Shown one piece after another: positions 1-64,000 of a DNA stretch of 64,000 nucleotides. Location of the stretch: NCBI GenBank assembly GCA_963719035.1, contig CAVRAO010000008.1, positions 256,001-320,000 of the forward strand, given 5' to 3'. The notes below the pieces were generated by a model that worked only from the letters and a program-made list of their open reading frames with translations, was not told the origin of the DNA and did no database searches. Both the position numbers and the translations under genes were made by a program. The first letter of the stretch is position 1, and each line of letters begins with the position of its first letter. The stretch comes from Methanobacteriota archaeon (GTDB taxonomy: Archaea; Halobacteriota; Bog-38; Methanoflorentales; Methanoflorentaceae).

Positions 1-664
1 GAGTCAAGAAACAGGCAAACCACTCATATCCTTCGCGCTATGCGCTTTAGTAGCCGCGAATGTTATCGCACTTCCGCTCACTACCAACAGCTATCGCTTC
101 TTAGTTTATCTATGGCTTCCCGTAGCCATTTTTGCCAGTTATTATATAGCAACCGTTTTTGTAAAGGCGCCTCGTGAACATTTTTGGAAAAAAACTAAAG
201 CTCTCAAAATTCTTGCTATTTCAGCAGCGCTTTGCCTCGCACTTCCCACGTCGGTTATGTTATGGGAGTTCTACAACGGCGAAACGTATGTCTTCGCTTC
301 GTCTGACGAATTACAAGCAATGCAGTGGATTAGAGCAAACACACCCAAAGACGCAATCTTTCTCGAAGAACCCTCCACATTCCCTCGAATTCCATTTGAG
401 ACCGGAAGGCGGCTTGCTTTTGCAGGCGAGCTTTATGCAATTCAGTATAACGGAATCGACTTGCAGCAACAGATTAACGGGTTGATGAACGAGCGCAGTC
501 CAGAGATTTTAAGTCCCAACCTCAAACAAAACAACGTGTCCTACATTTTCGTAGGCTCGCATGAACAGCAGTATGAGATCGCGACGACAGTAAAAGATCC
601 AAACTACTTTGAGATTGTGTACTCAAATCCGTCGGTCATCATTTACAAATTGAAGGGCACCTAG
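1..664 (+). CDS. 5'-truncated multi-pass membrane protein with C-terminal soluble domain (GT-C/STT3-like architecture, unknown function)
   Basis: Frame is open from base 2 (hydrophobic TM segments) into ORF 257-664; C-terminus ELQAMQWIRANTPKDAIFL...EIVYSNPSVIIYKL resembles that of the 57900-60221 protein. Confidence 0.6.
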   Translation, partial: SQETGKPLISFALCALVAANVIALPLTTNSYRFLVYLWLPVAIFASYYIATVFVKAPREHFWKKTKALKILAISAALCLALPTSVMLWEFYNGETYVFASSDELQAMQWIRANTPKDAIFLEEPSTFPRIPFETGRRLAFAGELYAIQYNGIDLQQQINGLMNERSPEILSPNLKQNNVSYIFVGSHEQQYEIATTVKDPNYFEIVYSNPSVIIYKLKGT

Positions 665-699
665 CATGCGTCAGAAATAGCGAACAGTTTAGCTTTATT

Positions 700-1053
700 G
701 TGGCAAGGAGAACAAAAGTGAACATCGAGTTTTCAAGCATCTTACTCTTCATTCTAGGGCTGCTTTACTTGATTATGCTCCCTGGTTATCTGATTCTCGC
801 CGGCACAAAGATGCACAATTTTGACATTATTGAGACACTGACGGTGTCTTTCGGCATCGGCGTCGGAGTACTAACGACGATTTCGATCGTACTTAGTCTG
901 CCTGGGAGTTTAGGTCTGACGGCCTCAAATCTCGCGCTAGCCAACGCGGCAGTATTAGTTATTGTATTTGCCTGGTGGTACCTGAAATATAGGCGAAAAA
1001 AAGAGAGACACGAGGCTCAAGGACACGAGGATGACATAAATACAGAGAGGTAA
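700..1053 (+). CDS. DUF1616-like small membrane protein
   Basis: LPGY...E.L..SFGIG TM pattern; similar to 50451-50789. Confidence 0.55.
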   Translation: MARRTKVNIEFSSILLFILGLLYLIMLPGYLILAGTKMHNFDIIETLTVSFGIGVGVLTTISIVLSLPGSLGLTASNLALANAAVLVIVFAWWYLKYRRKKERHEAQGHEDDINTER

Positions 1054-1082
1054 ATAGAAACTACCGCAGCGTCAGCTCAACT

Positions 1083-1667
1083 ATGAAGCGCATTGAATTG
1101 TTTTTTGTTGGAAGAACAAACGCAGGTAAGTCTACCGTAATTAAGGAACTTTTCGGACTGAAAACGCGGATGGGAAAAAATCCTGGTGTCACTAACGTGC
1201 CTGTGCGGTATGAACTTGGAAATTTGATGATCACAGATTTGCCCGGGATCGGATTTCGGCGCGGGCTGATCAGTTTTCGGTCTATGCTGCGCGATATTAC
1301 CGAAAACACACATAAGAAACGTCAACAACCTCCATTAGCAGTGCAAATCATCGATGCGAAATCTTTCCTAAAAATAATTGAGCGGCATTCTAGACCGCTT
1401 GACATTGACCTTTTTGAATATTTGCTAGATCTCGAGATTGACCCTATTATTGCTATCAACAAGATGGATAAGATCGAAGCTCACGAAGCCAACTTAAACA
1501 AAATAGTATCACAACTTGGGATGCTCCCCCCATATAGGCAGTGGATCGATCGAGTTGTGCCTATAAGTGCCAAAAAACACGACGTCTCAGAGCTCCGATG
1601 GCTAATTAAGTACCGAATACAGCACCTAAGTGAAATCGACGAAACCACAACGGCGTTGATTAACTAG
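1083..1667 (+). CDS. engB: EngB/YihA-family GTP-binding protein
   Basis: GRTNAGKST P-loop, PGVT, DLPG, NKMD, ISAK motifs. Confidence 0.85.
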   Translation: MKRIELFFVGRTNAGKSTVIKELFGLKTRMGKNPGVTNVPVRYELGNLMITDLPGIGFRRGLISFRSMLRDITENTHKKRQQPPLAVQIIDAKSFLKIIERHSRPLDIDLFEYLLDLEIDPIIAINKMDKIEAHEANLNKIVSQLGMLPPYRQWIDRVVPISAKKHDVSELRWLIKYRIQHLSEIDETTTALIN

Positions 1668-1897
1668 ACATCAGCGACGAACCTACTATTCCCGGTCGAA
1701 TGATGGTAGCCTGCATGCAACACGATAATAGCTAAGGCGGCGAGTTCGGCCTACGTCTTTCACCTCATTTTGGCCCTTCAATCGCCGCACGAACAGCGTG
1801 GGCATGGCCTCTGCACGGTGAATCACAAGAGGTCGGAACACAAACAAACATATAAAGCCAATTGCCGTCACGCCATTTCTAAGCAACGTTTATTAGG

Positions 1898-3016
1898 TTG
1901 AAAGGGCTCTTGGCAAGCGTGGCACGCGCATTCACAGCTGCTTTCGATTTAGAAGGACCATTATCGCCGCAAGACAATGCGTATGAAGTAATGCATTTGA
2001 TCAAAGATGGACCATCTCTTTTTGAAATTTTAAGTAAGTATGATGATTATCTCGCTCTACAAAACACTCCGGATTACGAGCCCGGTGACACGCTAAAGCT
2101 GATCGTACCATTTTTGCTAGTTAATGGCATAACAGAAGTAGATATCGTAAAGGTTTCAAAGCGAGCAAAGCTGGTAAGCGGCGCCAAGGAGCTCATCAAG
2201 TGGTTGCAAGAGGATATGTGGAATGTTCACGTCATTTCAACAAGCTACGAACAACACGCTTACAACATCGCATCGCAGCTTGGCATTGAACGTAACAAAG
2301 TACACTGTACCCGTTTTCCATTGGATTTGTTTTATGACTTGCTGGACGAAACAGAAACAGAATTGATAAGCGAGATTCAAAACGAAATACTCTCGTTTTG
2401 TTCTTGCGACGGCTGTGACAATTTTGGGATTGAGAAACTGGCCACCCAGCTTAACCAGTTCTTCTTCGAAAAGATACCAAACACACGAATAAATGAAATT
2501 TTCAAAAGGGTTTCGGTAGTAGGTGGCAAACGTAAGGTTGACGCCCTAATGTCAGTGATCGGCAGCGCACATGCGAAACAAACTGCAGCAATCGGGGATA
2601 GTATAACTGACTACAAAATGCTTCAGCGGATTGGTAGCGCTGGGGGACTTTCCGTGGCATTCAATGGAAATATGTATTCGCTACCCCATGCCAATATTGG
2701 AATTGCGTGTGTTGATATCCGCCCCTTGTACCTTATCCTTACAAAGTTCCGAGCCGGTGGCGTCAACTCTGCTTTTGACATAGTTACCTTGTGGGAAGAT
2801 CAGTTTAGTGAATTTTTGCGCGACCCGCGCTTGATTCCAAAACACGCTACCACACCAGAGCTAGCGCGTTTTTTTGCCATCGCTCCCGATAAAACAGTCT
2901 TCCCACGTTTGAACGTTCTAACAAGCAAAACTGACGAGCAGTTGCAGCAAATAGCAGCAGTTCACGCCAAATTTCGTAGTCTTGTAAGGGGGCAAGACGC
3001 TGCCCTGCTTGGTTAG
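1898..3016 (+). CDS. HAD-superfamily protein, EhaR-like
   Basis: FDLEGPLSPQDNAYE N-terminus, ISTSY, GDSITD, AFNGN motifs; start uncertain. Confidence 0.65.
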   Translation: MKGLLASVARAFTAAFDLEGPLSPQDNAYEVMHLIKDGPSLFEILSKYDDYLALQNTPDYEPGDTLKLIVPFLLVNGITEVDIVKVSKRAKLVSGAKELIKWLQEDMWNVHVISTSYEQHAYNIASQLGIERNKVHCTRFPLDLFYDLLDETETELISEIQNEILSFCSCDGCDNFGIEKLATQLNQFFFEKIPNTRINEIFKRVSVVGGKRKVDALMSVIGSAHAKQTAAIGDSITDYKMLQRIGSAGGLSVAFNGNMYSLPHANIGIACVDIRPLYLILTKFRAGGVNSAFDIVTLWEDQFSEFLRDPRLIPKHATTPELARFFAIAPDKTVFPRLNVLTSKTDEQLQQIAAVHAKFRSLVRGQDAALLG

Positions 3017-3215
3017 CAACAAAGGTTTGAATCCAAGCGGTGTTTTGCCTGAGATTCTATACCAGTTTGATCGCAATAGATTTTCAGAGACTTGCAGCAG
3101 CTGGGGCGCACGATTGACCACGCGCTATAGAATTGTGTCGCTACTTGAAAAAATCGAACTCACAGTGCATGGTAGAGCGCAGGCAAACGCGCTAAATCAA
3201 ATAGAGCTTAGATCA

Positions 3216-3611
3216 CTATTCTTCAGGCTCTGTCGCTTTAAAAATCTCATCGAGTGGTTTAGCGCCGCTTTTCTCTACAACGAGATTTATCTGACCAGTT
3301 TCTGCCGAAATTACTCGACCTCGGATGCTTTTACGCCTTCTAATCCCCGCTCTCTTTGGATGATAGCCTACGCCGCCAGTTAACAGCAATCTCTTTCGAA
3401 CCGTCCCAGGAAGGTCTCGACGCATAGCGACGCCATCTTTATCGGAACCACCTGTTATGACGAGCGCGTAATCGTTGAGGCCAAGCACCTCACCCTGTAA
3501 CGAATCACCAATACCTAAACCAAATAGCTTGTTTGCTTGCGCCCCTGTAACTTCCATCTTAAACGCGCTCTTTTTGCTTGGATCAGAAATGATTAACCTA
3601 AAGTCTGCCAT
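3216..3611 (-). CDS. rps6e: 30S ribosomal protein S6e
   Basis: ITGGSDKDG motif, GIRRRKSIRG; ATG at 3611 with GAGGAG RBS. Confidence 0.95.
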   Translation of the reverse strand: MADFRLIISDPSKKSAFKMEVTGAQANKLFGLGIGDSLQGEVLGLNDYALVITGGSDKDGVAMRRDLPGTVRKRLLLTGGVGYHPKRAGIRRRKSIRGRVISAETGQINLVVEKSGAKPLDEIFKATEPEE

Positions 3612-3688
3612 TCGTATTACTCTCCTCTTTAGTGGTTCATCTATCCTCTGTTTTGATATCTTGCAGTGTGAAGATTTGACGGGTAGAT

Positions 3689-5431
3689 TCACTTAGCCCA
3701 AAAAGGGTTATCCCTGCGCTTGATCGTTAAAAACTCATCAAGCATCAATCTCTCGCCCTGACTAAGCGCATCGTAGAGTTCTTGCTCCATAACTTTTGCG
3801 TGCTTTTCTGGCACTTCAACGTAAAGTAAGTCCCCCTCATTTATTTGTCTTCCGACCGTTGGTCCGTCAATCGAGACCGCAACTTCTTTTCCTTCGCGTA
3901 TTTCGCTAACGTTTTCGCCTCTGTCTTGCATACCTTTTAGCGTTCCAACTCGGACTCCGTCTTCTCGCACTAAAGAGACCCCATTCCTAAGCGTTCCTCC
4001 GAGCACCTGAATTCCTACTATCGCAGGCTTACTTTGCCTGAAAACGAATCCAGGCAATATTTTGAATTTCCCAGGCCTTACGATAGTCTCGTAGCGTTTT
4101 TTTCCGTGCAATGTTTTTTGTTTTTCAAACCAAGTCTGATATTCTTCGATTAGCCCGTAGATCACGTCACTTACAAACACACTCACATCTGATTTCTCAG
4201 CTTCATCTTTAGCATCTGGCAAGACATCGACATTGAAGCCGAGAACAACTGCATATAATGGGTCACTTATTGTTTCTGCTTCGATGATGTCTCGTCGAGA
4301 GACTTCTCCCAACCCGGCTTTGCTGATCGGGACCTCAGCACGGCTTAGCTCTCCCACAAGCGCTTCCAAAGCGCCTATAGTATCTGCTTTGATTACAACT
4401 CCAACGTCTTGAGTGCTGATCGTTATCTCACGCATCTCTCTCTCGACATCTTCAAGTACTTTGTCGGTATCGTTTGCAGCGACTCTAATAGGTGACCCAG
4501 CAAGTGCATTTTCAATGCCTGGGGCGGCTATCTTAACTCCTGCAGCTGCGATCACTTTTTTAACCCGTTTGAAGCCCCCTGTCGGTTCGGGTTTTAACAA
4601 CGCCCTCACTTTTGTCTTGATTGGTTGCTCAAAAGCCCCAACCACAATCTGGTCCCCGGTCTTGAGAACGCCATCATATATTATGGCGTCAAGCGTTATG
4701 CCAAACCCTTTTTCTTCTTTAATTTCAATAACGGTACCTAGAGCCGGGCCGTTGGCGTGGAGCCGCAAATCCTTTTCGAGAAATCGTTGAGCAAGACCAA
4801 GCGAAACCATGAGCAGGTCCGGGATTCCTTCGCCTGTTCGTGCGCTTGTAGGGACGATACTTATATTTTGAGTAAAATCTCTTATTCTGTCATACCTATC
4901 CGAACTAAAGCCCGCATTGTAAAGGCCTTCTACAAGTGCGTAGATTCTGTCGTCAAGAAGGCGTTGAGTTCTCTCGCTCTGAAGCTTGAAGGTTTCAGTG
5001 AAAAGCATATTGTCGTAGGGTAGCCACCCGTGGATCCTATCAATTTTGTTGGCAGCGACGATGAAAGGAGTTTTATGCTGTTTTAAGATGTTGACGCTTT
5101 CTATGGTCTGCGGCTGAAAGCCTTCATTCAAATCGACGACTAGTATCGCGATGTCTGCTAAAGCGCCTCCACGAGCGCGCAGTGTCGTAAACGCATGATG
5201 ACCAGGCGTATCGATGAAAAGTAACCCAGGAACTCGAATGCCCTCTAAGAGTGACCCGCAAAGCTTTGATATAATGTCTAGCGGAACCTCAGTTGCACCT
5301 ATATGTTGAGTAATTAGCCCTGGTTCTTTTTCAGCAATGGTTGTGCCGCGAATCTTGTCTAGAATGGTGGTTTTCCCATGATCTACGTGACCGAGTACTG
5401 CTACAATAGGTGTCCTCAGATCATTTGGCAT
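3689..5431 (-). CDS. infB: Translation initiation factor aIF5B (IF-2)
   Basis: GHVDHGKT, ITQHIGA, DTPGH, NKID; C-terminal NPFWA. Confidence 0.97.
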   Translation of the reverse strand: MPNDLRTPIVAVLGHVDHGKTTILDKIRGTTIAEKEPGLITQHIGATEVPLDIISKLCGSLLEGIRVPGLLFIDTPGHHAFTTLRARGGALADIAILVVDLNEGFQPQTIESVNILKQHKTPFIVAANKIDRIHGWLPYDNMLFTETFKLQSERTQRLLDDRIYALVEGLYNAGFSSDRYDRIRDFTQNISIVPTSARTGEGIPDLLMVSLGLAQRFLEKDLRLHANGPALGTVIEIKEEKGFGITLDAIIYDGVLKTGDQIVVGAFEQPIKTKVRALLKPEPTGGFKRVKKVIAAAGVKIAAPGIENALAGSPIRVAANDTDKVLEDVEREMREITISTQDVGVVIKADTIGALEALVGELSRAEVPISKAGLGEVSRRDIIEAETISDPLYAVVLGFNVDVLPDAKDEAEKSDVSVFVSDVIYGLIEEYQTWFEKQKTLHGKKRYETIVRPGKFKILPGFVFRQSKPAIVGIQVLGGTLRNGVSLVREDGVRVGTLKGMQDRGENVSEIREGKEVAVSIDGPTVGRQINEGDLLYVEVPEKHAKVMEQELYDALSQGERLMLDEFLTIKRRDNPFWAK

Positions 5432-5549
5432 AAAAACCCCATCGTACATCGGCATCTGCGCTTAAATGTCTTCCGTTCAGGCTGCATTTTACGTAATAAA
5501 CCTTGTAACAACCTTTATGCTAGAGAACGGAGTATGTAGCCGCATTGTC

Positions 5550-5620
5550 GCGGTAGTGGTGTAGAGGCAGCACAAAGGCTTCCCAAGCCTTTAACCCGGG
5601 TTCGAGTCCCGGCTACCGCA
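5550..5620 (+). tRNA. tRNA-Gly(CCC)
   Basis: GCGGTAG/CTACCGC acceptor; AAGGC-TTCCCAA-GCCTT anticodon arm; GGTTCGAGTCC T-arm. Confidence 0.95.
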
Positions 5621-5795
5621 CTGTCTAAGCTAAGAACATAAAGTCGTTCCTACGTTACTTAGGTGCGCACTTTTGCAACAGCAGAGATATGTTGCTGTAG
5701 TTCTGTCAAAAAGGGCCTTATACAAATCGACGGGTCATCAAAAACGAGGAAAAATGAAGGGACTGCCTCAGTCAAAAGCGAAATAAGTGACGGAT

Positions 5796-6011
5796 TTAGC
5801 GTCTGTTTACTCGTTCAGTTGCGAGCTTTATATCATTCCCTAAGACCGTCTTTCGATCTGCGTACTTCGTAAGCTCAACGGCTTCTTTGGCAACGGCTGC
5901 ACCAAAGTCTTCCGCCCTCTCTGCCATTATTTTTACCGCCGTGCGATTAGCTCGTTCAGCTCCAGCAACCTTCATAATGCGCAAAACGACTGCCAGTGGT
6001 ATCTCTGCCAT
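5796..6011 (-). CDS. Archaeal histone (HMf family), divergent variant
   Basis: RIMKVAGAER and RKTV...DIKLA histone-fold motifs; 71 aa; GGAGAG RBS. Confidence 0.9.
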   Translation of the reverse strand: MAEIPLAVVLRIMKVAGAERANRTAVKIMAERAEDFGAAVAKEAVELTKYADRKTVLGNDIKLATERVNRR

Positions 6012-6355
6012 AATTACCGCTCTCTCCTAAGGCCGTCACACATAAAAAAGTTGTGATTAGCGTCTTACACACTTTGCTACAATTTGCCCGCAAACGCTTC
6101 AAACTGGAAAAATTAATAACTGGCGCTGCCCAACTATCGTGCGGGATTGTAGTGGAGAAGTGTTAAACAGCGAAAAACACAGCGGTGCCAATTGCCAGTG
6201 GCGGCGTTCTAAACTTGCGGCAGGGCGTTCAGCTGAACACGTAGGGCTTCGACAAGAACTCAGACAGAAAGAAAACAAAATACGTAAGAAAAGAGTCCCT
6301 TAGCTCTGAATATGCGCGTTATTTTCTAGGAAAAACAACGCTATCGATTACGAAA

Positions 6356-7864
6356 ATGTTAAAAATAGACGGCTTAAATGCGCTTACGTATGGGATACTT
6401 GACGCTGGCGTCGGAGTTGCTACAGGAGTTATAGGGTATCCTGTCACTGAAATCATCGACAATTTAAAACCTATTTGGATATTCACAGCTAATGAAAAGG
6501 TAGCGCTCGATTTGGCGTTAGGAGCCTCAGCATCAGGCACTTCATCTGTTTTTATAGCCAAACACGTTGGATTAAACGTGGCAGCAGACTCTTTGGTCAC
6601 AGCAGCAACCCACGGCGTTGGTGCCGGGCTGGTCATAATCGCAGGAGACGACCCCGGCGCTAAATTATCGCAAAATGAGCAGGATTCTAGATACTACGGA
6701 AAGTTAGCGGAGATCCCAGTATTCGAGCCACATAGCGCCAGAAATGCGTATGATTGTGCTTTATGGGCTTTTAAACTATCTGAACAACTCTCAGTGCCAG
6801 TAATAATGAGGGTGACAAGCAGGCTCTTGAACGTGGAGGGTTATGTTGAGCGCGTACCCGTTGAGTCGCTTCCCGTTGTAAGAATAGGAAAAGGCGTCTG
6901 GGACCTTACACTTTTAGGAAGGCATCAAAACCTTCTTAAAAACAAATATCCCAAGATGCTCGAGTTTGCTGAGACAACAGAACTAAATGAAGAAAACGGC
7001 ACAGGCGTTATCGGAATTATTTCCACGGGCTTTGCATCTACTGTGGTCGATGATGCAATCGACAGACGAAGTGATTTTGCGCACCTAAAACTTGGAATAG
7101 TCAACCCGTTATGTCAGCGGCGAGTTGATTCATTTCTAAAAGATCACGACCGCGTGCTAGTCATTGAAGAAGGTGCACCGCTCGTCGAGGAGTCGATCCG
7201 CGGTAAAGTCCTCGGCAAGCTCTCAGGACATCTGCCACGCTTTGGAGAACTCACGCTAGATGACGTCAATCGAGCGTTGAATTACGTTGATGCTGATTGC
7301 ATCTCCACACAATTTGACGTCGAAACACTCGAGAGCAGACACTACAAAGCAGAGATCTGTGAAGACTGCCCCTTTTTGCCGTTCTATCACGCTCTTGCCA
7401 AAGTCGACGAGATGATTGCCGGAGATCTGGGCTGTATCATAAGGTCGGCAAGTCCGCCATTAAACGTTATCGACGTGGCTTATTCTCTCGGCTCAGCAAT
7501 TGGAGTGGCTTCTGGATTTGAACATGGTGGCATAGCAGTGTTAGGAGATTTCGCGTTCTTACACAGTGGCGTTGTCGCGTTAATAAGCGCGCTAGTCTTT
7601 AAGCGCAGCGTCAAGGTATTTGTGCTCGAAAATCGAATTTCAGCTATAACAGGGGGACAGCAAACACCTGTGGTCTCCGACTTGGTCGGCGCACTATGTA
7701 GAAACTACGGAGCCAGCTATAAAATAGTGAATGCAATAGAGATGGGCGAAAAATCGTTCGAGGACCTCCTGCGAGCAACGAAGAACTCTACAGGAGCCCT
7801 AGTTGTCGTTGTCAGGGCCTCATGCCCCAAATACAGCAAGCCTCCTCGAAATGCCGAAGCTTAG
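6356..7864 (+). CDS. IorA-like ThDP-dependent 2-oxoacid enzyme lacking the C-terminal ferredoxin domain
   Basis: NEKVA, KHVGLNVAAD, GDDPG..SQNEQDSR, CEDCP, GDLGC, GDFAFLHSG, ENRISAITGGQ. Confidence 0.85.
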   Translation: MLKIDGLNALTYGILDAGVGVATGVIGYPVTEIIDNLKPIWIFTANEKVALDLALGASASGTSSVFIAKHVGLNVAADSLVTAATHGVGAGLVIIAGDDPGAKLSQNEQDSRYYGKLAEIPVFEPHSARNAYDCALWAFKLSEQLSVPVIMRVTSRLLNVEGYVERVPVESLPVVRIGKGVWDLTLLGRHQNLLKNKYPKMLEFAETTELNEENGTGVIGIISTGFASTVVDDAIDRRSDFAHLKLGIVNPLCQRRVDSFLKDHDRVLVIEEGAPLVEESIRGKVLGKLSGHLPRFGELTLDDVNRALNYVDADCISTQFDVETLESRHYKAEICEDCPFLPFYHALAKVDEMIAGDLGCIIRSASPPLNVIDVAYSLGSAIGVASGFEHGGIAVLGDFAFLHSGVVALISALVFKRSVKVFVLENRISAITGGQQTPVVSDLVGALCRNYGASYKIVNAIEMGEKSFEDLLRATKNSTGALVVVVRASCPKYSKPPRNAEA

Positions 7865-9022
7865 TCAGGTGTACATCACACCTCGAACGATGTCCTCGAG
7901 CTCCTCCTGAGAGACCGATTTCTTTGTTTCACAAACGCGTTTTACATCGTCAAGAATTTGGCACAGCTCAGCGCGGGTCGGTCTATAGCCTAGCTGTGCG
8001 ATCACGTACTGGAGTGCTTTTTTTCCTGTATGCTTGCCGATGACGATTCGTCTCTTGTTGCCTACTAAGTCAGGTGAGAACAGTTCGTACGTCTCTGGCT
8101 CCTCTAGCACTGCAGCAACGTGTATACCCGACTCGTGTGAAAACGCATTCAAACCTACTACCGGCTTATTTTTCGGCAGGCGAAAGCGTGAGTGATATTC
8201 GACTATTTTCGACAAATCCATCAGTTTTGTGAGGTCGTACGAGTCAACGCCAAACTGGACACGCAGCGCCACAAGCAACTCCTCGAGCGGAGTGTTTCCA
8301 ACTCGCTCCCCTATTCCGTTGACAGTTGTGTGCAACTGAAACACCCCAGCTTCTGCTGCGGTGATAGTGTTGGCGACAGCCATGCCGAGGTCGTTGTGAC
8401 AATGAATACAAAACGGTATATCGACGACCTTTTTCATTTCAGTTACTAGGTCGTAGCACGATGCCGGCCTGAGGGCGCCAACCGTGTCTGCGATGCTGAC
8501 GTAGTCGGCCCCGTGGTCTTCACCCTGTTTAAAAAAACGCTTAAGTACCTCTGGATTGGTTCTAGTCGCGTCTTCTGCCGCAAATCGCACTATTAAGCCA
8601 TGTTCTTTTGCATACTCTAGCGTCGAAAGGGCACACTCCAACATCTCATCAAATGTGCGATGATACTTGTGTTTGAGATGCAGAGCGGAAGTGGCCATGA
8701 AAAGCCCCACAACGTCCACATCGCAGTCCAACGCTTCATCTATGTCGTGAAAAATCGCTCTCGAAAGACAGCATACCTTAGTGTTTAACCCCAAATTCGC
8801 AATTTTTTTTACCATCGCCTTTTCTTTTGAAGAAACTGCGGGAAATCCAGCTTCGATGATCTCGACCCCAATCGAGTCCAGCTTCGTGGCGATCTCAACT
8901 TTTTCTTCCATACCAAAAACGACGCCAGGCGCTTGTTCGCCGTCACGCAGTGTAACGTCACAAATTTCAATGTTGTGAATACCAGTTCTCGGCAATGTAA
9001 AAGGCGATTCAAAGTTACCCAT
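7865..9022 (-). CDS. aksA: Homocitrate synthase family (AksA-type)
   Basis: DVTLRDGEQAPG, HCHNDLG, GIGERVGN, HESGIH; no LeuA/CimA regulatory domain. Confidence 0.8.
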   Translation of the reverse strand: MGNFESPFTLPRTGIHNIEICDVTLRDGEQAPGVVFGMEEKVEIATKLDSIGVEIIEAGFPAVSSKEKAMVKKIANLGLNTKVCCLSRAIFHDIDEALDCDVDVVGLFMATSALHLKHKYHRTFDEMLECALSTLEYAKEHGLIVRFAAEDATRTNPEVLKRFFKQGEDHGADYVSIADTVGALRPASCYDLVTEMKKVVDIPFCIHCHNDLGMAVANTITAAEAGVFQLHTTVNGIGERVGNTPLEELLVALRVQFGVDSYDLTKLMDLSKIVEYHSRFRLPKNKPVVGLNAFSHESGIHVAAVLEEPETYELFSPDLVGNKRRIVIGKHTGKKALQYVIAQLGYRPTRAELCQILDDVKRVCETKKSVSQEELEDIVRGVMYT

Positions 9023-9213
9023 AGTCAACCTGAATGACTTCGATAAGCACACTCACAGTCTGCACTTAAATAGATTACTTGCCCGACTTGTGGAGTTTGG
9101 AGGCTTGAGTTAACGTCAAGATCAGCTTATTATGCACAAACCAAGCGGGCATAGTTTAGAAGATCCATAAATTGATAATATCGAGAGCGGCAAATAGTAC
9201 TGGTGAATAAATC

Positions 9214-10467
9214 TTGGATACTCAAAGAACTATTAGCGAGAAGATACTGTCTAACGCTTCGGGAAAACCAGCGAGAGCTAATGACTTTGTTTTAGCGCAG
9301 GTTCACGCAGCAATGGCTCACGATGGTACCAGCGTACTCGGAGTGCGAGCATTTGAAGCGATGGGCGCGGATTCTGTTTGGGACCCAAATAAGATCGCTA
9401 TAGTCTTTGATCATATTGCCCCGGCCAGCACGGAGGCAGCAGCAACCCTTCAGCATACGATCCGCGCGTGGACAAAACGTCAGGAAATTACTCACTTCTT
9501 CGATGTTGGCGAGGGAATATGCCATCAGCTCATGGTCGAGCACGGCCTTGCCCTGCCAGGCACCGTAGTCGTTGGGGCGGATTCACACTCGTGCACGTAC
9601 GGAGCTCTGGGAGCCTTCGCGACAGGCGTCGGTGCAACAGACATTGCCGAGGTTTTTGCAACGGGAACGTTGTGGTTCAAAGTGCCTGAAACGCTCAAGA
9701 TTGTCATTAATGGAAAACTCCGCGCTTATGTTGGCGCAAAAGATGTCATTCTCAAAATCGCAGGAATGATTGGTGCCGACGGTGCGTCGTATAAAGCACT
9801 CGAGTTCTACGGTTCGACGATCGCTGACATATCGATGGACGGGCGGCTCTCAATTAGCAACATGGCAATCGAAGTTGGGGCGAAAGTGGGAATCATCCCG
9901 CCAGATCGAAAAACCATTGAGTACCTCGACCGAATTCAACCTCCTTTGAGTTTTACGCCGTGCTATGCTGATGAGGGCGCTGCTTACACAGATGAGCTCT
10001 ACTTTACAATTGATGATTTGGGACCTCAGGTCGCGTGTCCTCACGAAGTGGATAACGTGAAAGACGTAGAAGATGTAGCGGGAACGCCGATCGACCAGGT
10101 CTTCATCGGTTCGTGTACGAACGGACGTTTTGAAGATCTAAAAGAGGGCGCAACCATACTACGCGGCGAGACGGTCGCCGTGCGAACGATCATCGTTCCA
10201 GCGTCGAAGCACGTTTTGCTAACTTGCATACGGACTGGTGTCTTAGAGACATTGATCGAAGCTGGTGCCACTATTTGTAGTCCAGGATGTGGACCGTGTC
10301 TCGGTGCGCAAAACGGCGTTTTGGGACACGGAGAAGCTTGTCTCTCAACTTCCAACAGAAACTTCAAGGGCAGAATGGGTGTAGATGGGCTAATCTACCT
10401 TGCGTCCCCGGCAACAGCCGCAGCAACAGCACTCGCGGGCGAAATCGCTGACCCACGACAGCGCTAG
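9214..10467 (+). CDS. aksD: Homoaconitase/3-isopropylmalate dehydratase large subunit
   Basis: [38 protein letters not shown]. Confidence 0.8.
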
Positions 10468-10501
10468 ATCTTGTCGAGTACTATCTCATAATCCTAACTT
10501 T

Positions 10502-10837
10502 TTAAATGCTGGAAGATCTCTTGATCTCCTCAATCTGTTCAATCAAGATCTTTTCAATGGCGTCTAGCAAATACTCGAGCGAGGGACTTCTGACTGTGAA
10601 TTTTCTAGGGATTCCTTTGTAGGTCACGGTGTCGCCTGCGTCAATTGAAATCATTGGTTCTCGGACGACGAGATCTGCTTTGAACTCGCTTGCGGCGATT
10701 TTTTCAATTTGGAGGTCCCACATTTTTTCATCAATTTCTTGTTCGATTTCTTGCGCCAGATGCTTCGCCATGTGAGTCAAAAACGCAATTTTTTGATTAA
10801 CTAGGTATTCTTCTTGTAAGGACAACGCCACTGACAT
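10502..10837 (-). CDS. Hypothetical protein
   Basis: ~111 aa ORF filling the gap between the large and small subunit genes; start uncertain. Confidence 0.5.
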   Translation of the reverse strand: MSVALSLQEEYLVNQKIAFLTHMAKHLAQEIEQEIDEKMWDLQIEKIAASEFKADLVVREPMISIDAGDTVTYKGIPRKFTVRSPSLEYLLDAIEKILIEQIEEIKRSSSI

Positions 10838-10956
10838 AATCCTGCATTGTTTCGGAACTATTAAACACTTCTTCAGTCTTTTAGCGCTCATACAGATATG
10901 TTCGCCCCCCACAATCCCCGCATACTTTATATCGCTACGTTTTCAATTAGTCTATA

Positions 10957-11463
10957 ATGCTCATTAGGGGAAACGTGTGGAAATACGGTGACAATGTTAA
11001 CACTGATCTGATAATACCTGGCAAATATTTGAGAACAACTAACATCAGCGTTTTCGCAGCGCACGCAATGGAGGGGATTGACAGAAATTTTTCACCCCGT
11101 GCTGGAGACATAATAGTTGCCGGCAAGAACTTTGGCTGTGGATCATCCCGAGAGCAAGCGGTTCTCGCGCTGAAACACGCTAAGATCGGATGCGTCGTTG
11201 CGATATCATTCGGTCGAATCTTTTTCAGAAATGCAATCAATATAGGTCTGCCAATAGTCGAAGCTAACGTCGTTGATTTTGTCCACAAGGGAGATGAGAT
11301 TGAAGTCGATTTTTCCGCAGGGCTTGTGAAAACGCGCAATAAGGTCGTTCAAGGTTCGAAGCTTCCTAGATTCTTACAGGAAATCCTCGAAGAGGGGGGC
11401 CTAGTTGAATATAGACAGAGACATCCGCGTGGCCCCAGCCTGGAGGAATCTGATGTTTCGTAG
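10957..11463 (+). CDS. aksE: Homoaconitase small subunit
   Basis: [37 protein letters not shown]; YLRT loop typical of methanogen homoaconitase. Confidence 0.82.
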
Positions 11464-11502
11464 ACGTAGGCGCGTAGCTAAGCAGCTTTTCCTTAGAACT
11501 AT

Positions 11503-12456
11503 ATGAAAATCGCCGTTGCTCAAGGAGATGGAGTTGGGAAGGAGATCATACCGCCGTGTATCGAGATTCTAAATCTGCTGTTAAAGGGCCCAAAATTCAT
11601 TGATTTGGATATAGGTTACTCCAAATGGGTAAGAGAAGGCGCGCCTATAACCGATTTAGACATTGATTTGATCAAACAAACTGATTGTATGCTTTTAGGT
11701 GCAGTAACCACTGCTCCCGGGAGCAGCGTCGTCGTCCGACTAAGAAGAACATTTGATCTTTTTGCTAATCTTCGGCCTTTTCGATCGTACGATTTAACCC
11801 CTCATAAATTGAACATGACAATAATCAGAGAAAACCTTGAAGGATTATATGCAGGCATAGAAGAAGTTTCAGTTGATATTGCAGTCACTAAACGTGTGAT
11901 TACTCGCTATAATACGGAAAGACTCGCTTCCTTCGCTAGCGCGTTACAGAACGTAAAAAAAATTACAATAGTTCACAAAGCAAACGTACTTAAATCAGAT
12001 GTCCTCTTTCGAGATGTCTGCGCGCATGTGTTAGATGAGCGCCGCATCTCTTACGATGAAATGTACGTTGATACCGCGGCATACAATCTAATTAAACACC
12101 CAGAGATTTTTGACCACATCCTGACATCGAATTTGTTCGGTGATATCTTGTCAGATGAGGCTGCTGGACTTACAGGCGGCCTCGGACTTTGTCCAAGCGC
12201 TAACATCGGGCCTGACTATGCAATTTTTGAGCCAATACACGGATCTGCACCTAACATTGCTGGGCGTGGCATAGCAAATCCAATCGGGGCAATACTAAGT
12301 GTTAAAATGCTTCTTGAGTGGGCCGGTGAACAAAGTAAAGCTATCCTGCTAGACAACGCAGTCAAGAAGACTATAGAAAAAGGCGTAATGACCCCTGATC
12401 TTGGCGGTATGAACTCGACAAAAGAAGTGACGCGATCGATAATAAGTTGTCTCTGA
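11503..12456 (+). CDS. aksF: Homoisocitrate/isopropylmalate dehydrogenase family
   Basis: GDGVGKE, IRENLEGLY, HKANV, NLFGDILSD, FEPIHGSAP. Confidence 0.78.
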   Translation: MKIAVAQGDGVGKEIIPPCIEILNLLLKGPKFIDLDIGYSKWVREGAPITDLDIDLIKQTDCMLLGAVTTAPGSSVVVRLRRTFDLFANLRPFRSYDLTPHKLNMTIIRENLEGLYAGIEEVSVDIAVTKRVITRYNTERLASFASALQNVKKITIVHKANVLKSDVLFRDVCAHVLDERRISYDEMYVDTAAYNLIKHPEIFDHILTSNLFGDILSDEAAGLTGGLGLCPSANIGPDYAIFEPIHGSAPNIAGRGIANPIGAILSVKMLLEWAGEQSKAILLDNAVKKTIEKGVMTPDLGGMNSTKEVTRSIISCL

Positions 12457-12463
12457 TGATCAA

Positions 12464-13318
12464 ATGATTTTTCCTGAACACTGTATGTATGTTGCAGTCA
12501 GAGACTGCGACGATAAGACAACACGACCATCGGCCGGTGAAGCTATCTATTTCTCTTCTCGCTATATCGTGTTATTTTGGCAAGGACAGGCTGCAATCTA
12601 CGAAGTCAATTCAAATGGAGACGGACTACTACGATCCATCTCGGTTGTCAACGAGATTGCAGGCTTTGCCGAGACTTTTGTGTACGAACAGAAAGTCGAC
12701 ATCTTCAACAGAAGCAGGTTAATTACAGAAGCAAAGCGTTTGTGCAAGCCACCAATAAAAGCTGTAATCTTTCAAGGATTTGATCTTCATTGGACGTTTG
12801 TCTACGATCCGGACTTGAACAGCGTCATAGAGATCGAGGTTTTTGACATCACCCCCCCAGACCCACCCTATCTCGTCACGCTTATCAAGAAACTTGAAGA
12901 TGCAGGCATTTTTGGGGACCTGTCCGTTCAGTTCAAGCCGATCGTACAAGATCTTAGAAGACTTAATGCAGGTACTATATTCCCTTGTTCAGCGTCAGGC
13001 ATTGGATCGAGCCATCTCAACAGGCCCGGAGTTCAAATTGAGGAGGATTCGGTGCTTGTGGGATGTGACATTTCAAGACAAGTACTCGAAGCGCGATTTC
13101 CAGCGTCAAACTTCGAACACGAGAATATATGTCCAACAAAAACCATCAGGCCGCGCAAGCCTTTTATCGCAAAATGTTGCAGGTCAGCAAGAGTTGGACC
13201 TATTGAACTGTTTGGCATACAAGGATACATCGTTCATTGGGGGGCAAACCCGTACGAAGTCGTCTCTGCTATTAGGGATCTCATAACGCGATATACTGAC
13301 GGAGTCAAGCAGGAGTAG
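12464..13318 (+). CDS. Cys-rich hypothetical protein, probably co-transcribed with aksEF
   Basis: 284 aa, 7 nt after the aksF stop; FPCS, GCDIS, NICP, CCRS, VHWGA motifs. Confidence 0.75.
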   Translation: MIFPEHCMYVAVRDCDDKTTRPSAGEAIYFSSRYIVLFWQGQAAIYEVNSNGDGLLRSISVVNEIAGFAETFVYEQKVDIFNRSRLITEAKRLCKPPIKAVIFQGFDLHWTFVYDPDLNSVIEIEVFDITPPDPPYLVTLIKKLEDAGIFGDLSVQFKPIVQDLRRLNAGTIFPCSASGIGSSHLNRPGVQIEEDSVLVGCDISRQVLEARFPASNFEHENICPTKTIRPRKPFIAKCCRSARVGPIELFGIQGYIVHWGANPYEVVSAIRDLITRYTDGVKQE

Positions 13319-13341
13319 CTCAGCCCTTCTGCTTAGAGAAA

Positions 13342-13442
13342 TGCGGAGGGAGGGATTCGAACCCACGAATGCCTTCGCAACAGGATGTCTCAAACAACAG
13401 TTCTTAAGTCCTGCGCCTTTGACCTGGCTTGGCTACCTCCGC
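13342..13442 (-). tRNA. tRNA-Leu(TAA) with 16-nt intron at 37/38 (13387-13402)
   Basis: GCGGAGG/CCTCCGC acceptor; CAGGA-CTTAAG[intron]A-TCCTG; long variable arm. Confidence 0.93.
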
Positions 13443-13939
13443 TGTAAGTTGACTAATCCATAAACATATAAAAGCTTATTTTGGCAACTCGTTTTGCTGT
13501 GAGAGGTTGACCTGCTGAGAGCGTTTTCTAATACGCCCGTCCAAGAGCCTCTCTATCCAACGCAAAAACGCCGTCGAAAGTGACGTTCAACTGTCCTCCG
13601 GCTTTGTGATCCAGCTCTCGAACTGCTGCTCGCCACACCTGATAGTTCCATTTTCTATAGGGGCGTCGATCCACAATTCTAATAGCACGTGAAATAACAT
13701 AAATATGTGTTTGATACGGTTCAATCGGAAGCGTACTAGTTTAACCAGTTCCGTGCTTCCCGACCGTGAGCGAGGATTCGACAAATGATAGCGTCCACAT
13801 TGTGCGTGCCATTTGACGAAGTTCAATCATTCAGCTCTTTTGATGATGCTTCAAGGATCGTCCACCTATACATGTTTCAGGGTTAAAAAAGACGCACTAC
13901 GGATTATGACAGGCCGGATGTAACGACAAACTGATAGGA

Positions 13940-14033
<94 letters not shown>

Positions 14034-14305
14034 ATGTCTCATCTTCGGGAGAATATAGCGAAATCGCTGCGCGTTTTTACCCGATCGATGACAACGATAC
14101 GCTTTATAAAATATATTTTTTTCTGACTTTTCTTCAAGGGCTTGCAAGGCAATGCTTCACAGAGGTTTATTAAATTTTGCCATACTAGTTTTAAAACGAT
14201 TTCTATCAAAAAAAATAAGAAACTACGGCACAATGTTTCCTCAAGCTGCAGCTTAGTACAAGACAGCTAACATTCAAAACTTAGCTAAAGTCGATAGGAG
14301 GGATC

Positions 14306-15253
14306 ATGAGAGTATTGATAACTGGCGGCGCTGGATTCATAGGTAGTAATTTCGTACGCTACATGCTCAGCATACACCAATCGGCGGAACTTGTGGTTCT
14401 AGATAAACTGACGTACGCTGGGAATGTGGACAACCTGAAAGACGTATTAGCTAGTATCGAATTCGTCAAAGGTGACATTTGCGATGAGAAACCCGTAAAG
14501 TTGGTAATGAAGGACTGCGACTGCGTGATTAACTTTGCAGCTGAGACGCACGTCGATAAGTCTATTCTTAACTCCGCTGCATTCGTTCGAACAGATGTCT
14601 TGGGCACTCAAGTCTTGCTTGACTCGGCGAAAGAGCACCAGATTGAGCGGTTCATTCAAGTGTCTACAGATGAAGTTTACGGCAGCACTCGTAGCGGATC
14701 CTTCGGCGAGTCTGATAAGTTAGATCCTTCAAGTCCTTATGCGGCGAGCAAAGCAGGGGCAGATTTGTTGATGTCCTCCTATTTCAAGACGTTTAACTTT
14801 CCTTGTGTCATAACCCGCAGTGCTAACAACTATGGGCCATATCAGCATCCCGAGAAATTGATTCCGCACTTTATTACCAGCGCTATAAGAAACAGCAAGC
14901 TAACTCTTTATGGCCAAGGAGACAACATCCGAGATTGGATCCACGTTGAAGATAACTGCAAAGCTATAGACTACGTTCGTCAGATGGGCAAGACTGGAGA
15001 AATTTACAACATTGGCGCTGGTAACGAGAAGAGCAACTTGGACGTAACGAAAGCTATCCTACAGCTTCTGGATAAGCCTTCAACGCTCATGACGTTCACA
15101 AATGACCGTCTGGGACACGACTTTAGATATTCCCTAGACTGTTCGAAGATTAAGGCTCTTGGATGGCAGCCCCGAATTTCATTTGAAGATGGATTGGCCC
15201 AGACTGTTCGATGGTACCAAGAGAACGAGCCGTGGTGGTCATCGCTAGTTTAA
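14306..15253 (+). CDS. rfbB: dTDP-glucose 4,6-dehydratase
   Basis: GGAGFIG, AAETHVD, STDEVYG, PYAASK, NNYGPYQHPEK. Confidence 0.93.
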   Translation: MRVLITGGAGFIGSNFVRYMLSIHQSAELVVLDKLTYAGNVDNLKDVLASIEFVKGDICDEKPVKLVMKDCDCVINFAAETHVDKSILNSAAFVRTDVLGTQVLLDSAKEHQIERFIQVSTDEVYGSTRSGSFGESDKLDPSSPYAASKAGADLLMSSYFKTFNFPCVITRSANNYGPYQHPEKLIPHFITSAIRNSKLTLYGQGDNIRDWIHVEDNCKAIDYVRQMGKTGEIYNIGAGNEKSNLDVTKAILQLLDKPSTLMTFTNDRLGHDFRYSLDCSKIKALGWQPRISFEDGLAQTVRWYQENEPWWSSLV

Positions 15254-15306
15254 AAAAACGCTTGAGCGGGTTTTCATGGAAAAAAAGGTTCCTAGGGAGA
15301 TGAGTT

Positions 15307-15987
15307 TCAGAGCGAGTTAATATGTCTGATCATCGATTCAAAGACTGTATTCCCATCCACAGAACCCAGAAGTTGCTCTGAGGCTCGTTCCGGGTGCGGC
15401 ATCATAGCAAGTACGTTTTTTTCCAAATTGCTAACCGCTGCAATGTTATCTTGCGATCCGTTTGGGTTTACAGCAGAAGTCGGGCGTCCTTTGTCATCGA
15501 CGTACTTAAAAACGACCTGATCATTTTCGTAAAGCTCTTTGAGCAGTTCAGGGGGAACGACGTATCGTCCTTCTTTGTGAGCTATAGGAAGCTTCACCAC
15601 ATCGCTTGAGAGTGACGTAAAGGGGGATCTACCAATCTTAAGGAGTTTCACCCACTTACAAATGAACTTCGGATACTGATTTAATGTAAACGTACCCGGC
15701 ACAAGGTTTGATTCACTGAGGATTTGAGCCCCGTTACATATACCCAAGATGGGTTTCCCATCCGAAGCCATCTCCCGGACCGACTGCATAATCTTAGTTC
15801 GCGCGGCAATGGCACCTGCTCTTAAGTAGTCCCCGTATGAAAAGCCCCCTGGGATGACCGCGCCATCAAAACCCTCCAAGGCTTCTTTGTACCAAACGAG
15901 TTCTGCATGAACGCCTAAATTATTCAAAGCTTTTTGGACGTCGAGATCGCAATTGCTGCCACCGAAACGAACAATTGCAATCTTCAT
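15307..15987 (-). CDS. purQ: FGAM synthase glutaminase subunit
   Basis: PGGFSYGDYLRAG, GICNGAQ, MMPHPER. Confidence 0.95.
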   Translation of the reverse strand: MKIAIVRFGGSNCDLDVQKALNNLGVHAELVWYKEALEGFDGAVIPGGFSYGDYLRAGAIAARTKIMQSVREMASDGKPILGICNGAQILSESNLVPGTFTLNQYPKFICKWVKLLKIGRSPFTSLSSDVVKLPIAHKEGRYVVPPELLKELYENDQVVFKYVDDKGRPTSAVNPNGSQDNIAAVSNLEKNVLAMMPHPERASEQLLGSVDGNTVFESMIRHINSL

Positions 15988-16004
15988 TAGCACCTTCGTA
16001 ACTC

Positions 16005-16247
16005 CTATACGAGCACTACGCTGTAATCGTGTATGATGGGATTCGCGAGCAGTCTCTGGCACATTCCTTGAGCGACATCAGTTGCATTCTGGCGCGAATC
16101 TGCTTCGAACTCAAGCTCGAAGACTGCCGCTTGTTTCACGGATCGACAATCATATCCAAGATGCTTAAGGGCCTTTTTTATTGTGGCAGCTTCAGGATCC
16201 AACATGCCATTCTTGAGCTTAACGGTTATCTCAGCGCGGAAAAGCAT
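16005..16247 (-). CDS. purS: FGAM synthase subunit PurS
   Basis: LDPE...LLANPIIHDY; adjacent to purQ. Confidence 0.93.
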   Translation of the reverse strand: MLFRAEITVKLKNGMLDPEAATIKKALKHLGYDCRSVKQAAVFELEFEADSRQNATDVAQGMCQRLLANPIIHDYSVVLV

Positions 16248-16446
16248 AGGATGACTGTTGGATCGTAATAGTAAATATTAGTTGTTAATAGATCGTAGTC
16301 TAGCAACTTGATCGATCTAACGCGACCACACGCAAAAAAACGGTGGTGCTCAAAAAACGACTTGAGTGCCCTATTAGACACATTTAGACCTCGTTAGACG
16401 TCAATCCGAACAACTTTAAGCCTACTTCATTGTGGTCAGGAATGTG

Positions 16447-17058
16447 CTACCGGAACCTCTGAACGACTAGCGTTAGGGCAACAGCGATCATTATACCAGC
16501 GAATGAAGGAATCGCTTCAAAACCAGGCACTCCTGCAGCTTTGCCTGTATTGCTTGGGCCTACGGTTGAGGTACTCGATGTAGGCACTGGGGTGTTTGAA
16601 GGATTCGCAGTCGGAGAATGAGAGGCAAACGGAGCTTCCGCGAGTACCTTGCGTTGCAGTGCAGCCACCTCTGAAGCCGATAGTTCTGTATTGTATTTCT
16701 CTAAGACTTTTCCTTGCGGGTCAGTGAGCACGACCAATGGCGGCTTGCTGTAATTGTATAAGTGACCTTGTTCGGTCCCAAGCACGTTGATGTTTACGAA
16801 GCTTGATGAAAGCGCAACAACTTCTGTGTTATTCCATGTGTTTTGATCCATGTTTTTGCATCGCGGACACCATTGTTCGTGTATATATATCAACACGGGC
16901 TTGTTTTTCTCGGCTGCTGTTTTCATCCCCGTTGGATAATCATAAACCCACGCGACTTCGTTTTGCGCTTTGACGCTGACCGTTAGAGAGCAGGTTATTG
17001 TTAAAAGAAGTAGAGCAAGAACGGATAATAGCGTTGCAGAACGAATTGTGAATGACAT
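16447..17058 (-). CDS. Secreted thioredoxin-fold protein with PGF-CTERM anchor
   Basis: Signal peptide, WCPRC, S/T/P-rich linker, VPGFE + TM + basic tail. Confidence 0.8.
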   Translation of the reverse strand: MSFTIRSATLLSVLALLLLTITCSLTVSVKAQNEVAWVYDYPTGMKTAAEKNKPVLIYIHEQWCPRCKNMDQNTWNNTEVVALSSSFVNINVLGTEQGHLYNYSKPPLVVLTDPQGKVLEKYNTELSASEVAALQRKVLAEAPFASHSPTANPSNTPVPTSSTSTVGPSNTGKAAGVPGFEAIPSFAGIMIAVALTLVVQRFR

Positions 17059-17272
17059 ACTTATGTACACTATCACTGTGCTATTTAATTCTTCCAATAC
17101 TGGACCTTAGAGAACCCAAAAGCGATGTAAGTGCGACCCGATCCATTCGATGGTGCGAAAAGGTTTCTAACTTCTTTCATTTCGAGCTGTTCAAATCAAT
17201 AAAAGTCGACGCGAGCGATTGAACTTCACGATAAATTATTCAACTCTTACGCGCACAATAAGGTGAATTTGC

Positions 17273-18397
17273 GTGAGAATCATTCAAGCCTCCTCGTATT
17301 TCTATCCGCATATTGGTGGCGTAGAGACTCATGTCTTTGAGCTAGCTCAAAGCTTGCAGGATATGGGTCATGAAGTCATTGTATTATGCGCTGCCGTTCC
17401 GAAATCAGATCCTAAGGAGGTTCTGAACGGACTCTGCATCTACAGATTTCCCGCTCTAGATCTCCCGTATGTTCCCTTCGTTTATGCTCTGCGACGGCGG
17501 ATTGCGCAGTTCAGTGCTGATGTTATCCATTCGCATTATCCGCCTCCATTCATGTCTTATGGCGCGGTTAAGGGGTTGCCCCACGTCCCACACGTCCTTA
17601 CGTATCACTGTGATCTAGAGATCCCTGATCATATCGCAAACCTAAGGATCCCGAGCGTCTTAAAACACTCTATTCAATGGGTCAACAATAGCTTTTACAC
17701 AAAACCCGTCCTCGATAAGGTTAACCAGATAATTGCTACAACTCGCTCCTACGCACAAAGCTCCCCGGTTCTGCGTAACTATCAGCACAAAATCGTGCCT
17801 AATGGGGTCAGGCTGCAGGCTTTTAACAGCCTACAAGACACAAGCGAGAGAAAGGTTAAGCAAGTGCTCTTCGTCGGTCGGCTAAGCTCTGTCAAAGGCA
17901 TCGACTATCTCATCAAAGCTGCGAAAATCGTACTGAAGCAGCATAAGGATGCAACTTTCCTGATCGTTGGCGATGGAGAAGAGCGACAAAGCCTCAAGGC
18001 GCTTGCCAAAGGCTATGAAAATTGCATCAAGTTTTGCGGGCATATACCAAGACGTGCTCTCGTGGAGCTTTATAAGAGCTCTGCGGTGCTCGTCCTCCCA
18101 TCTTTCACACGACTTGAAGCTTTTGGCGTCGTCCTTTTGGAAGCAATGGCATGCGAAACGCCAGTCATTGCGTCGCGAATTCCGGGCGTGCTCGACGTGA
18201 TCGGCGAGGGAGGTTTTTTAGTAAAGCCGTGTAGCCCACAATCTCTAGCAACAGCTATTCTAGAGATTTTTGAAAATCCAGAAAATGCAAGACGAATGGG
18301 CAAAAAAGGTCGGCAGCTTGTCGAACAGAAGTATGACTGGAAAATAGTGGCGCAGGAGGTCCTGAATGTGTACGCAACTGTCCAAGACCACCCATAA
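17273..18397 (+). CDS. GT4 glycosyltransferase
   Basis: GGVE, FVGRL..KG, EAFGVVLLEAMAC. Confidence 0.9.
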   Translation: MRIIQASSYFYPHIGGVETHVFELAQSLQDMGHEVIVLCAAVPKSDPKEVLNGLCIYRFPALDLPYVPFVYALRRRIAQFSADVIHSHYPPPFMSYGAVKGLPHVPHVLTYHCDLEIPDHIANLRIPSVLKHSIQWVNNSFYTKPVLDKVNQIIATTRSYAQSSPVLRNYQHKIVPNGVRLQAFNSLQDTSERKVKQVLFVGRLSSVKGIDYLIKAAKIVLKQHKDATFLIVGDGEERQSLKALAKGYENCIKFCGHIPRRALVELYKSSAVLVLPSFTRLEAFGVVLLEAMACETPVIASRIPGVLDVIGEGGFLVKPCSPQSLATAILEIFENPENARRMGKKGRQLVEQKYDWKIVAQEVLNVYATVQDHP

Positions 18398-18457
18398 GAC
18401 CGTAGGCAAGGCGCGATTGCGACGATTTAATATATATTAATCGAATTCCATTCTGAG

Positions 18458-19435
18458 ATGAAAATCTGCGCCATTGTACCAATAGCGCCATCTGAACCGT
18501 TCACACTTATCGAAAAATCGATCAAGAGCATAAATGACCTGGACTGCAGTGGGCTAGATTTTGAAGCCTACTATGTCATTGATAGCGGCGGAGAAGATCG
18601 TAACGATCTGTATCAGCTGCTGCCGCCGCATTTTCATTTAGTTTTCAGAAATGACAACAGAGGCCGGCGGGCAGGTGCTATCAATGACGTTCTTAGTATC
18701 ACGGAGGGTGCGGACTACATCGCGTTGTTTGACGTTGATAGCCGCCCCAACATAGATTTTTTGACTGAATGCGTGCGTGAGCTGACAGCAACGAGCAACG
18801 GCGTGCTTGCAAGCGGTTGCCGCTTCGTCACCAATAAAGAGAACACACTTACGAAGATCGTTTCTGTCGAGTACAAGTTCTTTTGTGACATCTATCGCCT
18901 CTGTAGGTGGTCGGGGGGTTTCATTCAATTCAACGGATTGATAGGGGTGTCAAAAGCAGCCTTTCTTCGGAGCACTGGTTTTGACGAACGCTGTGCTTGC
19001 GAAGACTTAGACGTCAGCGAACAGATATATCTCTCGGGGAGCTCTGCGCTTCTCGTTAATGCAAACGTGGGCGAACAAGCCCCCACTTCTATTCAAGACT
19101 TATACAATCAAAGAGTACGGTGGTTCCGCGGAGCAGTCGAAGGATTGCGAAAATATCTTGCTCAGATGTTGACAGCGAACGTGCCGATCTTGGTAAAAAT
19201 TACGTGGCTTAGCTCGCTCTCAGTGCCATTTTTTTCATTCTTGCTAGCACCTTTAGTCCCGCTATACTTACGTGCAATTAAGGCAGAAAGTGACACTCTA
19301 TCAGAATTACTGCAGATCCTGTTCGGCACAATAGGTTATACGTGCTTAATGACACTCTGTGGCGTAGTAGCAGTCGGACAACATCTCACTTCCCGCAAAA
19401 GCGAGTGGGCTGCTGTGACCCGATCAGAGGTCTAA
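18458..19435 (+). CDS. GT2 membrane glycosyltransferase
   Basis: DVD, CEDLD, QRVRW motifs; C-terminal TMs. Confidence 0.85.
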   Translation: MKICAIVPIAPSEPFTLIEKSIKSINDLDCSGLDFEAYYVIDSGGEDRNDLYQLLPPHFHLVFRNDNRGRRAGAINDVLSITEGADYIALFDVDSRPNIDFLTECVRELTATSNGVLASGCRFVTNKENTLTKIVSVEYKFFCDIYRLCRWSGGFIQFNGLIGVSKAAFLRSTGFDERCACEDLDVSEQIYLSGSSALLVNANVGEQAPTSIQDLYNQRVRWFRGAVEGLRKYLAQMLTANVPILVKITWLSSLSVPFFSFLLAPLVPLYLRAIKAESDTLSELLQILFGTIGYTCLMTLCGVVAVGQHLTSRKSEWAAVTRSEV

Positions 19436-19452
19436 TTGAGGGGAGATATATC

Positions 19453-20484
19453 GTGAAGGGCTTACGTAAGTGGCTTGCGGTTTCGTTAACTTTCAGCATA
19501 GTCTCAATACTTGCGCTGCTGCTGCTTACGATCACACCAGGCCAACTCCGCAGCCTCATTCAAATCCATCCAGCCTTCTTAGCTGCCGCGTTGATTGTTC
19601 AGCTCTGTTCTTGGCTTGTCTGGAGCGCCCGAATGAAGGTCATGTCAGAAGCACTCGGAGGCGAGGTTCCTTTCAAAAAATCAGTCGAGATAATATTATC
19701 AAATCTGTTTGCCGCGGCAATCACCCCTGGGCACGCTGGCGGGGAAATCACTAGAGTGCAGTTGTTAAGAAGCTGCAACCTCTCTGTGGGGGATGCCTCT
19801 GCTGTCGTTCTAGGAGAGAGAATGTTGGATGCGCTTTTCTTAGGCATAGCTGCGCCGATCGGATTTCTGTTATTTACCAGGTACGTCGAGACCGGTGCAG
19901 GTTTGATAGCCCTTTTTGGCGGTGCGGCCCTAGTTTTCGGTATGCTCTTTTTCATCCTCCTCTACGTCATCGTAAAGCCACGAAAATTGAAGTCTCTCGT
20001 TGGAAAAGCACATTGGTTGTTCGTCAAAGTGCAAGGCGCTGACAAGGCAGACCAGTCTATGCAAAAATTCGTGCGAGAGATTGATGTCTTTCACAATAGC
20101 ACAAAACGGTACCTGAAGGAAGAACGTCAAGCTTTAGCCAAAGGTTTTCTTTTTACGACGGCGTTTTGGCTTCTGCAGTTTTCTATCGCTTCTCTCATCC
20201 TCGTTGGCCTCGGATCATCTCCGTGGATTTTGGCGTCCTTTTCTGCCCAAACAGTCCTGATGATGATCGCCACGATCCCGCTTACCCCGGGAAACAGCGG
20301 CATAGCCGAATTGAGTACTGCTACGATTTATTCGGCCTTCGTAAGCACCTCCGTATTAGGCATCTTTATTCTCGGGTGGAGAGTCGTCACTTATTATCTG
20401 AATATAGTCGTGGGCGGGCTGGTCAGTATAAGGGTCTTACGAGGTCGCGCCGTAGTGGAAGGCGCAGTTGACGGCGTCACCTAA
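19453..20484 (+). CDS. UPF0104/lysylphosphatidylglycerol-synthase TM-domain (flippase-like) protein
   Basis: ITPGHAGGE, ERMLD, PLTPGNSGIAE, WRVVTYY. Confidence 0.85.
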   Translation: MKGLRKWLAVSLTFSIVSILALLLLTITPGQLRSLIQIHPAFLAAALIVQLCSWLVWSARMKVMSEALGGEVPFKKSVEIILSNLFAAAITPGHAGGEITRVQLLRSCNLSVGDASAVVLGERMLDALFLGIAAPIGFLLFTRYVETGAGLIALFGGAALVFGMLFFILLYVIVKPRKLKSLVGKAHWLFVKVQGADKADQSMQKFVREIDVFHNSTKRYLKEERQALAKGFLFTTAFWLLQFSIASLILVGLGSSPWILASFSAQTVLMMIATIPLTPGNSGIAELSTATIYSAFVSTSVLGIFILGWRVVTYYLNIVVGGLVSIRVLRGRAVVEGAVDGVT

Positions 20485-20499
20485 CGGTATAAAGATGGC

Positions 20500-21171
20500 T
20501 CAATGCATGGGGGCGAGGACCTCCCACTTAATAAGCACACCATCCCCTATTTGACGTATTTGCCTCAGTTTGAGCTTAACGAAGTCAGAGGTCAGGCCAT
20601 CGCCATCGGCGAGCGTCGGCGCTAAACTGCCTCCGATTATGATATTCCCCACATAGGTATAGAGCTCATCGACTAATCCCAAACTCAGAAGGGCGAAATT
20701 GAGCGTTGCGCCGCCTTCAACCAGCACAGAGTCTACCCCTCGATCTTTCAATCTCGCAAGGAGCGCGCCCAGATCCACCTTGCGCTCTCCAACAGCAAGT
20801 ACCTCAGCCTTTGTGCCCAGTTCTTCAACCTTATGACGAGGAGCTTGTTGCGCTACTGCTATTAGCGCGTTTGGCCCCAGAATTGCCGCCGTCGATGGAG
20901 TTCGTGCATTGCTATCAACAACGATTCGTAGCGGATTTTCAGTTCTTCCCTTCGCTACTCGTTCACGCTTGAGCATATCTGACTTAACGGTCAGCTTCGG
21001 ATCATCCGCAAGCACTGTTCCGACTCCCACCATAACCGCATCGGTGCATGCCTTTAACGCATCAACGCGTTGCAAATCCTCTTTTCCAGAGATTCGCACC
21101 TGTTTTCTCGCTACCGTTGAGATCTTCCCGTCAGCACTCATAGCCGAATTAATAATGACAAATGGCCTCAT
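20500..21171 (-). CDS. 2,5-diamino-6-(ribosylamino)-4(3H)-pyrimidinone 5'-phosphate reductase (RibD-C family)
   Basis: AMSADGKI, VGVGTVLADDPKL, VEGGATLN. Confidence 0.9.
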   Translation of the reverse strand: MRPFVIINSAMSADGKISTVARKQVRISGKEDLQRVDALKACTDAVMVGVGTVLADDPKLTVKSDMLKRERVAKGRTENPLRIVVDSNARTPSTAAILGPNALIAVAQQAPRHKVEELGTKAEVLAVGERKVDLGALLARLKDRGVDSVLVEGGATLNFALLSLGLVDELYTYVGNIIIGGSLAPTLADGDGLTSDFVKLKLRQIRQIGDGVLIKWEVLAPMH

Positions 21172-21232
21172 TGATTCGCCCCAGCTGATGAATGTATATT
21201 AACTTGTGGTTCATATCCTACACGATAACAGC

Positions 21233-21643
21233 ATGCTAAAATACGAGTTTGTTGAGCACACAGCCGATCTCACTTTTAAAGCTTGTGGAAGAGACTTGAA
21301 CAAACTATTCGAGAATGCGGCAGAAGCCCTTGAAAGCACGCTTATTATGCTTGAAGGCGTGGCGCTTAGAGAGACTACCACAATCGAGATGACTTCCGAC
21401 AGTTGTGAGGACTTGCTTTACGATTGGCTTGTTGAGCTTCTCGTTACGTTCGAAGTCAATCGCTTTGCCGTTAAAAAGTGTATCGTTAATATCGCTGGTT
21501 TATCATTGAATGCGGAGTGCTGGGGCGAGCGAATCGATCCTACCAAACACACGTTAAACACGGAAGTGAAAGCGGTGACATATCACAACCTACAAATAAA
21601 GAAGAATAACGTCTACCACGCAGAAATAACGCTCGACGTATAG
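21233..21643 (+). CDS. Archease
   Basis: EHTAD and EVKAVTYH motifs; upstream of rtcB. Confidence 0.93.
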   Translation: MLKYEFVEHTADLTFKACGRDLNKLFENAAEALESTLIMLEGVALRETTTIEMTSDSCEDLLYDWLVELLVTFEVNRFAVKKCIVNIAGLSLNAECWGERIDPTKHTLNTEVKAVTYHNLQIKKNNVYHAEITLDV

Positions 21644-21651
21644 GAGGTTTA

Positions 21652-23064
21652 ATGACGCTCGCAGAATTGCGAAGGGAAGGCGAGTACATTTGGGAAGTGC
21701 CAGAGGGTACCGTGCCAGGAATGCGCGTCCCTGGGCGAATCTTCTTATCAGACAAGCTTATTAAATACCTCGAGCCTGGAGCGATCCAACAGGTAGCTAA
21801 TGTTGCGACTCTTCCTGGGATCCAGAAATGGTCACTAGCGATGCCAGATGTGCACACCGGGTATGGCTTCCCCATTGGCGGTGTTGCTGCTTTTGATGCT
21901 ACCGAAGGTGTATTATCCCCAGGAGGGGTCGGTTTCGATATAAACTGCGGGACTAGGCTTTTAGCAACGACGCTATTTAAGGAAGAAATTGAACAAAGAA
22001 TTGATGAATTCCTAACAGCTTTATTTCAAGCGATTCCCTCAGGACTCGGTTCGAAAGGACCGCTACGGCTCTCCGAAACGGAGCTAGACAACGTATTTTC
22101 TAGCGGTGCAAAATGGGCCGTCAATCATGGATACGGAGACGCTCCAGATCTTACACATTGCGAGAGCGATGGGTGTTTGGATGGTGCCGATCCCTCAACA
22201 GTGAGCCCGCTGGCGAAGAAAAGAGGCAAGCCGCAACTTGGGAGTTTAGGAAGCGGAAATCATTTCTTAGAGATTCAATACGTCGATCAGATTTGTGAGA
22301 GGCAAGCCGCGAACTTGTTTGGTTTGAAAGAAGAACAAGTTTGTATCATGCTTCATTCAGGGTCACGAGGAGCTGGCCACCAAATCTGCACAGACTACTT
22401 GAAAGTGTTTCAAGGGGCGAGCCGCAAGTATGACATCAAACTTCCTGATAAGCAACTTGCTTGTGTTCCTGCAGAGTCGCCAGAAGGTCGAAATTATTTC
22501 GGCGCCATGGCGGCAGCTGCAAACTATGCGTGGACAAATAGACAAATGATGTCTTTTTGGGTGCGAAATGTCGTTGAACAGAAGTTTGGCGCAACTGCAA
22601 CCCTCGTTTACGATGTTGCACACAATATCGCTAAGCTTGAAAGACATTCCGTTGGGGAAGCGCGTAAGGAAGTGTATGTGCACCGCAAAGGCGCTACAAG
22701 GGCATTCGACAAGGACTCGAGTTACGGAATTGGGCAACCAGTGCTCATCCCTGGCAGTATGGGAACCGCTTCATACGTCCTACAAGGCACAAAAAAAGCA
22801 ATGGCCGCTTCTTTCGGTTCAACTTGCCATGGAGCAGGCCGTGTTCTCAGCCGCAAGGCCGCAAAAAGCTCACTGACTTGGAAAGCAGTTACAGAAAACC
22901 TGAAGCAAAAACATATCACAATAAAAACGGATCATTTGTCGGCTGTGCCTGAGGAGGCACCGGAAGCGTACAAGCCAATAGATGATGTCATTGAAGTCGT
23001 CTCTAAGCTCGGCATTTCGAAAACCGTTGCACGGCTCGTCCCTATAGGTGTCATCAAGGGGTAA
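21652..23064 (+). CDS. rtcB: tRNA-splicing ligase RtcB
   Basis: MPDVHTGYGFPIG, DINCG, GSGNHF, HRKGAT, HGAGR. Confidence 0.96.
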   Translation: MTLAELRREGEYIWEVPEGTVPGMRVPGRIFLSDKLIKYLEPGAIQQVANVATLPGIQKWSLAMPDVHTGYGFPIGGVAAFDATEGVLSPGGVGFDINCGTRLLATTLFKEEIEQRIDEFLTALFQAIPSGLGSKGPLRLSETELDNVFSSGAKWAVNHGYGDAPDLTHCESDGCLDGADPSTVSPLAKKRGKPQLGSLGSGNHFLEIQYVDQICERQAANLFGLKEEQVCIMLHSGSRGAGHQICTDYLKVFQGASRKYDIKLPDKQLACVPAESPEGRNYFGAMAAAANYAWTNRQMMSFWVRNVVEQKFGATATLVYDVAHNIAKLERHSVGEARKEVYVHRKGATRAFDKDSSYGIGQPVLIPGSMGTASYVLQGTKKAMAASFGSTCHGAGRVLSRKAAKSSLTWKAVTENLKQKHITIKTDHLSAVPEEAPEAYKPIDDVIEVVSKLGISKTVARLVPIGVIKG

Positions 23065-23170
23065 CGAGCAATCGCTGCGCTTATGCCGGTCAAATTCGAC
23101 TAGAACTTTACCAAAGATCTCGAAACACGTTCAGCGATAATTTTATGGATGATTGTGGTCACATACTAGC

Positions 23171-23477
23171 TGGGCTAGCTTGGATGGCTCGGCGTCATCT
23201 GTGACCCAAAAACGTCGATAAGTGGGGAGCGAAGCAGAAGGAAGGCATTTTGACAGTTTGACCATCTAACAATTCAGACGATGAAATTCCGTCCTGCGGG
23301 GTCAACGGCAGTATACCACTGATTGGAGAACCAGGGATATACGCTTACCGTGAGCACCGGTTCAGGCCCGGAAGGGAGCAAACCTATTGCGGACGCGTGA
23401 CGCTCGGAGGGGTGCGGGATAGAGAATGAGTTGGGAGCTCTGACAAGCTGCGAAGTGACGACCTTTCTGTGCGCCCA
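23171..23477 (+). ncRNA. ffs: Archaeal SRP (7S) RNA
   Basis: Helix-8 signature CAGGCCCGGAAGGGAGCA; GGAG tetraloop in helix 6; Alu-like 5' end GGGCTAG; TGGGC/GCCCA terminal pairing; ends approximate. Confidence 0.88.
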
Positions 23478-23486
23478 TATAGCATT

Positions 23487-23573
23487 GTTGGGGTAGCCAA
23501 GCTTGGTCTACGGCGCTGGTTTGCTAAACCAGTGTCCCTCCGGGACTCGTGGGTTCAAATCCCACCCCCAGCG
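23487..23573 (+). tRNA. tRNA-Ser(GCT)
   Basis: CTGGT-TTGCTAA-ACCAG anticodon arm; long variable arm; G discriminator. Confidence 0.94.
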
Positions 23574-23698
23574 CTTTCTGCGCGCTCCATTTCGGCTCTG
23601 CTGCAGCGCTCCTTCGAGCTATCGCAAAAAAGGCGCACCTAACGTGCCTACTTATAAATACGATGATAGGTTAAAAACCACACACACGAGGTATTAAT

Positions 23699-24169
23699 GT
23701 GCCCAAGGGTGACACGGAATCGGCTGAACACGAGATTAAATATATAGTTAGAATCGCCCAAACAGACCTGGATGGCAAAAAAGCAGTTCAGTATGCACTC
23801 ACAGGATTGAAAGGCGTGGGGATACGGACAGCGCGGATTCTGACTCAACGCGCCAGCATAGACCCTAACGCCAGTATGGGTTATTTGGATGACGAACAAG
23901 TTGAACGGTTAAGGGAATCAGTTGCTAACTTTAATCAGAACGTTCCTGCGTGGATGTTTAACTATCGAAAAAATCCCGTTACTGGCGAGAACCAACACCT
24001 GCTTGGGCCTCAAGTGGAGTTGACGCTTCGAGAGACTCTCAATCGAATGAAAAAGACGCGAAGCTATACTGGCATTCGCCACGAACGGGGACACAAAGTC
24101 CGCGGGCAGAGAACCAAATCGACGGGAAGGAGAGGTGCCACCGTCGGCGTCCAGCGTAAGAAACGCTAG
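23699..24169 (+). CDS. rps13: 30S ribosomal protein S13
   Basis: GIRHERGHKVRGQRTKSTGR. Confidence 0.96.
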   Translation: MPKGDTESAEHEIKYIVRIAQTDLDGKKAVQYALTGLKGVGIRTARILTQRASIDPNASMGYLDDEQVERLRESVANFNQNVPAWMFNYRKNPVTGENQHLLGPQVELTLRETLNRMKKTRSYTGIRHERGHKVRGQRTKSTGRRGATVGVQRKKR

Positions 24170-24186
24170 TCTAAAAGGTGCGATTT

Positions 24187-24729
24187 ATGGGGTATCCAGG
24201 GAAAAGCAGAAAAGCGTTTGACACGCCACGTCACCCATGGCAGGGAGCAAGAATCAGCGAAGAAGCTGAGGTCGTAAAGACGTTCGGGTTGAAGAACAAA
24301 AGAGAGGTCTGGAAAGTCGCCACGACATTGAGGAAATATAGGCGCGAGGCACGACAATTGCTCTTCGACATTCAAGAGGTAGGCGAGCGCGGTGAGCACG
24401 CCAAGTTTGAAACGGAGAAATTCCTCGACAGATTAAGACGCATAGGGCTCATCAAATATGACTCTACGTTGGATGACGTGCTTACGCTAGCAAACGAGGA
24501 TTTAATGGAAAGGCGACTGCAAACACAGGTGCAGAAGCAAGGTCTTGCCAATTCAGCGAAGCAAGCGAGGCAACTTGTTGTTCACGGACATATAGCGGTG
24601 GCAGGACGAAGAGTCACTGTCCCCAGCTATATCCTGTCAACAAATGAGCAGGAACTGATTGGGTACTACGAGGGGTCGCCGCTACGACAGGTTGGCGATT
24701 CCGAAAAGCAAATGAGCAACGGAGGGTGA
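24187..24729 (+). CDS. rps4: 30S ribosomal protein S4
   Basis: TPRHPW, ERRLQT, QARQLVVHGH. Confidence 0.96.
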   Translation: MGYPGKSRKAFDTPRHPWQGARISEEAEVVKTFGLKNKREVWKVATTLRKYRREARQLLFDIQEVGERGEHAKFETEKFLDRLRRIGLIKYDSTLDDVLTLANEDLMERRLQTQVQKQGLANSAKQARQLVVHGHIAVAGRRVTVPSYILSTNEQELIGYYEGSPLRQVGDSEKQMSNGG

Positions 24730-24737
24730 TGTGAATC

Positions 24738-25127
24738 ATGGCTGAGAGAAAGTGGGGAATAGCGCATATCTTTGCGTCGTTTAACAATACGATCATCACC
24801 ATCACAGATTTAAGCGGCGCGGAGACGATTGCCAAATCCTCAGGTGGCATGGTAGTAAAGCAAGATCGTAACGAAAGTTCACCGTACGCCGCCATGCAGC
24901 TTGCTACGAGCGCAGCTGAACAGGCACTCGATAAAGGGGTGATGGGCGTACACGTAAGAGTTAGAGCACCGGGCGGAAACGGACAGCGAAGCCCGGGTCC
25001 CGGAGCGCAAGCTTCGATTAGAGCACTCTCAAGAGCTGGATTAAAAATAGGGAGAATAGAAGATGTAACCCCCATTCCTCACGATGGCACTCGATCACCC
25101 GGAGGACGACGGGGACGCAGGATCTAG
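24738..25127 (+). CDS. rps11: 30S ribosomal protein S11
   Basis: [17 protein letters not shown]. Confidence 0.97.
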
Positions 25128-25143
25128 AAACTTCGCGTACACC

Positions 25144-25929
25144 ATGGATTTGAAATTCCTCGAGCTTACAGACAGACAAGCGCGGTTCATAATCTCAGGC
25201 ACAACACCAGCGTTTGTGAACAGCATTAGACGAAGCTTGATAGCTGACATCCAATCGATGTCGATTGATGATGTGAACTTCTACAACAATACGTCTGTCC
25301 TCTTCGACGAGATGTTGGCACTTCGCTTAGGACTTATCCCGCTCACAGGAGGGGAACACTATATGTCTCAGTCAGAGTGTTCGTGCGAAGGAGAAGGGTG
25401 TTTTCAGTGTCAAGTATCCTTGACGCTAAACTTGCAAGGGCCGGCTACAGTCTATTCAAGGGATTTGACGTCGGCCGACGCCGAAGTGGTTCCCGCAGAC
25501 GGCAACATACCCATCATTAAACTATTCAAGGATCAAGAATTGATGCTTGAAGCAATTGCACGAAAAGGTCGTTCCAAAACGCACGCGAAATTCCAGTCTG
25601 CAATCGCCACAAGTTACAAGTATTTGCCAAAGTTTGCTATACAGGAATGCAACGGATGCAAGGAGTGTGTGGAAGCATGCCCGAAGCGCATCTTAAGATA
25701 TGAAGATGGATCGGTGCACGTTACCGACGAGCTTCAATGCACCCTCTGCAATTTGTGCGTTGAGGCGTGTGAAGCTGGAGCGATTACAGTAACTGGTGAT
25801 CCGCAATCCTTTGTGTTTTATACGGAGTCAGACGGTTCAATGAGCTGCAAAGATCTATTGCTTCGTTCAGTTGAGTCTTTGATGAAGACGGCGAGCGAAT
25901 TAGCAGAGTTTCTAGGAACGTTTGGTTAG
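25144..25929 (+). CDS. rpoD: RNA polymerase subunit D (Rpo3) with ferredoxin-like insert
   Basis: NSIRR, NNTSVLFDEMLALRLGLIPL, HAKF; two CxxCxxCxxxC motifs. Confidence 0.95.
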   Translation: MDLKFLELTDRQARFIISGTTPAFVNSIRRSLIADIQSMSIDDVNFYNNTSVLFDEMLALRLGLIPLTGGEHYMSQSECSCEGEGCFQCQVSLTLNLQGPATVYSRDLTSADAEVVPADGNIPIIKLFKDQELMLEAIARKGRSKTHAKFQSAIATSYKYLPKFAIQECNGCKECVEACPKRILRYEDGSVHVTDELQCTLCNLCVEACEAGAITVTGDPQSFVFYTESDGSMSCKDLLLRSVESLMKTASELAEFLGTFG

Positions 25930-26013
25930 CGGGGGTTGCCAAGCTAGGTCAAAGGCGCTAGGTTGAGGGCCTAGTCTCACAGGAGTTCGTGCGTTCAAAT
26001 CGCACCCCCCGCA
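25929..26013 (+). tRNA. tRNA-Leu(GAG)
   Basis: GCGGGGG/CCCCCGC acceptor; CTAGG-TTGAGGG-CCTAG; long variable arm. Confidence 0.94.
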
Positions 26014-26045
26014 TTTGTGATCAAAGATGCCCAATAGGAGATAGC

Positions 26046-26414
26046 ATGGCAAAGCAAAAAACAGAGAAGGCCAACCCCCAGTTGAAACCGCTGATAGAGA
26101 AGCTGAAAGCGTACGCGAGAGAGCATCAAGCAGATGTTTGGAAGGAGGTCGCTAGAAGGTTGGAAGCGCCTTCTAGCAACTATGCAAAAGTAAATTTGAG
26201 TCGCCTTAACCGACATACGAATTCGGGCGACGTCGTCATAATCCCAGGCAAGGTCCTTGGCGCTGGGTCAATAGATCACCCTATATCTGTTGGCGCGCTC
26301 AATTTCAGCGCTAACGCACGATTTAAACTCCTTGCAGCTTCAGGAACTGTTATGACGATCGACGAGATCCTCAACGGATCTCCAAAAGGCAGCAATGTAA
26401 AGATTATGCGATGA
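26046..26414 (+). CDS. rpl18e: 50S ribosomal protein L18e
   Basis: VNLSRL, PGKVLGAG. Confidence 0.95.
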   Translation: MAKQKTEKANPQLKPLIEKLKAYAREHQADVWKEVARRLEAPSSNYAKVNLSRLNRHTNSGDVVIIPGKVLGAGSIDHPISVGALNFSANARFKLLAASGTVMTIDEILNGSPKGSNVKIMR

Positions 26415-26438
26415 TATATATGTAGGAGTGGTGAATTT

Positions 26439-26867
26439 GTGACAGTAATCGATGCTAACGGTTTAATACTCGGGCGTCTCGCAGGCATAGTAGCTCATAG
26501 GTTGTTGTCAGGAGAACAGATCGATATCATTAATGCAGAAAAAGCGGTCGTCTCAGGGTCGCCAGAAACTACGGTCTCAAAGTACCAGACGATGCGTAGA
26601 AAAGGTTCGAAAGAAAGAGGACCATATTACCCCAAACGTTCAGATATGATTTTACGGCGGACCATTCGAGGAATGTTGCCTTATAAGAAAGCCCTTGGCA
26701 AGACGGCATTCGGTCGACTTCGCGTGTATATGGGTACGCCAAAAGAGCTAGAAGACGTAGATGCAGAAACGCTTAACAGCGCGCATAAATCGAGGTTAAG
26801 CACTATTAAAGTCACTGACTTAGAGAAGATTTCCCGACGACTGGGGGCGAAAAATCGGGTGAGATAA
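26439..26867 (+). CDS. rpl13: 50S ribosomal protein L13
   Basis: IDANGLILGRLA, RTIRGMLP. Confidence 0.96.
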   Translation: MTVIDANGLILGRLAGIVAHRLLSGEQIDIINAEKAVVSGSPETTVSKYQTMRRKGSKERGPYYPKRSDMILRRTIRGMLPYKKALGKTAFGRLRVYMGTPKELEDVDAETLNSAHKSRLSTIKVTDLEKISRRLGAKNRVR

Positions 26868-27272
26868 TTGGCGAAAAAAACGATTAGTTCAAGTGGAAAA
26901 CGCAAAACCTCAATAGCGCGAGCTTCATTTAAAGAAGGAATCGGCGTTGTACGGATCAACAAGCAACTTTTAGACGTCGTTGAGCCAGCGCTTGTACGAG
27001 AGAAGATTCAACAACCGCTAACTCTCGCCGGTGACCTCGCAAAACGACTAAATATATCGGTGACCATTCGGGGTGGCGGAGTGATGGGACAGGCAGATGC
27101 AGCACGAACAGCAATCGCCCGGGGGTTAATCGACTGGACAAACGACCTAAGTTTGAAGGATCTTTTCCTCAAACAAGATCGTTCTTTGCTCGTCAACGAT
27201 TACCGACAGAAAGAACCGAAGAAATTTGGCGGCAAAGGGGCACGCGCGCGGCGACAAAAATCCTATAGATAA
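26868..27272 (+). CDS. rps9: 30S ribosomal protein S9
   Basis: [18 protein letters not shown]. Confidence 0.96.
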
Positions 27273-27283
27273 CAAGGCAAACG

Positions 27284-27472
27284 ATGATACCCGTAAGATG
27301 CTTCACATGTGGCGCGGTGATATCCAAACACTGGGATGAATATAAAGACAGGATAAGTGCCGGGGAAGACAAAAAGTCGGTGCTCGACGATCTGGGCGTA
27401 AAGCGATATTGTTGTCGCAGGATGCTCCTAACACACAAGGAACTTGTTGATATTTTTGCTCCGTATCAATGA
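27284..27472 (+). CDS. rpoN: RNA polymerase subunit N (Rpo10)
   Basis: [15 protein letters not shown]. Confidence 0.97.
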
Positions 27473-27475
27473 TAA

Positions 27476-27549
27476 GGGGTTGTGGGGTAGCCTGGATATC
27501 CTACGGCGTTCGGGACGCCGTAACCTGAGTTCGAATCTCAGCAACCCCA
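27476..27549 (+). tRNA. tRNA-Pro(CGG)
   Basis: GGGGTTG/CAACCCC acceptor; CGGCG-TTCGGGA-CGCCG. Confidence 0.94.
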
Positions 27550-27578
27550 TGCAGAGGCCCTAGAAAGGAGGAGAGTCG

Positions 27579-27770
27579 TTGAAAGAAGTTGTTGAAGAAC
27601 TTACTCGTTATGAAAGGGCCAGAATCATCGGGGCGCGCGCTTTGCAGATTTCCATGGGCGCTCCAACGTTGATTGAGTCTAACACAACAGATCCAATCGA
27701 CATGGCGCTTGATGAGCTCAAGAAAGGGGTCATTCCAATAACAATTAAGCGCCGCGGGACCCCGAAATGA
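27579..27770 (+). CDS. rpoK: RNA polymerase subunit K (Rpo6)
   Basis: [20 protein letters not shown]. Confidence 0.96.
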
Positions 27771-28855
27771 ACTTGATCGAAGCAGTATCAGTCAGCAAGA
27801 TATTTGATGTAAACTCGACAGATGCAATAGAAGTGGAGATAGTGACGACCAGCGGCTACGGTCGATGCTCTTATCCGGCCCCAAGCGACGCAGTCAAAAA
27901 AGCACGAGAACAAGTTTCCGCGCTTATCGGTTCAGAAGTGAATCAGCAGGTAGAAATCGACGAGTTACTCAAAGAACTCTTTTCGTTGTCCAATATGAGC
28001 ATGGCGTTTTCGGTTGCCGTGGCTAATGCAGCAGCGGCTTCCCTAGGAATGCCGCTGTATCGTTACATGGGTGGCCTTTCAGCCAATTCTATGCCCTACC
28101 CTTTGATGAAGATCTTTAGCGCAGAAGTTGATTATTTCGCCGTTCCTACAGGAGCAGGTTCATTTGCGAACGCAATTGCTGCTTCGGTTAGCGCCTATCG
28201 TGAGTTTAACAAATCAAAAATGCCAAGCTATCCCACTCAACTCGACATTTTAAGTCGGTTGAGTATGATCACAGAAGGAATTAGCAGAAGATTTGGGTTC
28301 GATGTGAAGCTAGGTGTTGATTTCAAAGCATCGAAACAGGCCCAAAATACGCTCAGTTTCAATGAACAAGGCCAAATGATGGCAAATGATAGATTAGAAC
28401 ATATTCTGACCCTCGCCACTCAATACGGTCTTTACTTCATTGAAGACCCATTCAACGAAGCAGAATATGAATTTCAGAGTCAGTTGGCCGATGAGCTTCG
28501 GGCGACGTGTCTCATAGCATCTGGGCAGAATCACGATAAAGGCGTTACTGGCTCAAACGTCGTCAGTAGCGATGGAAGGGCGAATCTAGCATTGATCGTA
28601 CCAACGAAAACAGTTTCGAGCGTTTTTGAGAATTATGCCAGTGAGAAGGCTAAAGGACACAGCTGTGCGTTGCTCACCGACAATTCAACGACCTGCGAAG
28701 CATCAACTTCACACGTCGCAGTTGCATTGTCTGCCCCCTTCATTAAGCTGAGCGTTAAAGGCAGGCAGAGCACAGCAAAAACGAATGAACTTATACGCAT
28801 AGAACAAGAATTATTTGAAGGAAAAAACTATAGAATGGCAACTAAACCGATTTAA
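27767..28855 (+). CDS. Enolase-like protein, catalytically degenerate
   Basis: [22 protein letters not shown] and [13 protein letters not shown] are recognisable; syntenic eno position; active-site motifs missing. Confidence 0.8.
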
Positions 28856-28869
28856 CAAGAGGTTGAGCG

Positions 28870-29467
28870 ATGGAAGAAGTCACGGAATACGAATCACTCA
28901 TACCGGTGGACGAGTACCTAGCCGCTGGGGTCCATATTGGCACTCAGCAAAAAACAGAGGACATGAAGCGTTTTGTTTACCGCGTCCGAGCAGATGGGCT
29001 TTACGTACTGGATGTCAAGGCTACAGACGACCGAATAAAAACTGCAGCTAAGTTTCTCAGCAAATTCGACCCAGCACGTACACTGGTAGTTTCGGCACGA
29101 CAATACGGCCAATTCCCGGCAACGATGTTTGCCAAAGTGATAGGGGCAAAATCAATGGTAGGACGCTTTATTCCGGGCACGCTTACAAATCCTGAGGTAC
29201 AGGGACTTTGTAGAGCCTGATGTAGTGGTTGTCACAGACCCTATCGGAGACTTACAGGCAGTCAAGGAGGCCGTCGACATTGGAGTTCCGGTAGTCGCAA
29301 TGTGCGACACAAATAACATGACGATGCATATTGACGTCGTTATTCCGACCAACAACAAAGGGCGGAAAGCCTTAGCACTCATCTATTGGCTACTTGCACA
29401 GGAGATTACTAAGCTTCGCGGCCAACCGATGGACTACGTCGTAACCGATTTCGAAATCGAAATTTAA
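28870..29467 (+). CDS. rps2: 30S ribosomal protein S2 (one-base frameshift near 29196, probably a sequencing error)
   Basis: YLAAGVHIG...[11 protein letters not shown] continues in another frame as [15 protein letters not shown]...PTNNKGR. Confidence 0.92.
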
Positions 29468-29476
29468 AGAGCACTA

Positions 29477-30235
29477 ATGAGGAAGCCTGCAAAAGCAGGA
29501 TCGTGGTATCCCAGTGACCCTCGAGCGCTGGAAGGACTCCTGCATAGTTTTATTCAAAAGAGAGAACCGCGTAAAATCAACAGCGTAGTGGTTCCTCACG
29601 CTGGCTACGCTTGTTCTGGTATAACCGCAGGAAAAGTTTTCTCCTTACTTCCTCAGGCGGATACTTACATTATCATAGGGCCCAACCACCAATACCCAAT
29701 TGTCTCAGTATCGAACGAACCGTGGCTTACTCCTTTCGGCAAAGTGCGCGTTAATACACGTGTCATTGAAGCACTCGATATCGAAATAAATAATGAGGCT
29801 AACAAAGAGGATAACTCTGTAGAACTTCAGCTACCGTTTCTTCAGTTTCTTTTCGAAGACTTTGAAATCGTCCCAATTACTATGGGGGTTCAAGGGCCTG
29901 AAAGCATAAAACAGGTTTTCGACGCCGTCCGAAGGGGTGCAGACGAAAACACTGTGGTCATTGCTTCCAGCGATTTTACGCATTACGAGCCAGAGTCTAC
30001 TGCTAAAACAGTTGATAAATGGGTAATAGAACCCATTTTAGAGCTGAACTCGCAAGAATTTCTAGCACGGTCTCGCTCAACTTCTCTTTGCGGCTATGGA
30101 CCTATAGCAGTCGCAATTGAGTTCGCTAAATATAAGGACAGCGAGCTGGGGGAACTTGTCGATTATTCAACTAGTGCAGACACGTGCGGTAACTCGGCGG
30201 CAGTAGTTGGATATGCCGGAATAGTTATGGCATAA
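29477..30235 (+). CDS. MEMO1 family protein
   Basis: AGSWYP, PHAGY, GPNH, SSDFTHY, CGYGPI. Confidence 0.92.
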   Translation: MRKPAKAGSWYPSDPRALEGLLHSFIQKREPRKINSVVVPHAGYACSGITAGKVFSLLPQADTYIIIGPNHQYPIVSVSNEPWLTPFGKVRVNTRVIEALDIEINNEANKEDNSVELQLPFLQFLFEDFEIVPITMGVQGPESIKQVFDAVRRGADENTVVIASSDFTHYEPESTAKTVDKWVIEPILELNSQEFLARSRSTSLCGYGPIAVAIEFAKYKDSELGELVDYSTSADTCGNSAAVVGYAGIVMA

Positions 30236-30281
30236 CGCTCGAGAAAGCTTTGAAGGACGAGTTTACAACATAAACCTAAAG

Positions 30282-31202
30282 ATGGTAACGTGTTCGGCGC
30301 CCGGTAAGGTCTATCTGTTTGGTGAGCACGCTGTTATCTACGGAGAGCCAGCGATAGCTTGCGCGATTAACATGCGAATAAGCACATCAGTGAAGCTCGT
30401 GTCCTCAGGAAAAATCAAGATAGATGCGATGGGCAAGCGCTTAAACTGTATGAGTGAGGAGTTCAAGTATGCCTGTTGTGCTGCTCAAACCATAAAACGA
30501 CTATTCAATACAGACTTTGGCGCAGAAATCACGATAAAATCGCAACTGCCCCCTCGTCAAGGGTTAGGTTCCTCAGCGGCCGTGACAGTCTCGACGATAA
30601 AGGCTCTTGCAGAATGTCTAGGTATAGAACTAAAAAATGAAGCAGTAGCAAAGATCGGACATCAAGTAGAGACCGCTGTTCAGGGGATGGCCAGTCCAGC
30701 AGACACATTTGTCTCTTCAACCGGTGGCGTAGTGTTAATAGAGCAGACTAAAACTTGCCATCTTTCATCGCTCAATATACCGCTCATAATCGGCGCAACA
30801 GGCATTGAACGGTCAACCAGTGACGTCATCGCCTCAGTAACAAGATTAAAACAGAAGTATCCTACTCTGATTACGGACGTCTTGTCTTCAATAGGAGACA
30901 TAACGCGCTTAGGAAAACAGAAGCTTGCTGACGAAGACTTTGTCGGCTTGGGGGAATTGATGAACATCAATCAAGGACTGCTCGAGTCAATCGGGGTGAG
31001 TGATGAAGCGCTGAGCAGACTTATTTACGCATCGAGGGCGGCAGGAGCACTCGGAGCAAAAATTACAGGCGCCGGACGAGGGGGCTGTATGCTGGCAATT
31101 ACGCAAGATGAAAACGTCAAGAATATCTCGCAAGCTATCGAAAAGCACGATGCCAAAGTGTTAAACACGGCGTTCTCTGATTCAGGTCTTCAGACAGAGT
31201 GA
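30282..31202 (+). CDS. mvk: Mevalonate kinase
   Basis: APGKVYLFGEHAV, GLGSSAA, KITGAGRGG. Confidence 0.93.
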   Translation: MVTCSAPGKVYLFGEHAVIYGEPAIACAINMRISTSVKLVSSGKIKIDAMGKRLNCMSEEFKYACCAAQTIKRLFNTDFGAEITIKSQLPPRQGLGSSAAVTVSTIKALAECLGIELKNEAVAKIGHQVETAVQGMASPADTFVSSTGGVVLIEQTKTCHLSSLNIPLIIGATGIERSTSDVIASVTRLKQKYPTLITDVLSSIGDITRLGKQKLADEDFVGLGELMNINQGLLESIGVSDEALSRLIYASRAAGALGAKITGAGRGGCMLAITQDENVKNISQAIEKHDAKVLNTAFSDSGLQTE

Positions 31203-31219
31203 AAAAGGCGTGATTCAAT

Positions 31220-31975
31220 GTGATTCTGCTTAAAATCGGTGGCTCTGTCTTGACGGACAAAGCGCGAGCGAGCACTGTGCGAAAAGATTTCGTGCGCACG
31301 GTGGCTCAACAGATAGCCAACGCGAATAGAGCTGATCTAGTGCTTGTCCACGGCGCTGGCTCATTCGGCCACCCGCAAGCAGCGACGTACTTGTCTAAAG
31401 GCCGAAGCGTTAGTGACGTGTGGAAGACCCATCGAGCGGTATCCTCACTGAACACTTTGTTTATAAACGAGTTGCATTCCCAAAGTGTGCCTGCACTGCC
31501 TATTCACCCGCTAGATAGCATCACGCTACATGCTGGCAGAATTGCACATTTCGACATGACTGTGTTAAGCCTGATGCTCGAAAACGGTACCATTCCGGTG
31601 CTTCATGGCGACATCGTTATAGACAGCGCTGACGGTTTCAACATATTATCAGGAGATCAAATAATAGCATTTCTGGCGCAAAGGATGCAACCTGAAAAAA
31701 TAGGTATTGGAACCGACGTTGACGGAATTATATACAAAGGCGAAAAAATCTCCCATCTCAACGCTAGCGAGTTTGAAAATTACCGCAAAGATATCGCCGG
31801 TTCAAGCGTCGTAGACGTTACTGGGGGTATGCTCCGTAAAGTTTCCGAACTTGTGGAAATCGCTAAAGCTGGCATTCAATCTGAAATATTCAACGCTACT
31901 CGTGATGGCAACATAGCTAAGTTCTTGATGTCAAACCAACAGGTAGGGACGATTATATCCATGGAAACAAAATGA
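31220..31975 (+). CDS. Isopentenyl phosphate kinase
   Basis: LKIGGS, VHGAGSFGH, DVTGGM. Confidence 0.92.
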   Translation: MILLKIGGSVLTDKARASTVRKDFVRTVAQQIANANRADLVLVHGAGSFGHPQAATYLSKGRSVSDVWKTHRAVSSLNTLFINELHSQSVPALPIHPLDSITLHAGRIAHFDMTVLSLMLENGTIPVLHGDIVIDSADGFNILSGDQIIAFLAQRMQPEKIGIGTDVDGIIYKGEKISHLNASEFENYRKDIAGSSVVDVTGGMLRKVSELVEIAKAGIQSEIFNATRDGNIAKFLMSNQQVGTIISMETK

Positions 31976-33036
31976 CAACGAACAGAAAAATAGAACACTT
32001 AATGGTTTGCGCTGCTGAAGACGTAGAATCAGGAAAAACAGGCCTCGAAGATATTAGATTCATTCATAATGCAGTTCCGGAAATTGCAAAGTCAAAAATC
32101 GATGTGACTGCTGAATTCTTAGGAAGACGTTTCACAGCCCCTATCTTTATTGCAGGAATGACAGGTGGACACAGGGAAGCTACCGCTGTGAATGCTGCGC
32201 TTTCAACGGCAGCAGAGCAACTAGGAATCGGCATTGGTGTCGGGAGCCAACGCGCAGCGATTGAACACCCTGAACAAATCGAGTCATTTAGCATAGTCAG
32301 GGAGCGAGCGCCTAATGCCTTCGTGGTAGCTAACATTGGTGTTACTCAAATCAAGGAGTATGACCTAGATATTATCGAACGCATAATCGAAATGGTGGAC
32401 GCAGACGCGCTGGCAATTCACCTCAATTTCCTGCAGGAAGCTGTACAACCGGAAGGGAATACCGACGCAGAAGGCTGCCTCGACGCCATAAAATCACTTA
32501 GCGAATCCCTGCGGGTGCCGATTATCGCCAAGGAGACCGGTGCTGGCATTTCTAGAGAGGCAGCAACTCTTCTAAAAAAGGCAGGAGCGTCTGCGATTGA
32601 CGTGGGTGGTGCTGGAGGCACAAGCTGGGCTAAAGTTGAGACGTATCGTGCACAGACAGACCCTCTGCTCGAGAGATTGGGAGTACTATACAGCAACTGG
32701 GGTATACCTACTACGGTATCCATTTTAGAGTCTTTGATCCTGCCCGTTATCGGAACCGGGGGAATTAGGCACGGCCTTCACGTGGCCAAAGCAATTGCTC
32801 TTGGAGCGTCGTTGTGTGGTATAGGGTTGCCTTTATTGAAACTCGCAATAGAAGGTCCAGAAAATGTAATAAGCGAGATCACAACGATAACTGAAGAATT
32901 GAAAGTTGCTATGTTGCTCACGGGATGTAGGACACTCGCTGATCTTAAAAGATGCTCACTTATTATCTCAGGCGAAACCAAAGAGATCTTGCAGCAACGT
33001 GGATTTAACCTAACAGAGCTTCAGACAAGGAGGTAG
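31972..33036 (+). CDS. fni: Type 2 isopentenyl-diphosphate isomerase
   Basis: RKIEH, MTGG, GSQRAA, QEAVQPEG, KETGAG, GGTSW. Confidence 0.95.
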   Translation: MTTNRKIEHLMVCAAEDVESGKTGLEDIRFIHNAVPEIAKSKIDVTAEFLGRRFTAPIFIAGMTGGHREATAVNAALSTAAEQLGIGIGVGSQRAAIEHPEQIESFSIVRERAPNAFVVANIGVTQIKEYDLDIIERIIEMVDADALAIHLNFLQEAVQPEGNTDAEGCLDAIKSLSESLRVPIIAKETGAGISREAATLLKKAGASAIDVGGAGGTSWAKVETYRAQTDPLLERLGVLYSNWGIPTTVSILESLILPVIGTGGIRHGLHVAKAIALGASLCGIGLPLLKLAIEGPENVISEITTITEELKVAMLLTGCRTLADLKRCSLIISGETKEILQQRGFNLTELQTRR

Positions 33037-33040
33037 TCTA

Positions 33041-34381
33041 GTGGAGATAGAAGTTAACGCAATTGGCGGCTACGAAGAAGTCGGGCGCAATATGACTGCT
33101 ATTCGGGTGAAAAAAGACATCGTAGTCATAGATATGGGGCTCAGGCTAGACAGGATAGCGATTCACGAGGATGCAGAAATAGAGAAGATGCATCCTATTG
33201 ACTTAATCAAGATGGGAGCGATACCAAATGACGCACCGCTGAGTCAATCCAAGAGGGCTGTAAAGGCGATAGTCTGCACGCATGGACATCTTGATCATAT
33301 AGGCGCAGTGCCGAAGCTCGCACACAGATATGACGCCCCAATAATCGCGACACCGTTTACCGCTGAGCTGATAGCACAACAGATCCAGGCCGAGAAGAAG
33401 TTCGGCGTCGAAAATCCCCTTTATACGCTTGAAGCGGGACAAGTGTACCAAATAACTCCCGATATAGCAGTTGAATTCGTAAGAGCGACACACAGCATAC
33501 CCGATCCAATATTTGCCGTGCTACATACGCCGGCCGGCGCTCTCGTCTATGCGAACGACTTCAAGCTCGATCGAACTCCTGTGATTGGCAAACCCCCAGA
33601 CTTCAATCGCCTTAAAAGTCTGGGAAAAGAGGGAGTGCTCGCTTTGATCGTCGAAAGCACTCGAGTAAAGGAGGTCGGCAAAACCCCGTCAGAACAGATT
33701 GCTAAAGACCTAGTTCGCGACGTACTGCTTGGAACTGAAGAAGAAGACAAAGGGGTGCTTGTCACGACGTTTTCGTCACATATCGCCCGCGTAAAGACAA
33801 TCTTCGAAGCGGCTCAAGAGATGGACCGACGCCCACTGATCCTCGGCCGCTCTATGGAGCGATATCTGGGAACAGCTGAAAGGATGGGATATGTAGAGCT
33901 TCCAAATGACATTGGTGTGTACGGAAACAGGAGATCGGTAGATAAAATATTGAGACGAGTGATGCAGGAGGGCAAAGACAATTACCTTCCGATAATCACG
34001 GGTCATCAAGGAGAGCCCGAAGCTATGCTCACGAGGGTCGCACGCGACCTGACGCCCTATCAAGTTACGCCTGGCGACAAGATCGTGTTTTCTGCTGACG
34101 TGATCCCCAACCCGCTCAATGCGGGCAACCGATATTCGCTCGAAACAAAGCTCAAAATGCACGGTTCGCGGCTTTATACCAACGTCCACGTCTCAGGACA
34201 CGCGGCCCGTGAAGACCATTGGGAAATGATCAAGATGCTCAAACCAAGCCACATTTTTCCAACACACGGAGATCTGACGATGACGAGCTCTTACGTAGAA
34301 CTGGCGGAAGAAGCTGGTTACAGCCTGCGGGACAATATTCACCTTTTGAGGAACGGCCAGAACATTTCGGTAAAACCTTAG
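33041..34381 (+). CDS. rnj: Ribonuclease J (beta-CASP)
   Basis: GGYEEVGRNM, THGHLDHIG, HVSGH, PTHG. Confidence 0.93.
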   Translation: MEIEVNAIGGYEEVGRNMTAIRVKKDIVVIDMGLRLDRIAIHEDAEIEKMHPIDLIKMGAIPNDAPLSQSKRAVKAIVCTHGHLDHIGAVPKLAHRYDAPIIATPFTAELIAQQIQAEKKFGVENPLYTLEAGQVYQITPDIAVEFVRATHSIPDPIFAVLHTPAGALVYANDFKLDRTPVIGKPPDFNRLKSLGKEGVLALIVESTRVKEVGKTPSEQIAKDLVRDVLLGTEEEDKGVLVTTFSSHIARVKTIFEAAQEMDRRPLILGRSMERYLGTAERMGYVELPNDIGVYGNRRSVDKILRRVMQEGKDNYLPIITGHQGEPEAMLTRVARDLTPYQVTPGDKIVFSADVIPNPLNAGNRYSLETKLKMHGSRLYTNVHVSGHAAREDHWEMIKMLKPSHIFPTHGDLTMTSSYVELAEEAGYSLRDNIHLLRNGQNISVKP

Positions 34382-34439
34382 AAGCCAAGAGGAAACCGCC
34401 CCTAGAGCCGCATATCGTTAGCGAAATCGCAGCGCTTTC

Positions 34440-35423
34440 ATGGAGATGCCAAAAATGAACAGTTTGAGCAACGACTTAGGCAAAAGAAAGGATATGATCG
34501 ACAATGCGCTAGATGACTATGTCCAGGTAGTTTTTCCCGAAGAATTGTACAGAGCTGCCCGCCATCTCATTGAAGCGGGCGGGAAAAGGCTGCGGCCTTC
34601 AGTTTTACTAATGGCTGCCCAAACGGTTGACCCGGACATCGCTATAGACACGATAATTCCCGCCGCGGTCTCCGTGGAGCTCATTCACAATTTTACATTA
34701 ATTCACGACGATATCATGGATGCTGATGAGACGAGACGCTCCATTGAGACCGTTCACACAAAGTGGGGGATGTCACAAGGCGTTCTAGCAGGCGATGCAC
34801 TTTACGCCAAAGCCTTTGAAGTGCTTTCGTATACGAGAAAAGAACCAGACAAGGTGACAAAATGTCTTCGGCTGCTCGCCAAGGCATGTTTACGCATCTG
34901 CGAAGGGCAATGGCTCGACATCGCGTTCGAGCATAATCGGAACGTATCGGAGGCAGACTACCTCGACATGGTTCAAAAAAAGACCGCTGTCCTTTATGCA
35001 GCGAGTCTTGCCATGGGAGGTATACTCGGAGGCGGCACTGACGATGAAGTGCACGCTCTTTGGGAATTTGGCATTGCCATCGGTATCAGTTTTCAGATCC
35101 GCGATGACGTGCTCGACCTCATTACACCATACGAAGTGCTCGGAAAAGACAGAGCAAGCGACCTCACAGAAGACAAGATGACGCTTATTATGATACACGG
35201 GCTTAACCATGGGATAACCCTTGACCCATCTAAACTTACGACAGAAAATGAAATCGACAAAGCGATTGAAGCTTTGCAGAATGCTGGATCGATAGATTAC
35301 GCCATGGAAAAGGCGCGAGAGCTTCTAAAAGTCGGCAAGTCGCGACTCTCTATTATAGCCGATTCAGAGGCAAAAGATAATTTACTCGCACTCGCGGACC
35401 ATATGATTTCCAGAGTCTATTGA
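34440..35423 (+). CDS. idsA: Geranylgeranyl diphosphate synthase
   Basis: GGKRLRP, FTLIHDDIMD, FQIRDDVLD. Confidence 0.9.
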   Translation: MEMPKMNSLSNDLGKRKDMIDNALDDYVQVVFPEELYRAARHLIEAGGKRLRPSVLLMAAQTVDPDIAIDTIIPAAVSVELIHNFTLIHDDIMDADETRRSIETVHTKWGMSQGVLAGDALYAKAFEVLSYTRKEPDKVTKCLRLLAKACLRICEGQWLDIAFEHNRNVSEADYLDMVQKKTAVLYAASLAMGGILGGGTDDEVHALWEFGIAIGISFQIRDDVLDLITPYEVLGKDRASDLTEDKMTLIMIHGLNHGITLDPSKLTTENEIDKAIEALQNAGSIDYAMEKARELLKVGKSRLSIIADSEAKDNLLALADHMISRVY

Positions 35424-35446
35424 TTGTTATCAGTCGAGGCGATCGA

Positions 35447-37135
35447 GTGGATCCTCAGGTTTTAAGCACAGAGATTAAAGCACGAGCGCTCCAAAATGCG
35501 ATTCGACACGGAGGTAAGGCAGACCGACGTGCCGTCATATCAAAGCTTATTGGCGATTATCCCGAACTTAGACAGCAAGCTTCAGCAATATCAAGCTCAA
35601 TGGACGACGTCATAGCTGAGGTCAACGTCCTGACACTCGATGAACAGAGAGAATTGCTCGAAGAAATAGCCCCAGAACTGCTAAGTCACGAAGGACAGCA
35701 GCGAGGCGAGAGAACCCATCTCCCGGAGCTGCCGCACTGCGAACGCGTGATCATGCGATTCGCACCTAATCCTAATGGGCCCGCTACTCTCGGCAGCGCA
35801 CGCGGAATTGTTGTCAATTCTGAATACGCTAGAAGATATGACGGTACATTTATTTTGCGTTTTGATGATACCGACCCTCAAACGAAGCGGCCAATGCTTG
35901 AAGCGTACGCGTGGTACCTCGAGGATTGTGAATGGCTTGGTGCTACCCCAAACATCGTGGTTAACGCTTCCGACCAAATGGAGGTATATTACCGTTACGC
36001 TGAAAAACTCATCGCAATGGGTGCGGCCTATGTTTGCACTTGCCCCCAACAGCACTTTAAGGCGCTTAAAGAAGCAGGATTGGCGTGTCCTAATCGCGAC
36101 AATGCACCTGAACTGAATATGAAGCTTTGGAAACAAATGCTCGACGGTCATTTTAGCGAAAAAGAAGCGGTTTTAAGAATTAAAACTGATATAACCCATA
36201 AAAATCCTGCTTTACGCGACTGGATAGGCTTCCGAATTGTCGATCTGACGCACCCCAGAGGGCTCACATTTCGAGTGTGGCCGCTGCTTGATTTCGAATC
36301 GGCCATTGAAGACCACGAGCTAGGGGTCACGCATATAATCAGAGGAAAAGATTTGCGTGATAGTGAAAAAAGACAGAAGTTCCTTTACGACCATCTAAGG
36401 TGGGAGTACCCGTTCACCTTACACTGGGGAAGGATTAGTGTGCACGAATTCGGCAAGTTCTCAACAAGTGCACTGAAGAAGCAGATTAGCGAAGGACTTT
36501 ACAGTGGGTGGGATGACCCTAGACTCCCAACACTAAGGGCTTTGCGGAGGCGAGGTTTTACTCCAGAAGCGATCAAGCGCTTTATTGTGAAGCTTGGCGT
36601 TAACGAATCGGATATTAGCGTGAGCCTAGAGAACCTCTATGCTGAGAATAGAAAAATCGTGGACCCGGTTGCTCATAGATATTTCTTCGTAGATGATCCG
36701 GTCCTTATGCACATAGCCGAAAGCGCCCCTACCATAGCCCATGCACCGCTGCACCCGTCAGATCCTAATGTGTACAGAGAGATTCCCGTCGAAGCAGACG
36801 TTTGCATAAGTACAAAAGACAATACGTTTTCTCTAGGCGATTTGGTGCGATTGAAGGACCTTTATAACGTTAGAATTGTGCGCAAAGAACCTCTAGAAGC
36901 AGAATACGCCGGCCACGAAATAGTGAAAGGCACGAAAATAATCCACTGGGCCCCGCCTGACGGGCCTATGGTTCAGGTGCTCACGCCGAGCGGAGTCGAT
37001 GTAGGAGTTGGCGAAGCTGGCATTGAAAATGAACTAGACAATGTGGTGCAATTTGAACGTTACGGATTTGTTAGAGTTGATAGGGTGGAACGAGACGGAT
37101 TGACAAAAATAACGTGCTACTTTACCCATCGGTAG
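35447..37135 (+). CDS. gltX: Glutamate--tRNA ligase
   Basis: RFAPNPNG, RFDDTDP, WDDPRLPTL, QFERYGF. Confidence 0.95.
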   Translation: MDPQVLSTEIKARALQNAIRHGGKADRRAVISKLIGDYPELRQQASAISSSMDDVIAEVNVLTLDEQRELLEEIAPELLSHEGQQRGERTHLPELPHCERVIMRFAPNPNGPATLGSARGIVVNSEYARRYDGTFILRFDDTDPQTKRPMLEAYAWYLEDCEWLGATPNIVVNASDQMEVYYRYAEKLIAMGAAYVCTCPQQHFKALKEAGLACPNRDNAPELNMKLWKQMLDGHFSEKEAVLRIKTDITHKNPALRDWIGFRIVDLTHPRGLTFRVWPLLDFESAIEDHELGVTHIIRGKDLRDSEKRQKFLYDHLRWEYPFTLHWGRISVHEFGKFSTSALKKQISEGLYSGWDDPRLPTLRALRRRGFTPEAIKRFIVKLGVNESDISVSLENLYAENRKIVDPVAHRYFFVDDPVLMHIAESAPTIAHAPLHPSDPNVYREIPVEADVCISTKDNTFSLGDLVRLKDLYNVRIVRKEPLEAEYAGHEIVKGTKIIHWAPPDGPMVQVLTPSGVDVGVGEAGIENELDNVVQFERYGFVRVDRVERDGLTKITCYFTHR

Positions 37136-37178
37136 ATCTAAGCGACACCTCATCTCTAAACGGTGAACGAGTGCCGCG

Positions 37179-38969
37179 TTAAGAATTGAACAGAACGAGT
37201 AACAACGATATAGCTACAGACGCAATAATCACAGAGATTGCTAAGGCGCCGCCCATTGCCATTATAGCATTTACTGTACTTGCGAGCTCTGCAGTCTTTT
37301 GCGAGCCAAAAACAGATACACCTGTAGCTTGTTGGGTGTTCATCCCAAACGAAACCTGCTCTAGATCCTCCTCTGCCTCATCAACAAGCTCTATGATCGT
37401 CTTCAACAGAACGCCGTTGTCGGCTCTGAGCCCCAACCAGTTCGCACCACCAAAGGAGTTCACGACGTGGTTGTCAGTGGTCATGATTTCCGCTTCATCG
37501 ACTTTCAAAGCGCTGACAACCATTTCCCGCAAATTTGGGACCATGTTATTAGCATCCGCCAAGATGTACGCTGTTCGCTGTCCTCCAGCGTCAACCAAAG
37601 CAACCTGAATTCCGAGATCACCCATACCCTCGTCTCGTCTGAAAATAGGCCCCTTACTAGCTATTCCAAGCTTTATATCAGTTTCAAGGGGTTCTGTTAA
37701 CATCAGTCGTGACGAGGCCTCCCTAATCGCGTCAATCAGATCGAATGAATTCTTCGTGCCCGCCCAGATGGATGACGCATATGGAGTCGTGCAGTTGTGT
37801 GCATCAATCAACACAGAAAATCGAACACCCTGTGTTCTCGCTTCAGCACTAGCAACCAGACCAAGCCCAAATTCAATATCCTCTGTAGATTCGGGCGACA
37901 AAGTCGATATAAACAGAATTGAGTTGCCAAATCTTTGAGCGAGAAGTTTTACCTGGCCTTTCTTTACTCTAATTGATTTTGATGCGTCTGTGCCATATTG
38001 GGTGTTTTCCAGCGCGCGTGCCGCAGCTTCAACTATTTTCAGTGACTCTTTTGCCGAAACTAAATTGAAATCGTGCGTCGCGGTTCCGTGGGGAACCAAA
38101 ACCTCTCCGCCATCGAGATTGTCTACTATCCTCACGGGCAGATTTCCGCCGCCAAGCTCACCGACTGGACCTGGATGTACGGCTGGGATAACAAAAGTGG
38201 CTTTAAGCTGTTCTTTGGACCTAAAGGAGAGGGTAGTGACGGGAACTGTCACAGATTCGCCTATCTTTTTAAAGAAGTCTTCCATCCCAGGGGCGCCGTC
38301 GACTGCTTGTGCAATGTAGCCACGAATGAAATCTATGCCGCTAACGCCGAACGACTTTCTTAAAGGTGCATCGATGTACCGTATGAATACTAGCGTCCCC
38401 ACCGTGAAAATGATGCTTATTATGACTAAATTCACGACGTAGCCCGTGACCCCGAATAACGGCAAGAAAATAGCCCCAAATATAGTTTGAAGTGAAGCAG
38501 GGCCTACATTTCGGGCAACGCTCTTCATCGTTGTGGCCATCAACACTAAAAGCCTGAAAGCAAAAACTACGCCTAATGACATGACGTACGCTGAAAACGT
38601 CAGCTGCCAACCTGTAACAAACGAAATCACCGCACCGATTATACAAAAAAGGCTAATAATTATGGCTCCAACGAACGCCAACAAAGCGGAACGATTGATG
38701 GTCATAGTTCCTTGCAACAACCGAGCCAGCGGATGAGTAAAAGCGGCGGCCATTACTGCTGGGATACCAATAAGGACCAAGCCAGCGAGAAGATTCTCTC
38801 TCAACCCAAGGTTAAAGACGCCCGCGCCGACCACGAGAGATAATGCAAGCGTAAATGGGATCGTGTTTTTCCATCGTGGCGCTGTAAAGACATATTTCAT
38901 CAGTCCAGCAGTCCGCTCTTCCATCCCCTTTACAACTTTCTCCTTCGGGCCAAACAACCTAAGCTTCAT
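37179..38969 (-). CDS. DUF2070 family membrane protein
   Basis: N-terminal TMs; VHPGP..GGGNLP, PHG..THDFN, DAHN, TTDNH. Confidence 0.85.
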   Translation of the reverse strand: MKLRLFGPKEKVVKGMEERTAGLMKYVFTAPRWKNTIPFTLALSLVVGAGVFNLGLRENLLAGLVLIGIPAVMAAAFTHPLARLLQGTMTINRSALLAFVGAIIISLFCIIGAVISFVTGWQLTFSAYVMSLGVVFAFRLLVLMATTMKSVARNVGPASLQTIFGAIFLPLFGVTGYVVNLVIISIIFTVGTLVFIRYIDAPLRKSFGVSGIDFIRGYIAQAVDGAPGMEDFFKKIGESVTVPVTTLSFRSKEQLKATFVIPAVHPGPVGELGGGNLPVRIVDNLDGGEVLVPHGTATHDFNLVSAKESLKIVEAAARALENTQYGTDASKSIRVKKGQVKLLAQRFGNSILFISTLSPESTEDIEFGLGLVASAEARTQGVRFSVLIDAHNCTTPYASSIWAGTKNSFDLIDAIREASSRLMLTEPLETDIKLGIASKGPIFRRDEGMGDLGIQVALVDAGGQRTAYILADANNMVPNLREMVVSALKVDEAEIMTTDNHVVNSFGGANWLGLRADNGVLLKTIIELVDEAEEDLEQVSFGMNTQQATGVSVFGSQKTAELASTVNAIMAMGGALAISVIIASVAISLLLVLFNS

Positions 38970-39647
38970 CGATTCGCCCCGCTCTTTTCTTGAAGTTCTA
39001 GCTTACGAATTTCTATATGCCCTCTGCACTGTCCGTCAAACCACTTCTTTTCATAACTGATTATCTTAATGCGTTTGTGAAAGATCGGCGCATCGAGGAC
39101 GAGCGTTTCGTACTCTCCCCCTTCCCCCATAATATGCACTCCGTATCTTCGATGCAAAACAGATAAATCGTCAACCGCTTCTTCATCGATTGTACAGACC
39201 TAGCCACGATTCATCCAATCCTTGCGCCGCTACCTGAACGACTGTAATTTGCATTAAGCGCGCCATTGCCCGTAGCAGATGTTCACTGCCTCTGTTCCAA
39301 AGGGGTGCATACAGGTCCAATTGCAGCTTGTCGCAGAGCGTTTTAAATCGACTCATCTGGTAGTTTGATGCTATCGTACCCACTACAACCCCGTCTACTT
39401 CTAGATCTTGCAGCAAGCTTCTTAGTACGACCAACTCGTCCTCATATGAAGAAGATACGCCCGATGTTAGTGGGATACCGACAGCTTGTGAAATTAGAGG
39501 GGTGACATGTACACACGGTGTGTGATACATAAATGAGTCTTCTACAGGTTGAATGTTCACCAAATGCACCACTTCGTGTGCATACGACGCGCACGTTAGT
39601 GCGCAGATTGAGTCCTTGCCCCCCGAAATCAAAGCAGCTAAACGCAT
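38966..39647 (-). CDS. dph6: Diphthine--ammonia ligase (one-base frameshift near 39196)
   Basis: SGGKDS, SFMYH, APLW; continues in another frame as TIDEEAV...GEGGEYETLVLDAP. Confidence 0.88.
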
Positions 39648-39680
39648 TCAGTCTCCGCGCTTAATTAGAACAGGCAAGTG

Positions 39681-40025
39681 TCAGTCTTCTTTTAGAATAA
39701 CGTCAATTGCTTTAAGCGGCACATCTACCAAAGCTTTGCCTATTACTGACTTTGCGATTTTTGCTGCGTGGGACTCGTTTTCGGCATTCAATATTTTGAT
39801 TTCGAGTATCAATCCGACGAGGGCTGTTTTCGCCACTAAATACGCACTGTTTAATGTTTCTCCGCACGCGGGACAAGATATTGACCCGACTGCGACTTCA
39901 ACCTTGCTGAGCTTCGGGTTTAAACGCTTACCAGTCTCCGCTATCGCTATACCTATAGCATCGTCTACCGATTTGACGTCTTTTACAAGCCATGCTGCCT
40001 CGAGTGTGACATAAAAGTCGGGCAT
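39681..40025 (-). CDS. DUF555/UPF0212 family protein
   Basis: [30 protein letters not shown]. Confidence 0.85.
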
Positions 40026-40115
40026 ACTTTCTCTTAAGCCTGCACTGTTAATTAATATTCTTATAGGGCGATTCTTCCAAAGACGTTATCGCTTGTTCGA
40101 TCGAAGAGCTGCCGT

Positions 40116-40367
40116 TTAAGCTGTTTTTTCAGTCCGAAGGGCCCCTACGCGAACTCCTGCGTCAAGCCATCCATGGCCATAGCTAAAGCACACCAAAGCA
40201 TTGACTAAATCGCCGATAGCTTGAAAATGAAGCCCATCTTTATAGTAAGACCGCGCCATGACTAAAAAATCTGTTGAAATCTTATCGTTGGAAATGATTT
40301 CTACGTGTTCTAGGTCAAAGCGAAGCATTGCTTCATAACGTGCCACCTTCTCTACGATTTCTGACAT
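40116..40367 (-). CDS. DUF357 family protein
   Basis: MARSYYKDGLHF, SYGHGWLDAG. Confidence 0.88.
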   Translation of the reverse strand: MSEIVEKVARYEAMLRFDLEHVEIISNDKISTDFLVMARSYYKDGLHFQAIGDLVNALVCFSYGHGWLDAGVRVGALRTEKTA

Positions 40368-40368
40368 T

Positions 40369-41124
40369 TTAAGTACCAGCAAACGTTTGAAGCGCCTCTT
40401 TTTCTACAAAATGAAGTGATGCCGGAATGACAAGAATGTGCATCGGAGGACCAAAGTCGTATTCTTTAAGCTTCCCCAGCGTGTCTGCTCTCACAGTTGG
40501 TGAGCGTGACCCTGCCCTCGCAATGCCAACCCCCTGTAAAGAGGCCAATTGATCTCGTCCTTTCTCGTGTTCGCTGTGAAGTAGCAATTTTATTCCCTGT
40601 CCAAGCGTCATGAATTCTTCTTGTATATCCAAAAAGAGCAACGTATGGAGGTCATTCCTTAGATTCAATGCGACTGTATTGTAAGGCATATCTGAAATTT
40701 CTCTATAAGGAAAAGCAATGGTCGCCGACTTGCCAAAACGATAGTTTTGAAGGCCGGTCAATCCACAAACTGCGGTAGTGATCGACGCACCATGAATAAT
40801 TTGGGTGCTTATTCCTTGGTTGTGCGCCCGTATTCTCAAAGCGACATGTGTTGTAGAAATCATCGCGTCGCCCGCAGTCAAGAAGGCAACGTTCTTGTGT
40901 TTAGCATCTCTTAGAATGTTCTTGTCGGGAGCTTGCTCTACGTCCTCTCTACCAAGCAAATGTATTTCGCGCTTATATAATCCTTCAAGTTTCTCAATTG
41001 TCGTTCCCATCAGCTTTGAAGTATAAAACTCAGCGTATATCACATCGGCATTTTCGATCGCTTTTAGTCCTTTCACTGATACATCGTCTTCATCAAATAG
41101 ACCCAGACCAACGAATGTCAGCAC
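40369..41124 (-). CDS. dph5: Diphthine synthase
   Basis: FVGLGL, EFYTS, GLQNYRFGKS, HTLLFLD; probable start GTG 41124. Confidence 0.93.
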   Translation of the reverse strand: MLTFVGLGLFDEDDVSVKGLKAIENADVIYAEFYTSKLMGTTIEKLEGLYKREIHLLGREDVEQAPDKNILRDAKHKNVAFLTAGDAMISTTHVALRIRAHNQGISTQIIHGASITTAVCGLTGLQNYRFGKSATIAFPYREISDMPYNTVALNLRNDLHTLLFLDIQEEFMTLGQGIKLLLHSEHEKGRDQLASLQGVGIARAGSRSPTVRADTLGKLKEYDFGPPMHILVIPASLHFVEKEALQTFAGT

Positions 41125-41277
41125 TGAACTACCCCGATCCGAGAAAGAATTCGGCAAATAGCTTGGTGTCAAATGCAATAGCTTTTTCTCTCTCAGATTG
41201 ACCGCGTTAGTGGTATACAAGCGCAGCTTGTCGAAGACCAGAAAAAAGATAACTTCGAGCGTTCTCTTATCGAGCAG

Positions 41278-42255
41278 ATGGTTGTGTCGCAGAAAAAATG
41301 GTGCGTCACCGCGCCAAAACAAGAAGGCGAGCGGGTCAGGAGAGAGCTCAAGGAGCTTAGCCTCTTGGATGAGAGATATAAAATAGAAGAACGAAACGGA
41401 CGGCTTTACATACCGTTCAAAGGAGGGCCGCACGAACACCGCTATAACGTGGAAGCATGTTCCGTTGACCTTCGGCCGCAAACGCTTCGGAAGAGGCTTG
41501 GAATCAGTTACGATACAATTGGGGACATTGCTATAATCGGTTGGTTCGATGGCGCTCGAGCCGCCGCGACCGAACTTTTGGAGACGCAAAATCACATCAA
41601 AGTTGTTCTCGCTGCGGTTAGCGGTGTGAGTGGCGAGTACAGACTGAAAGATCTCATCTTCGTTGCTGGCGAGAGACGGACGGAGACAGAACACAAAGAG
41701 TACGGCTCCAGACTGCTGATCGATGTCTCGAGAGTTTATTTCAGCCCGCGCTTAGCGACAGAAAGACACCGCTTGGTTGAATTGGCGCAGTCGGATGAGA
41801 CCGTTGCTGACATGTTTGCCGGGGCCGGGCCCTTTACCGTATTACTAGCAAAGAAAGTAAAAAAAGCAATCGCTATTGAGTTGAACCCTGCTGCGTTTCG
41901 TTACCTGAAAAGGAACATCGAATTGAACAAGTTAGATAACGTCAAGGCTTGCTTGGGCGACGCAAAAGACCTAGCACCCAGATTTGCAGGTGCAGCAGAT
42001 CGTGTTATTATGAATTTGCCGCACAGTGCCTTCAATTTCTTGAGCGAAGCCTTGACCATACTCAGCAGCGGCGGTGGCTTTGTCCATTACTACGACGTGA
42101 AACCTGAAAACGAGTTTCCTGAAACCATTGAAAGAGTCAATGAGTTTGTCCAAAATCGTGATAGGACCGTTGAAACGATTTATCTTAAGAAGGTCAGATC
42201 ATACGCTCCACATCAATATCATATCGCAATTGACCTAAAAATCGCTCCACGTTGA
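41278..42255 (+). CDS. trm5: Trm5/Met-10 family tRNA methyltransferase
   Basis: IGDIAI, YFSPRL, DMFAGAGPF, RVIMNLP, RSYAP. Confidence 0.85.
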   Translation: MVVSQKKWCVTAPKQEGERVRRELKELSLLDERYKIEERNGRLYIPFKGGPHEHRYNVEACSVDLRPQTLRKRLGISYDTIGDIAIIGWFDGARAAATELLETQNHIKVVLAAVSGVSGEYRLKDLIFVAGERRTETEHKEYGSRLLIDVSRVYFSPRLATERHRLVELAQSDETVADMFAGAGPFTVLLAKKVKKAIAIELNPAAFRYLKRNIELNKLDNVKACLGDAKDLAPRFAGAADRVIMNLPHSAFNFLSEALTILSSGGGFVHYYDVKPENEFPETIERVNEFVQNRDRTVETIYLKKVRSYAPHQYHIAIDLKIAPR

Positions 42256-42304
42256 CTTGGCACGGATTCTGCGTTTGAGCTCGACGCAAACTCGAAAGCG
42301 ACAT

Positions 42305-43108
42305 TCACCTTATCTGTGCAACCAAAGGGGCTTGCCTTTTGTGTGTAGCGCGCTGTACTTGCTCGGAGATTGCTTGAACTTGACGCAATTCCACGCCCAG
42401 CAGTTGGGCTGTTTGCTCAACAGTTTTCTTCTTATCTATTAGTTCACACAAAATTCGATCGAGCAGCGAATAGGAGATGCCGAGTTCTTCCTCATCTGTT
42501 TGTCCTAACCATAGTCCAGCTGAGGGCGCCTTCGAAATTATTCTTTCCGGAATATTTAGATGCCGCGCTAGCTGAAAAACTTGAGTCTTGTAGAGGCCAC
42601 CGATAGGCAGAACGTCCACACCGCCGTCTCCGTACTTGGTGAAGTAGCCAGTGAGCAGCTCTGTTCGATTGCCTGTTCCCAAAACTAGTCGGCGTTCAGC
42701 GTTCGATGCAACATAGTTGAGAGCCATTCTAATTCGAGGCTTCAAATTTGCCTCGGCTATCGAAAGTTGGTCGAGTGTGTGAGCAGGCAGGATCGGCTTC
42801 GCCGATTCTTTGAAGCAGTTGACTAGGTCATTGATGTCAATTATCGTAAACGAGAGCTTATACGCTTCAGCGATAGAAGTTGCATCGAGCACGTCTTGCT
42901 CTGACGTAACTCCTTTTTCCGGCAATATCAACGCTTTCGTATTTACAACGTCGTGCGCCAATGCCGCGACAACTGACGAATCAATTCCCCCACTCAAAGC
43001 AACAACTGCACCTCGAGCATTGGCAGATTGTACTCTAGCTTTTATGAAGCGTTTGAGCTGCCTCAGGATTTTGCCTAAAGCATCTTCATTCAACGCAAGC
43101 GAATACAT
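42305..43108 (-). CDS. nadE: NH3-dependent NAD+ synthetase
   Basis: SGGIDS, GYFTKYGDG, PSAGLW.GQTDE. Confidence 0.95.
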   Translation of the reverse strand: MYSLALNEDALGKILRQLKRFIKARVQSANARGAVVALSGGIDSSVVAALAHDVVNTKALILPEKGVTSEQDVLDATSIAEAYKLSFTIIDINDLVNCFKESAKPILPAHTLDQLSIAEANLKPRIRMALNYVASNAERRLVLGTGNRTELLTGYFTKYGDGGVDVLPIGGLYKTQVFQLARHLNIPERIISKAPSAGLWLGQTDEEELGISYSLLDRILCELIDKKKTVEQTAQLLGVELRQVQAISEQVQRATHKRQAPLVAQIR

Positions 43109-43120
43109 GGTTGAAAGTGG

Positions 43121-44279
43121 TCAATCGCTAGCGCCAAAAACATCTTTGACTGTGCTAAAGACTTTGGACTTTCGGCTGGCTTTCACGATTGTTTCGCCGC
43201 TTATAGATGCAAGCTCTTGAAAAAGCGCTTTTTCCCTTTCGGTCAGATTCTTTGGAATCTCAACGATTAACGTCGTGTATTGACTGCCCCGACCACGCCC
43301 GTGAATGCTTGGGGCGCCCTTGTCTTTCAAACGTATCGTTGTACCGCTTTGCGTTCCTGCGTGAAGATCTACCATTAAAGCGCCATATACAGACGGCACT
43401 TCAATTTTCCCGCCCAACGCTGCCGTTGAGACGCTTATAGTTACGTCACAATAGATGTCATCGCCTTCGCGTTTGAACACGGGATGTGGTCTAACGTGAA
43501 TAACTATAAGCAAATCACCCGGGGGCCCGCCACGGACCCCTACAGAACCTTCACCCGCTTTTCGGATGTGTAAGCCTGAATATGCCCCTTCTGGAACCTT
43601 GATAGGGACTGTCTTCGTAGATTTGACCCTTCCAGGTACTCTTACAATGCTTGCATTTGGTCTCGAATATTTTACCTTCACCTTGACACTCGGGGCAAGT
43701 TTCGATCCTGATAACCTGGCCCCCAAAGATGTTCTGAGCACGCTGTATCTCGCCTCTACCGCCACAGGAAGGGCACGTTTTTATGTCACTGCCTGGTTCG
43801 GCACCTGTTCCTGCGCAGTTATCACAGCGTTGATATCGAGATACTTTTAGTTTGACTTCAGCCCCAAAAATTGACTCTTCAAATGATAATTCGACGTCGG
43901 CTTGCAAATCGGGACCTCGTCGCGGACCTGTCGGACGCGTCCTTGTTTGGGTTCCGAATGGACTGGTACCGAAGCCCCCTCCGAAGAATGTCTCGAAAAT
44001 ATCTGAAAAGTCGCCAAATCCGCCGCTATCGCTGAATCCTGCTCCAGACGAAGCTTGCTCGAAACCTGCGTGGCCAACCCTGTCATAGGTTGAGCGTTTG
44101 CTTGGATTGCTGAGTGTCTCATAAGCCTCAGTAATCTCCTTAAACTTGTCTTCTGCCTCGCTTTTGTCGGGGCAAACATCAGGATGATATTTTAAAGCAA
44201 GTTTTCTATAGGCTTTCTTTATCTCTGCCTCTGTGGCAGTCTTGTCGACTCCTAGCACTTCGTAATAATCACGTTTCAT
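43121..44279 (-). CDS. dnaJ: Chaperone DnaJ (one-base frameshift near 43635)
   Basis: J-domain HPD, G/F region, CxxCxGxG repeats; C-terminal domain in the adjacent frame. Confidence 0.92.
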
Positions 44280-44295
44280 GAGGTCTATTTACGCA

Positions 44296-46089
44296 CTACT
44301 TCTCGTCGACTACCTCGTAGTCCGATTCTTCGGTCGGGGGTTCTTGTTTTGCTTCTTCTGCAGTCTTAGCGTAGAGCTCGGTCGTAATTTGATAAATCGT
44401 GTTCGTTAGTTGTTCTGTTGCCTGTTTAATGGCTTGGATGTCTGTACCGTTGAGGGCCTCGCGCACTTTTTCGATTTCGGTCGAAACCTTGCTCTTATTA
44501 GAAGCGTCGACCTTATCTCCAGACTCTCTCAATGTTTTTTCGGCCGTGTATACCATAGAATCCGCGCTGTTTCTGATCTCCGCTTCTTCTTTCTTCTTTC
44601 GATCCTCATCAGCGTGGGCCTCAGCATCTTTGACTAATTGATTAATCTCTTCTTCACTAAGGCTGCTGGTTGCCGTTATAGTAATCTTCTGCTCGTTACC
44701 CGTTCCCAAATCCTTTGCCGAAACGTGCACAATACCGTTAGCGTCTATATCAAAGGTGACGTCGATCTGGGGAACCCCTCGCGGCGCAGGGGGGATTCCG
44801 ACTAACTGAAATCGCCCGAGGGTTTTGTTGCCGACAGCCATTTCACGTTCACCCTGAAGCACGTGAATCTCAACAGAGGTCTGGCTATCAGCTGCAGTCG
44901 AAAATATTTGAGATTTCTTGGTAGGAATAGTGGTATTCTTTTCAATGAGTTTAGTGAACACGCCACCGAGAGTCTCTATTCCCAAGGATAAGGGAGTGAC
45001 GTCGAGCAGCAACACATCTTTCACCTCGCCGACAAGAATGCCGGCTTGGATTGCAGCGCCGATTGCCACGCATTCGTCCGGGTTAATGCCACGATCGGGC
45101 TCTTTGCCAAGGTATTGCTTTATGGCGTTTTGCACCGAAGGAGTGCGAGTAGAGCCCCCGACTAGTAGGATGCGGTTGATGTCCTTTGGCTCAAGCTTCG
45201 CGTCTTTCATAGCCTGTCTCATCGGCCCCATCGTCTTTTCGACCAAATCCTCCGTCAGCTTGTCAAACTGCGCCCGCGTTAACGACATGTCCAGGTGCTT
45301 TGGGCCATTTTGATCTGCCGTGATAAACGGGAGGTTTATTGCGGCACTGGTCAACGTTGACAACTCGATCTTAGCCTTCTCTGCCGCCTCCTTGAGTCTC
45401 TGCAAAGCCATCTTATCGTCTCTGAGATCGATGCCGTGGTCCTTCTTGAACTGATCGGCAAGATAGTCGATAATCCTTTGATCAAAGTCATCGCCACCGA
45501 GCAGGTTATTGCCGTTAGTAGCCTTTACGTGAAATACCCCGTCACCGATATCCAATATCGACACGTCAAAAGTTCCCCCGCCAAGATCAAAAACCAAAAT
45601 CTTCTGGTCTTCTGCTTTATCTAAGCCGTACGCGAGGGCTGATGCTGTTGGTTCGTTAATAATCCGCAAGACTTCAAGACCTGCTATAGTACCTGCGTCT
45701 TTCGTGGCTTGACGCTGACTATCGTTGAAATACGCAGGGACAGTGACAACGGCTTGGCTCACCTTCTCACCAAGATAATTCTCAGCATCTTGCCGCAATT
45801 TCTGTATGATCATTGCTGAGATTTCTTGTGGTGTGTAGGTCTTACCTTCAATAGCGACCGTGAAGTTGGAGCCCATCTTCCTTTTTATGGACGAAATCGT
45901 GTGATCTGGATTAGTAATCGCCTGCCTTTTAGCAATCTCGCCTACAACTCGTTCATTCTTCACGAAAGCTACCACAGAGGGCGTCGTTCGATTTCCTTCT
46001 GCGTTTGGAATTACTACTGGTTCGCCCCCTTCCATGACTGCGACGACAGAGTTAGTCGTTCCCAAATCTATGCCTATTACCTTGCTCAT
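44296..46089 (-). CDS. dnaK: Chaperone DnaK
   Basis: [25 protein letters not shown]. Confidence 0.98.
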
Positions 46090-46616
46090 TTGTCCACCCT
46101 ATTTGTGCTTTTGTTGACCTTCACTTTGGAAGGCCGAACCACCTTTTCATGAAGCTTATAGCCCTTTTGAATCTCCTCAGTTATCACGTTATCTGGTAGG
46201 CTAGTATCACCTTCAGTCATAATTGCCTCGTGCAAATGCGGATCAAAAAACTCTCCGACCGACTTTATGCTCGTGACGCCGCTCTTGCCAAGAATATCGC
46301 ATAGCTGTTTGTGTATCAATTCGATTCCTTCAGAAATGCCTTGGTTGCTTTCAGTCCGCAGTGCCTGAGCAGCTCGTTCAAGGTTGTCAGAGATGACAAG
46401 CAATTCCTTAATCAGTTCAACAGATGCGTACTTTGAGAGATGCTCACTTTGTGTCTTAGTTCGCCGCTTAAAGTTTTCAAAGTCAGCCTGAAGCCTTTGT
46501 AGGCGCGAGAAGTATTCCTCATTCTGTTTCTTGACGCTGTCAAGTTCCGTTAAAAGAGCTGTTTCCGCAGCGGGAATTTCGACTTCGATAAGCTCTTGGT
46601 CATCATCTTGTGGAAT
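46086..46616 (-). CDS. grpE: Nucleotide exchange factor GrpE, apparent ATT start
   Basis: Frame extends upstream of the ORF-track start through [12 protein letters not shown]; [18 protein letters not shown]. Confidence 0.9.
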
Positions 46617-46659
46617 CGGCGATACCCCCTCCAGAAAAAGACTGTATTTTTTTTATATG

Positions 46660-46695
46660 TTTGCACTTCTATATAAAAGCTCTTAAGAGAGCTAA
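46660..46695 (-). promoter_or_regulatory. grpE-dnaK-dnaJ promoter: TATA box flanked by a CIRCE-like inverted repeat
   Basis: Minus strand TTAGCTCTC-TTAAGAGCTTTTATATAG-AAGTGCAAA. Confidence 0.45.
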
Positions 46696-46852
46696 ATTGA
46701 AAAAGATCGAGTCTGTGCGCCTTTTTTTTAAGTTCTACTTTCACATCTAGTCGTTCTGGTTAGTCGCTCCAATTCTCCTTTGTCCTACAGCTAAAACGTA
46801 AAACTCACTTCAAATTTTTATCGCAGGATTGCGTTGACGGCCTTTTACCGCC

Positions 46853-48067
46853 TTAAACAATATTGCTGTAATTGTCGATATCCTTTCTGATTGTCGTTGC
46901 CGATTCAACGGTACAATGTACTCCAACGATTTTTCCCGCCTCGACGAGAATTCCATGCCCAAAACGACAGTTCTCTCCAATTATAGCGCCCAAGTTCATT
47001 ACGTGGTGGAGCTCTCCATCGAGAAACGGCATCGCAATCTTTGTTTGCTCGGTAATGAAATGCGAACCGATCATCGTATTTTTACCTATGATTGAGTTTG
47101 CGACAAGCGAATGAGAACCTAACCGCACATCATTCATTATCAAAGAGTTTCGCACTTCAGTAAAAGAGTCAATCGTAACGCCGTTGCCAATGCTCGTTGA
47201 CGGTAAAATGGTGACATTAGGTCCAATCTCAACATCTCTGCCTATCACAACTGGTCCAAGCACGTACGATCCTGATCTTATGATCGAATTCTCTCCTACG
47301 ATAACGCTTCCTCGCACTTTCGCATCGTCTTCTACCTGGCCATTCTGTTGCGAGGATACATCTTTGATGGAAGAAAGCACCGCAGCATTTGCAGTGAGTA
47401 GATCCCACGGATAGCTCGCGTCGATCCACATAGACGTCGTATGAACCCCAGTAACGTCGTAATGCTTCTCAATCATCCTCTGAATGGTGTCTGTGATCTC
47501 ATATTCTCCTCTTGGGGATATCTTGGTATAGGGAATTTCGTTAAATGCTGCCGGCGTGAAAACATAGATCCCTGTGTTAATATAATGGCTAATATCCGTG
47601 CCCGGTTTTTCGATTATTTGCGTTACGCGGTTTCCTTCCGTTATTGCGACCCCATAACCCTTGACGTTTTCTTTTACAGTCAAAAGTAGCGTTACGTCGC
47701 CAGATGCATTATCCAAGACCTCTTCAATAGCCTCCGGACTGGTTAAGTTATCACCATTTAGAACTAAGAATTTTTCTTCGATTGAATCTTCAGCTAGCTT
47801 AATCGCATGGGCCGTTCCGAGCTGTTGTGGCTGCTCAACATATGTTATTTCTACGCCGAATTTCTTCCCACCTTCGAAGTAGTTCATTACTTTTTCTTTC
47901 TTGTAGCCAACTACAAGACTTATGTCGGTAACACCGCTCCTAGCAAGAGAGTCAATCACATATTCAAGGATGGGACGGTTAGCTACAGGCACCATCGCTT
48001 TTGGTTGAGTCAATGTAAATGGCCTTAAACGCGTTCCTTCCCCTGCAGCTAGGACAATAGCTTTCAC
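46853..48067 (-). CDS. GlmU-like sugar-phosphate nucleotidylyltransferase with hexapeptide domain
   Basis: LAAGEGTRLRP, LGTAHA, RGEYEITD, LbH repeats. Confidence 0.9.
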   Translation of the reverse strand: MKAIVLAAGEGTRLRPFTLTQPKAMVPVANRPILEYVIDSLARSGVTDISLVVGYKKEKVMNYFEGGKKFGVEITYVEQPQQLGTAHAIKLAEDSIEEKFLVLNGDNLTSPEAIEEVLDNASGDVTLLLTVKENVKGYGVAITEGNRVTQIIEKPGTDISHYINTGIYVFTPAAFNEIPYTKISPRGEYEITDTIQRMIEKHYDVTGVHTTSMWIDASYPWDLLTANAAVLSSIKDVSSQQNGQVEDDAKVRGSVIVGENSIIRSGSYVLGPVVIGRDVEIGPNVTILPSTSIGNGVTIDSFTEVRNSLIMNDVRLGSHSLVANSIIGKNTMIGSHFITEQTKIAMPFLDGELHHVMNLGAIIGENCRFGHGILVEAGKIVGVHCTVESATTIRKDIDNYSNIV

Positions 48068-48188
48068 TGTACCCCTTCGCACATCTATACGGAAAATAAC
48101 TATATAGCCGTTACTTATCATGCTGATTGGGACGCAGAAGTTGAAGTCTTGTTGTTGCAGGTGCTAACGCTTGCAGATGTGGTCACTT

Positions 48189-49805
48189 ATGAAAGGAGAG
48201 CAATGCAAGAACCTTGAGGAGCTTACAAGCGCTGTCGTAGACAACGCCATTTTCCCTGATAACGAAATACTAGGCAAGCGAAAAGAGTTTGCCAAACACA
48301 TCGAAGCTTTCCACAACGATTCCCAAATCCCACTCTGCATAGACTATGATGGAATCGTCGTGATGACTGCACACCAGCCAAATTTTTTTCCGTACAGCGG
48401 AGTTGTACGAAAGGCAGTACTACTTCACGCTGTGGCAGAACATTTGCGAGAGCGGCTTAACTGTCCTGTAGCGGAGCTATTCTGCTTTGCTGACCAAGAC
48501 TTCGCAGATGAAAGATGGTTCCGAGAAGCGCAACTCCCGAGCGTTAGAAACAAAAACGGAACTCTCAGCCTCCATTTAAAGGTCGCTGACATTTACAATA
48601 ACAAGATCCTCCATGCTGTTCCGAAACCTGAAAGTGATGAAGTTGAGAAAATAAAAAATGAAATTCAGCGGTGGGTCTCTGAATCAAAAGAGTCAATATT
48701 AAAAAGCTCGAAGCGATTGGGGTTAGATGTCCCCGACGTTTGCTTAGAGACAAGATCTGTCTTCGAACTTATTGATCGCGCAGGAGAGCGAAGCACAAAC
48801 GCTGCTGATTTTAACGCTTTTTTTTTAGCATACCTTATCGAACAGTCTGGTCATAAAACTGCTTTCGCACGCTTTTCTGAATGTCAACAGGTATTCCGTG
48901 ATGAAATCGCTTTTATGTTAGAAAACGCCGACCAATACGCAAGATTGATGGCTGAATCACAGAAAAAGCCTACTTTCGCACCTCACACCCCGATTTGGTA
49001 CCATTGCCCTTGCAACGGAAAGGCAGACGTCGAGGCAAGGTCTACTCACGACTGCGCGCTCGTCACTAGGTGTCGTGCGTGTAACACGACCTCCGAGTTT
49101 AAAGGCAACTTGCGCTCAGCGTTGCAGCAGATGTTGCCAAACGTGTCGCTGCGAGCAGAAGCTATGCTCATCGCTTTCAGCGGCATCGGCATTACATTCT
49201 ATGTTGGAGGCATGGGAGGTACCGAATATCTCCGCAGAGCCGCAAAGATCGCTGACGCCCTTGGCGTACGTTTTCCAGTTGTCTCAACGTGGAGGCCCAA
49301 AGATGTTTACGGAGGCGTCGGCCAGTTGGATGCAATGCTAGAACTTTTAAGGGTTAAGGCTCAATACAATCTTGTTCAGGACGACGAGAAGTGCGACGTA
49401 GCAATTCTGCAGCGCGAGTTGGATGACATGTTAGCGGACCTAGATGGGGCGATCTGCGCGCTCGACAATCTCAAAATTGCCGTTGCAAATAGGAAGGTTG
49501 ATGGTTTTAAAGAGAAAATAGGTTTCATCGTCAACATGCAAACTCAGTTGAAGACGCAATTTGAACGGAATAAGATCGCAAGAGATCGTTCGATTGTGGC
49601 CAACACAAAAAAGACACTCAGCATGGTTCCCTCTATCATCGATTATGCAGTCAACATCGGTGTGCAATCGACCACCGCACAATGGTTGGCCGCACTGGAA
49701 CAAAACACGCATTTTGACGAGACGTTGCTACTGAAGACCAATACTGCAATGGACGCGTTATTCGACGAGACAAGACAATTATGCGTCGGTGATTTGTTTG
49801 AATAG
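48189..49805 (+). CDS. BshC-like (WbqC-like N-terminal motif) putative amino-acid ligase with a Zn-ribbon-like insert
   Basis: VVMTAHQPNFF, PVAELFCFADQD, YVGGMGGTEY, C-terminal coiled coil; CPC/CRAC. Confidence 0.55.
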   Translation: MKGEQCKNLEELTSAVVDNAIFPDNEILGKRKEFAKHIEAFHNDSQIPLCIDYDGIVVMTAHQPNFFPYSGVVRKAVLLHAVAEHLRERLNCPVAELFCFADQDFADERWFREAQLPSVRNKNGTLSLHLKVADIYNNKILHAVPKPESDEVEKIKNEIQRWVSESKESILKSSKRLGLDVPDVCLETRSVFELIDRAGERSTNAADFNAFFLAYLIEQSGHKTAFARFSECQQVFRDEIAFMLENADQYARLMAESQKKPTFAPHTPIWYHCPCNGKADVEARSTHDCALVTRCRACNTTSEFKGNLRSALQQMLPNVSLRAEAMLIAFSGIGITFYVGGMGGTEYLRRAAKIADALGVRFPVVSTWRPKDVYGGVGQLDAMLELLRVKAQYNLVQDDEKCDVAILQRELDDMLADLDGAICALDNLKIAVANRKVDGFKEKIGFIVNMQTQLKTQFERNKIARDRSIVANTKKTLSMVPSIIDYAVNIGVQSTTAQWLAALEQNTHFDETLLLKTNTAMDALFDETRQLCVGDLFE

Positions 49806-50421
49806 AGTAGTGCTAGCGATCGGCGCTCATCCTGATGACTGTGAATTAGGTTGCTACGCCACGTTAGCCTATCACAAAAGCAAAGGCGACTCGGTTCACC
49901 TCATGATACTCTCAAAAGGCGAGGCGGGGGGACCAAGTGAAAAAAGAATTACAGAGAGCAAAGAAGCCGCCCGGGTACTTGGTGCGGATAGCATCACGAT
50001 CGGCGACCTAAGAGATCGGATGATTACAACTGACTATCAGACAATCGAGCTTATTCAGGCAAAGTTAGAGGAATTACAGCCGGACAGGATATACACTCAC
50101 AGCCCGCACGATAATCATCAAGATCATCGAAATGCTGCGTTAGCAACTATGACGCTTTACCGGCATGTTGACGATATATTCCTTTATGAGTCCCCGAGCG
50201 TGTCACACGAGTTCACTCCGCGGGTTTTTGTCAATATAACGCGTTTCTTCCATGTCAAAAACGAGGCTTTAAAACTCCACGAAACACAGAATAACAAATA
50301 TTACGTTAGAACAGAAGCGATCGCTGCTCTTGCTCAGTATCGCGCTTTTCAGGCTGGGATGCTAACTACGTATAATCACAGCAAAGCTGAAGCTTTCGAT
50401 CTAGCAAAATTAACTTTATAA
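49789..50421 (+). CDS. PIG-L/LmbE (BshB/MshB-like) N-acetylsugar deacetylase
   Basis: GAHPDDCELG and HQDH metal motifs. Confidence 0.9.
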   Translation: MICLNRVVLAIGAHPDDCELGCYATLAYHKSKGDSVHLMILSKGEAGGPSEKRITESKEAARVLGADSITIGDLRDRMITTDYQTIELIQAKLEELQPDRIYTHSPHDNHQDHRNAALATMTLYRHVDDIFLYESPSVSHEFTPRVFVNITRFFHVKNEALKLHETQNNKYYVRTEAIAALAQYRAFQAGMLTTYNHSKAEAFDLAKLTL

Positions 50422-50450
50422 CCATCTACCCGCGAAGACATTAAAGAGGG

Positions 50451-50789
50451 TTAAGCACCTTTTCGAGGTTTAACCACCCTACGCCTGTCTTTGACCGCCA
50501 AGCCCGCTGCTCTTAACGCCCATATAATTAGGAAAAAGATGGTTACGAGGGTAAGAGCGGCCAGCAGGCTGTAAGGAGTGATTCCGCCTGTGAGACTTAT
50601 GAGCGATTGAGAATAGCTCATGAGAAGCCCAATCGTAACTACAATTGTAATGCTTAATCCGATAGATATTGCGAGCCGCTCGGTCACTTCTAGTTGATTT
50701 AATCGTGGAAAAAATGCGAGCGACATAGCGAACCCCGGAACGACAAGGACAGCAATGAAAGCAAGAGCAATTTGTATGATGCTCGACAT
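50451..50789 (-). CDS. DUF1616-like membrane protein
   Basis: VPGF..AFFP...ERLAISIGLS. Confidence 0.75.
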   Translation of the reverse strand: MSSIIQIALAFIAVLVVPGFAMSLAFFPRLNQLEVTERLAISIGLSITIVVTIGLLMSYSQSLISLTGGITPYSLLAALTLVTIFFLIIWALRAAGLAVKDRRRVVKPRKGA

Positions 50790-50908
50790 GACTCCTCCAA
50801 ACTCATATACTTCAGATAAACGTGGGACCCTAGGACATGCTTTACGCAAATAGAGGTTGAACGAACCTAACCTTTTTCTCTAAAAATGAAGCAACAAAAT
50901 CAATCTTT

Positions 50909-51820
50909 TTAACTCATAAAGCGACTTAACTTTTCAAGACCGTCAGTGATTTTAGTTTCTGGCTCATAGTCAATGAGCTTCTTTGCTAAGCTGATATCTG
51001 CCAAAGATCGCCTCCCATCTCCAACCCGCGGCGTTGTGTGTACGATACGTGCATTCGTGGGCACTATTTCTTTTATTTTTTTGGCGAGGTCGTTTATGGA
51101 CGTCTCTACCCCACTTCCGACGTTAATGGCGGTACCCGAAGCTTTACTTTTTGCCGCTAGCAGATTTGCCCGAACTACGTCCCTCACGTAGACGAAATCA
51201 CGAGTTTGCTTACCATCCCCAAATATCTGGATTTTAGCATTTGACCTCGCATCGTAGAAAAACTTACTTATCACACCAGCGTATGCGTTTTCGGGTCGCT
51301 GATATGGCCCGTAGACATTGAAATATCTCAACGAAATCGTGTCAATGCCGTACAAGCTGTGATAAGCGGCCAGATACAGCTCGCCGGAATACTTACTAGC
51401 TGCATATTGTGAAATGGGCCGGATCGGTTGCATCTCGTCAATAGGAAAAACATCTGCATTTCCATAAACGGCAGCGCTCGATGAATAAATAATCTTAGAT
51501 ACATCATTCTTCCGAGCAGCTTCACATACCGAGAGAGACCCTAAAATGTTGTTTTCCAAATCCACAAATGGCTCTCGCGTGCTTGCAACGACATCTACGC
51601 GCGCAGCAGTGTGGAAGACTATATCGACGTCTTTGAGTGCCTCAGAGGTAGTTTCAGCGTCTCGAATGTCACCTTTTATAAAATGAACATTAGGCAATCG
51701 GACCACTCGCGCTACACTGCTAAGATTGTCCAAGATCCGCACTTCTGAGAACTCGTTTGAAAGCAATTCAGCGAGCTGATTGCCGATAAATCCGTATCCG
51801 CCTGTAACTAGCCCAATCAT
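50909..51820 (-). CDS. NAD-dependent nucleotide-sugar epimerase (GalE/WbpP-like)
   Basis: GGYGFIG, SSSAAVYG, YAASK, RYFNVYGP. Confidence 0.9.
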   Translation of the reverse strand: MIGLVTGGYGFIGNQLAELLSNEFSEVRILDNLSSVARVVRLPNVHFIKGDIRDAETTSEALKDVDIVFHTAARVDVVASTREPFVDLENNILGSLSVCEAARKNDVSKIIYSSSAAVYGNADVFPIDEMQPIRPISQYAASKYSGELYLAAYHSLYGIDTISLRYFNVYGPYQRPENAYAGVISKFFYDARSNAKIQIFGDGKQTRDFVYVRDVVRANLLAAKSKASGTAINVGSGVETSINDLAKKIKEIVPTNARIVHTTPRVGDGRRSLADISLAKKLIDYEPETKITDGLEKLSRFMS

Positions 51821-51895
51821 ATCACGAAAACACAAGACAAGTTCATTCCCGTCGGCTAATATTTAAAAGCATCGTCAGGCTTAAAGTGGCTTTCT

Positions 51896-52972
51896 TTAGG
51901 AGGAGCTCCGCTTAGTCTTGGGCCGTCTGAGGGTCCCCCATTTATAAGGATATTCCATCACAAGCTTCTTGTTGTGGCACAATGGGGTGACTTTGTCTGG
52001 GCACGAAGTTAGGCAGTCTCCGTTACAAATTGGCGTAAAATGCCCAAGCTCGTCCCTCATAGTTAATTTACCGAGCGTTGTGCATTGCGTTAGCCGGAAT
52101 AAGGCAGGATTATACTGCTCCAAACATATTGACAGGGTCATTTCGTACTTCCCACATAGCGATTCAACTTGCCTATACAACTTTAGCCGATCCACAAAAC
52201 TGAGAGAGTGATTTCCCTCTTTGAGCGCATATTTGGCTCGTATTTGAGTTCCCAAATCTGAGAATGGGCTATTCTCTATCCTAGAGATAAGTCTGTTAAA
52301 AACCCTACCATTGAAAGTGCCCGTTGATATCGTCACATTCCTAATTCCTATCGAATTTAAAGTCTCAAAAAGCTCGGTAAGTTCGTCGTGATCGTCTGTA
52401 AACCCAGAGATGATCGGATCGACTCTTGCCACCACATCTACGCCTGCGTGTGCGAGCTGCTCTATCGCTCTAAACCTTTTAAAAGCAGGTGGTGCCTTGC
52501 TTAACACGTGCAGTTTCTTCTCATTAATGCTCTCACACGTAAACGAAACGCGAAATCGTTTGTAGTCGAGCCAATTGGTGTCAAGAATTTTAAGCACGAG
52601 GTCTGACTTAGTAACGACAGTGAAGTAGACATCGTGTTTAACAGCAACGCTCATGGAGCGTAAAGCAGTATTATGTACGAGGTCAAGTGGTTGGAAAGGG
52701 TCCGTAACTGCGCAAAAATAGAGTGGGGGGCAGATCGCCACGCTACTTAGCTCAGCGTCGAGCAATTCCGGTGTGTTTTCGTATACTTCAATCGAGCGCC
52801 CATCACGAGACCACGGGTACCCTTTGGCATAGCAATAAACGCAGTCAAAAATACAATCTCCGCTTTTCGTGACATTCACAATTGCTGCGTGCGGACATTT
52901 CCGATGATTGATACGATATGGGAAATCATGGATAAGTCTGCTGCGTCGCTCTATTGGGACTGCTTTTAACAT
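51896..52972 (-). CDS. Radical SAM protein (spore-photoproduct-lyase-like family)
   Basis: CIFDCVYC, TDPFQP, VTKS, RVDPII; Cys-rich C-terminus. Confidence 0.85.
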   Translation of the reverse strand: MLKAVPIERRSRLIHDFPYRINHRKCPHAAIVNVTKSGDCIFDCVYCYAKGYPWSRDGRSIEVYENTPELLDAELSSVAICPPLYFCAVTDPFQPLDLVHNTALRSMSVAVKHDVYFTVVTKSDLVLKILDTNWLDYKRFRVSFTCESINEKKLHVLSKAPPAFKRFRAIEQLAHAGVDVVARVDPIISGFTDDHDELTELFETLNSIGIRNVTISTGTFNGRVFNRLISRIENSPFSDLGTQIRAKYALKEGNHSLSFVDRLKLYRQVESLCGKYEMTLSICLEQYNPALFRLTQCTTLGKLTMRDELGHFTPICNGDCLTSCPDKVTPLCHNKKLVMEYPYKWGTLRRPKTKRSSS

Positions 52973-53169
52973 GCTGCGTCTTTGTAATGTTTATGTATTC
53001 AACCCTTAGTAATAAGCAATATTCTCAAAACGCGAGCTTACGAATGTTTTGGTTGTTCTAGCTTCGCATTCAGACAATCGAAAAGTTGAAGGTAATAACT
53101 AAGTTAAAGACCATATATGCGTATCTATCTGCGGCTGCACGGACAGTTGAATACACGAGCGATGATTAA

Positions 53170-53724
53170 ATGAACTGGCTAGAGAAATTTCTTTACAGAT
53201 TAAATATCGTTTTATTCCGAATCTGCTCGGGTAGTGCGCGAGTCTACTTAGCACGAAGACTAGGAGTGCGGATTGGCAGCAACTGTCAACTTTATTACTG
53301 CAACTTAAGCACCGAACCGTATCTGATCTCGATAGGCAATAACTGTAAAATTACGTATGGGGTAACCTTCATGACCCACGACGGCGCGAAGTGGGTTTTG
53401 GAGCAAAATCACGATTTCGAAGGCACCAAGTTTGGCCCTATTTCTATCCACGATAACTCCTTCATCGGCGTAAACTCAATAATAATGCCCAATGTGGTAA
53501 TTGGCCCGAACAGTATCGTTGGAGCTGGATCCGTCGTCACCAAAGATGTGCCTCCAAATACGGTGTATGCGGGGAATCCTGCAAGATTTATTTGCACATA
53601 TGAAGAATATTTAGAAAAATGTCGACTCAAAAACACCGGCACCATCCCTCGGGAAAACATGAAAGATGTTTTGACTAAGATGTTTGAGCAAGAACTCGAA
53701 CAACGAGTTGAACCCAGAGATTAA
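53170..53724 (+). CDS. Hexapeptide-repeat sugar acyltransferase
   Basis: EPYLISIG, THDG, GAGSVVTKDVP, GNPAR. Confidence 0.9.
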   Translation: MNWLEKFLYRLNIVLFRICSGSARVYLARRLGVRIGSNCQLYYCNLSTEPYLISIGNNCKITYGVTFMTHDGAKWVLEQNHDFEGTKFGPISIHDNSFIGVNSIIMPNVVIGPNSIVGAGSVVTKDVPPNTVYAGNPARFICTYEEYLEKCRLKNTGTIPRENMKDVLTKMFEQELEQRVEPRD

Positions 53725-54017
53725 GCGCTTAAGATTTGGAGCCACGCAGATTAAAACGGATGATATGAAGTTATTATGTATATCGCGGAGCTACCTTGTC
53801 ACTGCTGAGTAAATTTTGCTTTCTGCAAGCTGTAGTGAACTTTTTTATCGCATCAACTTAGAGAAGCCCCCTTACTTGCGACAACTATAGAACCGGGCCA
53901 CACTCGCAGACTGCCTATCAAAGTGCGCTCCAACTTGTTGTATGTTGTCTGCATACTGGAAACGTCTGGATTCGTGACCTCGGTAAGGGCTAGGCAAACG
54001 CTAAGCGCTTGGCGACG

Positions 54018-55046
54018 CTAAATATAATTCAAGCCGCGCAAAATTTCTTCTATTTCTGTACGAGTGATGAAAATTGGCTCTTTAGGTGTGTAAGGCTGGA
54101 TATCTCCGCAAGCTGCTAAATCACTGTAATGCTTCCGGACGTGTGACAGCTTTTCCATCTCTGGCGCTACAATGAGCATGTCCTCTGTTTCGTAAGCGCG
54201 TATCTGCTCGCTCTCCGTCAAGAGCTCTTCTCGGAGTTTTTCTCCGGGCTTAACGCCGATGATTTTGGTACTAACATCGTCGGGCTTATTTCCGTACTTA
54301 GATGCTAATATTTCTATCATAACGCTGGCTACGTCCGTGATCCTCATTAACTTCATTTTAAAGATGAAGACTTCTCCCCCTCGAGCGATTTCACATGCGT
54401 GCAGAATCAGCTTAAGGGCATTGGGCATCAGGATTCTAGGCCGTACCATTTCCTGGTGTGTGATTGTCACAGGCCCCCCCGTTTCAATCTGTCGTCGGAA
54501 CAACGGAAATATGGACCCTCGCGAGCCGAGCACATTGCCGAATCTAACGCTGGCAAAAACTGTTCCCGTTGTCGTATGGTTAGCAATCGTCAGTAGGCGT
54601 TCTGCGAAGAGTTTCGAGGCACCATATGCCGTGGTTGGCTTGACAGATTTGCCCGTGCTCGGAAACACGACTTTCTTAACATTATGTCGTAAACACACCT
54701 CGACCAAGTTCTGGGTTCCGATGATGTTCGTTTTGACTGCTTCGTAAGGATTGTCCTCGCACATCGGCACATTCTTGAGCGCCGCAAGATGGAAGACGTA
54801 ATCAACTCCTTCAAAAAGAGGGTCAATCCGTTCCTTATCCCGTATATCAGCCACAAAAAACGACACTTTTTTTGATTTGAGCTCTTGCTCAAGATCGTAG
54901 AGAGCGCCTTCGTTATTATCCAAAAGTACTAAAGCACGAGGATTGACATTTAACAAAGCTCGAACAAGCTGCGACCCTACTGAGCCGGCTCCGCCTGTCA
55001 ACAATATGGTCTTATTAGTATAGAACGAGGATCCAGAGGTACCCAT
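54018..55046 (-). CDS. CapD/PseB/FnlA-family nucleotide-sugar SDR
   Basis: GGAGSVG, HLAALK.VP, YGASK, RFGNVLGSRGS, PGEKL. Confidence 0.88.
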   Translation of the reverse strand: MGTSGSSFYTNKTILLTGGAGSVGSQLVRALLNVNPRALVLLDNNEGALYDLEQELKSKKVSFFVADIRDKERIDPLFEGVDYVFHLAALKNVPMCEDNPYEAVKTNIIGTQNLVEVCLRHNVKKVVFPSTGKSVKPTTAYGASKLFAERLLTIANHTTTGTVFASVRFGNVLGSRGSIFPLFRRQIETGGPVTITHQEMVRPRILMPNALKLILHACEIARGGEVFIFKMKLMRITDVASVMIEILASKYGNKPDDVSTKIIGVKPGEKLREELLTESEQIRAYETEDMLIVAPEMEKLSHVRKHYSDLAACGDIQPYTPKEPIFITRTEIEEILRGLNYI

Positions 55047-55321
55047 GTTTATTTCAATATAAAGAAGCGGTTTTGTGTATTCCAATATTATTCTTATACT
55101 TTTCTTTCCGATTGTGTCGTTATTGTAAGCTTAAATTCCAGCGGCTGTCGTTCTATCTGACCGCTCTTATTAAGCATAAGGCCAGAGGATCTAGTGGATC
55201 GCATAACGTCCTATTACCATAATGCGCTGTCCAGCCGTTCGTTAGAGTGTGCAGATCATAAGTCCAACTACTGTTTTTAGATCTCGAACGCTTCTGAGAC
55301 GAAAGAGCGCCACCCTCGTTA

Positions 55322-56461
55322 CTAGCTATCGCTCAGAAGCTCTTCAAACAGGGCCTTTTCTTTTGCTTCGCAAAGTTTGTTTGAGTATTTTTTAAGCGCA
55401 ACTGTTCTACACATTTGCGGAAACTCTTCGTTCTCCAAGGCTTTCGAAATCTTCTCCGCAATTTCACTCGGATCATCAGACGCAAGGTATCCGGTAACGC
55501 CATCCTCGATCGTATCTCTTATCCCAAACACGTCCGTACCGACGGCGGGCGTTCCACAAGACATCGCCTCGATCAGAACTCTTGGCTGACCTTCGATTGA
55601 ACTAGTCATCACCATCAAATCTGCCATATTCATAAACTTCGGCACCTCTGAGTAGGGCACCGCGCCGGTAAAAAGAACTCTATCAGCAACCCCAAACGAT
55701 TCTGCCATTTCCTCAAGTTCATTTTCAAGATCACCTGTACCAACGATTAACAGTCTATATTTCTGATCAAGCTGCTGAACGGCCCTTAGAAGCAAATCAA
55801 GCCTTTTTACCGGATGCAATCTCCCAACAAACATGAGGATTTTTTCGTCTCGAATGCCATACCTTTTTTTAAGCTCTGTGACGTCAATTCCAGGCCGAAA
55901 AACGTCTTCATCAAAAGTCAATGGAATAACAACTACTCTCCTAGCCCCTCTTTGATGAAGCTCATTTTTAAGAGATGCATTGCGTGTGACCATTACATCA
56001 GCATTTTTGATGACATAGTTTTCGATCAAGCTAGCTAAGGTTCCTAAGGCTTTTCCTTTGTTTACATGCGTAACTTGATATGCCCAGTTATATTCATAAA
56101 AGACTACTGACGGCTTTTCTTTGAGTTTAGCTGCCAAGACTGCCCCTGGACAGGCAGCGCTAAAGCCTCTTACAAGGGATCGTCCCTTCAATCGCTTGGC
56201 AATTTTGAAAGCACTCAAGATGGTGTAGGAAAGGTGCCAAAGGCCAAATCCGCGAAAAAGCGCCGAGGGAACATGTTCGATTGCTGATGCTAATTCAAAC
56301 CTGCGAGTGTCCCCAGTAATTAAAAAAAGATCGCACAAACCTTCGTATCGCAACAAACTATCCTTAAGAAGCCGAATCATACTGCCGTCGGTGTTGACGC
56401 TATCAACTAATCGAACATCAAATGAGGTGACAAAAAGCAGTCTACACCGGTCTTGAGTCAT
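55322..56461 (-). CDS. GT4 glycosyltransferase
   Basis: FVGRLHPVK, EGQPRVLIEAMSCG. Confidence 0.88.
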   Translation of the reverse strand: MTQDRCRLLFVTSFDVRLVDSVNTDGSMIRLLKDSLLRYEGLCDLFLITGDTRRFELASAIEHVPSALFRGFGLWHLSYTILSAFKIAKRLKGRSLVRGFSAACPGAVLAAKLKEKPSVVFYEYNWAYQVTHVNKGKALGTLASLIENYVIKNADVMVTRNASLKNELHQRGARRVVVIPLTFDEDVFRPGIDVTELKKRYGIRDEKILMFVGRLHPVKRLDLLLRAVQQLDQKYRLLIVGTGDLENELEEMAESFGVADRVLFTGAVPYSEVPKFMNMADLMVMTSSIEGQPRVLIEAMSCGTPAVGTDVFGIRDTIEDGVTGYLASDDPSEIAEKISKALENEEFPQMCRTVALKKYSNKLCEAKEKALFEELLSDS

Positions 56462-56550
56462 CCGATTGATTATAGCAGATGACGTTAATAATCTTTTAGA
56501 TACACTTACAAAAGTATATTTAACAACAGCCGGCTGAATAGTTGACCGAT

Positions 56551-57834
56551 ATGGCCAACACTGTCTCGAGATTTGCAGCTGCTTTCCAAAAAGCACGAGA
56601 CTTGCTTTCTCTTCACTTTATCCGCAGCATCGTGCGAGGGCTCTCTGTTTTGGGAGCCGGATATGCGCTGGCGAAAATCATCTCGCTTGCAGAGGAGCTC
56701 TTCATTGGCCGTTACCTTGGGGTCGAAGTTTATGGTACATACCTCATCATTCTTGCTATAGCTGCCATTTTAAACGCAGTGATGATGCTTGGGCTTCCGA
56801 AGGCCGTCGTGAAGCTCGTCGCCGAACGAAATGAACGCATTGTTGACGTGCCGACAAATGCATTATTTATTGCTTTTTTTCTCGCAGTAGTAACGTCTGT
56901 GCCCGTAATCATCGTCGGGTATTCGGACAGCTCTTTAGCGTTACTAGGAATTACGCGGTATGAGTTGGTTTTTGGCTATACCATAGCGGTTCTTCTCACA
57001 CTGTACACCGTCGCACAATCCTTCAAACTAGCAATGTATAAGATTAGATTTGTTGTCGTCGCGGACGTTCTTTATTGGAGCGTTGCGCTCATCTTTTTCA
57101 TAGTTTTTCGTGACTTATCGCTAGGCTTGATTGGCATATGTGTTGGCTCTTTGCTCGGCTCTCTCATTCTCATTTACCGGGTACCACTCAGTTTCGCACG
57201 CTTCTCGAATCTAAGCATAAAGTCACTCATCCCACTTAGTGTATACCTAGGTGCGGATAGCGTACTCGGTATTTCAGCGCAACAGATTAGCTTTCTCTAT
57301 CTGAACATAATAGCAACAGCTTACGCTGTTGGAGTCTTTGGCGCACACTACCGATCAAGCATATTTCTGATCGTGCCGCTCGTAACAGTACTCTCAATGG
57401 CCCTTTATCCGCGCTTCTGCTCAATTGAACAGAGCTTGCGACCAAGCGTTGGGAGATATCTTGCCTATGGTGGCATTCCAATTTGTATCGCGGCGTTTGT
57501 TCTGTCGTTTATAAGTGGCGTGTTCTTCCTGCAAATTTTTAGAGTCCCGCTAATCTTCCCACTTCTGCTTGTTCTCGCAATTTATTCAGGGCTCTTCGTC
57601 TACAACAGAATCTGGGACAAATTAGTAACAGCGTGCGAGGGCGCGAAGATGGTCGGCTGGGGAATCGCATTTGGGACCTTAACGTTCTTGTCGGTTATGC
57701 TTGTACTCACCCCATACGTAGGCGGTATGCTCGCAATCGCCACCGGGATGGTCGCAAACGAGATCGTTTATGGCGTCTTGCTGCTGAGCTGGTTCAAGCG
57801 TCGCGTCGCAGACATTGGGAACCAAAAACTATAA
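56551..57834 (+). CDS. Oligosaccharide flippase (Wzx/MOP family)
   Basis: RYLGVEVYG, GL..AVVK; many TMs. Confidence 0.8.
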   Translation: MANTVSRFAAAFQKARDLLSLHFIRSIVRGLSVLGAGYALAKIISLAEELFIGRYLGVEVYGTYLIILAIAAILNAVMMLGLPKAVVKLVAERNERIVDVPTNALFIAFFLAVVTSVPVIIVGYSDSSLALLGITRYELVFGYTIAVLLTLYTVAQSFKLAMYKIRFVVVADVLYWSVALIFFIVFRDLSLGLIGICVGSLLGSLILIYRVPLSFARFSNLSIKSLIPLSVYLGADSVLGISAQQISFLYLNIIATAYAVGVFGAHYRSSIFLIVPLVTVLSMALYPRFCSIEQSLRPSVGRYLAYGGIPICIAAFVLSFISGVFFLQIFRVPLIFPLLLVLAIYSGLFVYNRIWDKLVTACEGAKMVGWGIAFGTLTFLSVMLVLTPYVGGMLAIATGMVANEIVYGVLLLSWFKRRVADIGNQKL

Positions 57835-57899
57835 GTGACTCGGACATAGCGATTCAATAGGAAAGCTTGATTGACAAAATTTGAGGTAGTCTCCTTCTA

Positions 57900-60221
57900 A
57901 TGCGAGAGCGATACGAGCAGAATCAAGAGTATACTAGACCAAGGTCCCCACAGTCTCCATCAGCAGAACACAGTCAGGCGATTACGCCCGCCCTTGCTAG
58001 AAAGCTAGGCAAGAAATTCTCAGTCGGCATTCTGTTAACGACTCTCGCCATCCTCCTTATTACGGTAGGTTACGCCGGATATTGGAATGGCGGCACCGAT
58101 TTAATCGATCATGATACTTCAACGTACATCGCGCTCGCAAAATACATCCAACAGAACGGCGCTCTAAGCGCTACCAATCCAAACGCAGCGCCCGGTGACG
58201 TCTGGTACAACGGCCAACCGCCTGGCCTTCCGATCATATTCAGTGCAGTTGCCACCCTTGGCGGCGTCAATATCAACTTAAATTCTGATCTACTCCTATT
58301 GCTACAGGGATTTTCCGCTTTCATATTAGTTTCTTTTATCCTCACGACGTTTGTAGTTGTAAAGAAGATAACCGGCGATACGCGAATAGCCGCTTTGGCA
58401 TCATTTTTTTCTGCAACGTTTAGCCCGAACCCGGCCATATTAGGACCGCAGTATATCGTGCCGTCAAGCTTCGGACTCATCCTAATGTACCTCGCGACGT
58501 ACTACCTTTACAGTACGATCAATGATGATGCGGGAAAGTCTCTCTTGAGCTCAAAATATACAGTGTTAGGCGCTCTCACCGTGACTACACTCATCTTTAC
58601 TCACAGGTTTTCCACTACGACGTTTTACTATATTTTCACCCTATTCATCATATTATACGTGTTGATTAATCTCGGGACCAGAATGCATTTGAAACAGATC
58701 AGCGCTATGATTGTGCTTCCAGTCATAATAAGCGCCCCCTGGTGGCTCACCATGTATAACCAGTATCAAACCCTTCCGTGGAGCATTCCAGAAGTCTTAA
58801 CGTTATCAGCAGGGATGTTAGGACTCAGTGTAGTTGGCGTGCTCTTTAGCGGAAGCGCCGATACGAGAACGGCACACAAACGCCGCGACAGACTGTTTGC
58901 TGTTGTCGGCCATTCGACAAAAAACGTGTTGAATTTGATCATTATTTTGGTGTTAGTCGCGATTGCAGGAGTTGTTGCTATTTCTCTTGTTTTTTCGGCT
59001 CAGACAGCATTTTCGCTAGCTTTCATGATTTCAAGTCTAGGCCTCATTCCAATTCTTGGCGTTCTTGTCTACAAAACGACGCTCTGGGATCGCCCTGAGA
59101 CTAATCTGCGGAACATGCTTGTCTCAAGCTGGCTCCTCGTGGCCTTGGTGCCTACCGTAATAGGGGTAATTGGGATAGCAGCCCCTAATTTGCCATGGCT
59201 CGTGCAACGTGTCATACCATACGCGCTAAAAAATGCAGACGGGGTGCGGTCGATCCTTTATCTCGTGCTCCCTTTGTCCATACTCGCCTCGCTCCTGGTT
59301 TTCAGGTTGGCATATGAGCCGCAGCCCCGCGTTCAAGGCTTGCGCCGGAGGGGAGACAAAAGGGCCATACGTTCGATTCTTATTATCGTTTTTGTGGTTG
59401 TTTCGGTGCTCTCCCCCGTCTTTCACATCGCCACCACCACCGCCCTTGCCACGAATGCGCAAGATCCAAAGCTCAATAATAATGAAATGGCCGCGCTGAA
59501 GTGGCTTAACAATCGTACGTCGTCAAATGACGGAGTTTTGTCAGATCCAACTTTCCTACAATACGTAAACACCTTCACTAACGCGCGAGCGGTATTGTCC
59601 ACCGATTCTGAAAACTCGTACGTCGTCACCCATCAGCTATCGCACCTCACCGACCTTGCCAACTTTATGAACGGCTCTACAGATTCCGCCACTAAGCTGC
59701 TCATTGCGAAAAAAATGGACGTAGACTACTTCGTTTATGATCGTGTAAAGGCAAAATATTCGAGCGACCTTTGGAAATTTCCATTGCCAGACTTTGTTCC
59801 TGATACACGAATCATGACGGAAGTCTTCAAAAACAGCGACGTCGTAGTGTACAAAATTGACCAAAGCAAGCTCTCCTTAGCGCCGACACAATATGCGTCG
59901 ATTAGCAAGGTCGAAGTAAACGGCGATTCTGCAGTTGTCTATGTAACAAATCACGCGAGCGACCCGATAAGCTTGCACATCGCTTGGCAAGACAGGTACA
60001 AGCCAGTCACCCTGAACAGCAAGGAAACAAAGCCAGTGACCATAGACCTGCCAAAAAGCAGCGGGAGCAGATTCGGATTTATGCCCACATTAGGCTCGAC
60101 AAGCACGTTGTACGTGAGCCTGTGGATGGATCCACCCTCCAATATCAGTAACTCAACGACAGACGCGAGATACGCGTACCCCATCGATGCGGTCAATATC
60201 AATTCACAACAGCTAGTATAG
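57900..60221 (+). CDS. Large GT-C-like multi-pass membrane protein with extracellular C-terminal domain
   Basis: TM1 followed by DHDT..Y loop, PPG, FTH; EMAALKWLNNRT soluble domain. Confidence 0.6.
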   Translation: MRERYEQNQEYTRPRSPQSPSAEHSQAITPALARKLGKKFSVGILLTTLAILLITVGYAGYWNGGTDLIDHDTSTYIALAKYIQQNGALSATNPNAAPGDVWYNGQPPGLPIIFSAVATLGGVNINLNSDLLLLLQGFSAFILVSFILTTFVVVKKITGDTRIAALASFFSATFSPNPAILGPQYIVPSSFGLILMYLATYYLYSTINDDAGKSLLSSKYTVLGALTVTTLIFTHRFSTTTFYYIFTLFIILYVLINLGTRMHLKQISAMIVLPVIISAPWWLTMYNQYQTLPWSIPEVLTLSAGMLGLSVVGVLFSGSADTRTAHKRRDRLFAVVGHSTKNVLNLIIILVLVAIAGVVAISLVFSAQTAFSLAFMISSLGLIPILGVLVYKTTLWDRPETNLRNMLVSSWLLVALVPTVIGVIGIAAPNLPWLVQRVIPYALKNADGVRSILYLVLPLSILASLLVFRLAYEPQPRVQGLRRRGDKRAIRSILIIVFVVVSVLSPVFHIATTTALATNAQDPKLNNNEMAALKWLNNRTSSNDGVLSDPTFLQYVNTFTNARAVLSTDSENSYVVTHQLSHLTDLANFMNGSTDSATKLLIAKKMDVDYFVYDRVKAKYSSDLWKFPLPDFVPDTRIMTEVFKNSDVVVYKIDQSKLSLAPTQYASISKVEVNGDSAVVYVTNHASDPISLHIAWQDRYKPVTLNSKETKPVTIDLPKSSGSRFGFMPTLGSTSTLYVSLWMDPPSNISNSTTDARYAYPIDAVNINSQQLV

Positions 60222-60392
60222 CTGCGGTTTAACCGAGACGTAGGGATTGTCAACACAGCATCTTGTTTTTTATATAATCGCTAATTACGCGATTAATTGC
60301 GCTAACCGAAGACTATTGTAAAGGGCATTCTGAGCACTTACAACATCCTGGGAGTTCCGCACTCTTTTTTCTTGCTAACGCCCGCCAAAGGT

Positions 60393-61394
60393 TCACAATG
60401 TTGACAGCACTGCGAGCATTATGGCAGCAGCGCCAGATATTCCGCAAAACAGCCACATCAGTTTAACCAGTCTCGGCTCTTTCATGGATCTTCGGCTTAA
60501 GATAAAATCAGACAAGTTCTTTCGAACAGAATATGATTTCGACGGGATCAAGTACCCCTCGTTCGTAACTTGGGTGGCTGTATATAGGTGACTCTCTGTA
60601 ACCTTTCCAACAGAGAACAGCACCATTGCATAGTTGATGATGTACGGCAACGCTGCAATAACAGCGAACACTTCGATTTTTAGCACTATTGCGCCGACAG
60701 CGATAGCGCTTCCTACGCAGAGCGTCCCTATATCGCCTGCAAATATGCGGGCAGGATACCGGTTGTACGGAAAAAAACCCACAAGTGCCCCGAGTAGCGC
60801 CGCCAATATTATTAGCCCTGCTATGTCACTAGTCGGCGACAACATAATCCCTCCGACGATTATCAGACAAGAAGTCAGTATAGCACCACACCCGATCTCC
60901 ATTCCATTGAATCCAGCAAATGTGTTTACAGCGTTAGCTCCAGCGGTAACGGCAAAGGGTACAAGAGGAATCCATGCGAGCCCAAGCCATAGGGCCCCTA
61001 CCAACGGTATTAAAAGATATGGGTCACGCCCAGCAGCTAATATGAGCGGAATGCCAGCGAAATAACCGAGGAGGGGCTTTTCCCAAGCCCCGAGGTGCAT
61101 TACATCATCTAGGGCCCCTACCATTGCTGATAGGGTCACCACCAGCAGCGAGATCAAAATCAGCTCTAAACTTAGGCCTAAAAAAGCAGCGACGATTAAC
61201 GACGTAGCGAACCCCGCGTAAATTGCAAAACCACCCATTTCCGAGATCTGAGGCTTATCTACTTTGTGAACGTCGATGCCAGATACGCCTGCAGATTTCA
61301 TTCTCGAGATGAGAGGCGGCGCTGCAGCAAATGTAACTACAAATGAAAGAAGAATGGAGACTATAAGTAAAAATAGCGCATAGCTATCAATCAT
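60393..61394 (-). CDS. MraY/DPAGT1-family polyprenol-phosphate GlcNAc-1-P transferase (AglH-like)
   Basis: GIDVHK, EMGG, GALDD, NAVNTFAGFNGME, YPARIFAGDIG. Confidence 0.88.
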   Translation of the reverse strand: MIDSYALFLLIVSILLSFVVTFAAAPPLISRMKSAGVSGIDVHKVDKPQISEMGGFAIYAGFATSLIVAAFLGLSLELILISLLVVTLSAMVGALDDVMHLGAWEKPLLGYFAGIPLILAAGRDPYLLIPLVGALWLGLAWIPLVPFAVTAGANAVNTFAGFNGMEIGCGAILTSCLIIVGGIMLSPTSDIAGLIILAALLGALVGFFPYNRYPARIFAGDIGTLCVGSAIAVGAIVLKIEVFAVIAALPYIINYAMVLFSVGKVTESHLYTATQVTNEGYLIPSKSYSVRKNLSDFILSRRSMKEPRLVKLMWLFCGISGAAAIMLAVLSTL

Positions 61395-61420
61395 CTAGAA
61401 TGTCACTTTTTTCAAGGTTC

Positions 61421-62716
61421 TTAAGTCTTCTTAGTTGGCCCAAATGTGCGCACTATCTGAGCTCGCGTAGTGTCTAGCGTAATGGCGCCTGTCTCGTCGA
61501 ACATAGCCTGCACAGTACCTTCGGCTTGAGATGCAGCAAGCGTGCGCATACCCATAAAACCCTCCGAAAAACACGTGAGGTGAGTATAAAATCCCGTTTT
61601 TGGTACTTGCGGACTGATCCTGAGGTTCCCCTCTTCAAAAAGCTGAACGACTTTGGAAACTATTCGCTCTGACGATTTTCCGTCGTAAAGAGTGTCATCT
61701 ATTGTGTTTCCTGACGCTGTCGATCGTATGGCGTCAGTCAAGACATCAGGATCCGGACTCTTGCCTACTAATCTGTTCCATCCGTTTTCGATAGTCTCAA
61801 CATAGTAGGTGCTATCAGACAGTGTGATACACGGAGTTTGCAAAACCGCGCTTTCCTTCTGAGGTCCCCCAGAATCGGTGATTAATACATTGCAGTCCAT
61901 CATTAGTCGTAAAAAATCTGTATAAGGAAGGGGATCGATCAGATGGATATGCTCAGACGACTCCAGTTTGTCCATCAGGCCAAACTTGATGAGATGGTTT
62001 CGCGTGTTTGGATGCAAGAGCACGATGACACTATAATCGTCGAGATTGACCGCAACTTTCACGATTCGACCTAGCGCCTCAGGGTTTCCAATGTTCCACG
62101 GCAGCCTTACGGCGAATGCTGCAAGCGGCCTTTCGCCTTCGCGATATACATCAAAAGAATCCGCCTTCAAAGCTCTTGGTTTATAATCGAGGAGCGAATC
62201 TATTAGAGGATCCCCTAAATAGTGGACGTAATCAGGATCATAACACTCTTCGAGCAAATTCAGATATGCCGTGTTACATACGGGAAAGAAAAGCGTCGAG
62301 CACATTTCGATTACCTTTCTTCTTACATCACTATGCACGTCGCGTAACGAACGATACCCCGACTCAATATGACCAACTGGAACAAATTTCATCGAAGACG
62401 CGATAGCTGCGCTAAACGAAGAGATGACATTACCTTGAACGAACACGAAGTCAGGTCGTGCTTTTTCTAATATATCGTCGATCTGACTGATCATAGCGGA
62501 GATCTGCTTATTGTAACTCATATTCCCAAGCGAGAGGCTATAATCGGGCTCTCTAAGATCCAAATCGATTAGCAGGTCTTCATACATCCCGCGGTCAAAG
62601 TGCTGTCCTGTATGAGCGAAAATGAGTTCAACCTCCTCGTTCTTATCAATCTCCTTAAGAAAAGAAGCCATCCCTATTAGCTCCGCTCGCGTTCCAATAA
62701 AAACAGCAATCCGCAT
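61421..62716 (-). CDS. UDP-GlcNAc 2-epimerase (WecB)-like protein with degenerate active site
   Basis: GTR.E, HTGQH, HIESGYRS, TDSGG. Confidence 0.82.
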   Translation of the reverse strand: MRIAVFIGTRAELIGMASFLKEIDKNEEVELIFAHTGQHFDRGMYEDLLIDLDLREPDYSLSLGNMSYNKQISAMISQIDDILEKARPDFVFVQGNVISSFSAAIASSMKFVPVGHIESGYRSLRDVHSDVRRKVIEMCSTLFFPVCNTAYLNLLEECYDPDYVHYLGDPLIDSLLDYKPRALKADSFDVYREGERPLAAFAVRLPWNIGNPEALGRIVKVAVNLDDYSVIVLLHPNTRNHLIKFGLMDKLESSEHIHLIDPLPYTDFLRLMMDCNVLITDSGGPQKESAVLQTPCITLSDSTYYVETIENGWNRLVGKSPDPDVLTDAIRSTASGNTIDDTLYDGKSSERIVSKVVQLFEEGNLRISPQVPKTGFYTHLTCFSEGFMGMRTLAASQAEGTVQAMFDETGAITLDTTRAQIVRTFGPTKKT

Positions 62717-62789
62717 AGCTCGTCTCCTTTGAGCTAACAAGCGCCATCGGCTAAATAGCTTATCATCTCGAAGTGAACGGTTCGCATTA

Positions 62790-64000
62790 TCAGTGCGTGG
62801 CTCCTTTCCCTTCGATTTGCGAACCTGGCGGATAGACTCCGGCAGCTAGTGCGCCAACGCCGACAATCGATCCGGGACCTATCGACGTTCCGACATTTAT
62901 CATGCTATTTATGCCTGTGTGTACGTCGTCGCCCATAATGACGCCAAGTTTTCGTCGTCCGGTGCGAACTCCGGCGACTGTAATAGGCTTTGCGTCAAAA
63001 CGGAGGTTAGCTACCAACGTCCCCGCACCGAAATTACATCGCTGCCCGATAACGCTATCGCCGACGTAGGATAGGTGCCCAATTCGGCTGTCGTCCATAA
63101 TTACGCAGTTTTTTACTTCAACAGCGTTGCCGATCTTGACTCCGTTTCCTATGCACGTACTAGGACGAATACAACAGTTTGGCCCTATTTCGCAGCGTTC
63201 TCCAATTCTTGCTGGGCCCATGATATAAGCACCATTTCTGACAATCGAGCCACGTCCGATTTTCACAGCGCCTTCTATCGTTGCAAAGGGCTCAACAATA
63301 CCTTCGTTTTTGCATTCAAGTGTTTGGAAAAGGAGCTCATTGGCATACAGCAGATCCCACGGTCTCCCTATGTCTATCCACTGTTCCCTGACGTCAAGAT
63401 ATCGCACTTTGTCACCTTGGTCAATCACCAACTGTATCGCGTCGGTAATCTCGTACTCATCTCGTGCCGACTTAGGGATCTGAGCAATAGCGTCGAATAT
63501 CATCGGGTTAAAAGCGTAGATACCTAGGTTTGCCAAATCGGAAACAGGTTTACCAGGTTTTTCCGTTATTTTTACAACTGCGTCACCAACTACGTCGATT
63601 ATGCCATAGTTAGTAGGGTCTTTCGCTCTTTTAGCCGCGATAACAACTGCAGAATCTTTTTGGGCTTCAGCTAGCGATTTCAACGTAAGGGGGCTTACCA
63701 GACTGTCGCCATTGAGGGCAAGAAAGCGCTCATCCACGAGGTCTCTAACCTGGCTAACTGCGTCCGCCGTCCCGCGCTGTTTTTCTTGCGTTACGAACTC
63801 AATTTGAGCCCCGTACTGCGCTTCATGGAAATGAGAGCGAATAACTTCCTCCTGATACCCAGTTACGATTATCACGTGCTTAATGCGTGCTTCGACGCAC
63901 GAGTTCACGATGTGTTCAATTATAGGGATCCCTACCACCGGTAGCATTACTTTCGGACGAGTGTACGTAAGCGGCCTCATCCGTGTCCCTTCACCCGCAC
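62790..64000 (-). CDS. glmU: Bifunctional GlmU-like nucleotidylyltransferase/acetyltransferase (5'-truncated by the window)
   Basis: AGEGTRMRP at the window edge, GTADA, HLSYVGDS, ANLRFD. Confidence 0.85.
   Translation of the reverse strand, partial: AGEGTRMRPLTYTRPKVMLPVVGIPIIEHIVNSCVEARIKHVIIVTGYQEEVIRSHFHEAQYGAQIEFVTQEKQRGTADAVSQVRDLVDERFLALNGDSLVSPLTLKSLAEAQKDSAVVIAAKRAKDPTNYGIIDVVGDAVVKITEKPGKPVSDLANLGIYAFNPMIFDAIAQIPKSARDEYEITDAIQLVIDQGDKVRYLDVREQWIDIGRPWDLLYANELLFQTLECKNEGIVEPFATIEGAVKIGRGSIVRNGAYIMGPARIGERCEIGPNCCIRPSTCIGNGVKIGNAVEVKNCVIMDDSRIGHLSYVGDSVIGQRCNFGAGTLVANLRFDAKPITVAGVRTGRRKLGVIMGDDVHTGINSMINVGTSIGPGSIVGVGALAAGVYPPGSQIEGKGATH

Follow-up and report, generated by a model that had tools for sequence, protein, structure and literature searches.

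Methyl-coenzyme M reductase (MCR) takes its electrons from coenzyme B, and without this cofactor there is no biological methane formation and no anaerobic oxidation of methane or alkanes. To our knowledge, genes have been assigned to only the first half of its synthesis: those for AksA, AksD/E and AksF, which lead as far as 2-oxosuberate. Which enzyme takes the 2-oxosuberate onward? The question is posed by a locus in which the gene for a ThDP enzyme lies end to end with an aksA-like gene, within a 64,000-nucleotide stretch of archaeal DNA (the window, hereafter).

The step after the Aks enzymes is decarboxylation of 2-oxosuberate, with suberate semialdehyde as the intermediate, as set out in part of PMC3087415, section 14.5 of which gives homologues for three enzymes alone, the synthase, the isomerase and the dehydrogenase. 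A literature search found no paper that names the decarboxylase, the thiol-forming enzyme, the threonine ligase or the kinase of coenzyme B synthesis, although papers in subscription journals, or their supplements, may do so. It found nothing on DUF7714, PF24830, TIGR03280 or methanogenesis marker protein 11, with the same proviso for subscription-journal papers. A decarboxylase role for the ThDP protein described here is apparently unreported in print, allowing for prior work that subscription journals may hold.

The ThDP gene and its neighbors

The features of the window that matter are these:

6356 to 7864, plus strand: ThDP gene, ATG start, 502 aa; OFOR/IorA-derived, predicted candidate 2-oxosuberate decarboxylase
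7865 to 9052, minus strand: AksA-like homocitrate/2-oxoacid-elongation synthase (PF00682, 266 bits; PF22617), without a LeuA regulatory tail
9214 to 10467, plus strand: AksD/HacA-like homoaconitase large subunit (NF001614, 583.9 bits, above cut-off)
10502 to 10912, minus strand: small conserved ORF between aksD and aksE, function unassigned; about 111 aa in relatives
10957 to 11463, plus strand: AksE/HacB-like homoaconitase small subunit (TIGR02087, 205 bits, above cut-off)
11503 to 12456, plus strand: AksF-like homoisocitrate-type dehydrogenase (PF00180, 285 bits)
12464 to 13318, plus strand: DUF7714 protein (PF24830, 261 bits), starting 8 nt past aksF

The Aks identities draw on context and on NCBIfam scores below threshold, and are best regarded as probable. 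The AksA-like protein, one of four HMGL-type synthases in the genome, has NCBIfam matches at the subfamily level only; the AksD-like protein, one of three paralogous large subunits, scores 505.9 against HacA_Meth, under the cut-off of 550; and the AksF-like protein scores 314 against AksF2_Meth and 303 against AksF_Meth, both under cut-off, its LeuB-type paralogue on contig C6 passing NF002898. The loop of the AksE-like protein reads GKYLRTT, versus GKYLVLN in its LeuD-like paralogue, and YLRT we take to be the mark of a homoaconitase. The small ORF is 60–89% identical across five loci of family f1; it has no Pfam or NCBIfam match, and it was not seen in genome G031, where aksD and aksE overlap.

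An earlier note on this DNA had pointed out that the stop of the ThDP gene, at 7864, directly abuts that of aksA, at 7865, and the coordinates agree. The two genes are convergent, and so share no transcript in the window; taken alone, their abutment is weak evidence. The tail-to-tail pairing does recur—in family f1, in G031 (family f9) and in L036—with protein identity of about 40% at the G031 and L036 junctions.

The DUF7714 protein matches the XcbA family model (NF052538, CoM_XcbA_fam) at 73.8 bits (E 1.4e-20), under the cut-off of 150, and has five Cys that are invariant in 11/11 rows. XcbA, a [2Fe-2S] enzyme from Xanthobacter autotrophicus, forms coenzyme M by reducing sulfoethanethioaldehyde, as described in part of PMC9457059. 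The likeness lies in the model match and the invariant Cys; the difference, apart from the low score, lies in the setting, for in the operon form of the locus DUF7714 sits between aksE and aksF and belongs to no coenzyme M cluster. It is a distant member of the XcbA family, and a candidate for the reductase that converts a thioaldehyde to 7-mercaptoheptanoate.

The ThDP protein itself comprises domains I (PYR), II and VI (PP, with the four Cys of the proximal [4Fe-4S] site); domains III (CoA), IV and V (ferredoxin) are absent from its 502 aa. The catalytic residues listed in the earlier note are all present, as the ORF, its translation and the alignments agree. Catalytic Glu is E47, within NEK (residues 46–48): it is invariant in 11/11 rows of alignment A2, and occurs in 67/68 rows of alignment A4, the exception (P0132) having a gap at that column. 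The ThDP-Mg motif, G397-D398…N426, and the cluster Cys, C335 and C338 (CEDCP), C360 (GDLGC) and C490 (SCP), are invariant in alignments A2 and A3, and these Cys align with those of the canonical IorA of the same genome. All four are found in the 10 context-defined members of A3 (10/10) and in 51 of 58 rows of the wider clade, minimal forms of 375–445 aa included. The note had also remarked that the usual substrate loop, YPGTP, reads VIGYP here. This holds in an ungapped alignment, but as a peculiarity of the window protein it shrinks to the V-I, since the consensus of the ThDP family is VPGYP.

Linkage and distribution

The company that ThDP genes keep was surveyed in a phylum sample of 301 genomes, linkage being defined as a distance of no more than 8 kb from DUF7714 or 5 kb from mmp11. 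Six genomes were excluded from the family count because their sole matches resemble canonical forms or a different short type: G049, G059 and G256 (frames of 604–653 aa, 254–260 bits), and G050, G187 and G221 (493–512 aa, 282–287 bits). What remains is a family present in 121/301 genomes, all of them in families with DUF7714 and mcrA. The ThDP gene is linked to one marker or the other in 118 of these 121—to DUF7714 in 68, to mmp11 in 103, to both in 53—although related genomes are not independent, and the linkage should be counted as about a dozen families, not as 118 events.

In this sample, the ThDP family is confined to families in which every genome searched has DUF7714. Among the 129 DUF7714-positive genomes, mcrA was found in 126; and besides the genome of the window (G000), 120 of the other 128, from 12 families, have a ThDP member. 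A further 53 genomes are mcrA-positive without DUF7714, including those of f10 (35/42 mcrA-positive), f7, f11, f17 and f28, and none of the 53 has a ThDP family member. The family is therefore not universal among MCR-bearing archaea. The DUF7714 profile finds no match in M. jannaschii. As a marker of coenzyme B synthesis mmp11 is unclean, because it also scores above its threshold in families where mcrA matches are few or absent (f4, 16/50 versus 6/50 for mcrA; f30).

In five other families, at six of six loci (one each in f3, f14, f23 and f24, and two in f12), mmp11, a radical SAM gene, the ThDP gene, aksA, aksD and aksE lie on one strand. The full order is mmp11-paralog, mmp11, radical SAM, ThDP, aksA, aksD, aksE, DUF7714, aksF, with variations in G035 and G280, and with the mmp11-paralog missing from its position in one locus. 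In this operon form the ThDP gene is directly upstream of aksA, and DUF7714 stands between aksE and aksF. The radical SAM gene that adjoins the ThDP gene in all six is LipS2/BioB-like, and the IorA-like protein is the sole ThDP enzyme in these clusters. Triplets of AksE, DUF7714 and AksF occur at 3/3 loci examined in f2 and f20. Coupled with the separate clade described below, the six-locus operon, the 118/121 linkage and the confinement to families with mcrA and DUF7714 bear out the status of candidate 2-oxosuberate decarboxylase that the earlier note proposed. A search of RNA sequencing runs gave small shares only, 0.05–0.06, in two metatranscriptomes, from which we conclude nothing about expression.

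A candidate role in coenzyme B synthesis

Linkage and phyletic pattern together show a connection between the ThDP family and the coenzyme B pathway. Our preferred reading is that the ThDP protein is the decarboxylase that converts 2-oxosuberate to 7-oxoheptanoate in that pathway, to which we attach a probability of roughly 0.6. What the enzyme acts on, that the outcome is non-oxidative, and what the neighbors do, we infer as follows. An enzyme of the OFOR (IorA) lineage would have kept its PYR and PP domains and its proximal [4Fe-4S] site, and lost its CoA partner and its two-cluster ferredoxin domain. It would act right after the chain-elongation cycle of AksA, AksD–AksE and AksF, binding 2-oxosuberate and decarboxylating it on ThDP to 7-oxoheptanoate (suberate semialdehyde), with no net oxidation. 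Thiolation of 7-oxoheptanoate would come next, after which XcbA-like DUF7714 might produce 7-mercaptoheptanoate by reducing the thiolated compound. For the joining of threonine, its phosphorylation, or both, the candidates would be the methanogenesis marker 11 proteins, which are TiaS-like.

The analogy we propose is with ComDE, where non-oxidative decarboxylation of a 2-oxoacid on ThDP likewise yields an aldehyde on the way to a methanogenic thiol cofactor (described in part of PMC3087415), although ComDE comes from another ThDP lineage and has no Fe-S site. A fused ComDE sulfopyruvate decarboxylase is encoded in this same genome (C2:424257-425354), and so the ThDP protein is not needed for coenzyme M; sulfopyruvate decarboxylation for that cofactor was set aside on this account.

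If the protein does decarboxylate 2-oxosuberate, an OFOR scaffold has been converted to a CoA-independent role. Its gene is a concrete, clonable candidate for the decarboxylase, and the conserved neighboring genes are a shortlist for the steps that remain. An old question about coenzyme B is thereby brought within reach of experiment, and methane mitigation gains new, specific targets. More speculatively, five genes—for the ThDP/[4Fe-4S] protein, DUF7714, methanogenesis marker 11, its paralogue and the LipS2/BioB-like radical SAM protein—might make up the whole unassigned second half of coenzyme B synthesis in the DUF7714-bearing MCR lineages, with the ThDP protein decarboxylating 2-oxosuberate and its cluster wired to the sulfur insertion and thioaldehyde reduction that follow, and not to ferredoxin. 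The OFOR scaffold would then have found a new use; we think this possible, with the odds somewhat against it.

Modeling points to the same scaffold. An AlphaFold2 model of the ThDP protein (pLDDT 93.9) superposes, by VIA-align, on OGOR 6n2n_A with Z 32.2 and rmsd 2.7 Å over 302 aligned residues, and on the single-chain PFOR 1b0p_A with Z 29.7 and rmsd 3.8 Å over 490. Z lies between 29 and 32 across OGOR 6n2n, StOFOR 5b46, M. acetivorans PFOR 9bt4, D. africanus PFOR 1b0p and oxalate oxidoreductase 5c4i, and 485–492 of the 502 residues fit domains I, II and VI of single-chain PFOR. The predicted fold is thus the OFOR arrangement of these three domains, in a protein that shares only 15–20% sequence identity with the solved OFORs, and that is without their domains III, IV and V. 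Profile A3 run against PDB sequences gave five short matches, none of them an OFOR chain and all of them oxalyl-CoA decarboxylase or 2-hydroxyacyl-CoA lyase (E 2e-5 to 2e-4). By E-value, Foldseek also placed ALS and HACL first, but with an rmsd of about 21 Å, and since VIA-align put OFORs first this likeness is probably one of domain order only. A complex predicted between the ThDP protein and Mmp11 scored 0.01, which we take as no verdict either way.

The [4Fe-4S] site is awkward for the preferred reading, since a plain non-oxidative decarboxylase would need no cluster and yet most of the clade keeps all four Cys. Might the protein be a 2-oxoacid:acceptor oxidoreductase instead, one without a CoA domain, whose substrate in coenzyme B synthesis is still 2-oxosuberate? 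Two electrons would leave via the [4Fe-4S] cluster for free ferredoxin or for DUF7714 as an iron-sulfur protein, and the acyl-ThDP would be resolved by water or another nucleophile, to give pimelate or a pimeloyl thioester. The constancy of the Cys in the context-defined members, the OFOR-type fold, which extends to the CoA-independent oxalate oxidoreductase, and the existence of OFORs that lack a ferredoxin domain—StOFOR 5b46 is, we believe, an example—all agree with such an enzyme. We nevertheless consider it unlikely. In the sole family member of Methanimicrococcus hongohii the cluster ligands are gone, yet DUF7714 is still present, and the Methanolapillus member is likewise without ligands; these losses suggest that electron transfer may be dispensable for the family's job. 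An acyl-level product would, by chemical inference, need four extra electrons to reach the thiol, and the intermediate given in the consulted part of PMC3087415 is the semialdehyde. Domain III is missing from the protein, and the genome holds no spare gamma domain to replace it. For this last reason, and because no bioF or bioB was found as a user of pimeloyl-CoA (E<=1e-10, in a genome 91% complete), the alternative once raised for this gene, that with a partner encoded in trans it makes pimeloyl-CoA, gains no support; pimeloyl-CoA for biotin was set aside on the bioF and bioB result.

We are equally doubtful of a second alternative, in which the MCR-linked set serves some other step: a shorter 2-oxodiacid, a carboligation on ThDP, or a coenzyme M-type route with the XcbA-like protein. 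The only characterized relative of DUF7714 does serve coenzyme M synthesis, mmp11 occurs in some genomes that have no mcrA match, and the radical SAM neighbor at the six loci is foreign to the textbook route, such that the real chemistry may differ from it. A fused ComDE is present, however, and the operon form, with the ThDP gene immediately before aksA and DUF7714 inside the aks series, argues against this alternative, as do the AksE-DUF7714-AksF triplets.

Relationship to IorA

Is the ThDP protein simply an IorA that has mislaid its tail? TIGR03336 (IOR_alpha) is the best-scoring named family, but at 318.9 bits the match falls below half of the equivalog cut-off, 650.9 bits. It covers model positions 7–536 of 595, and the Cys-rich C-terminal extension of the canonical paralogue is absent from the ThDP protein (P0001), in keeping with the earlier observation that there is no 2x[4Fe-4S] tail; positions 537–595 of the model are matched by other Fer4 proteins that the genome encodes. 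A missing ferredoxin domain is not diagnostic, because IorA homologues have often lost it: a CxxCxxCxxxCP motif is wanting in many rows of 500–600 aa.

At G000:C2:228036-230427 this genome has a canonical iorA with iorB adjacent; this iorA encodes 609 aa and scores 761.5 bits, and its product is 32% identical to the ThDP protein over 527 aligned positions. The two have in common the order PYR-domain II-PP, the catalytic Glu, the ThDP-Mg motif and the four proximal-cluster Cys; they differ in that IorA has a 2x[4Fe-4S] C-terminus and an adjacent iorB, whereas the ThDP protein has neither, and its gene is linked to aks, DUF7714 and mmp11 instead. The gamma/CoA domain (PF01558) has four matches in the genome, at three loci, each beside its own OFOR. 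All are on contig C2 and none on C8, the contig of the window, which was correctly described as having no IorB. A search of the genome for iorB, suggested at the time, finds one next to canonical iorA and none near the ThDP gene; nor is iorB present at any related ThDP-family locus examined. The epithet ‘orphan’ is apt, then, for the gene, which has no iorB beside it, but not for the genome, where the canonical pair resides on C2.

Phylogeny separates the two as well. An IQ-TREE quick tree of 74 rows divides 30 family rows from 44 others, the IorA of G000 among the latter, with SH-aLRT 99; and in a FastTree of 151 rows the branch between the ThDP family and canonical IorA has a support of 99. 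The protein does not group with ordinary IorA, and belongs to a distinct clade. Whether such short forms would prove methanogen-specific had been asked of the phylogeny, and strictly they are not: the wider clade includes a Halorutilales archaeon and members from Bacillota.

That the protein oxidizes aryl-pyruvates with free ferredoxin and an IorB borrowed from the canonical pair would suit its top-scoring family, its intact catalytic and cluster residues and the presence of iorAB in the genome. We regard this as very improbable, given the low score and identity, the separate clade, the conserved linkage to aks, DUF7714 and mmp11 at loci without iorB, the deletion of domain II in orthologues from five families, and the state of the would-be lender, for in this assembly the canonical iorB is broken into two ORFs. 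Least credible of all is a non-catalytic scaffold or decaying paralogue, a reading with nothing in its favor except that two domains have been lost: members are present in almost all DUF7714-positive genomes, and the 10 aligned members, though only 32–44% identical, share 43 invariant columns, catalytic Glu and ThDP-Mg motif included.

An IorA-like protein cut down to its core

Window 6356–7864, + strand: ThDP gene, IorA-like; ATG start, 502 aa

The source genome (G000; 2.19 Mb assembled, 91% complete) is that of an MCR-bearing archaeon. Its mcrA scores 990 bits, above cut-off; it encodes a fused ComDE; and on contig C2 its YcaO and TfuA McrA-thioamidation genes are grouped with Mmp11. The ThDP protein matches the Pfam domains POR_N and TPP_enzyme_C, both weakly, and no model of NCBIfam release 20.0 scores above cut-off. 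The top family is IOR_alpha (TIGR03336), at 318.9 bits versus a curated cut-off of 650.9, in a match that ends at model position 536 of 595. Precisely the remainder, 537–595, is matched by the genome's other Fer4 proteins, and so represents the ferredoxin module.

The earlier note had called the protein an orphan with no IorB in the window. This holds for the window (G000:C8:256001-320000) and for its whole contig, where PF01558 (the gamma/CoA domain) has no match, but not for the genome: contig C2 carries a canonical 609-aa iorA (761.5 bits) adjoined by iorB. Judged by sequence, therefore, the ThDP protein is a diverged paralogue of this canonical IorA, to which it is 32% identical over 527 aligned positions. 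PF01558 matches four times in the genome, at three loci, all on C2 and each adjoining its own OFOR (2-oxoacid:ferredoxin oxidoreductase); two of the four are the halves of iorB, which is split into two overlapping ORFs with one TAG inside the match (G000:C2:228036-228546). A LeuA-type synthase is likewise split, into ORFs of 143 aa and 379 aa (C2:192170-193667). These splits are frameshifts or assembly errors.

An alignment that includes relatives and the canonical IorA bears out the residues picked out from the sequence alone: the catalytic Glu (E47, in NEK), the ThDP motif (G397-D398…N426), the proximal-cluster Cys at 335 and 338 (CEDCP), 360 (GDLGC) and 490 (SCP), and VIGYP in place of the YPGTP of IorA. 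The consensus of the ThDP family is VPGYP.

An AlphaFold2 model (68-row alignment, pLDDT 93.9) finds OFORs as its top VIA-align matches: OGOR (6n2n_A, Z 32.2), StOFOR (5b46_A, Z 31.2), the PFOR of M. acetivorans (9bt4_A, Z 31.1) and oxalate oxidoreductase (5c4i_D, Z 30.8). Single-chain PFORs accommodate the whole chain (1b0p_A, Z 29.7, 490 residues aligned; 7plm_A, 485 aligned). Since all of it superposes in this way, the modeled protein is OFOR domains I, II and VI, without III, IV and V. Orthologues from five other families have lost domain II as well (375–445 aa) and still retain every catalytic and cluster residue.

Among 1.84 billion representatives, the top homologue is 64% identical (741 bits); below it come a group at 330–370 bits (478–530 aa), a single row at 281 bits, and a long tail at 191–261 bits. 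The phylogeny that the earlier note had proposed yields a distinct clade. In a FastTree of 151 rows (14 of 165, outside the range 350–700 aa, being left out), a branch with support 99 sets every one of the 14 context-defined members, along with 17 representatives, apart from the rest. The split recurs, 30 rows versus 44, at SH-aLRT 99 in an IQ-TREE quick tree (LG+C20 PMSF, 74 chosen rows), with a 26-row core at 97. The ferredoxin-less form, which the earlier note had pointed out, is real in this protein but does not define the clade, because many 500–600-aa IorA homologues outside it are also without the CxxCxxCxxxCP motif. The cluster Cys are gone from the outer members, found in a Halorutilales archaeon, Paenibacillus polymyxa and Mechercharimyces (P0139, P0154, P0219 and P0227). 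Methanimicrococcus hongohii has just one family member, of 544 aa, in which C-x2-S replaces C-x2-C and the fourth Cys is absent; the Methanolapillus member resembles it.

Neighbors in the window and beyond

Features near the ThDP gene (window coordinates)
5550–5621, +: tRNA-Gly(CCC)
5796–6011, −: archaeal histone, 71 aa (PF00808)
10502–10912, −: small ORF, flanked by aksD and aksE of the other strand
12464–13318, +: DUF7714 protein (PF24830, 261 bits), starting 8 nt after aksF
13342–13442, −: tRNA-Glu(UUC), 97 nt, long enough for an intron
13937–14033, −: further tRNA match (Rfam, 47.7 bits; no ARAGORN call)

The small ORF (~111 aa) is kept in family f1 at 60–89% identity, and has no match in Pfam or NCBIfam. 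The aks-like genes themselves, of the type that encodes chain elongation up to 2-oxosuberate, have paralogues: large and small aconitase-type subunits come in three sets in this genome, which also holds three IPMDH-type dehydrogenases and four HMGL-type synthases. The set on contig C6 is Leu-type, its dehydrogenase scoring above the 3-isopropylmalate dehydrogenase cut-off. The methanogen models for homoaconitase and homoisocitrate dehydrogenase give the window set its best scores, though below cut-off, and the small-subunit loop of this set reads GKYLRTT versus GKYLVLN in the Leu-type paralogue; YLRT we take to be a homoaconitase mark. The third set (C2:74919-79465; a 456-aa HMGL-type synthase, an IPMDH-type dehydrogenase, and small and large aconitase-type subunits) is closer to the aconitase and isocitrate dehydrogenase models, and may serve a Re-citrate-synthase-type route to 2-oxoglutarate.

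The ThDP and aksA-like genes are convergent and abut stop to stop at 7864/7865, as first noticed. The entire neighborhood is syntenic in both genera of f1, and synteny outside such close kin is more telling. G031, a genome of f9 (40% identity), shares the tail-to-tail junction, followed by a tight aksD-aksE-aksF-DUF7714 operon; locus L036 has the junction, too. In all six loci examined from f3, f12 (two), f24, f23 and f14, the genes form a co-directional run: mmp11-paralog, mmp11, a LipS2/BioB/LipA-like radical SAM gene, ThDP gene, aksA, aksD, aksE, DUF7714, aksF. The exceptions are G035, where no mmp11-paralog was found beside mmp11, and G280, where the opposite strand carries both DUF7714 and the paralog. 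Families f2 and f20 have aksE-DUF7714-aksF triplets in all three loci examined. An mmp11 homologue precedes the ThDP gene in the Methanoperedens-type loci L035, L037 and L038 and in G024, G034 and G113, with an overlap of 1 to 22 nt, which in four of these six loci is 4 nt.

Mmp11 contains a TiaS kinase-type (TCKD) domain and is a candidate for a threonine-joining or phosphorylating step. In the source genome its gene (C2:273705-274610, −; TIGR03280, 326 bits) adjoins hycI-like, TfuA and YcaO genes instead of the ThDP gene; further mmp11 loci are L031, L032, L035, L037, L038 and L120. The diverged paralogue, at 189 bits in G245, the only one scanned, accompanies the cluster in five of the six operon-type loci; in four of these it lies upstream and is co-directional. 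The radical SAM gene, which separates mmp11 from the ThDP gene in all six (L115, L116, L121–L124), has a counterpart at C6:89262-90278 of the source genome; we know of no place for it in the textbook coenzyme B route. In operon-type families ftr (formyltransferase) adjoins the mmp11-to-aksF cluster, which lies ~11–18 kb from mcrA in a by-eye comparison of some genomes.

Examples of mmp11-to-aksF clusters near mcrA
G245:C1:2533735-2553765
G079:C1:551252-571024
G025:C1:470700-495087

A candidate 2-oxosuberate decarboxylase

Section 14.5 of PMC3087415 takes the coenzyme B pathway from 2-oxoglutarate to 2-oxosuberate, and on to suberate semialdehyde. The ThDP protein is the sole ThDP enzyme of these clusters, encoded directly upstream of aksA in the operon form. 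From the pathway order, this uniqueness and this position, we assign it the decarboxylation of 2-oxosuberate, and put at roughly 60% the probability that it yields 7-oxoheptanoate for coenzyme B. 2-Oxosuberate would be decarboxylated on ThDP and 7-oxoheptanoate released; thiolation would come next, and then an XcbA-like reduction by DUF7714. XcbA of Xanthobacter is described as a [2Fe-2S] enzyme that forms coenzyme M by reducing sulfoethanethioaldehyde (PMC9457059). DUF7714 matches the XcbA family model, though at 73.8 bits it falls under the cut-off of 150; with five Cys invariant in all 11 aligned members, it is a candidate for the reductase that forms 7-mercaptoheptanoate.

The alternative product once considered, pimeloyl-CoA, finds no support here: biotin genes able to use it were not found in the 91%-complete source genome, and no CoA domain is available, the gamma domains all being beside their own OFORs. 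Both points favor non-oxidative decarboxylation, as do the absent ferredoxin module and M. hongohii, which still encodes DUF7714 although its only ThDP-family protein is short of cluster Cys (the Methanolapillus member is similar). Counting against the non-oxidative outcome, 51 of 58 clade rows retain all four Cys; the role of the cluster may be structural, or it may feed electrons to the thiol-forming step.

Our literature search, with subscription journals and supplements outside it, found no report on 2-oxosuberate decarboxylase, DUF7714 or marker 11 and, judged by title or abstract, nothing on the late coenzyme B steps. Mmp11 is a ‘hypoth_equivalog’ in NCBIfam, and the window neighbor is a DUF in Pfam. 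Through the ThDP protein, a long-standing gap in the biosynthesis of methanogen cofactors is now directly testable.

Distribution among MCR-bearing lineages

Genomes with a match, in one evenly drawn sample of 301 from the phylum (at least 80% complete)
mcrA: 179
mmp11: 151
DUF7714: 129
ThDP-family profile A3 (E ≤ 1e-75): 127

Six of the 127 A3-positive genomes were dropped, having only canonical-looking or other short forms (254–287 bits). The remaining 121 score at least 381 bits, or have two-piece matches for domain-II-less forms, and all belong to families in which every genome searched has DUF7714: f1, f2, f3, f9, f12, f14, f20, f22, f23, f24, f29 and f33. DUF7714 itself is confined, within the sample, to 13 mcrA-bearing families, where no genome searched is without it; 126 of its 129 genomes have mcrA, and eight have no ThDP-family match (f2 and f23, one each; f12, f14 and f27, two each). 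By match coordinates, the ThDP-family gene is within 8 kb of DUF7714 in 68 of the 121, within 5 kb of mmp11 in 103, near one or the other in 118 and near both in 53; the three exceptions (G014, G254, G097) are assemblies of 70 to 310 contigs. Because related genomes are not independent, this evidence should be counted as about a dozen families.

Fifty-three mcrA-positive genomes of the sample have neither DUF7714 nor a ThDP-family member; they include those of f10 (35 of 42 genomes mcrA-positive), and others from f7, f11, f17 and f28. The DUF7714 search likewise found a match in M. acetivorans, and none in M. jannaschii. If our assignment is true, other MCR lineages use a different enzyme. The ‘methanogenesis marker’ label of mmp11 may not be strict, either: mmp11 scores above cut-off in 16 of 50 genomes of f4, where mcrA is found in 6, and in the single genome of f30, where mcrA is not.

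Follow-up and report, generated by a model that had tools for sequence, protein, structure and literature searches.

The window analysed here, a stretch of 64,000 nucleotides, carries a set of aks genes for 2-oxoacid elongation with an uncharacterised gene on either side, and the question is whether these two genes encode the enzymes that follow elongation in coenzyme B synthesis. A sequence-only reading had proposed that they might and had held that the late steps are not firmly assigned to genes. The latter is in line with passages of a paper of May 2025, which describe the late steps of coenzyme B synthesis as still unknown (PMC12068725). We found no publication that assigns either the ThDP protein or the DUF7714 protein encoded here to these steps. 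Our analysis suggests that the region is probably a coenzyme B cluster with a candidate ThDP-dependent 2-oxosuberate decarboxylase and a candidate DUF7714 reductase forming 7-mercaptoheptanoate.

Table 1 Genes of the elongation cluster and the adjoining tRNA genes (positions in the window)
Feature	Position	Strand	Evidence
tRNA-Gly(CCC), left cluster boundary	5550..5621	+	Rfam RF00005 66.5 bits; ARAGORN
IorA-like ThDP protein, short, 502 aa	6356..7864	+	Pfam TPP_enzyme_C and POR_N
AksA-type homocitrate/2-oxoacid-elongating synthase, 395 aa	7865..9052	-	Pfam HMGL-like and HCS_D2
AksD/HacA homoaconitase large subunit, 417 aa	9214..10467	+	Aconitase family; TIGR01343
orf136, 136 aa, between aksD and aksE	10502..10912	-	No family found in Pfam or NCBIfam
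AksE/HacB homoaconitase small subunit, 168 aa, YLRT substrate loop	10957..11463	+	TIGR02087
AksF-type homoisocitrate-series dehydrogenase, 317 aa	11503..12456	+	Iso_dh
DUF7714 protein, 284 aa, 8 Cys	12464..13318	+	PF24830 261.1 bits
tRNA gene, 101 nt, right cluster boundary	13342..13442	-	Rfam RF00005 47.7 bits; absent from ARAGORN output
tRNA-Glu(TTC), 97 nt	13937..14033	-	Rfam and ARAGORN

All six open reading frames that the sequence-only reading had placed between positions 6356 and 13318 were recovered, and its elongation set was borne out, namely a synthase that lacks a regulatory domain, the two subunits of homoaconitase and a dehydrogenase (Table 1). The tRNA gene at the right boundary likely carries an intron. 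The ThDP gene and aksA converge tail to tail, their stops separated by 0 bp, and so are not co-transcribed; aksD is divergent from aksA, and aksE, aksF and the DUF7714 gene follow one another, 39 bp and 7 bp apart. The gene set is repeated in 17 close loci and occurs in rearranged form in many distant lineages, so that its arrangement is far beyond chance. A minus-strand frame overlooked by the earlier reading, orf136, separates the two isomerase subunit genes. It is a conserved lineage-specific ORF, which recurs at the matching position with 60-95% identity in 16 of the 17 loci L004-L020, all except L007, a contig of 1.8 kb.

The AksA-type synthase matches HMGL-like with 266.4 bits and HCS_D2 with 85.1 bits, and the LeuA regulatory/dimer domain was not found in it by the Pfam scan. 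With 454.9 bits it stays under the cut-off of TIGR02090 (484.75). It is 32-41% identical to the other synthases of its own genome and 52-59% identical to synthases within the clusters of other lineages. AksD belongs to the aconitase family (341.9 bits) and scores over the cut-off of TIGR01343 hacA_fam (548.9 against 385.7 bits) and under that of HacA_Meth (505.9 against 550), while AksE is over the cut-off of TIGR02087 (205.2 against 108.95 bits). AksF (Iso_dh, 285.5 bits) is under those of TIGR02088 (366.7 against 409.8) and AksF2_Meth (314 against 540). The family-level models cannot tell leucine, Aks and lysine enzymes apart, and the window proteins all score under the cut-offs of the equivalog models HacA, HacB and AksF. 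The YLRT motif noted earlier in the small subunit is present in the translated sequence. The rule applied to it, that YLRT marks homoaconitase and YLVY isopropylmalate isomerase, holds for two solved chains, because at the aligned position 2pkp_A (“Homoaconitase small subunit”), which we take to be MJ1271, the HacB of M. jannaschii, shows YLRT and 3vba_A (“Isopropylmalate/citramalate isomerase small subunit”) shows YLVY. Over its whole length, AksE scores slightly higher with the isopropylmalate isomerase subunit of M. jannaschii (164.8 bits) than with the HacB of that species (149.2 bits).

The elongation of 2-oxoglutarate to 2-oxosuberate is an established pathway of M. jannaschii. From homology, the YLRT loop and the exclusion of the leucine and lysine pathways, the cluster is assigned to this Aks 2-oxosuberate pathway, because the genome contains mcrA (228 bits), a separate leucine-type gene set and the DAP-pathway lysine genes dapA (351 bits) and lysA (496 bits), both of which exceed their cut-offs, and because its best LysX match stays under cut-off (37.8 against 275.6 bits). 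The leucine-type set lies on contig C6; its loop reads YLVL, and the score of its dehydrogenase (406.6) is over the cut-off of the LeuB equivalog model (393). The same observations, together with the YLRT loop, contradict the idea that leucine or alpha-aminoadipate lysine synthesis, and not coenzyme B, is the task of the four core genes; the poor resolution of the family models and the low Aks equivalog scores would allow for it, but it is almost certainly wrong. The organism needs coenzyme B, in support of which we cite mcrA and MMP16 (486 bits, C2:430763-431932). Of the two products considered earlier for a near-complete cluster, coenzyme B or pimelate, the first is supported and the second is not: in the 91%-complete genome neither BioB nor BioF has a match over cut-off (best 39 and 20 bits, respectively), and pimeloyl-CoA for biotin therefore has no visible use there.

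By homology, the ThDP protein is a relative of IorA. Its best NCBIfam match is IOR_alpha TIGR03336 (318.9 bits, under the cut-off of 650.9), to which it aligns over positions 7-536 of the 595 in the profile. With the IorA of its own genome it shares 32-36% identity, the order of the ThDP-binding domains and, as invariant features, the ThDP-motif residues GD...N and the set C-x2-C...G-C...C. In the alignments of the ThDP protein C335, C338, C360, C490, G397, D398 and N426 are invariant, the four cysteines common to true IorA being kept in all 13 aligned sequences. In the IOR-type family these cysteines bind a cluster beside ThDP, the ferredoxin domain of a true IOR takes the electrons away, and IorB is the second subunit. 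In contrast to the true IorA of the genome (609 aa), the ThDP protein has no C-terminal 4Fe-4S ferredoxin (Fer4) tail, and no IorB-sized gene was seen beside its gene in the window or in related clusters. Its middle domain varies, and the Methanomicrobiales-type form has lost most of it. A clean gap separates its orthologs (at least 283 bits) from true IorA (at most 241 bits).

Among the 17 close loci, 15 have the form of ~500 aa next to aksA, and the remaining two are contigs of at most 3.3 kb. This form also adjoins aksA in 3/3 loci of family f9 and in the 1/1 locus of f34. By coordinates, it is 4-7 kb from the DUF7714 gene in 13 of 15 f9 genomes. A short form (386-445 aa, shrunken middle domain), whose best match in the genome is the window gene (156-174 bits, against 83-87 bits for true IorA), is found directly upstream of aksA and co-directional with it in 10/10 loci of six families, within an operon Mmp11-rSAM-ThDP-aksA-aksD-aksE-DUF7714-aksF; coordinates place it 3-4.5 kb from the DUF7714 gene in 64 of 65 genomes. 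At least nine genome families have one form or the other within the aks cluster or adjoining it, and the family distribution of both combined is nearly that of DUF7714. In Methanosarcinaceae-type genomes (f2), the ThDP gene is far from aks and follows Mmp11.

Of 80 public loci, 79 have the DUF7714 gene immediately next to aksE, aksF or both. The gene orders (D, DUF7714) are E-D-F in 49, E-F-D in 16, E-D in 11, D-F in 2, F-D in 1 and D alone in 1; a YLRT small subunit was seen in 71 of the 80. In loci of other families it lies between or beside aksE and aksF in 13 of 14, and the last is a 3.5-kb contig. We surveyed 401 genomes of the phylum by family for DUF7714 and MCR. DUF7714 occurs in 12 families, all MCR-positive (22/23, 52/52, 14/14, 15/15, 28/28, 9/9, 12/12, 3/3, 6/6, 7/7, 3/3 and 1/1 genomes). 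It was found in 0/75 genomes of the 11 families without an MCR match (f5, f6, f8, f13, f15, f16, f19, f20, f22, f26, f27) and not in f18, which has one weak MCR match in nine. For both genes that flank the elongation set, homologs are confined to families with MCR, and in many lineages they are linked to aks. DUF7714 is carried by M. acetivorans and was not found in the MCR-positive families f7 (0/5), f10 (0/54), f11 (0/4), f17 (0/3) and f29 (0/2), in the 6 MCR-positive genomes of f4, or in the control M. jannaschii, whose HacB (2pkp_A) has the YLRT loop. Because it is missing from M. jannaschii and several MCR-bearing families, DUF7714 cannot be a universal enzyme, and another enzyme must perform the thiol-forming step in those organisms.

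What DUF7714 might do is indicated by its relatives. The window protein matches the XcbA family NF052538 with 73.8 bits (E 1.4e-20), under the cut-off of 150. Among 1.84 billion representatives the DUF7714 profile matched just 250 proteins at E ≤ 0.001, and in this library it recovered XcbA-family proteins at E 1e-12 to 1e-36. Of 60 weaker near-full-length matches scanned, all 60 match NF052538 only, 51 of them over its cut-off. A joint alignment of 8 DUF7714 and 20 XcbA-type sequences (21-33% identity between the groups) contains ten invariant residues, C175, C201, C223, C238, C239, P174, G200, P224, W259 and G260, and thus five cysteines are invariant across both families. Judged by these matches, DUF7714 is a distant homolog of XcbA, an archaeal sister family. 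XcbA is described as a low-potential (-372 mV) [2Fe-2S] protein that reduces sulfoethanethioaldehyde to coenzyme M; passages of the same PNAS 2022 paper present it as having no known homolog and only XcbB as related to the methanogen coenzyme M enzymes (PMC9457059).

We therefore propose the following route to coenzyme B (7-mercaptoheptanoylthreonine phosphate) in this MCR-bearing archaeon. AksA, AksD/AksE and AksF would elongate 2-oxoglutarate to 2-oxosuberate in three rounds. The IorA-like protein would bind ThDP and decarboxylate 2-oxosuberate to 7-oxoheptanoate, the hydroxyalkyl-ThDP intermediate probably being protonated and freed as the aldehyde and not oxidised, because the ferredoxin domain is lost and no IorB-sized neighbour is present. 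With sulfide the aldehyde would form a thioaldehyde, either spontaneously or by a COG1900-type sulfurtransferase, and DUF7714, as an Fe-S/cysteine redox protein, would reduce this 7-thioxoheptanoate to 7-mercaptoheptanoate. The functions of both proteins are predicted from synteny, phyletic pattern and homology. The earlier suggestion of a ThDP enzyme apt for the decarboxylation gains from the aks linkage and the restriction to MCR-bearing families, and that of a Cys-rich protein apt for the thiolation gains from the homology to XcbA, which is stronger support than could then be foreseen; both functions stay putative. Fold searches gave generic matches only, which counts against the proposal, as do the low score and identity of DUF7714 with respect to XcbA, its patchy occurrence among MCR-positive families and the product of XcbA itself, which is coenzyme M and no coenzyme B precursor. 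Nevertheless, the two uncharacterised genes beside aks look like the long-missing enzymes of the next two steps of the pathway, and as clustered candidates they bring a gap of long standing in methanogen biochemistry within reach of direct tests.

The retained four cysteines of the ThDP protein hint at redox chemistry rather than plain decarboxylation. The protein could thus be an oxidative 2-oxoacid:acceptor oxidoreductase, converting 2-oxosuberate to pimeloyl-CoA, or oxidising a 2-oxoacid and passing the electrons through its single cluster straight to DUF7714 to drive the reduction to the thiol, which would suit its nearest family IOR_alpha, the low potential of XcbA and the co-occurrence of both genes. 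We consider this rather unlikely, given the missing ferredoxin domain and IorB-sized neighbour and the lack of a visible use for pimeloyl-CoA in biotin synthesis in the 91%-complete genome; in addition, published labelling work reportedly shows 7-oxoheptanoate as an intermediate on the way from 2-oxosuberate to the thiol. Either flanking gene, or both, might also be unrelated to coenzyme B and conserved through genome organisation, for instance as an IOR paralog for amino-acid catabolism and a factor that matures the Fe-S cluster of homoaconitase. Guilt by association does underlie the proposed functions; the ThDP gene converges with aksA in the window and is unlinked to aks in f2; and Mmp11, which also belongs to the conserved neighbourhood, is found in this genome together with ycaO-tfuA, the genes for an MCR modification. 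But the linkage outlasts several independent rearrangements (convergent, co-directional or split into two loci) and spans families whose proteins are just 31-46% identical, neither gene occurs outside families with MCR, and DUF7714 has its entire cysteine set in common with a characterised thiol-forming reductase, which makes such a coincidence very unlikely.

The position of DUF7714 in the aks operon could merely reflect co-regulation of two thiol cofactors if the protein belonged to coenzyme M synthesis instead, as an alternative or backup coenzyme M synthase reducing the sulfoethanethioaldehyde that arises from sulfoacetaldehyde and sulfide. XcbA, its sole characterised relative, makes coenzyme M, and an MMP16 deletion mutant of M. 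acetivorans, an organism with DUF7714, is reported still to make coenzyme M by a backup route that fails in sulfide-free medium (PMC12068725). The authors of that study, however, ascribe the backup to L-ASST, and the genome studied here is already equipped with MMP16 and with a COG1900 protein resembling L-ASST. Coenzyme M genes were not found among the annotated neighbours of DUF7714, which lies within or abuts aksE/aksF in nearly all loci counted above. An exclusive role in coenzyme M synthesis is accordingly unlikely, while DUF7714 may serve both cofactors.

The proposed coenzyme B route resembles in its logic the synthesis of archaeal coenzyme M by ComDE and MMP16/ComF, described as the conversion of a 2-oxoacid to an aldehyde by a ThDP enzyme and its reductive thiolation (PMC12068725, PMC9457059), and that of homocysteine by L-ASST. 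MMP16 and L-ASST are COG1900 proteins and differ in family from the window candidates; the L-ASST-like protein of this genome is encoded outside the cluster (C6:~83106-84611). AksA, AksD, AksE and AksF of M. jannaschii are like the window proteins in domain content and in the YLRT loop of the small subunit. Their genes, however, are scattered and DUF7714 was not found in M. jannaschii, whereas in the window the aks genes are clustered with two extra genes. The closest parallel to the predicted last step comes from Xanthobacter autotrophicus Py2, in which XcbA (NF052538) catalyses the final step of the bacterial coenzyme M pathway. XcbA and DUF7714 have similar lengths (~285-300 aa), align end to end and have in common the five invariant cysteines and the motifs P-C, G-C, C-P, C-C and W-G. 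The bacterial protein is encoded with xcbB-E and acts on sulfoethanethioaldehyde, whereas the archaeal one is encoded with aks genes and would apply the same chemistry, thioaldehyde to thiol, to a C7 carboxylate thioaldehyde.

Seven ORFs occupy the region 6356-13318 (see the table of features), and a synthase, both isomerase subunits, a dehydrogenase and two flanking genes were all located there, as the sequence-only reading had described. Its statement that the synthase has no regulatory domain also proved right: the catalytic domain is present without the C-terminal regulatory domain of LeuA, which is the architecture of AksA. AksE and aksF are separated by 39 bp, and aksF and the DUF7714 gene by 7 bp. 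The ThDP gene and aksA run towards each other, with no base separating their stop codons, while aksA and aksD are divergent. The empty stretches flanking the cluster are accounted for by three tRNA genes, and the two on the minus strand to its right are unusually long. Further downstream lies a sugar/lipid-modification block whose GT4 enzyme weakly resembles GlcN-phosphatidylglycerol synthase and in which PurQ and a thioredoxin-like protein are interspersed; close relatives keep the dehydratase, PurQ and thioredoxin-like genes beside the cluster. In the soil metatranscriptome X1, contigs 90-97% alike cover parts of 5432-11523, including one of 515 nt spanning the aksE/aksF junction, and no contig lies on 11721-14400, which includes DUF7714; as assembled contigs of a relative, these indicate neither transcription nor its absence.

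Features of the cluster, its surroundings and related loci (C2 and C6, contigs of the same genome; L numbers, compared gene loci)
Feature	Sequence	Position	Strand	Assignment or evidence
tRNA gene	window	5550-5621		
ThDP protein, IorA-like, 502 aa	window	6356-7864	+	Pfam TPP_enzyme_C, POR_N
aksA-type synthase, 395 aa	window	7865-9052	-	HMGL-like and HCS_D2 domains only
Aconitase-family large subunit (HacA/AksD)	window	9214-10467	+	TIGR01343, 548.9 bits
orf136, 136 aa	window	10502-10912	-	no Pfam or NCBIfam family matched
Small subunit (HacB/AksE)	window	10957-11463	+	loop YLRT
Isocitrate/isopropylmalate-type dehydrogenase (AksF)	window	11503-12456	+	position within cluster
DUF7714, 284 aa, eight cysteines	window	12464-13318	+	full-length PF24830
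tRNA gene, 101 nt, presumably intron-bearing	window	13342-13442	-	Rfam match; missed by ARAGORN
tRNA gene, 97 nt, presumably intron-bearing	window	13937-14033	-	
dTDP-glucose 4,6-dehydratase, GT4 glycosyltransferase, GT2, flippase-like LPG_synthase_TM protein	window	14306-20484		downstream block
Third synthase, isomerase and dehydrogenase set	C2	74919-79465		synthase (456 aa), dehydrogenase, small subunit with loop YKYD, large subunit
Fourth synthase paralog	C2	192548-193682		two overlapping tblastn pieces in different frames
Mmp11 of the same genome	C2 (L103)	273705-274610 (5706-6611)		ycaO-tfuA-hycI-like-Mmp11 operon
Radical SAM homolog of the same genome	C6 (L118)	89263-90279 (9263-10279)		41% identity
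Radical SAM protein of the eight-gene operon, ~322 aa	L107 and equivalents	986-1957		between Mmp11 and ThDP gene

We conclude that the cluster is an Aks set, neither a Leu nor a Lys set. The ten residues read around the substrate loop of the aksE product include YLRT, which aligns with YLRT of 2pkp_A ("Homoaconitase small subunit"), the HacB of M. jannaschii (MJ1271). The same alignment position is YLVY in 3vba_A ("Isopropylmalate/citramalate isomerase small subunit"), in agreement with the earlier claim that YLRT marks homoaconitase and YLVY-type loops mark isopropylmalate isomerase. The NCBIfam equivalog models were of no use as a discriminator, scoring the Aks and Leu sets nearly equally; the two could be told apart by the LeuB model and the loop motif alone. 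The small subunit reaches 175.2 and 177.6 bits against the HacB models NF040604 and NF040625 (cut-off 230), on which the Leu-type small subunit of the same genome reaches 207.4 bits, so these models fail to separate the paralogs. Over its full length it is slightly closer to the isopropylmalate isomerase subunit of M. jannaschii (164.8 bits) than to the HacB of that organism (149.2). The large subunit stays below the cut-off of NF040615 (505.9 vs 550) and exceeds that of TIGR01343 (385.7), with the Leu-type paralog at 506.3 and 566.5 bits. The dehydrogenase scores 314 and 303 bits on NF040626 (cut-off 540) and NF040619 (500) and 366.7 bits on the subfamily model TIGR02088 (409.8); its assignment as AksF rests on gene context. 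Since the HacA, HacB and AksF equivalogs remain below cut-off and paralogs score alike, the assignment of the cluster rests on the loop, a separate Leu set and the context.

That separate set was found among two further isomerase and dehydrogenase gene sets detected by tblastn with the window proteins in the genome (2.19 Mb, 13 contigs, 91% complete), in which the window itself is part of contig C8. The set on contig C6 has a YLVL loop in its small subunit and a dehydrogenase above the LeuB equivalog cut-off (406.6 vs 393). The large subunit of the C2 set scores 386 bits on an aconitate hydratase model vs 324 for that of the window, and the C2 set may lead to 2-oxoglutarate in the manner of Re-citrate synthase, aconitase and isocitrate dehydrogenase. 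The fourth synthase paralog may reflect a frameshift or an assembly error. The sequence-only reading had made its assignment depend on mcr and a DAP lysine pathway, and both are represented: mcrA (228 bits) is found together with MMP16 (486 bits), dapA (351 bits) and lysA (496 bits) both exceed their cut-offs, and the best LysX match in this 91% complete genome is 37.8 bits vs a cut-off of 275.6.

The linkage of DUF7714 to the aks genes extends far beyond the window. A scan with one genome per species gave 499 relatives, of which the best 80 loci were kept. The 17 closest (L004-L020) have the gene order of the window, with the ThDP gene present in 15 of them and missing from two contigs of 3.3 and 1.8 kb. 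The small ORF orf136, encoded between aksD and aksE on the strand opposite to theirs, occupies the same place in 16/17 of these loci at 60-95% identity; clusters of other families showed no such ORF. The remaining 63 of the best 80 loci bear the names Methanosarcina, Methanolobus, Methanococcoides, Methanohalophilus, Methanothrix and similar, and DUF7714 lies between aksE and aksF in 49 of them. In 11 it comes after aksE without an adjoining aksF match, some of these contigs ending there; in two it precedes aksF, and in one it stands alone. YLRT is present in the small subunit of 71/80 loci (loop pattern unmatched in five, no small-subunit ORF in four). In 13 of 14 additional loci of other families DUF7714 is enclosed by, or next to, aksE and aksF, the 14th being a 3.5-kb contig, and the small subunits read there have RYLRT or KYLRT in 9/9. 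Genomes of one family are related and not independent, so that independent evidence consists of distinct arrangements and families, not of genome counts; both flanking genes are linked with aks genes through at least three distinct arrangements, a linkage of the kind that the sequence-only reading needs.

In 401 genomes sampled from the phylum, the distribution of DUF7714 was compared with that of McrA (see the table of families). DUF7714 was found in none of the 75 genomes of the eleven listed families that have no McrA match (f5, f6, f8, f13, f15, f16, f19, f20, f22, f26, f27), nor in f18, where a single weak McrA match occurs among nine genomes. It was likewise not found, despite McrA, in f7 (5/5), f10 (35/54, divergent McrA), f11 (3/4), f17 (3/3) and f29 (2/2), nor in the six McrA-positive f4 genomes. 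DUF7714 is thus not universal among MCR-bearing archaea. One DUF7714-negative, McrA-positive genome each of f4, f7, f10, f11 and f17 was checked for the loop (G007, G010, G011, G032, G097). Their eight small-subunit loci (L119-L126) have YLTT, YKFD, YLTL, YLVF, YLVT or YKYD, and YLRT in none. As no YLRT occurs in the sampled DUF7714-negative genomes, DUF7714 tracks the YLRT-type homoaconitase within the phylum. The coupling is not absolute, because M. jannaschii has a HacB with YLRT yet no DUF7714; in our controls DUF7714 was absent from M. jannaschii and present in M. acetivorans. The loop type of the C2 set (YKFD, YKYD) recurs in the DUF7714-negative genomes (L120, L126). The CoB source of these five McrA-positive lineages was not apparent from our searches.

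Genomes per family with DUF7714, McrA and the two forms of the ThDP protein (~500-aa orthologs counted from E-values)
Family	DUF7714	McrA	ThDP, ~500 aa	ThDP, short form
f1	22/23	17/23	22/23	
f2	52/52	52/52	46/52	
f3	14/14	13/14		14/14
f9	15/15	13/15	15/15	
f12	28/28	26/28		28/28
f14	9/9	8/9		7/9
f21	12/12	12/12	10/12	one genome
f23	3/3	3/3		3/3
f24	6/6	6/6		6/6
f25	7/7	7/7		7/7
f28	3/3	3/3		
f30	1/1	1/1	1/1	
f34			2/2	
f36			1/2	

The ThDP protein is a relative of IorA, the alpha subunit of indolepyruvate:ferredoxin oxidoreductase modelled by TIGR03336 (IOR_alpha), of which it matches positions 7-536 of 595 with 318.9 bits, below the cut-off of 650.9. It is 32-36% identical to the 609-aa IorA of its own genome (contig C2). 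In contrast to true IorA, whose C-terminus is extended by a tail that matches Fer4, the ThDP protein and all 11 other members of its group lack this tail (alignments A3 and A4); it has no Fer4 match, and its alignment stops ~55 residues short of the Fer4 tail. The ThDP-motif residues G397, D398 and N426 are invariant in 13/13 aligned sequences. So, true IorA included, are C335, C338, C360 and C490, four cysteines that we take to correspond to the ligands of the ThDP-nearest [4Fe-4S] cluster of 2-oxoacid:ferredoxin oxidoreductases. Neither the window nor the related clusters have a gene of IorB size next to the ThDP gene; its neighbours in the window are a tRNA-Gly gene and aksA, with no ORF of at least 80 aa between 5455 and 6319. 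The ThDP protein had no match at E<=0.001 among PDB sequences. Its model (pLDDT 75.6) gave Foldseek matches to ThDP enzymes at E 1e-13 to 1e-16, with decarboxylase-type folds (acetolactate synthase, 2-hydroxyacyl-CoA lyase, KivD, PDC) and an OFOR alpha subunit (8ys5_A) matched about equally, so that the fold does not distinguish decarboxylase from oxidoreductase.

Across the 401 genomes, orthologs of the ThDP protein reach 283 bits or more, and no true IorA exceeds 241 bits. The order ThDP-aksA-aksD-aksE-aksF-DUF7714 was found in 3/3 loci of f9, with Mmp11 in front in two; the ThDP gene lies 4-7 kb from DUF7714 in 13/15 genomes of this family and on a separate contig in the other two. It adjoins aksA-aksD in f34, and in seven loci of f2, f21 and f30 it is not near aks genes and directly follows a ~300-aa Mmp11 (TIGR03280, 324-359 bits). 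Six DUF7714-positive families (f3, f12, f14, f23, f24, f25), whose DUF7714 is closest to named Methanoregula/Methanomicrobiales proteins, are without the 500-aa form and have a short form of 386-445 aa, which has lost most of the middle domain but keeps the four cysteines and the ThDP-motif residues. Its best match in the genome of the window is the ThDP gene of the window (156-174 bits) vs 83-87 for true IorA. The short form was not found in any family beyond these six and f21 at E<=1e-35, and it lies 3-4.5 kb from DUF7714 in 64/65 genomes, the 65th having no listed DUF7714 coordinates. The two flanking genes therefore share an almost identical family distribution. Several ThDP matches are flagged with one in-frame stop (TGA, TAA or TAG; e.g. 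genomes G262, G227, G392, G111, G119, G012, G237, G098 and G130), which may be alignment read-through at gene ends or a real interruption.

DUF7714 matches PF24830 over residues 1-275 (profile positions 1-278 of 280) with 261.1 bits against a gathering cut-off of 25, and it also matches NF052538 ("XcbA family") with 73.8 bits (E 1.4e-20), below the cut-off of 150. A profile built from 20 sequences (A1) found only 250 proteins at E<=0.001 among 1.84 billion representatives. From the 150 of these that were listed, 60 of the weaker near-full-length matches were scanned; all 60 have NF052538 as their sole match, 51 of them above its cut-off. In a joint alignment of eight DUF7714 and 20 XcbA-type proteins, C175, C201, C223, C238 and C239 are invariant, as are P174, G200, P224, W259 and G260. 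These shared residues place both in one superfamily with one cysteine set. Judged by sequence, DUF7714 is a sister family of XcbA and not XcbA itself. The final enzyme of bacterial coenzyme M (CoM) synthesis, XcbA is described as a [2Fe-2S] protein of reddish-brown colour that contains nine cysteines, has a potential of -372 mV and reduces sulfoethanethioaldehyde to CoM (PMC9457059). The [2Fe-2S] cluster and the thioaldehyde reductase activity are known in this family for the Xanthobacter protein alone. Its authors found no homolog of known function for XcbA and stated that XcbB alone is related to methanogen CoM enzymes (PMC9457059). The function of DUF7714 was not readable from its fold, for which no specific relative was found in the PDB: its AlphaFold (AF2) model (pLDDT 90.1) had no Foldseek match at E<=0.001, and VIA-align wide gave generic alpha/beta matches over residues 118-284 that barely cover the N-terminal half (best 2q5c_D, Z 8.5, 85 aligned residues, 2.7 A). 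Its profile matched nothing among PDB sequences at E<=1.

Two more genes accompany the cluster in relatives. The single-strand order Mmp11-radical SAM-ThDP-aksA-aksD-aksE-DUF7714-aksF was found in 10/10 fetched Methanomicrobiales-type loci (L104-L110, L115-L117), and Mmp11 directly precedes the ThDP gene in nine others (L091, L092, L094-L097, L099-L101). Mmp11 (methanogenesis marker protein 11, TIGR03280) contains the TiaS kinase (TCKD) and FLD domains and may serve the last CoB steps as an ATP-dependent ligase or kinase. The location of the Mmp11 of the window's own genome in a ycaO-tfuA operon points to MCR modification instead. The radical SAM protein weakly resembles sulfur-inserting enzymes, matching LipS2 with 52-62 bits and BioB and LipA more weakly, all far below cut-off. 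Its homolog in the genome of the window adjoins a PP-loop ATPase; L-ASST (HcyBio+CBS), a NIL-ferredoxin and a cysteine desulfurase-type class V aminotransferase are ~5 kb away.

Coenzyme B (CoB) supplies the electrons for methyl-coenzyme M reductase in all methanogens and in all archaea that oxidise methane or alkanes anaerobically. To our knowledge, the genes for everything past 2-oxosuberate have been missing for ~25 years. Labelling work is said to have revealed a semialdehyde intermediate between 2-oxosuberate and the thiol. The same sequence, from 2-oxoglutarate by the Aks enzymes to 2-oxosuberate and via the semialdehyde to the thiol, is outlined by Kaster et al. (2011, section 14.5). 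The claim that decarboxylation and thiolation are not firmly assigned to genes agrees with a 2025 paper which calls CoB synthesis still unknown and possibly dependent on MMP16 and/or L-ASST (PMC12068725). Our literature search, mostly of open-access papers, found none that names a 2-oxosuberate decarboxylase, assigns the late CoB steps or gives Mmp11 a function. The four core genes represent a known pathway, and what is new are candidate enzymes for its orphan steps, encoded by two flanking genes that lie outside any characterised family by curated cut-offs. Going beyond homology and synteny, we infer that the ThDP protein, which has neither the ferredoxin domain nor the second subunit found in its oxidoreductase relatives, would for this reason decarboxylate 2-oxosuberate non-oxidatively. 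The resulting aldehyde would take up sulfide, and DUF7714 would supply two electrons via an Fe-S cluster and/or a cysteine pair to yield 7-mercaptoheptanoate.

These roles have competitors. The ThDP protein could act oxidatively or as an electron relay, for which its retained four-cysteine site is the main reason. A role of the cluster in pimeloyl-CoA or biotin synthesis, the pimelate alternative of the sequence-only reading, was not borne out, as neither BioB nor BioF exceeds its cut-off in this 91% complete genome, which argues against it. DUF7714 might also act in CoM synthesis, and a dual role in CoB and CoM synthesis is possible. An MMP16 mutant of M. acetivorans retains a sulfide-dependent backup route to CoM, which the authors of that study tentatively give to L-ASST (PMC12068725). 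This phenotype would also be consistent with a thioaldehyde reductase whose substrates are spontaneously thiolated aldehydes.

Returning to the CoB assignment of both flanking genes, we speculate, with rather low confidence, that the late CoB pathway of Methanomicrobia/Methanosarcinia-type archaea is one conserved gene set, which would be seen whole in the eight-gene operon from Mmp11 to aksF. The ferredoxin-less IorA relative would be the 2-oxosuberate decarboxylase and DUF7714 the 7-mercaptoheptanoate synthase, a thioaldehyde reductase. Mmp11, which shares its ATP-using kinase/ligase domain with TiaS, would attach 7-mercaptoheptanoate to threonine or else phosphorylate the product, and the handling of sulfur would fall to the LipS2/BioB-like radical SAM protein. 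In addition, DUF7714 would be the sulfide-dependent backup CoM synthase of the M. acetivorans MMP16 deletion mutant.

The locus and its relatives offer two candidate genes with clear predicted substrates and two further candidates in related operons. Because candidates are present in the genetically tractable Methanosarcina, the gap could be closed by standard knockouts and in vitro assays. If confirmed, they would enable heterologous CoB production for MCR biochemistry, provide methanogen-specific targets for methane-mitigation inhibitors and improve genome-based calls on which MCR-bearing archaea make their own CoB. We found no paper linking XcbA with archaeal proteins in a search mostly of open-access journals, so that prior publication is possible. 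If the eight genes do act together as proposed, bacterial XcbA may have been recruited from an archaeal thiol-cofactor enzyme family, or the reverse, and the published statement that ComA is all that the bacterial and archaeal CoM pathways have in common would need qualification. The XcbA link would likewise revise the published view of the bacterial and archaeal thiol-cofactor pathways as wholly convergent.
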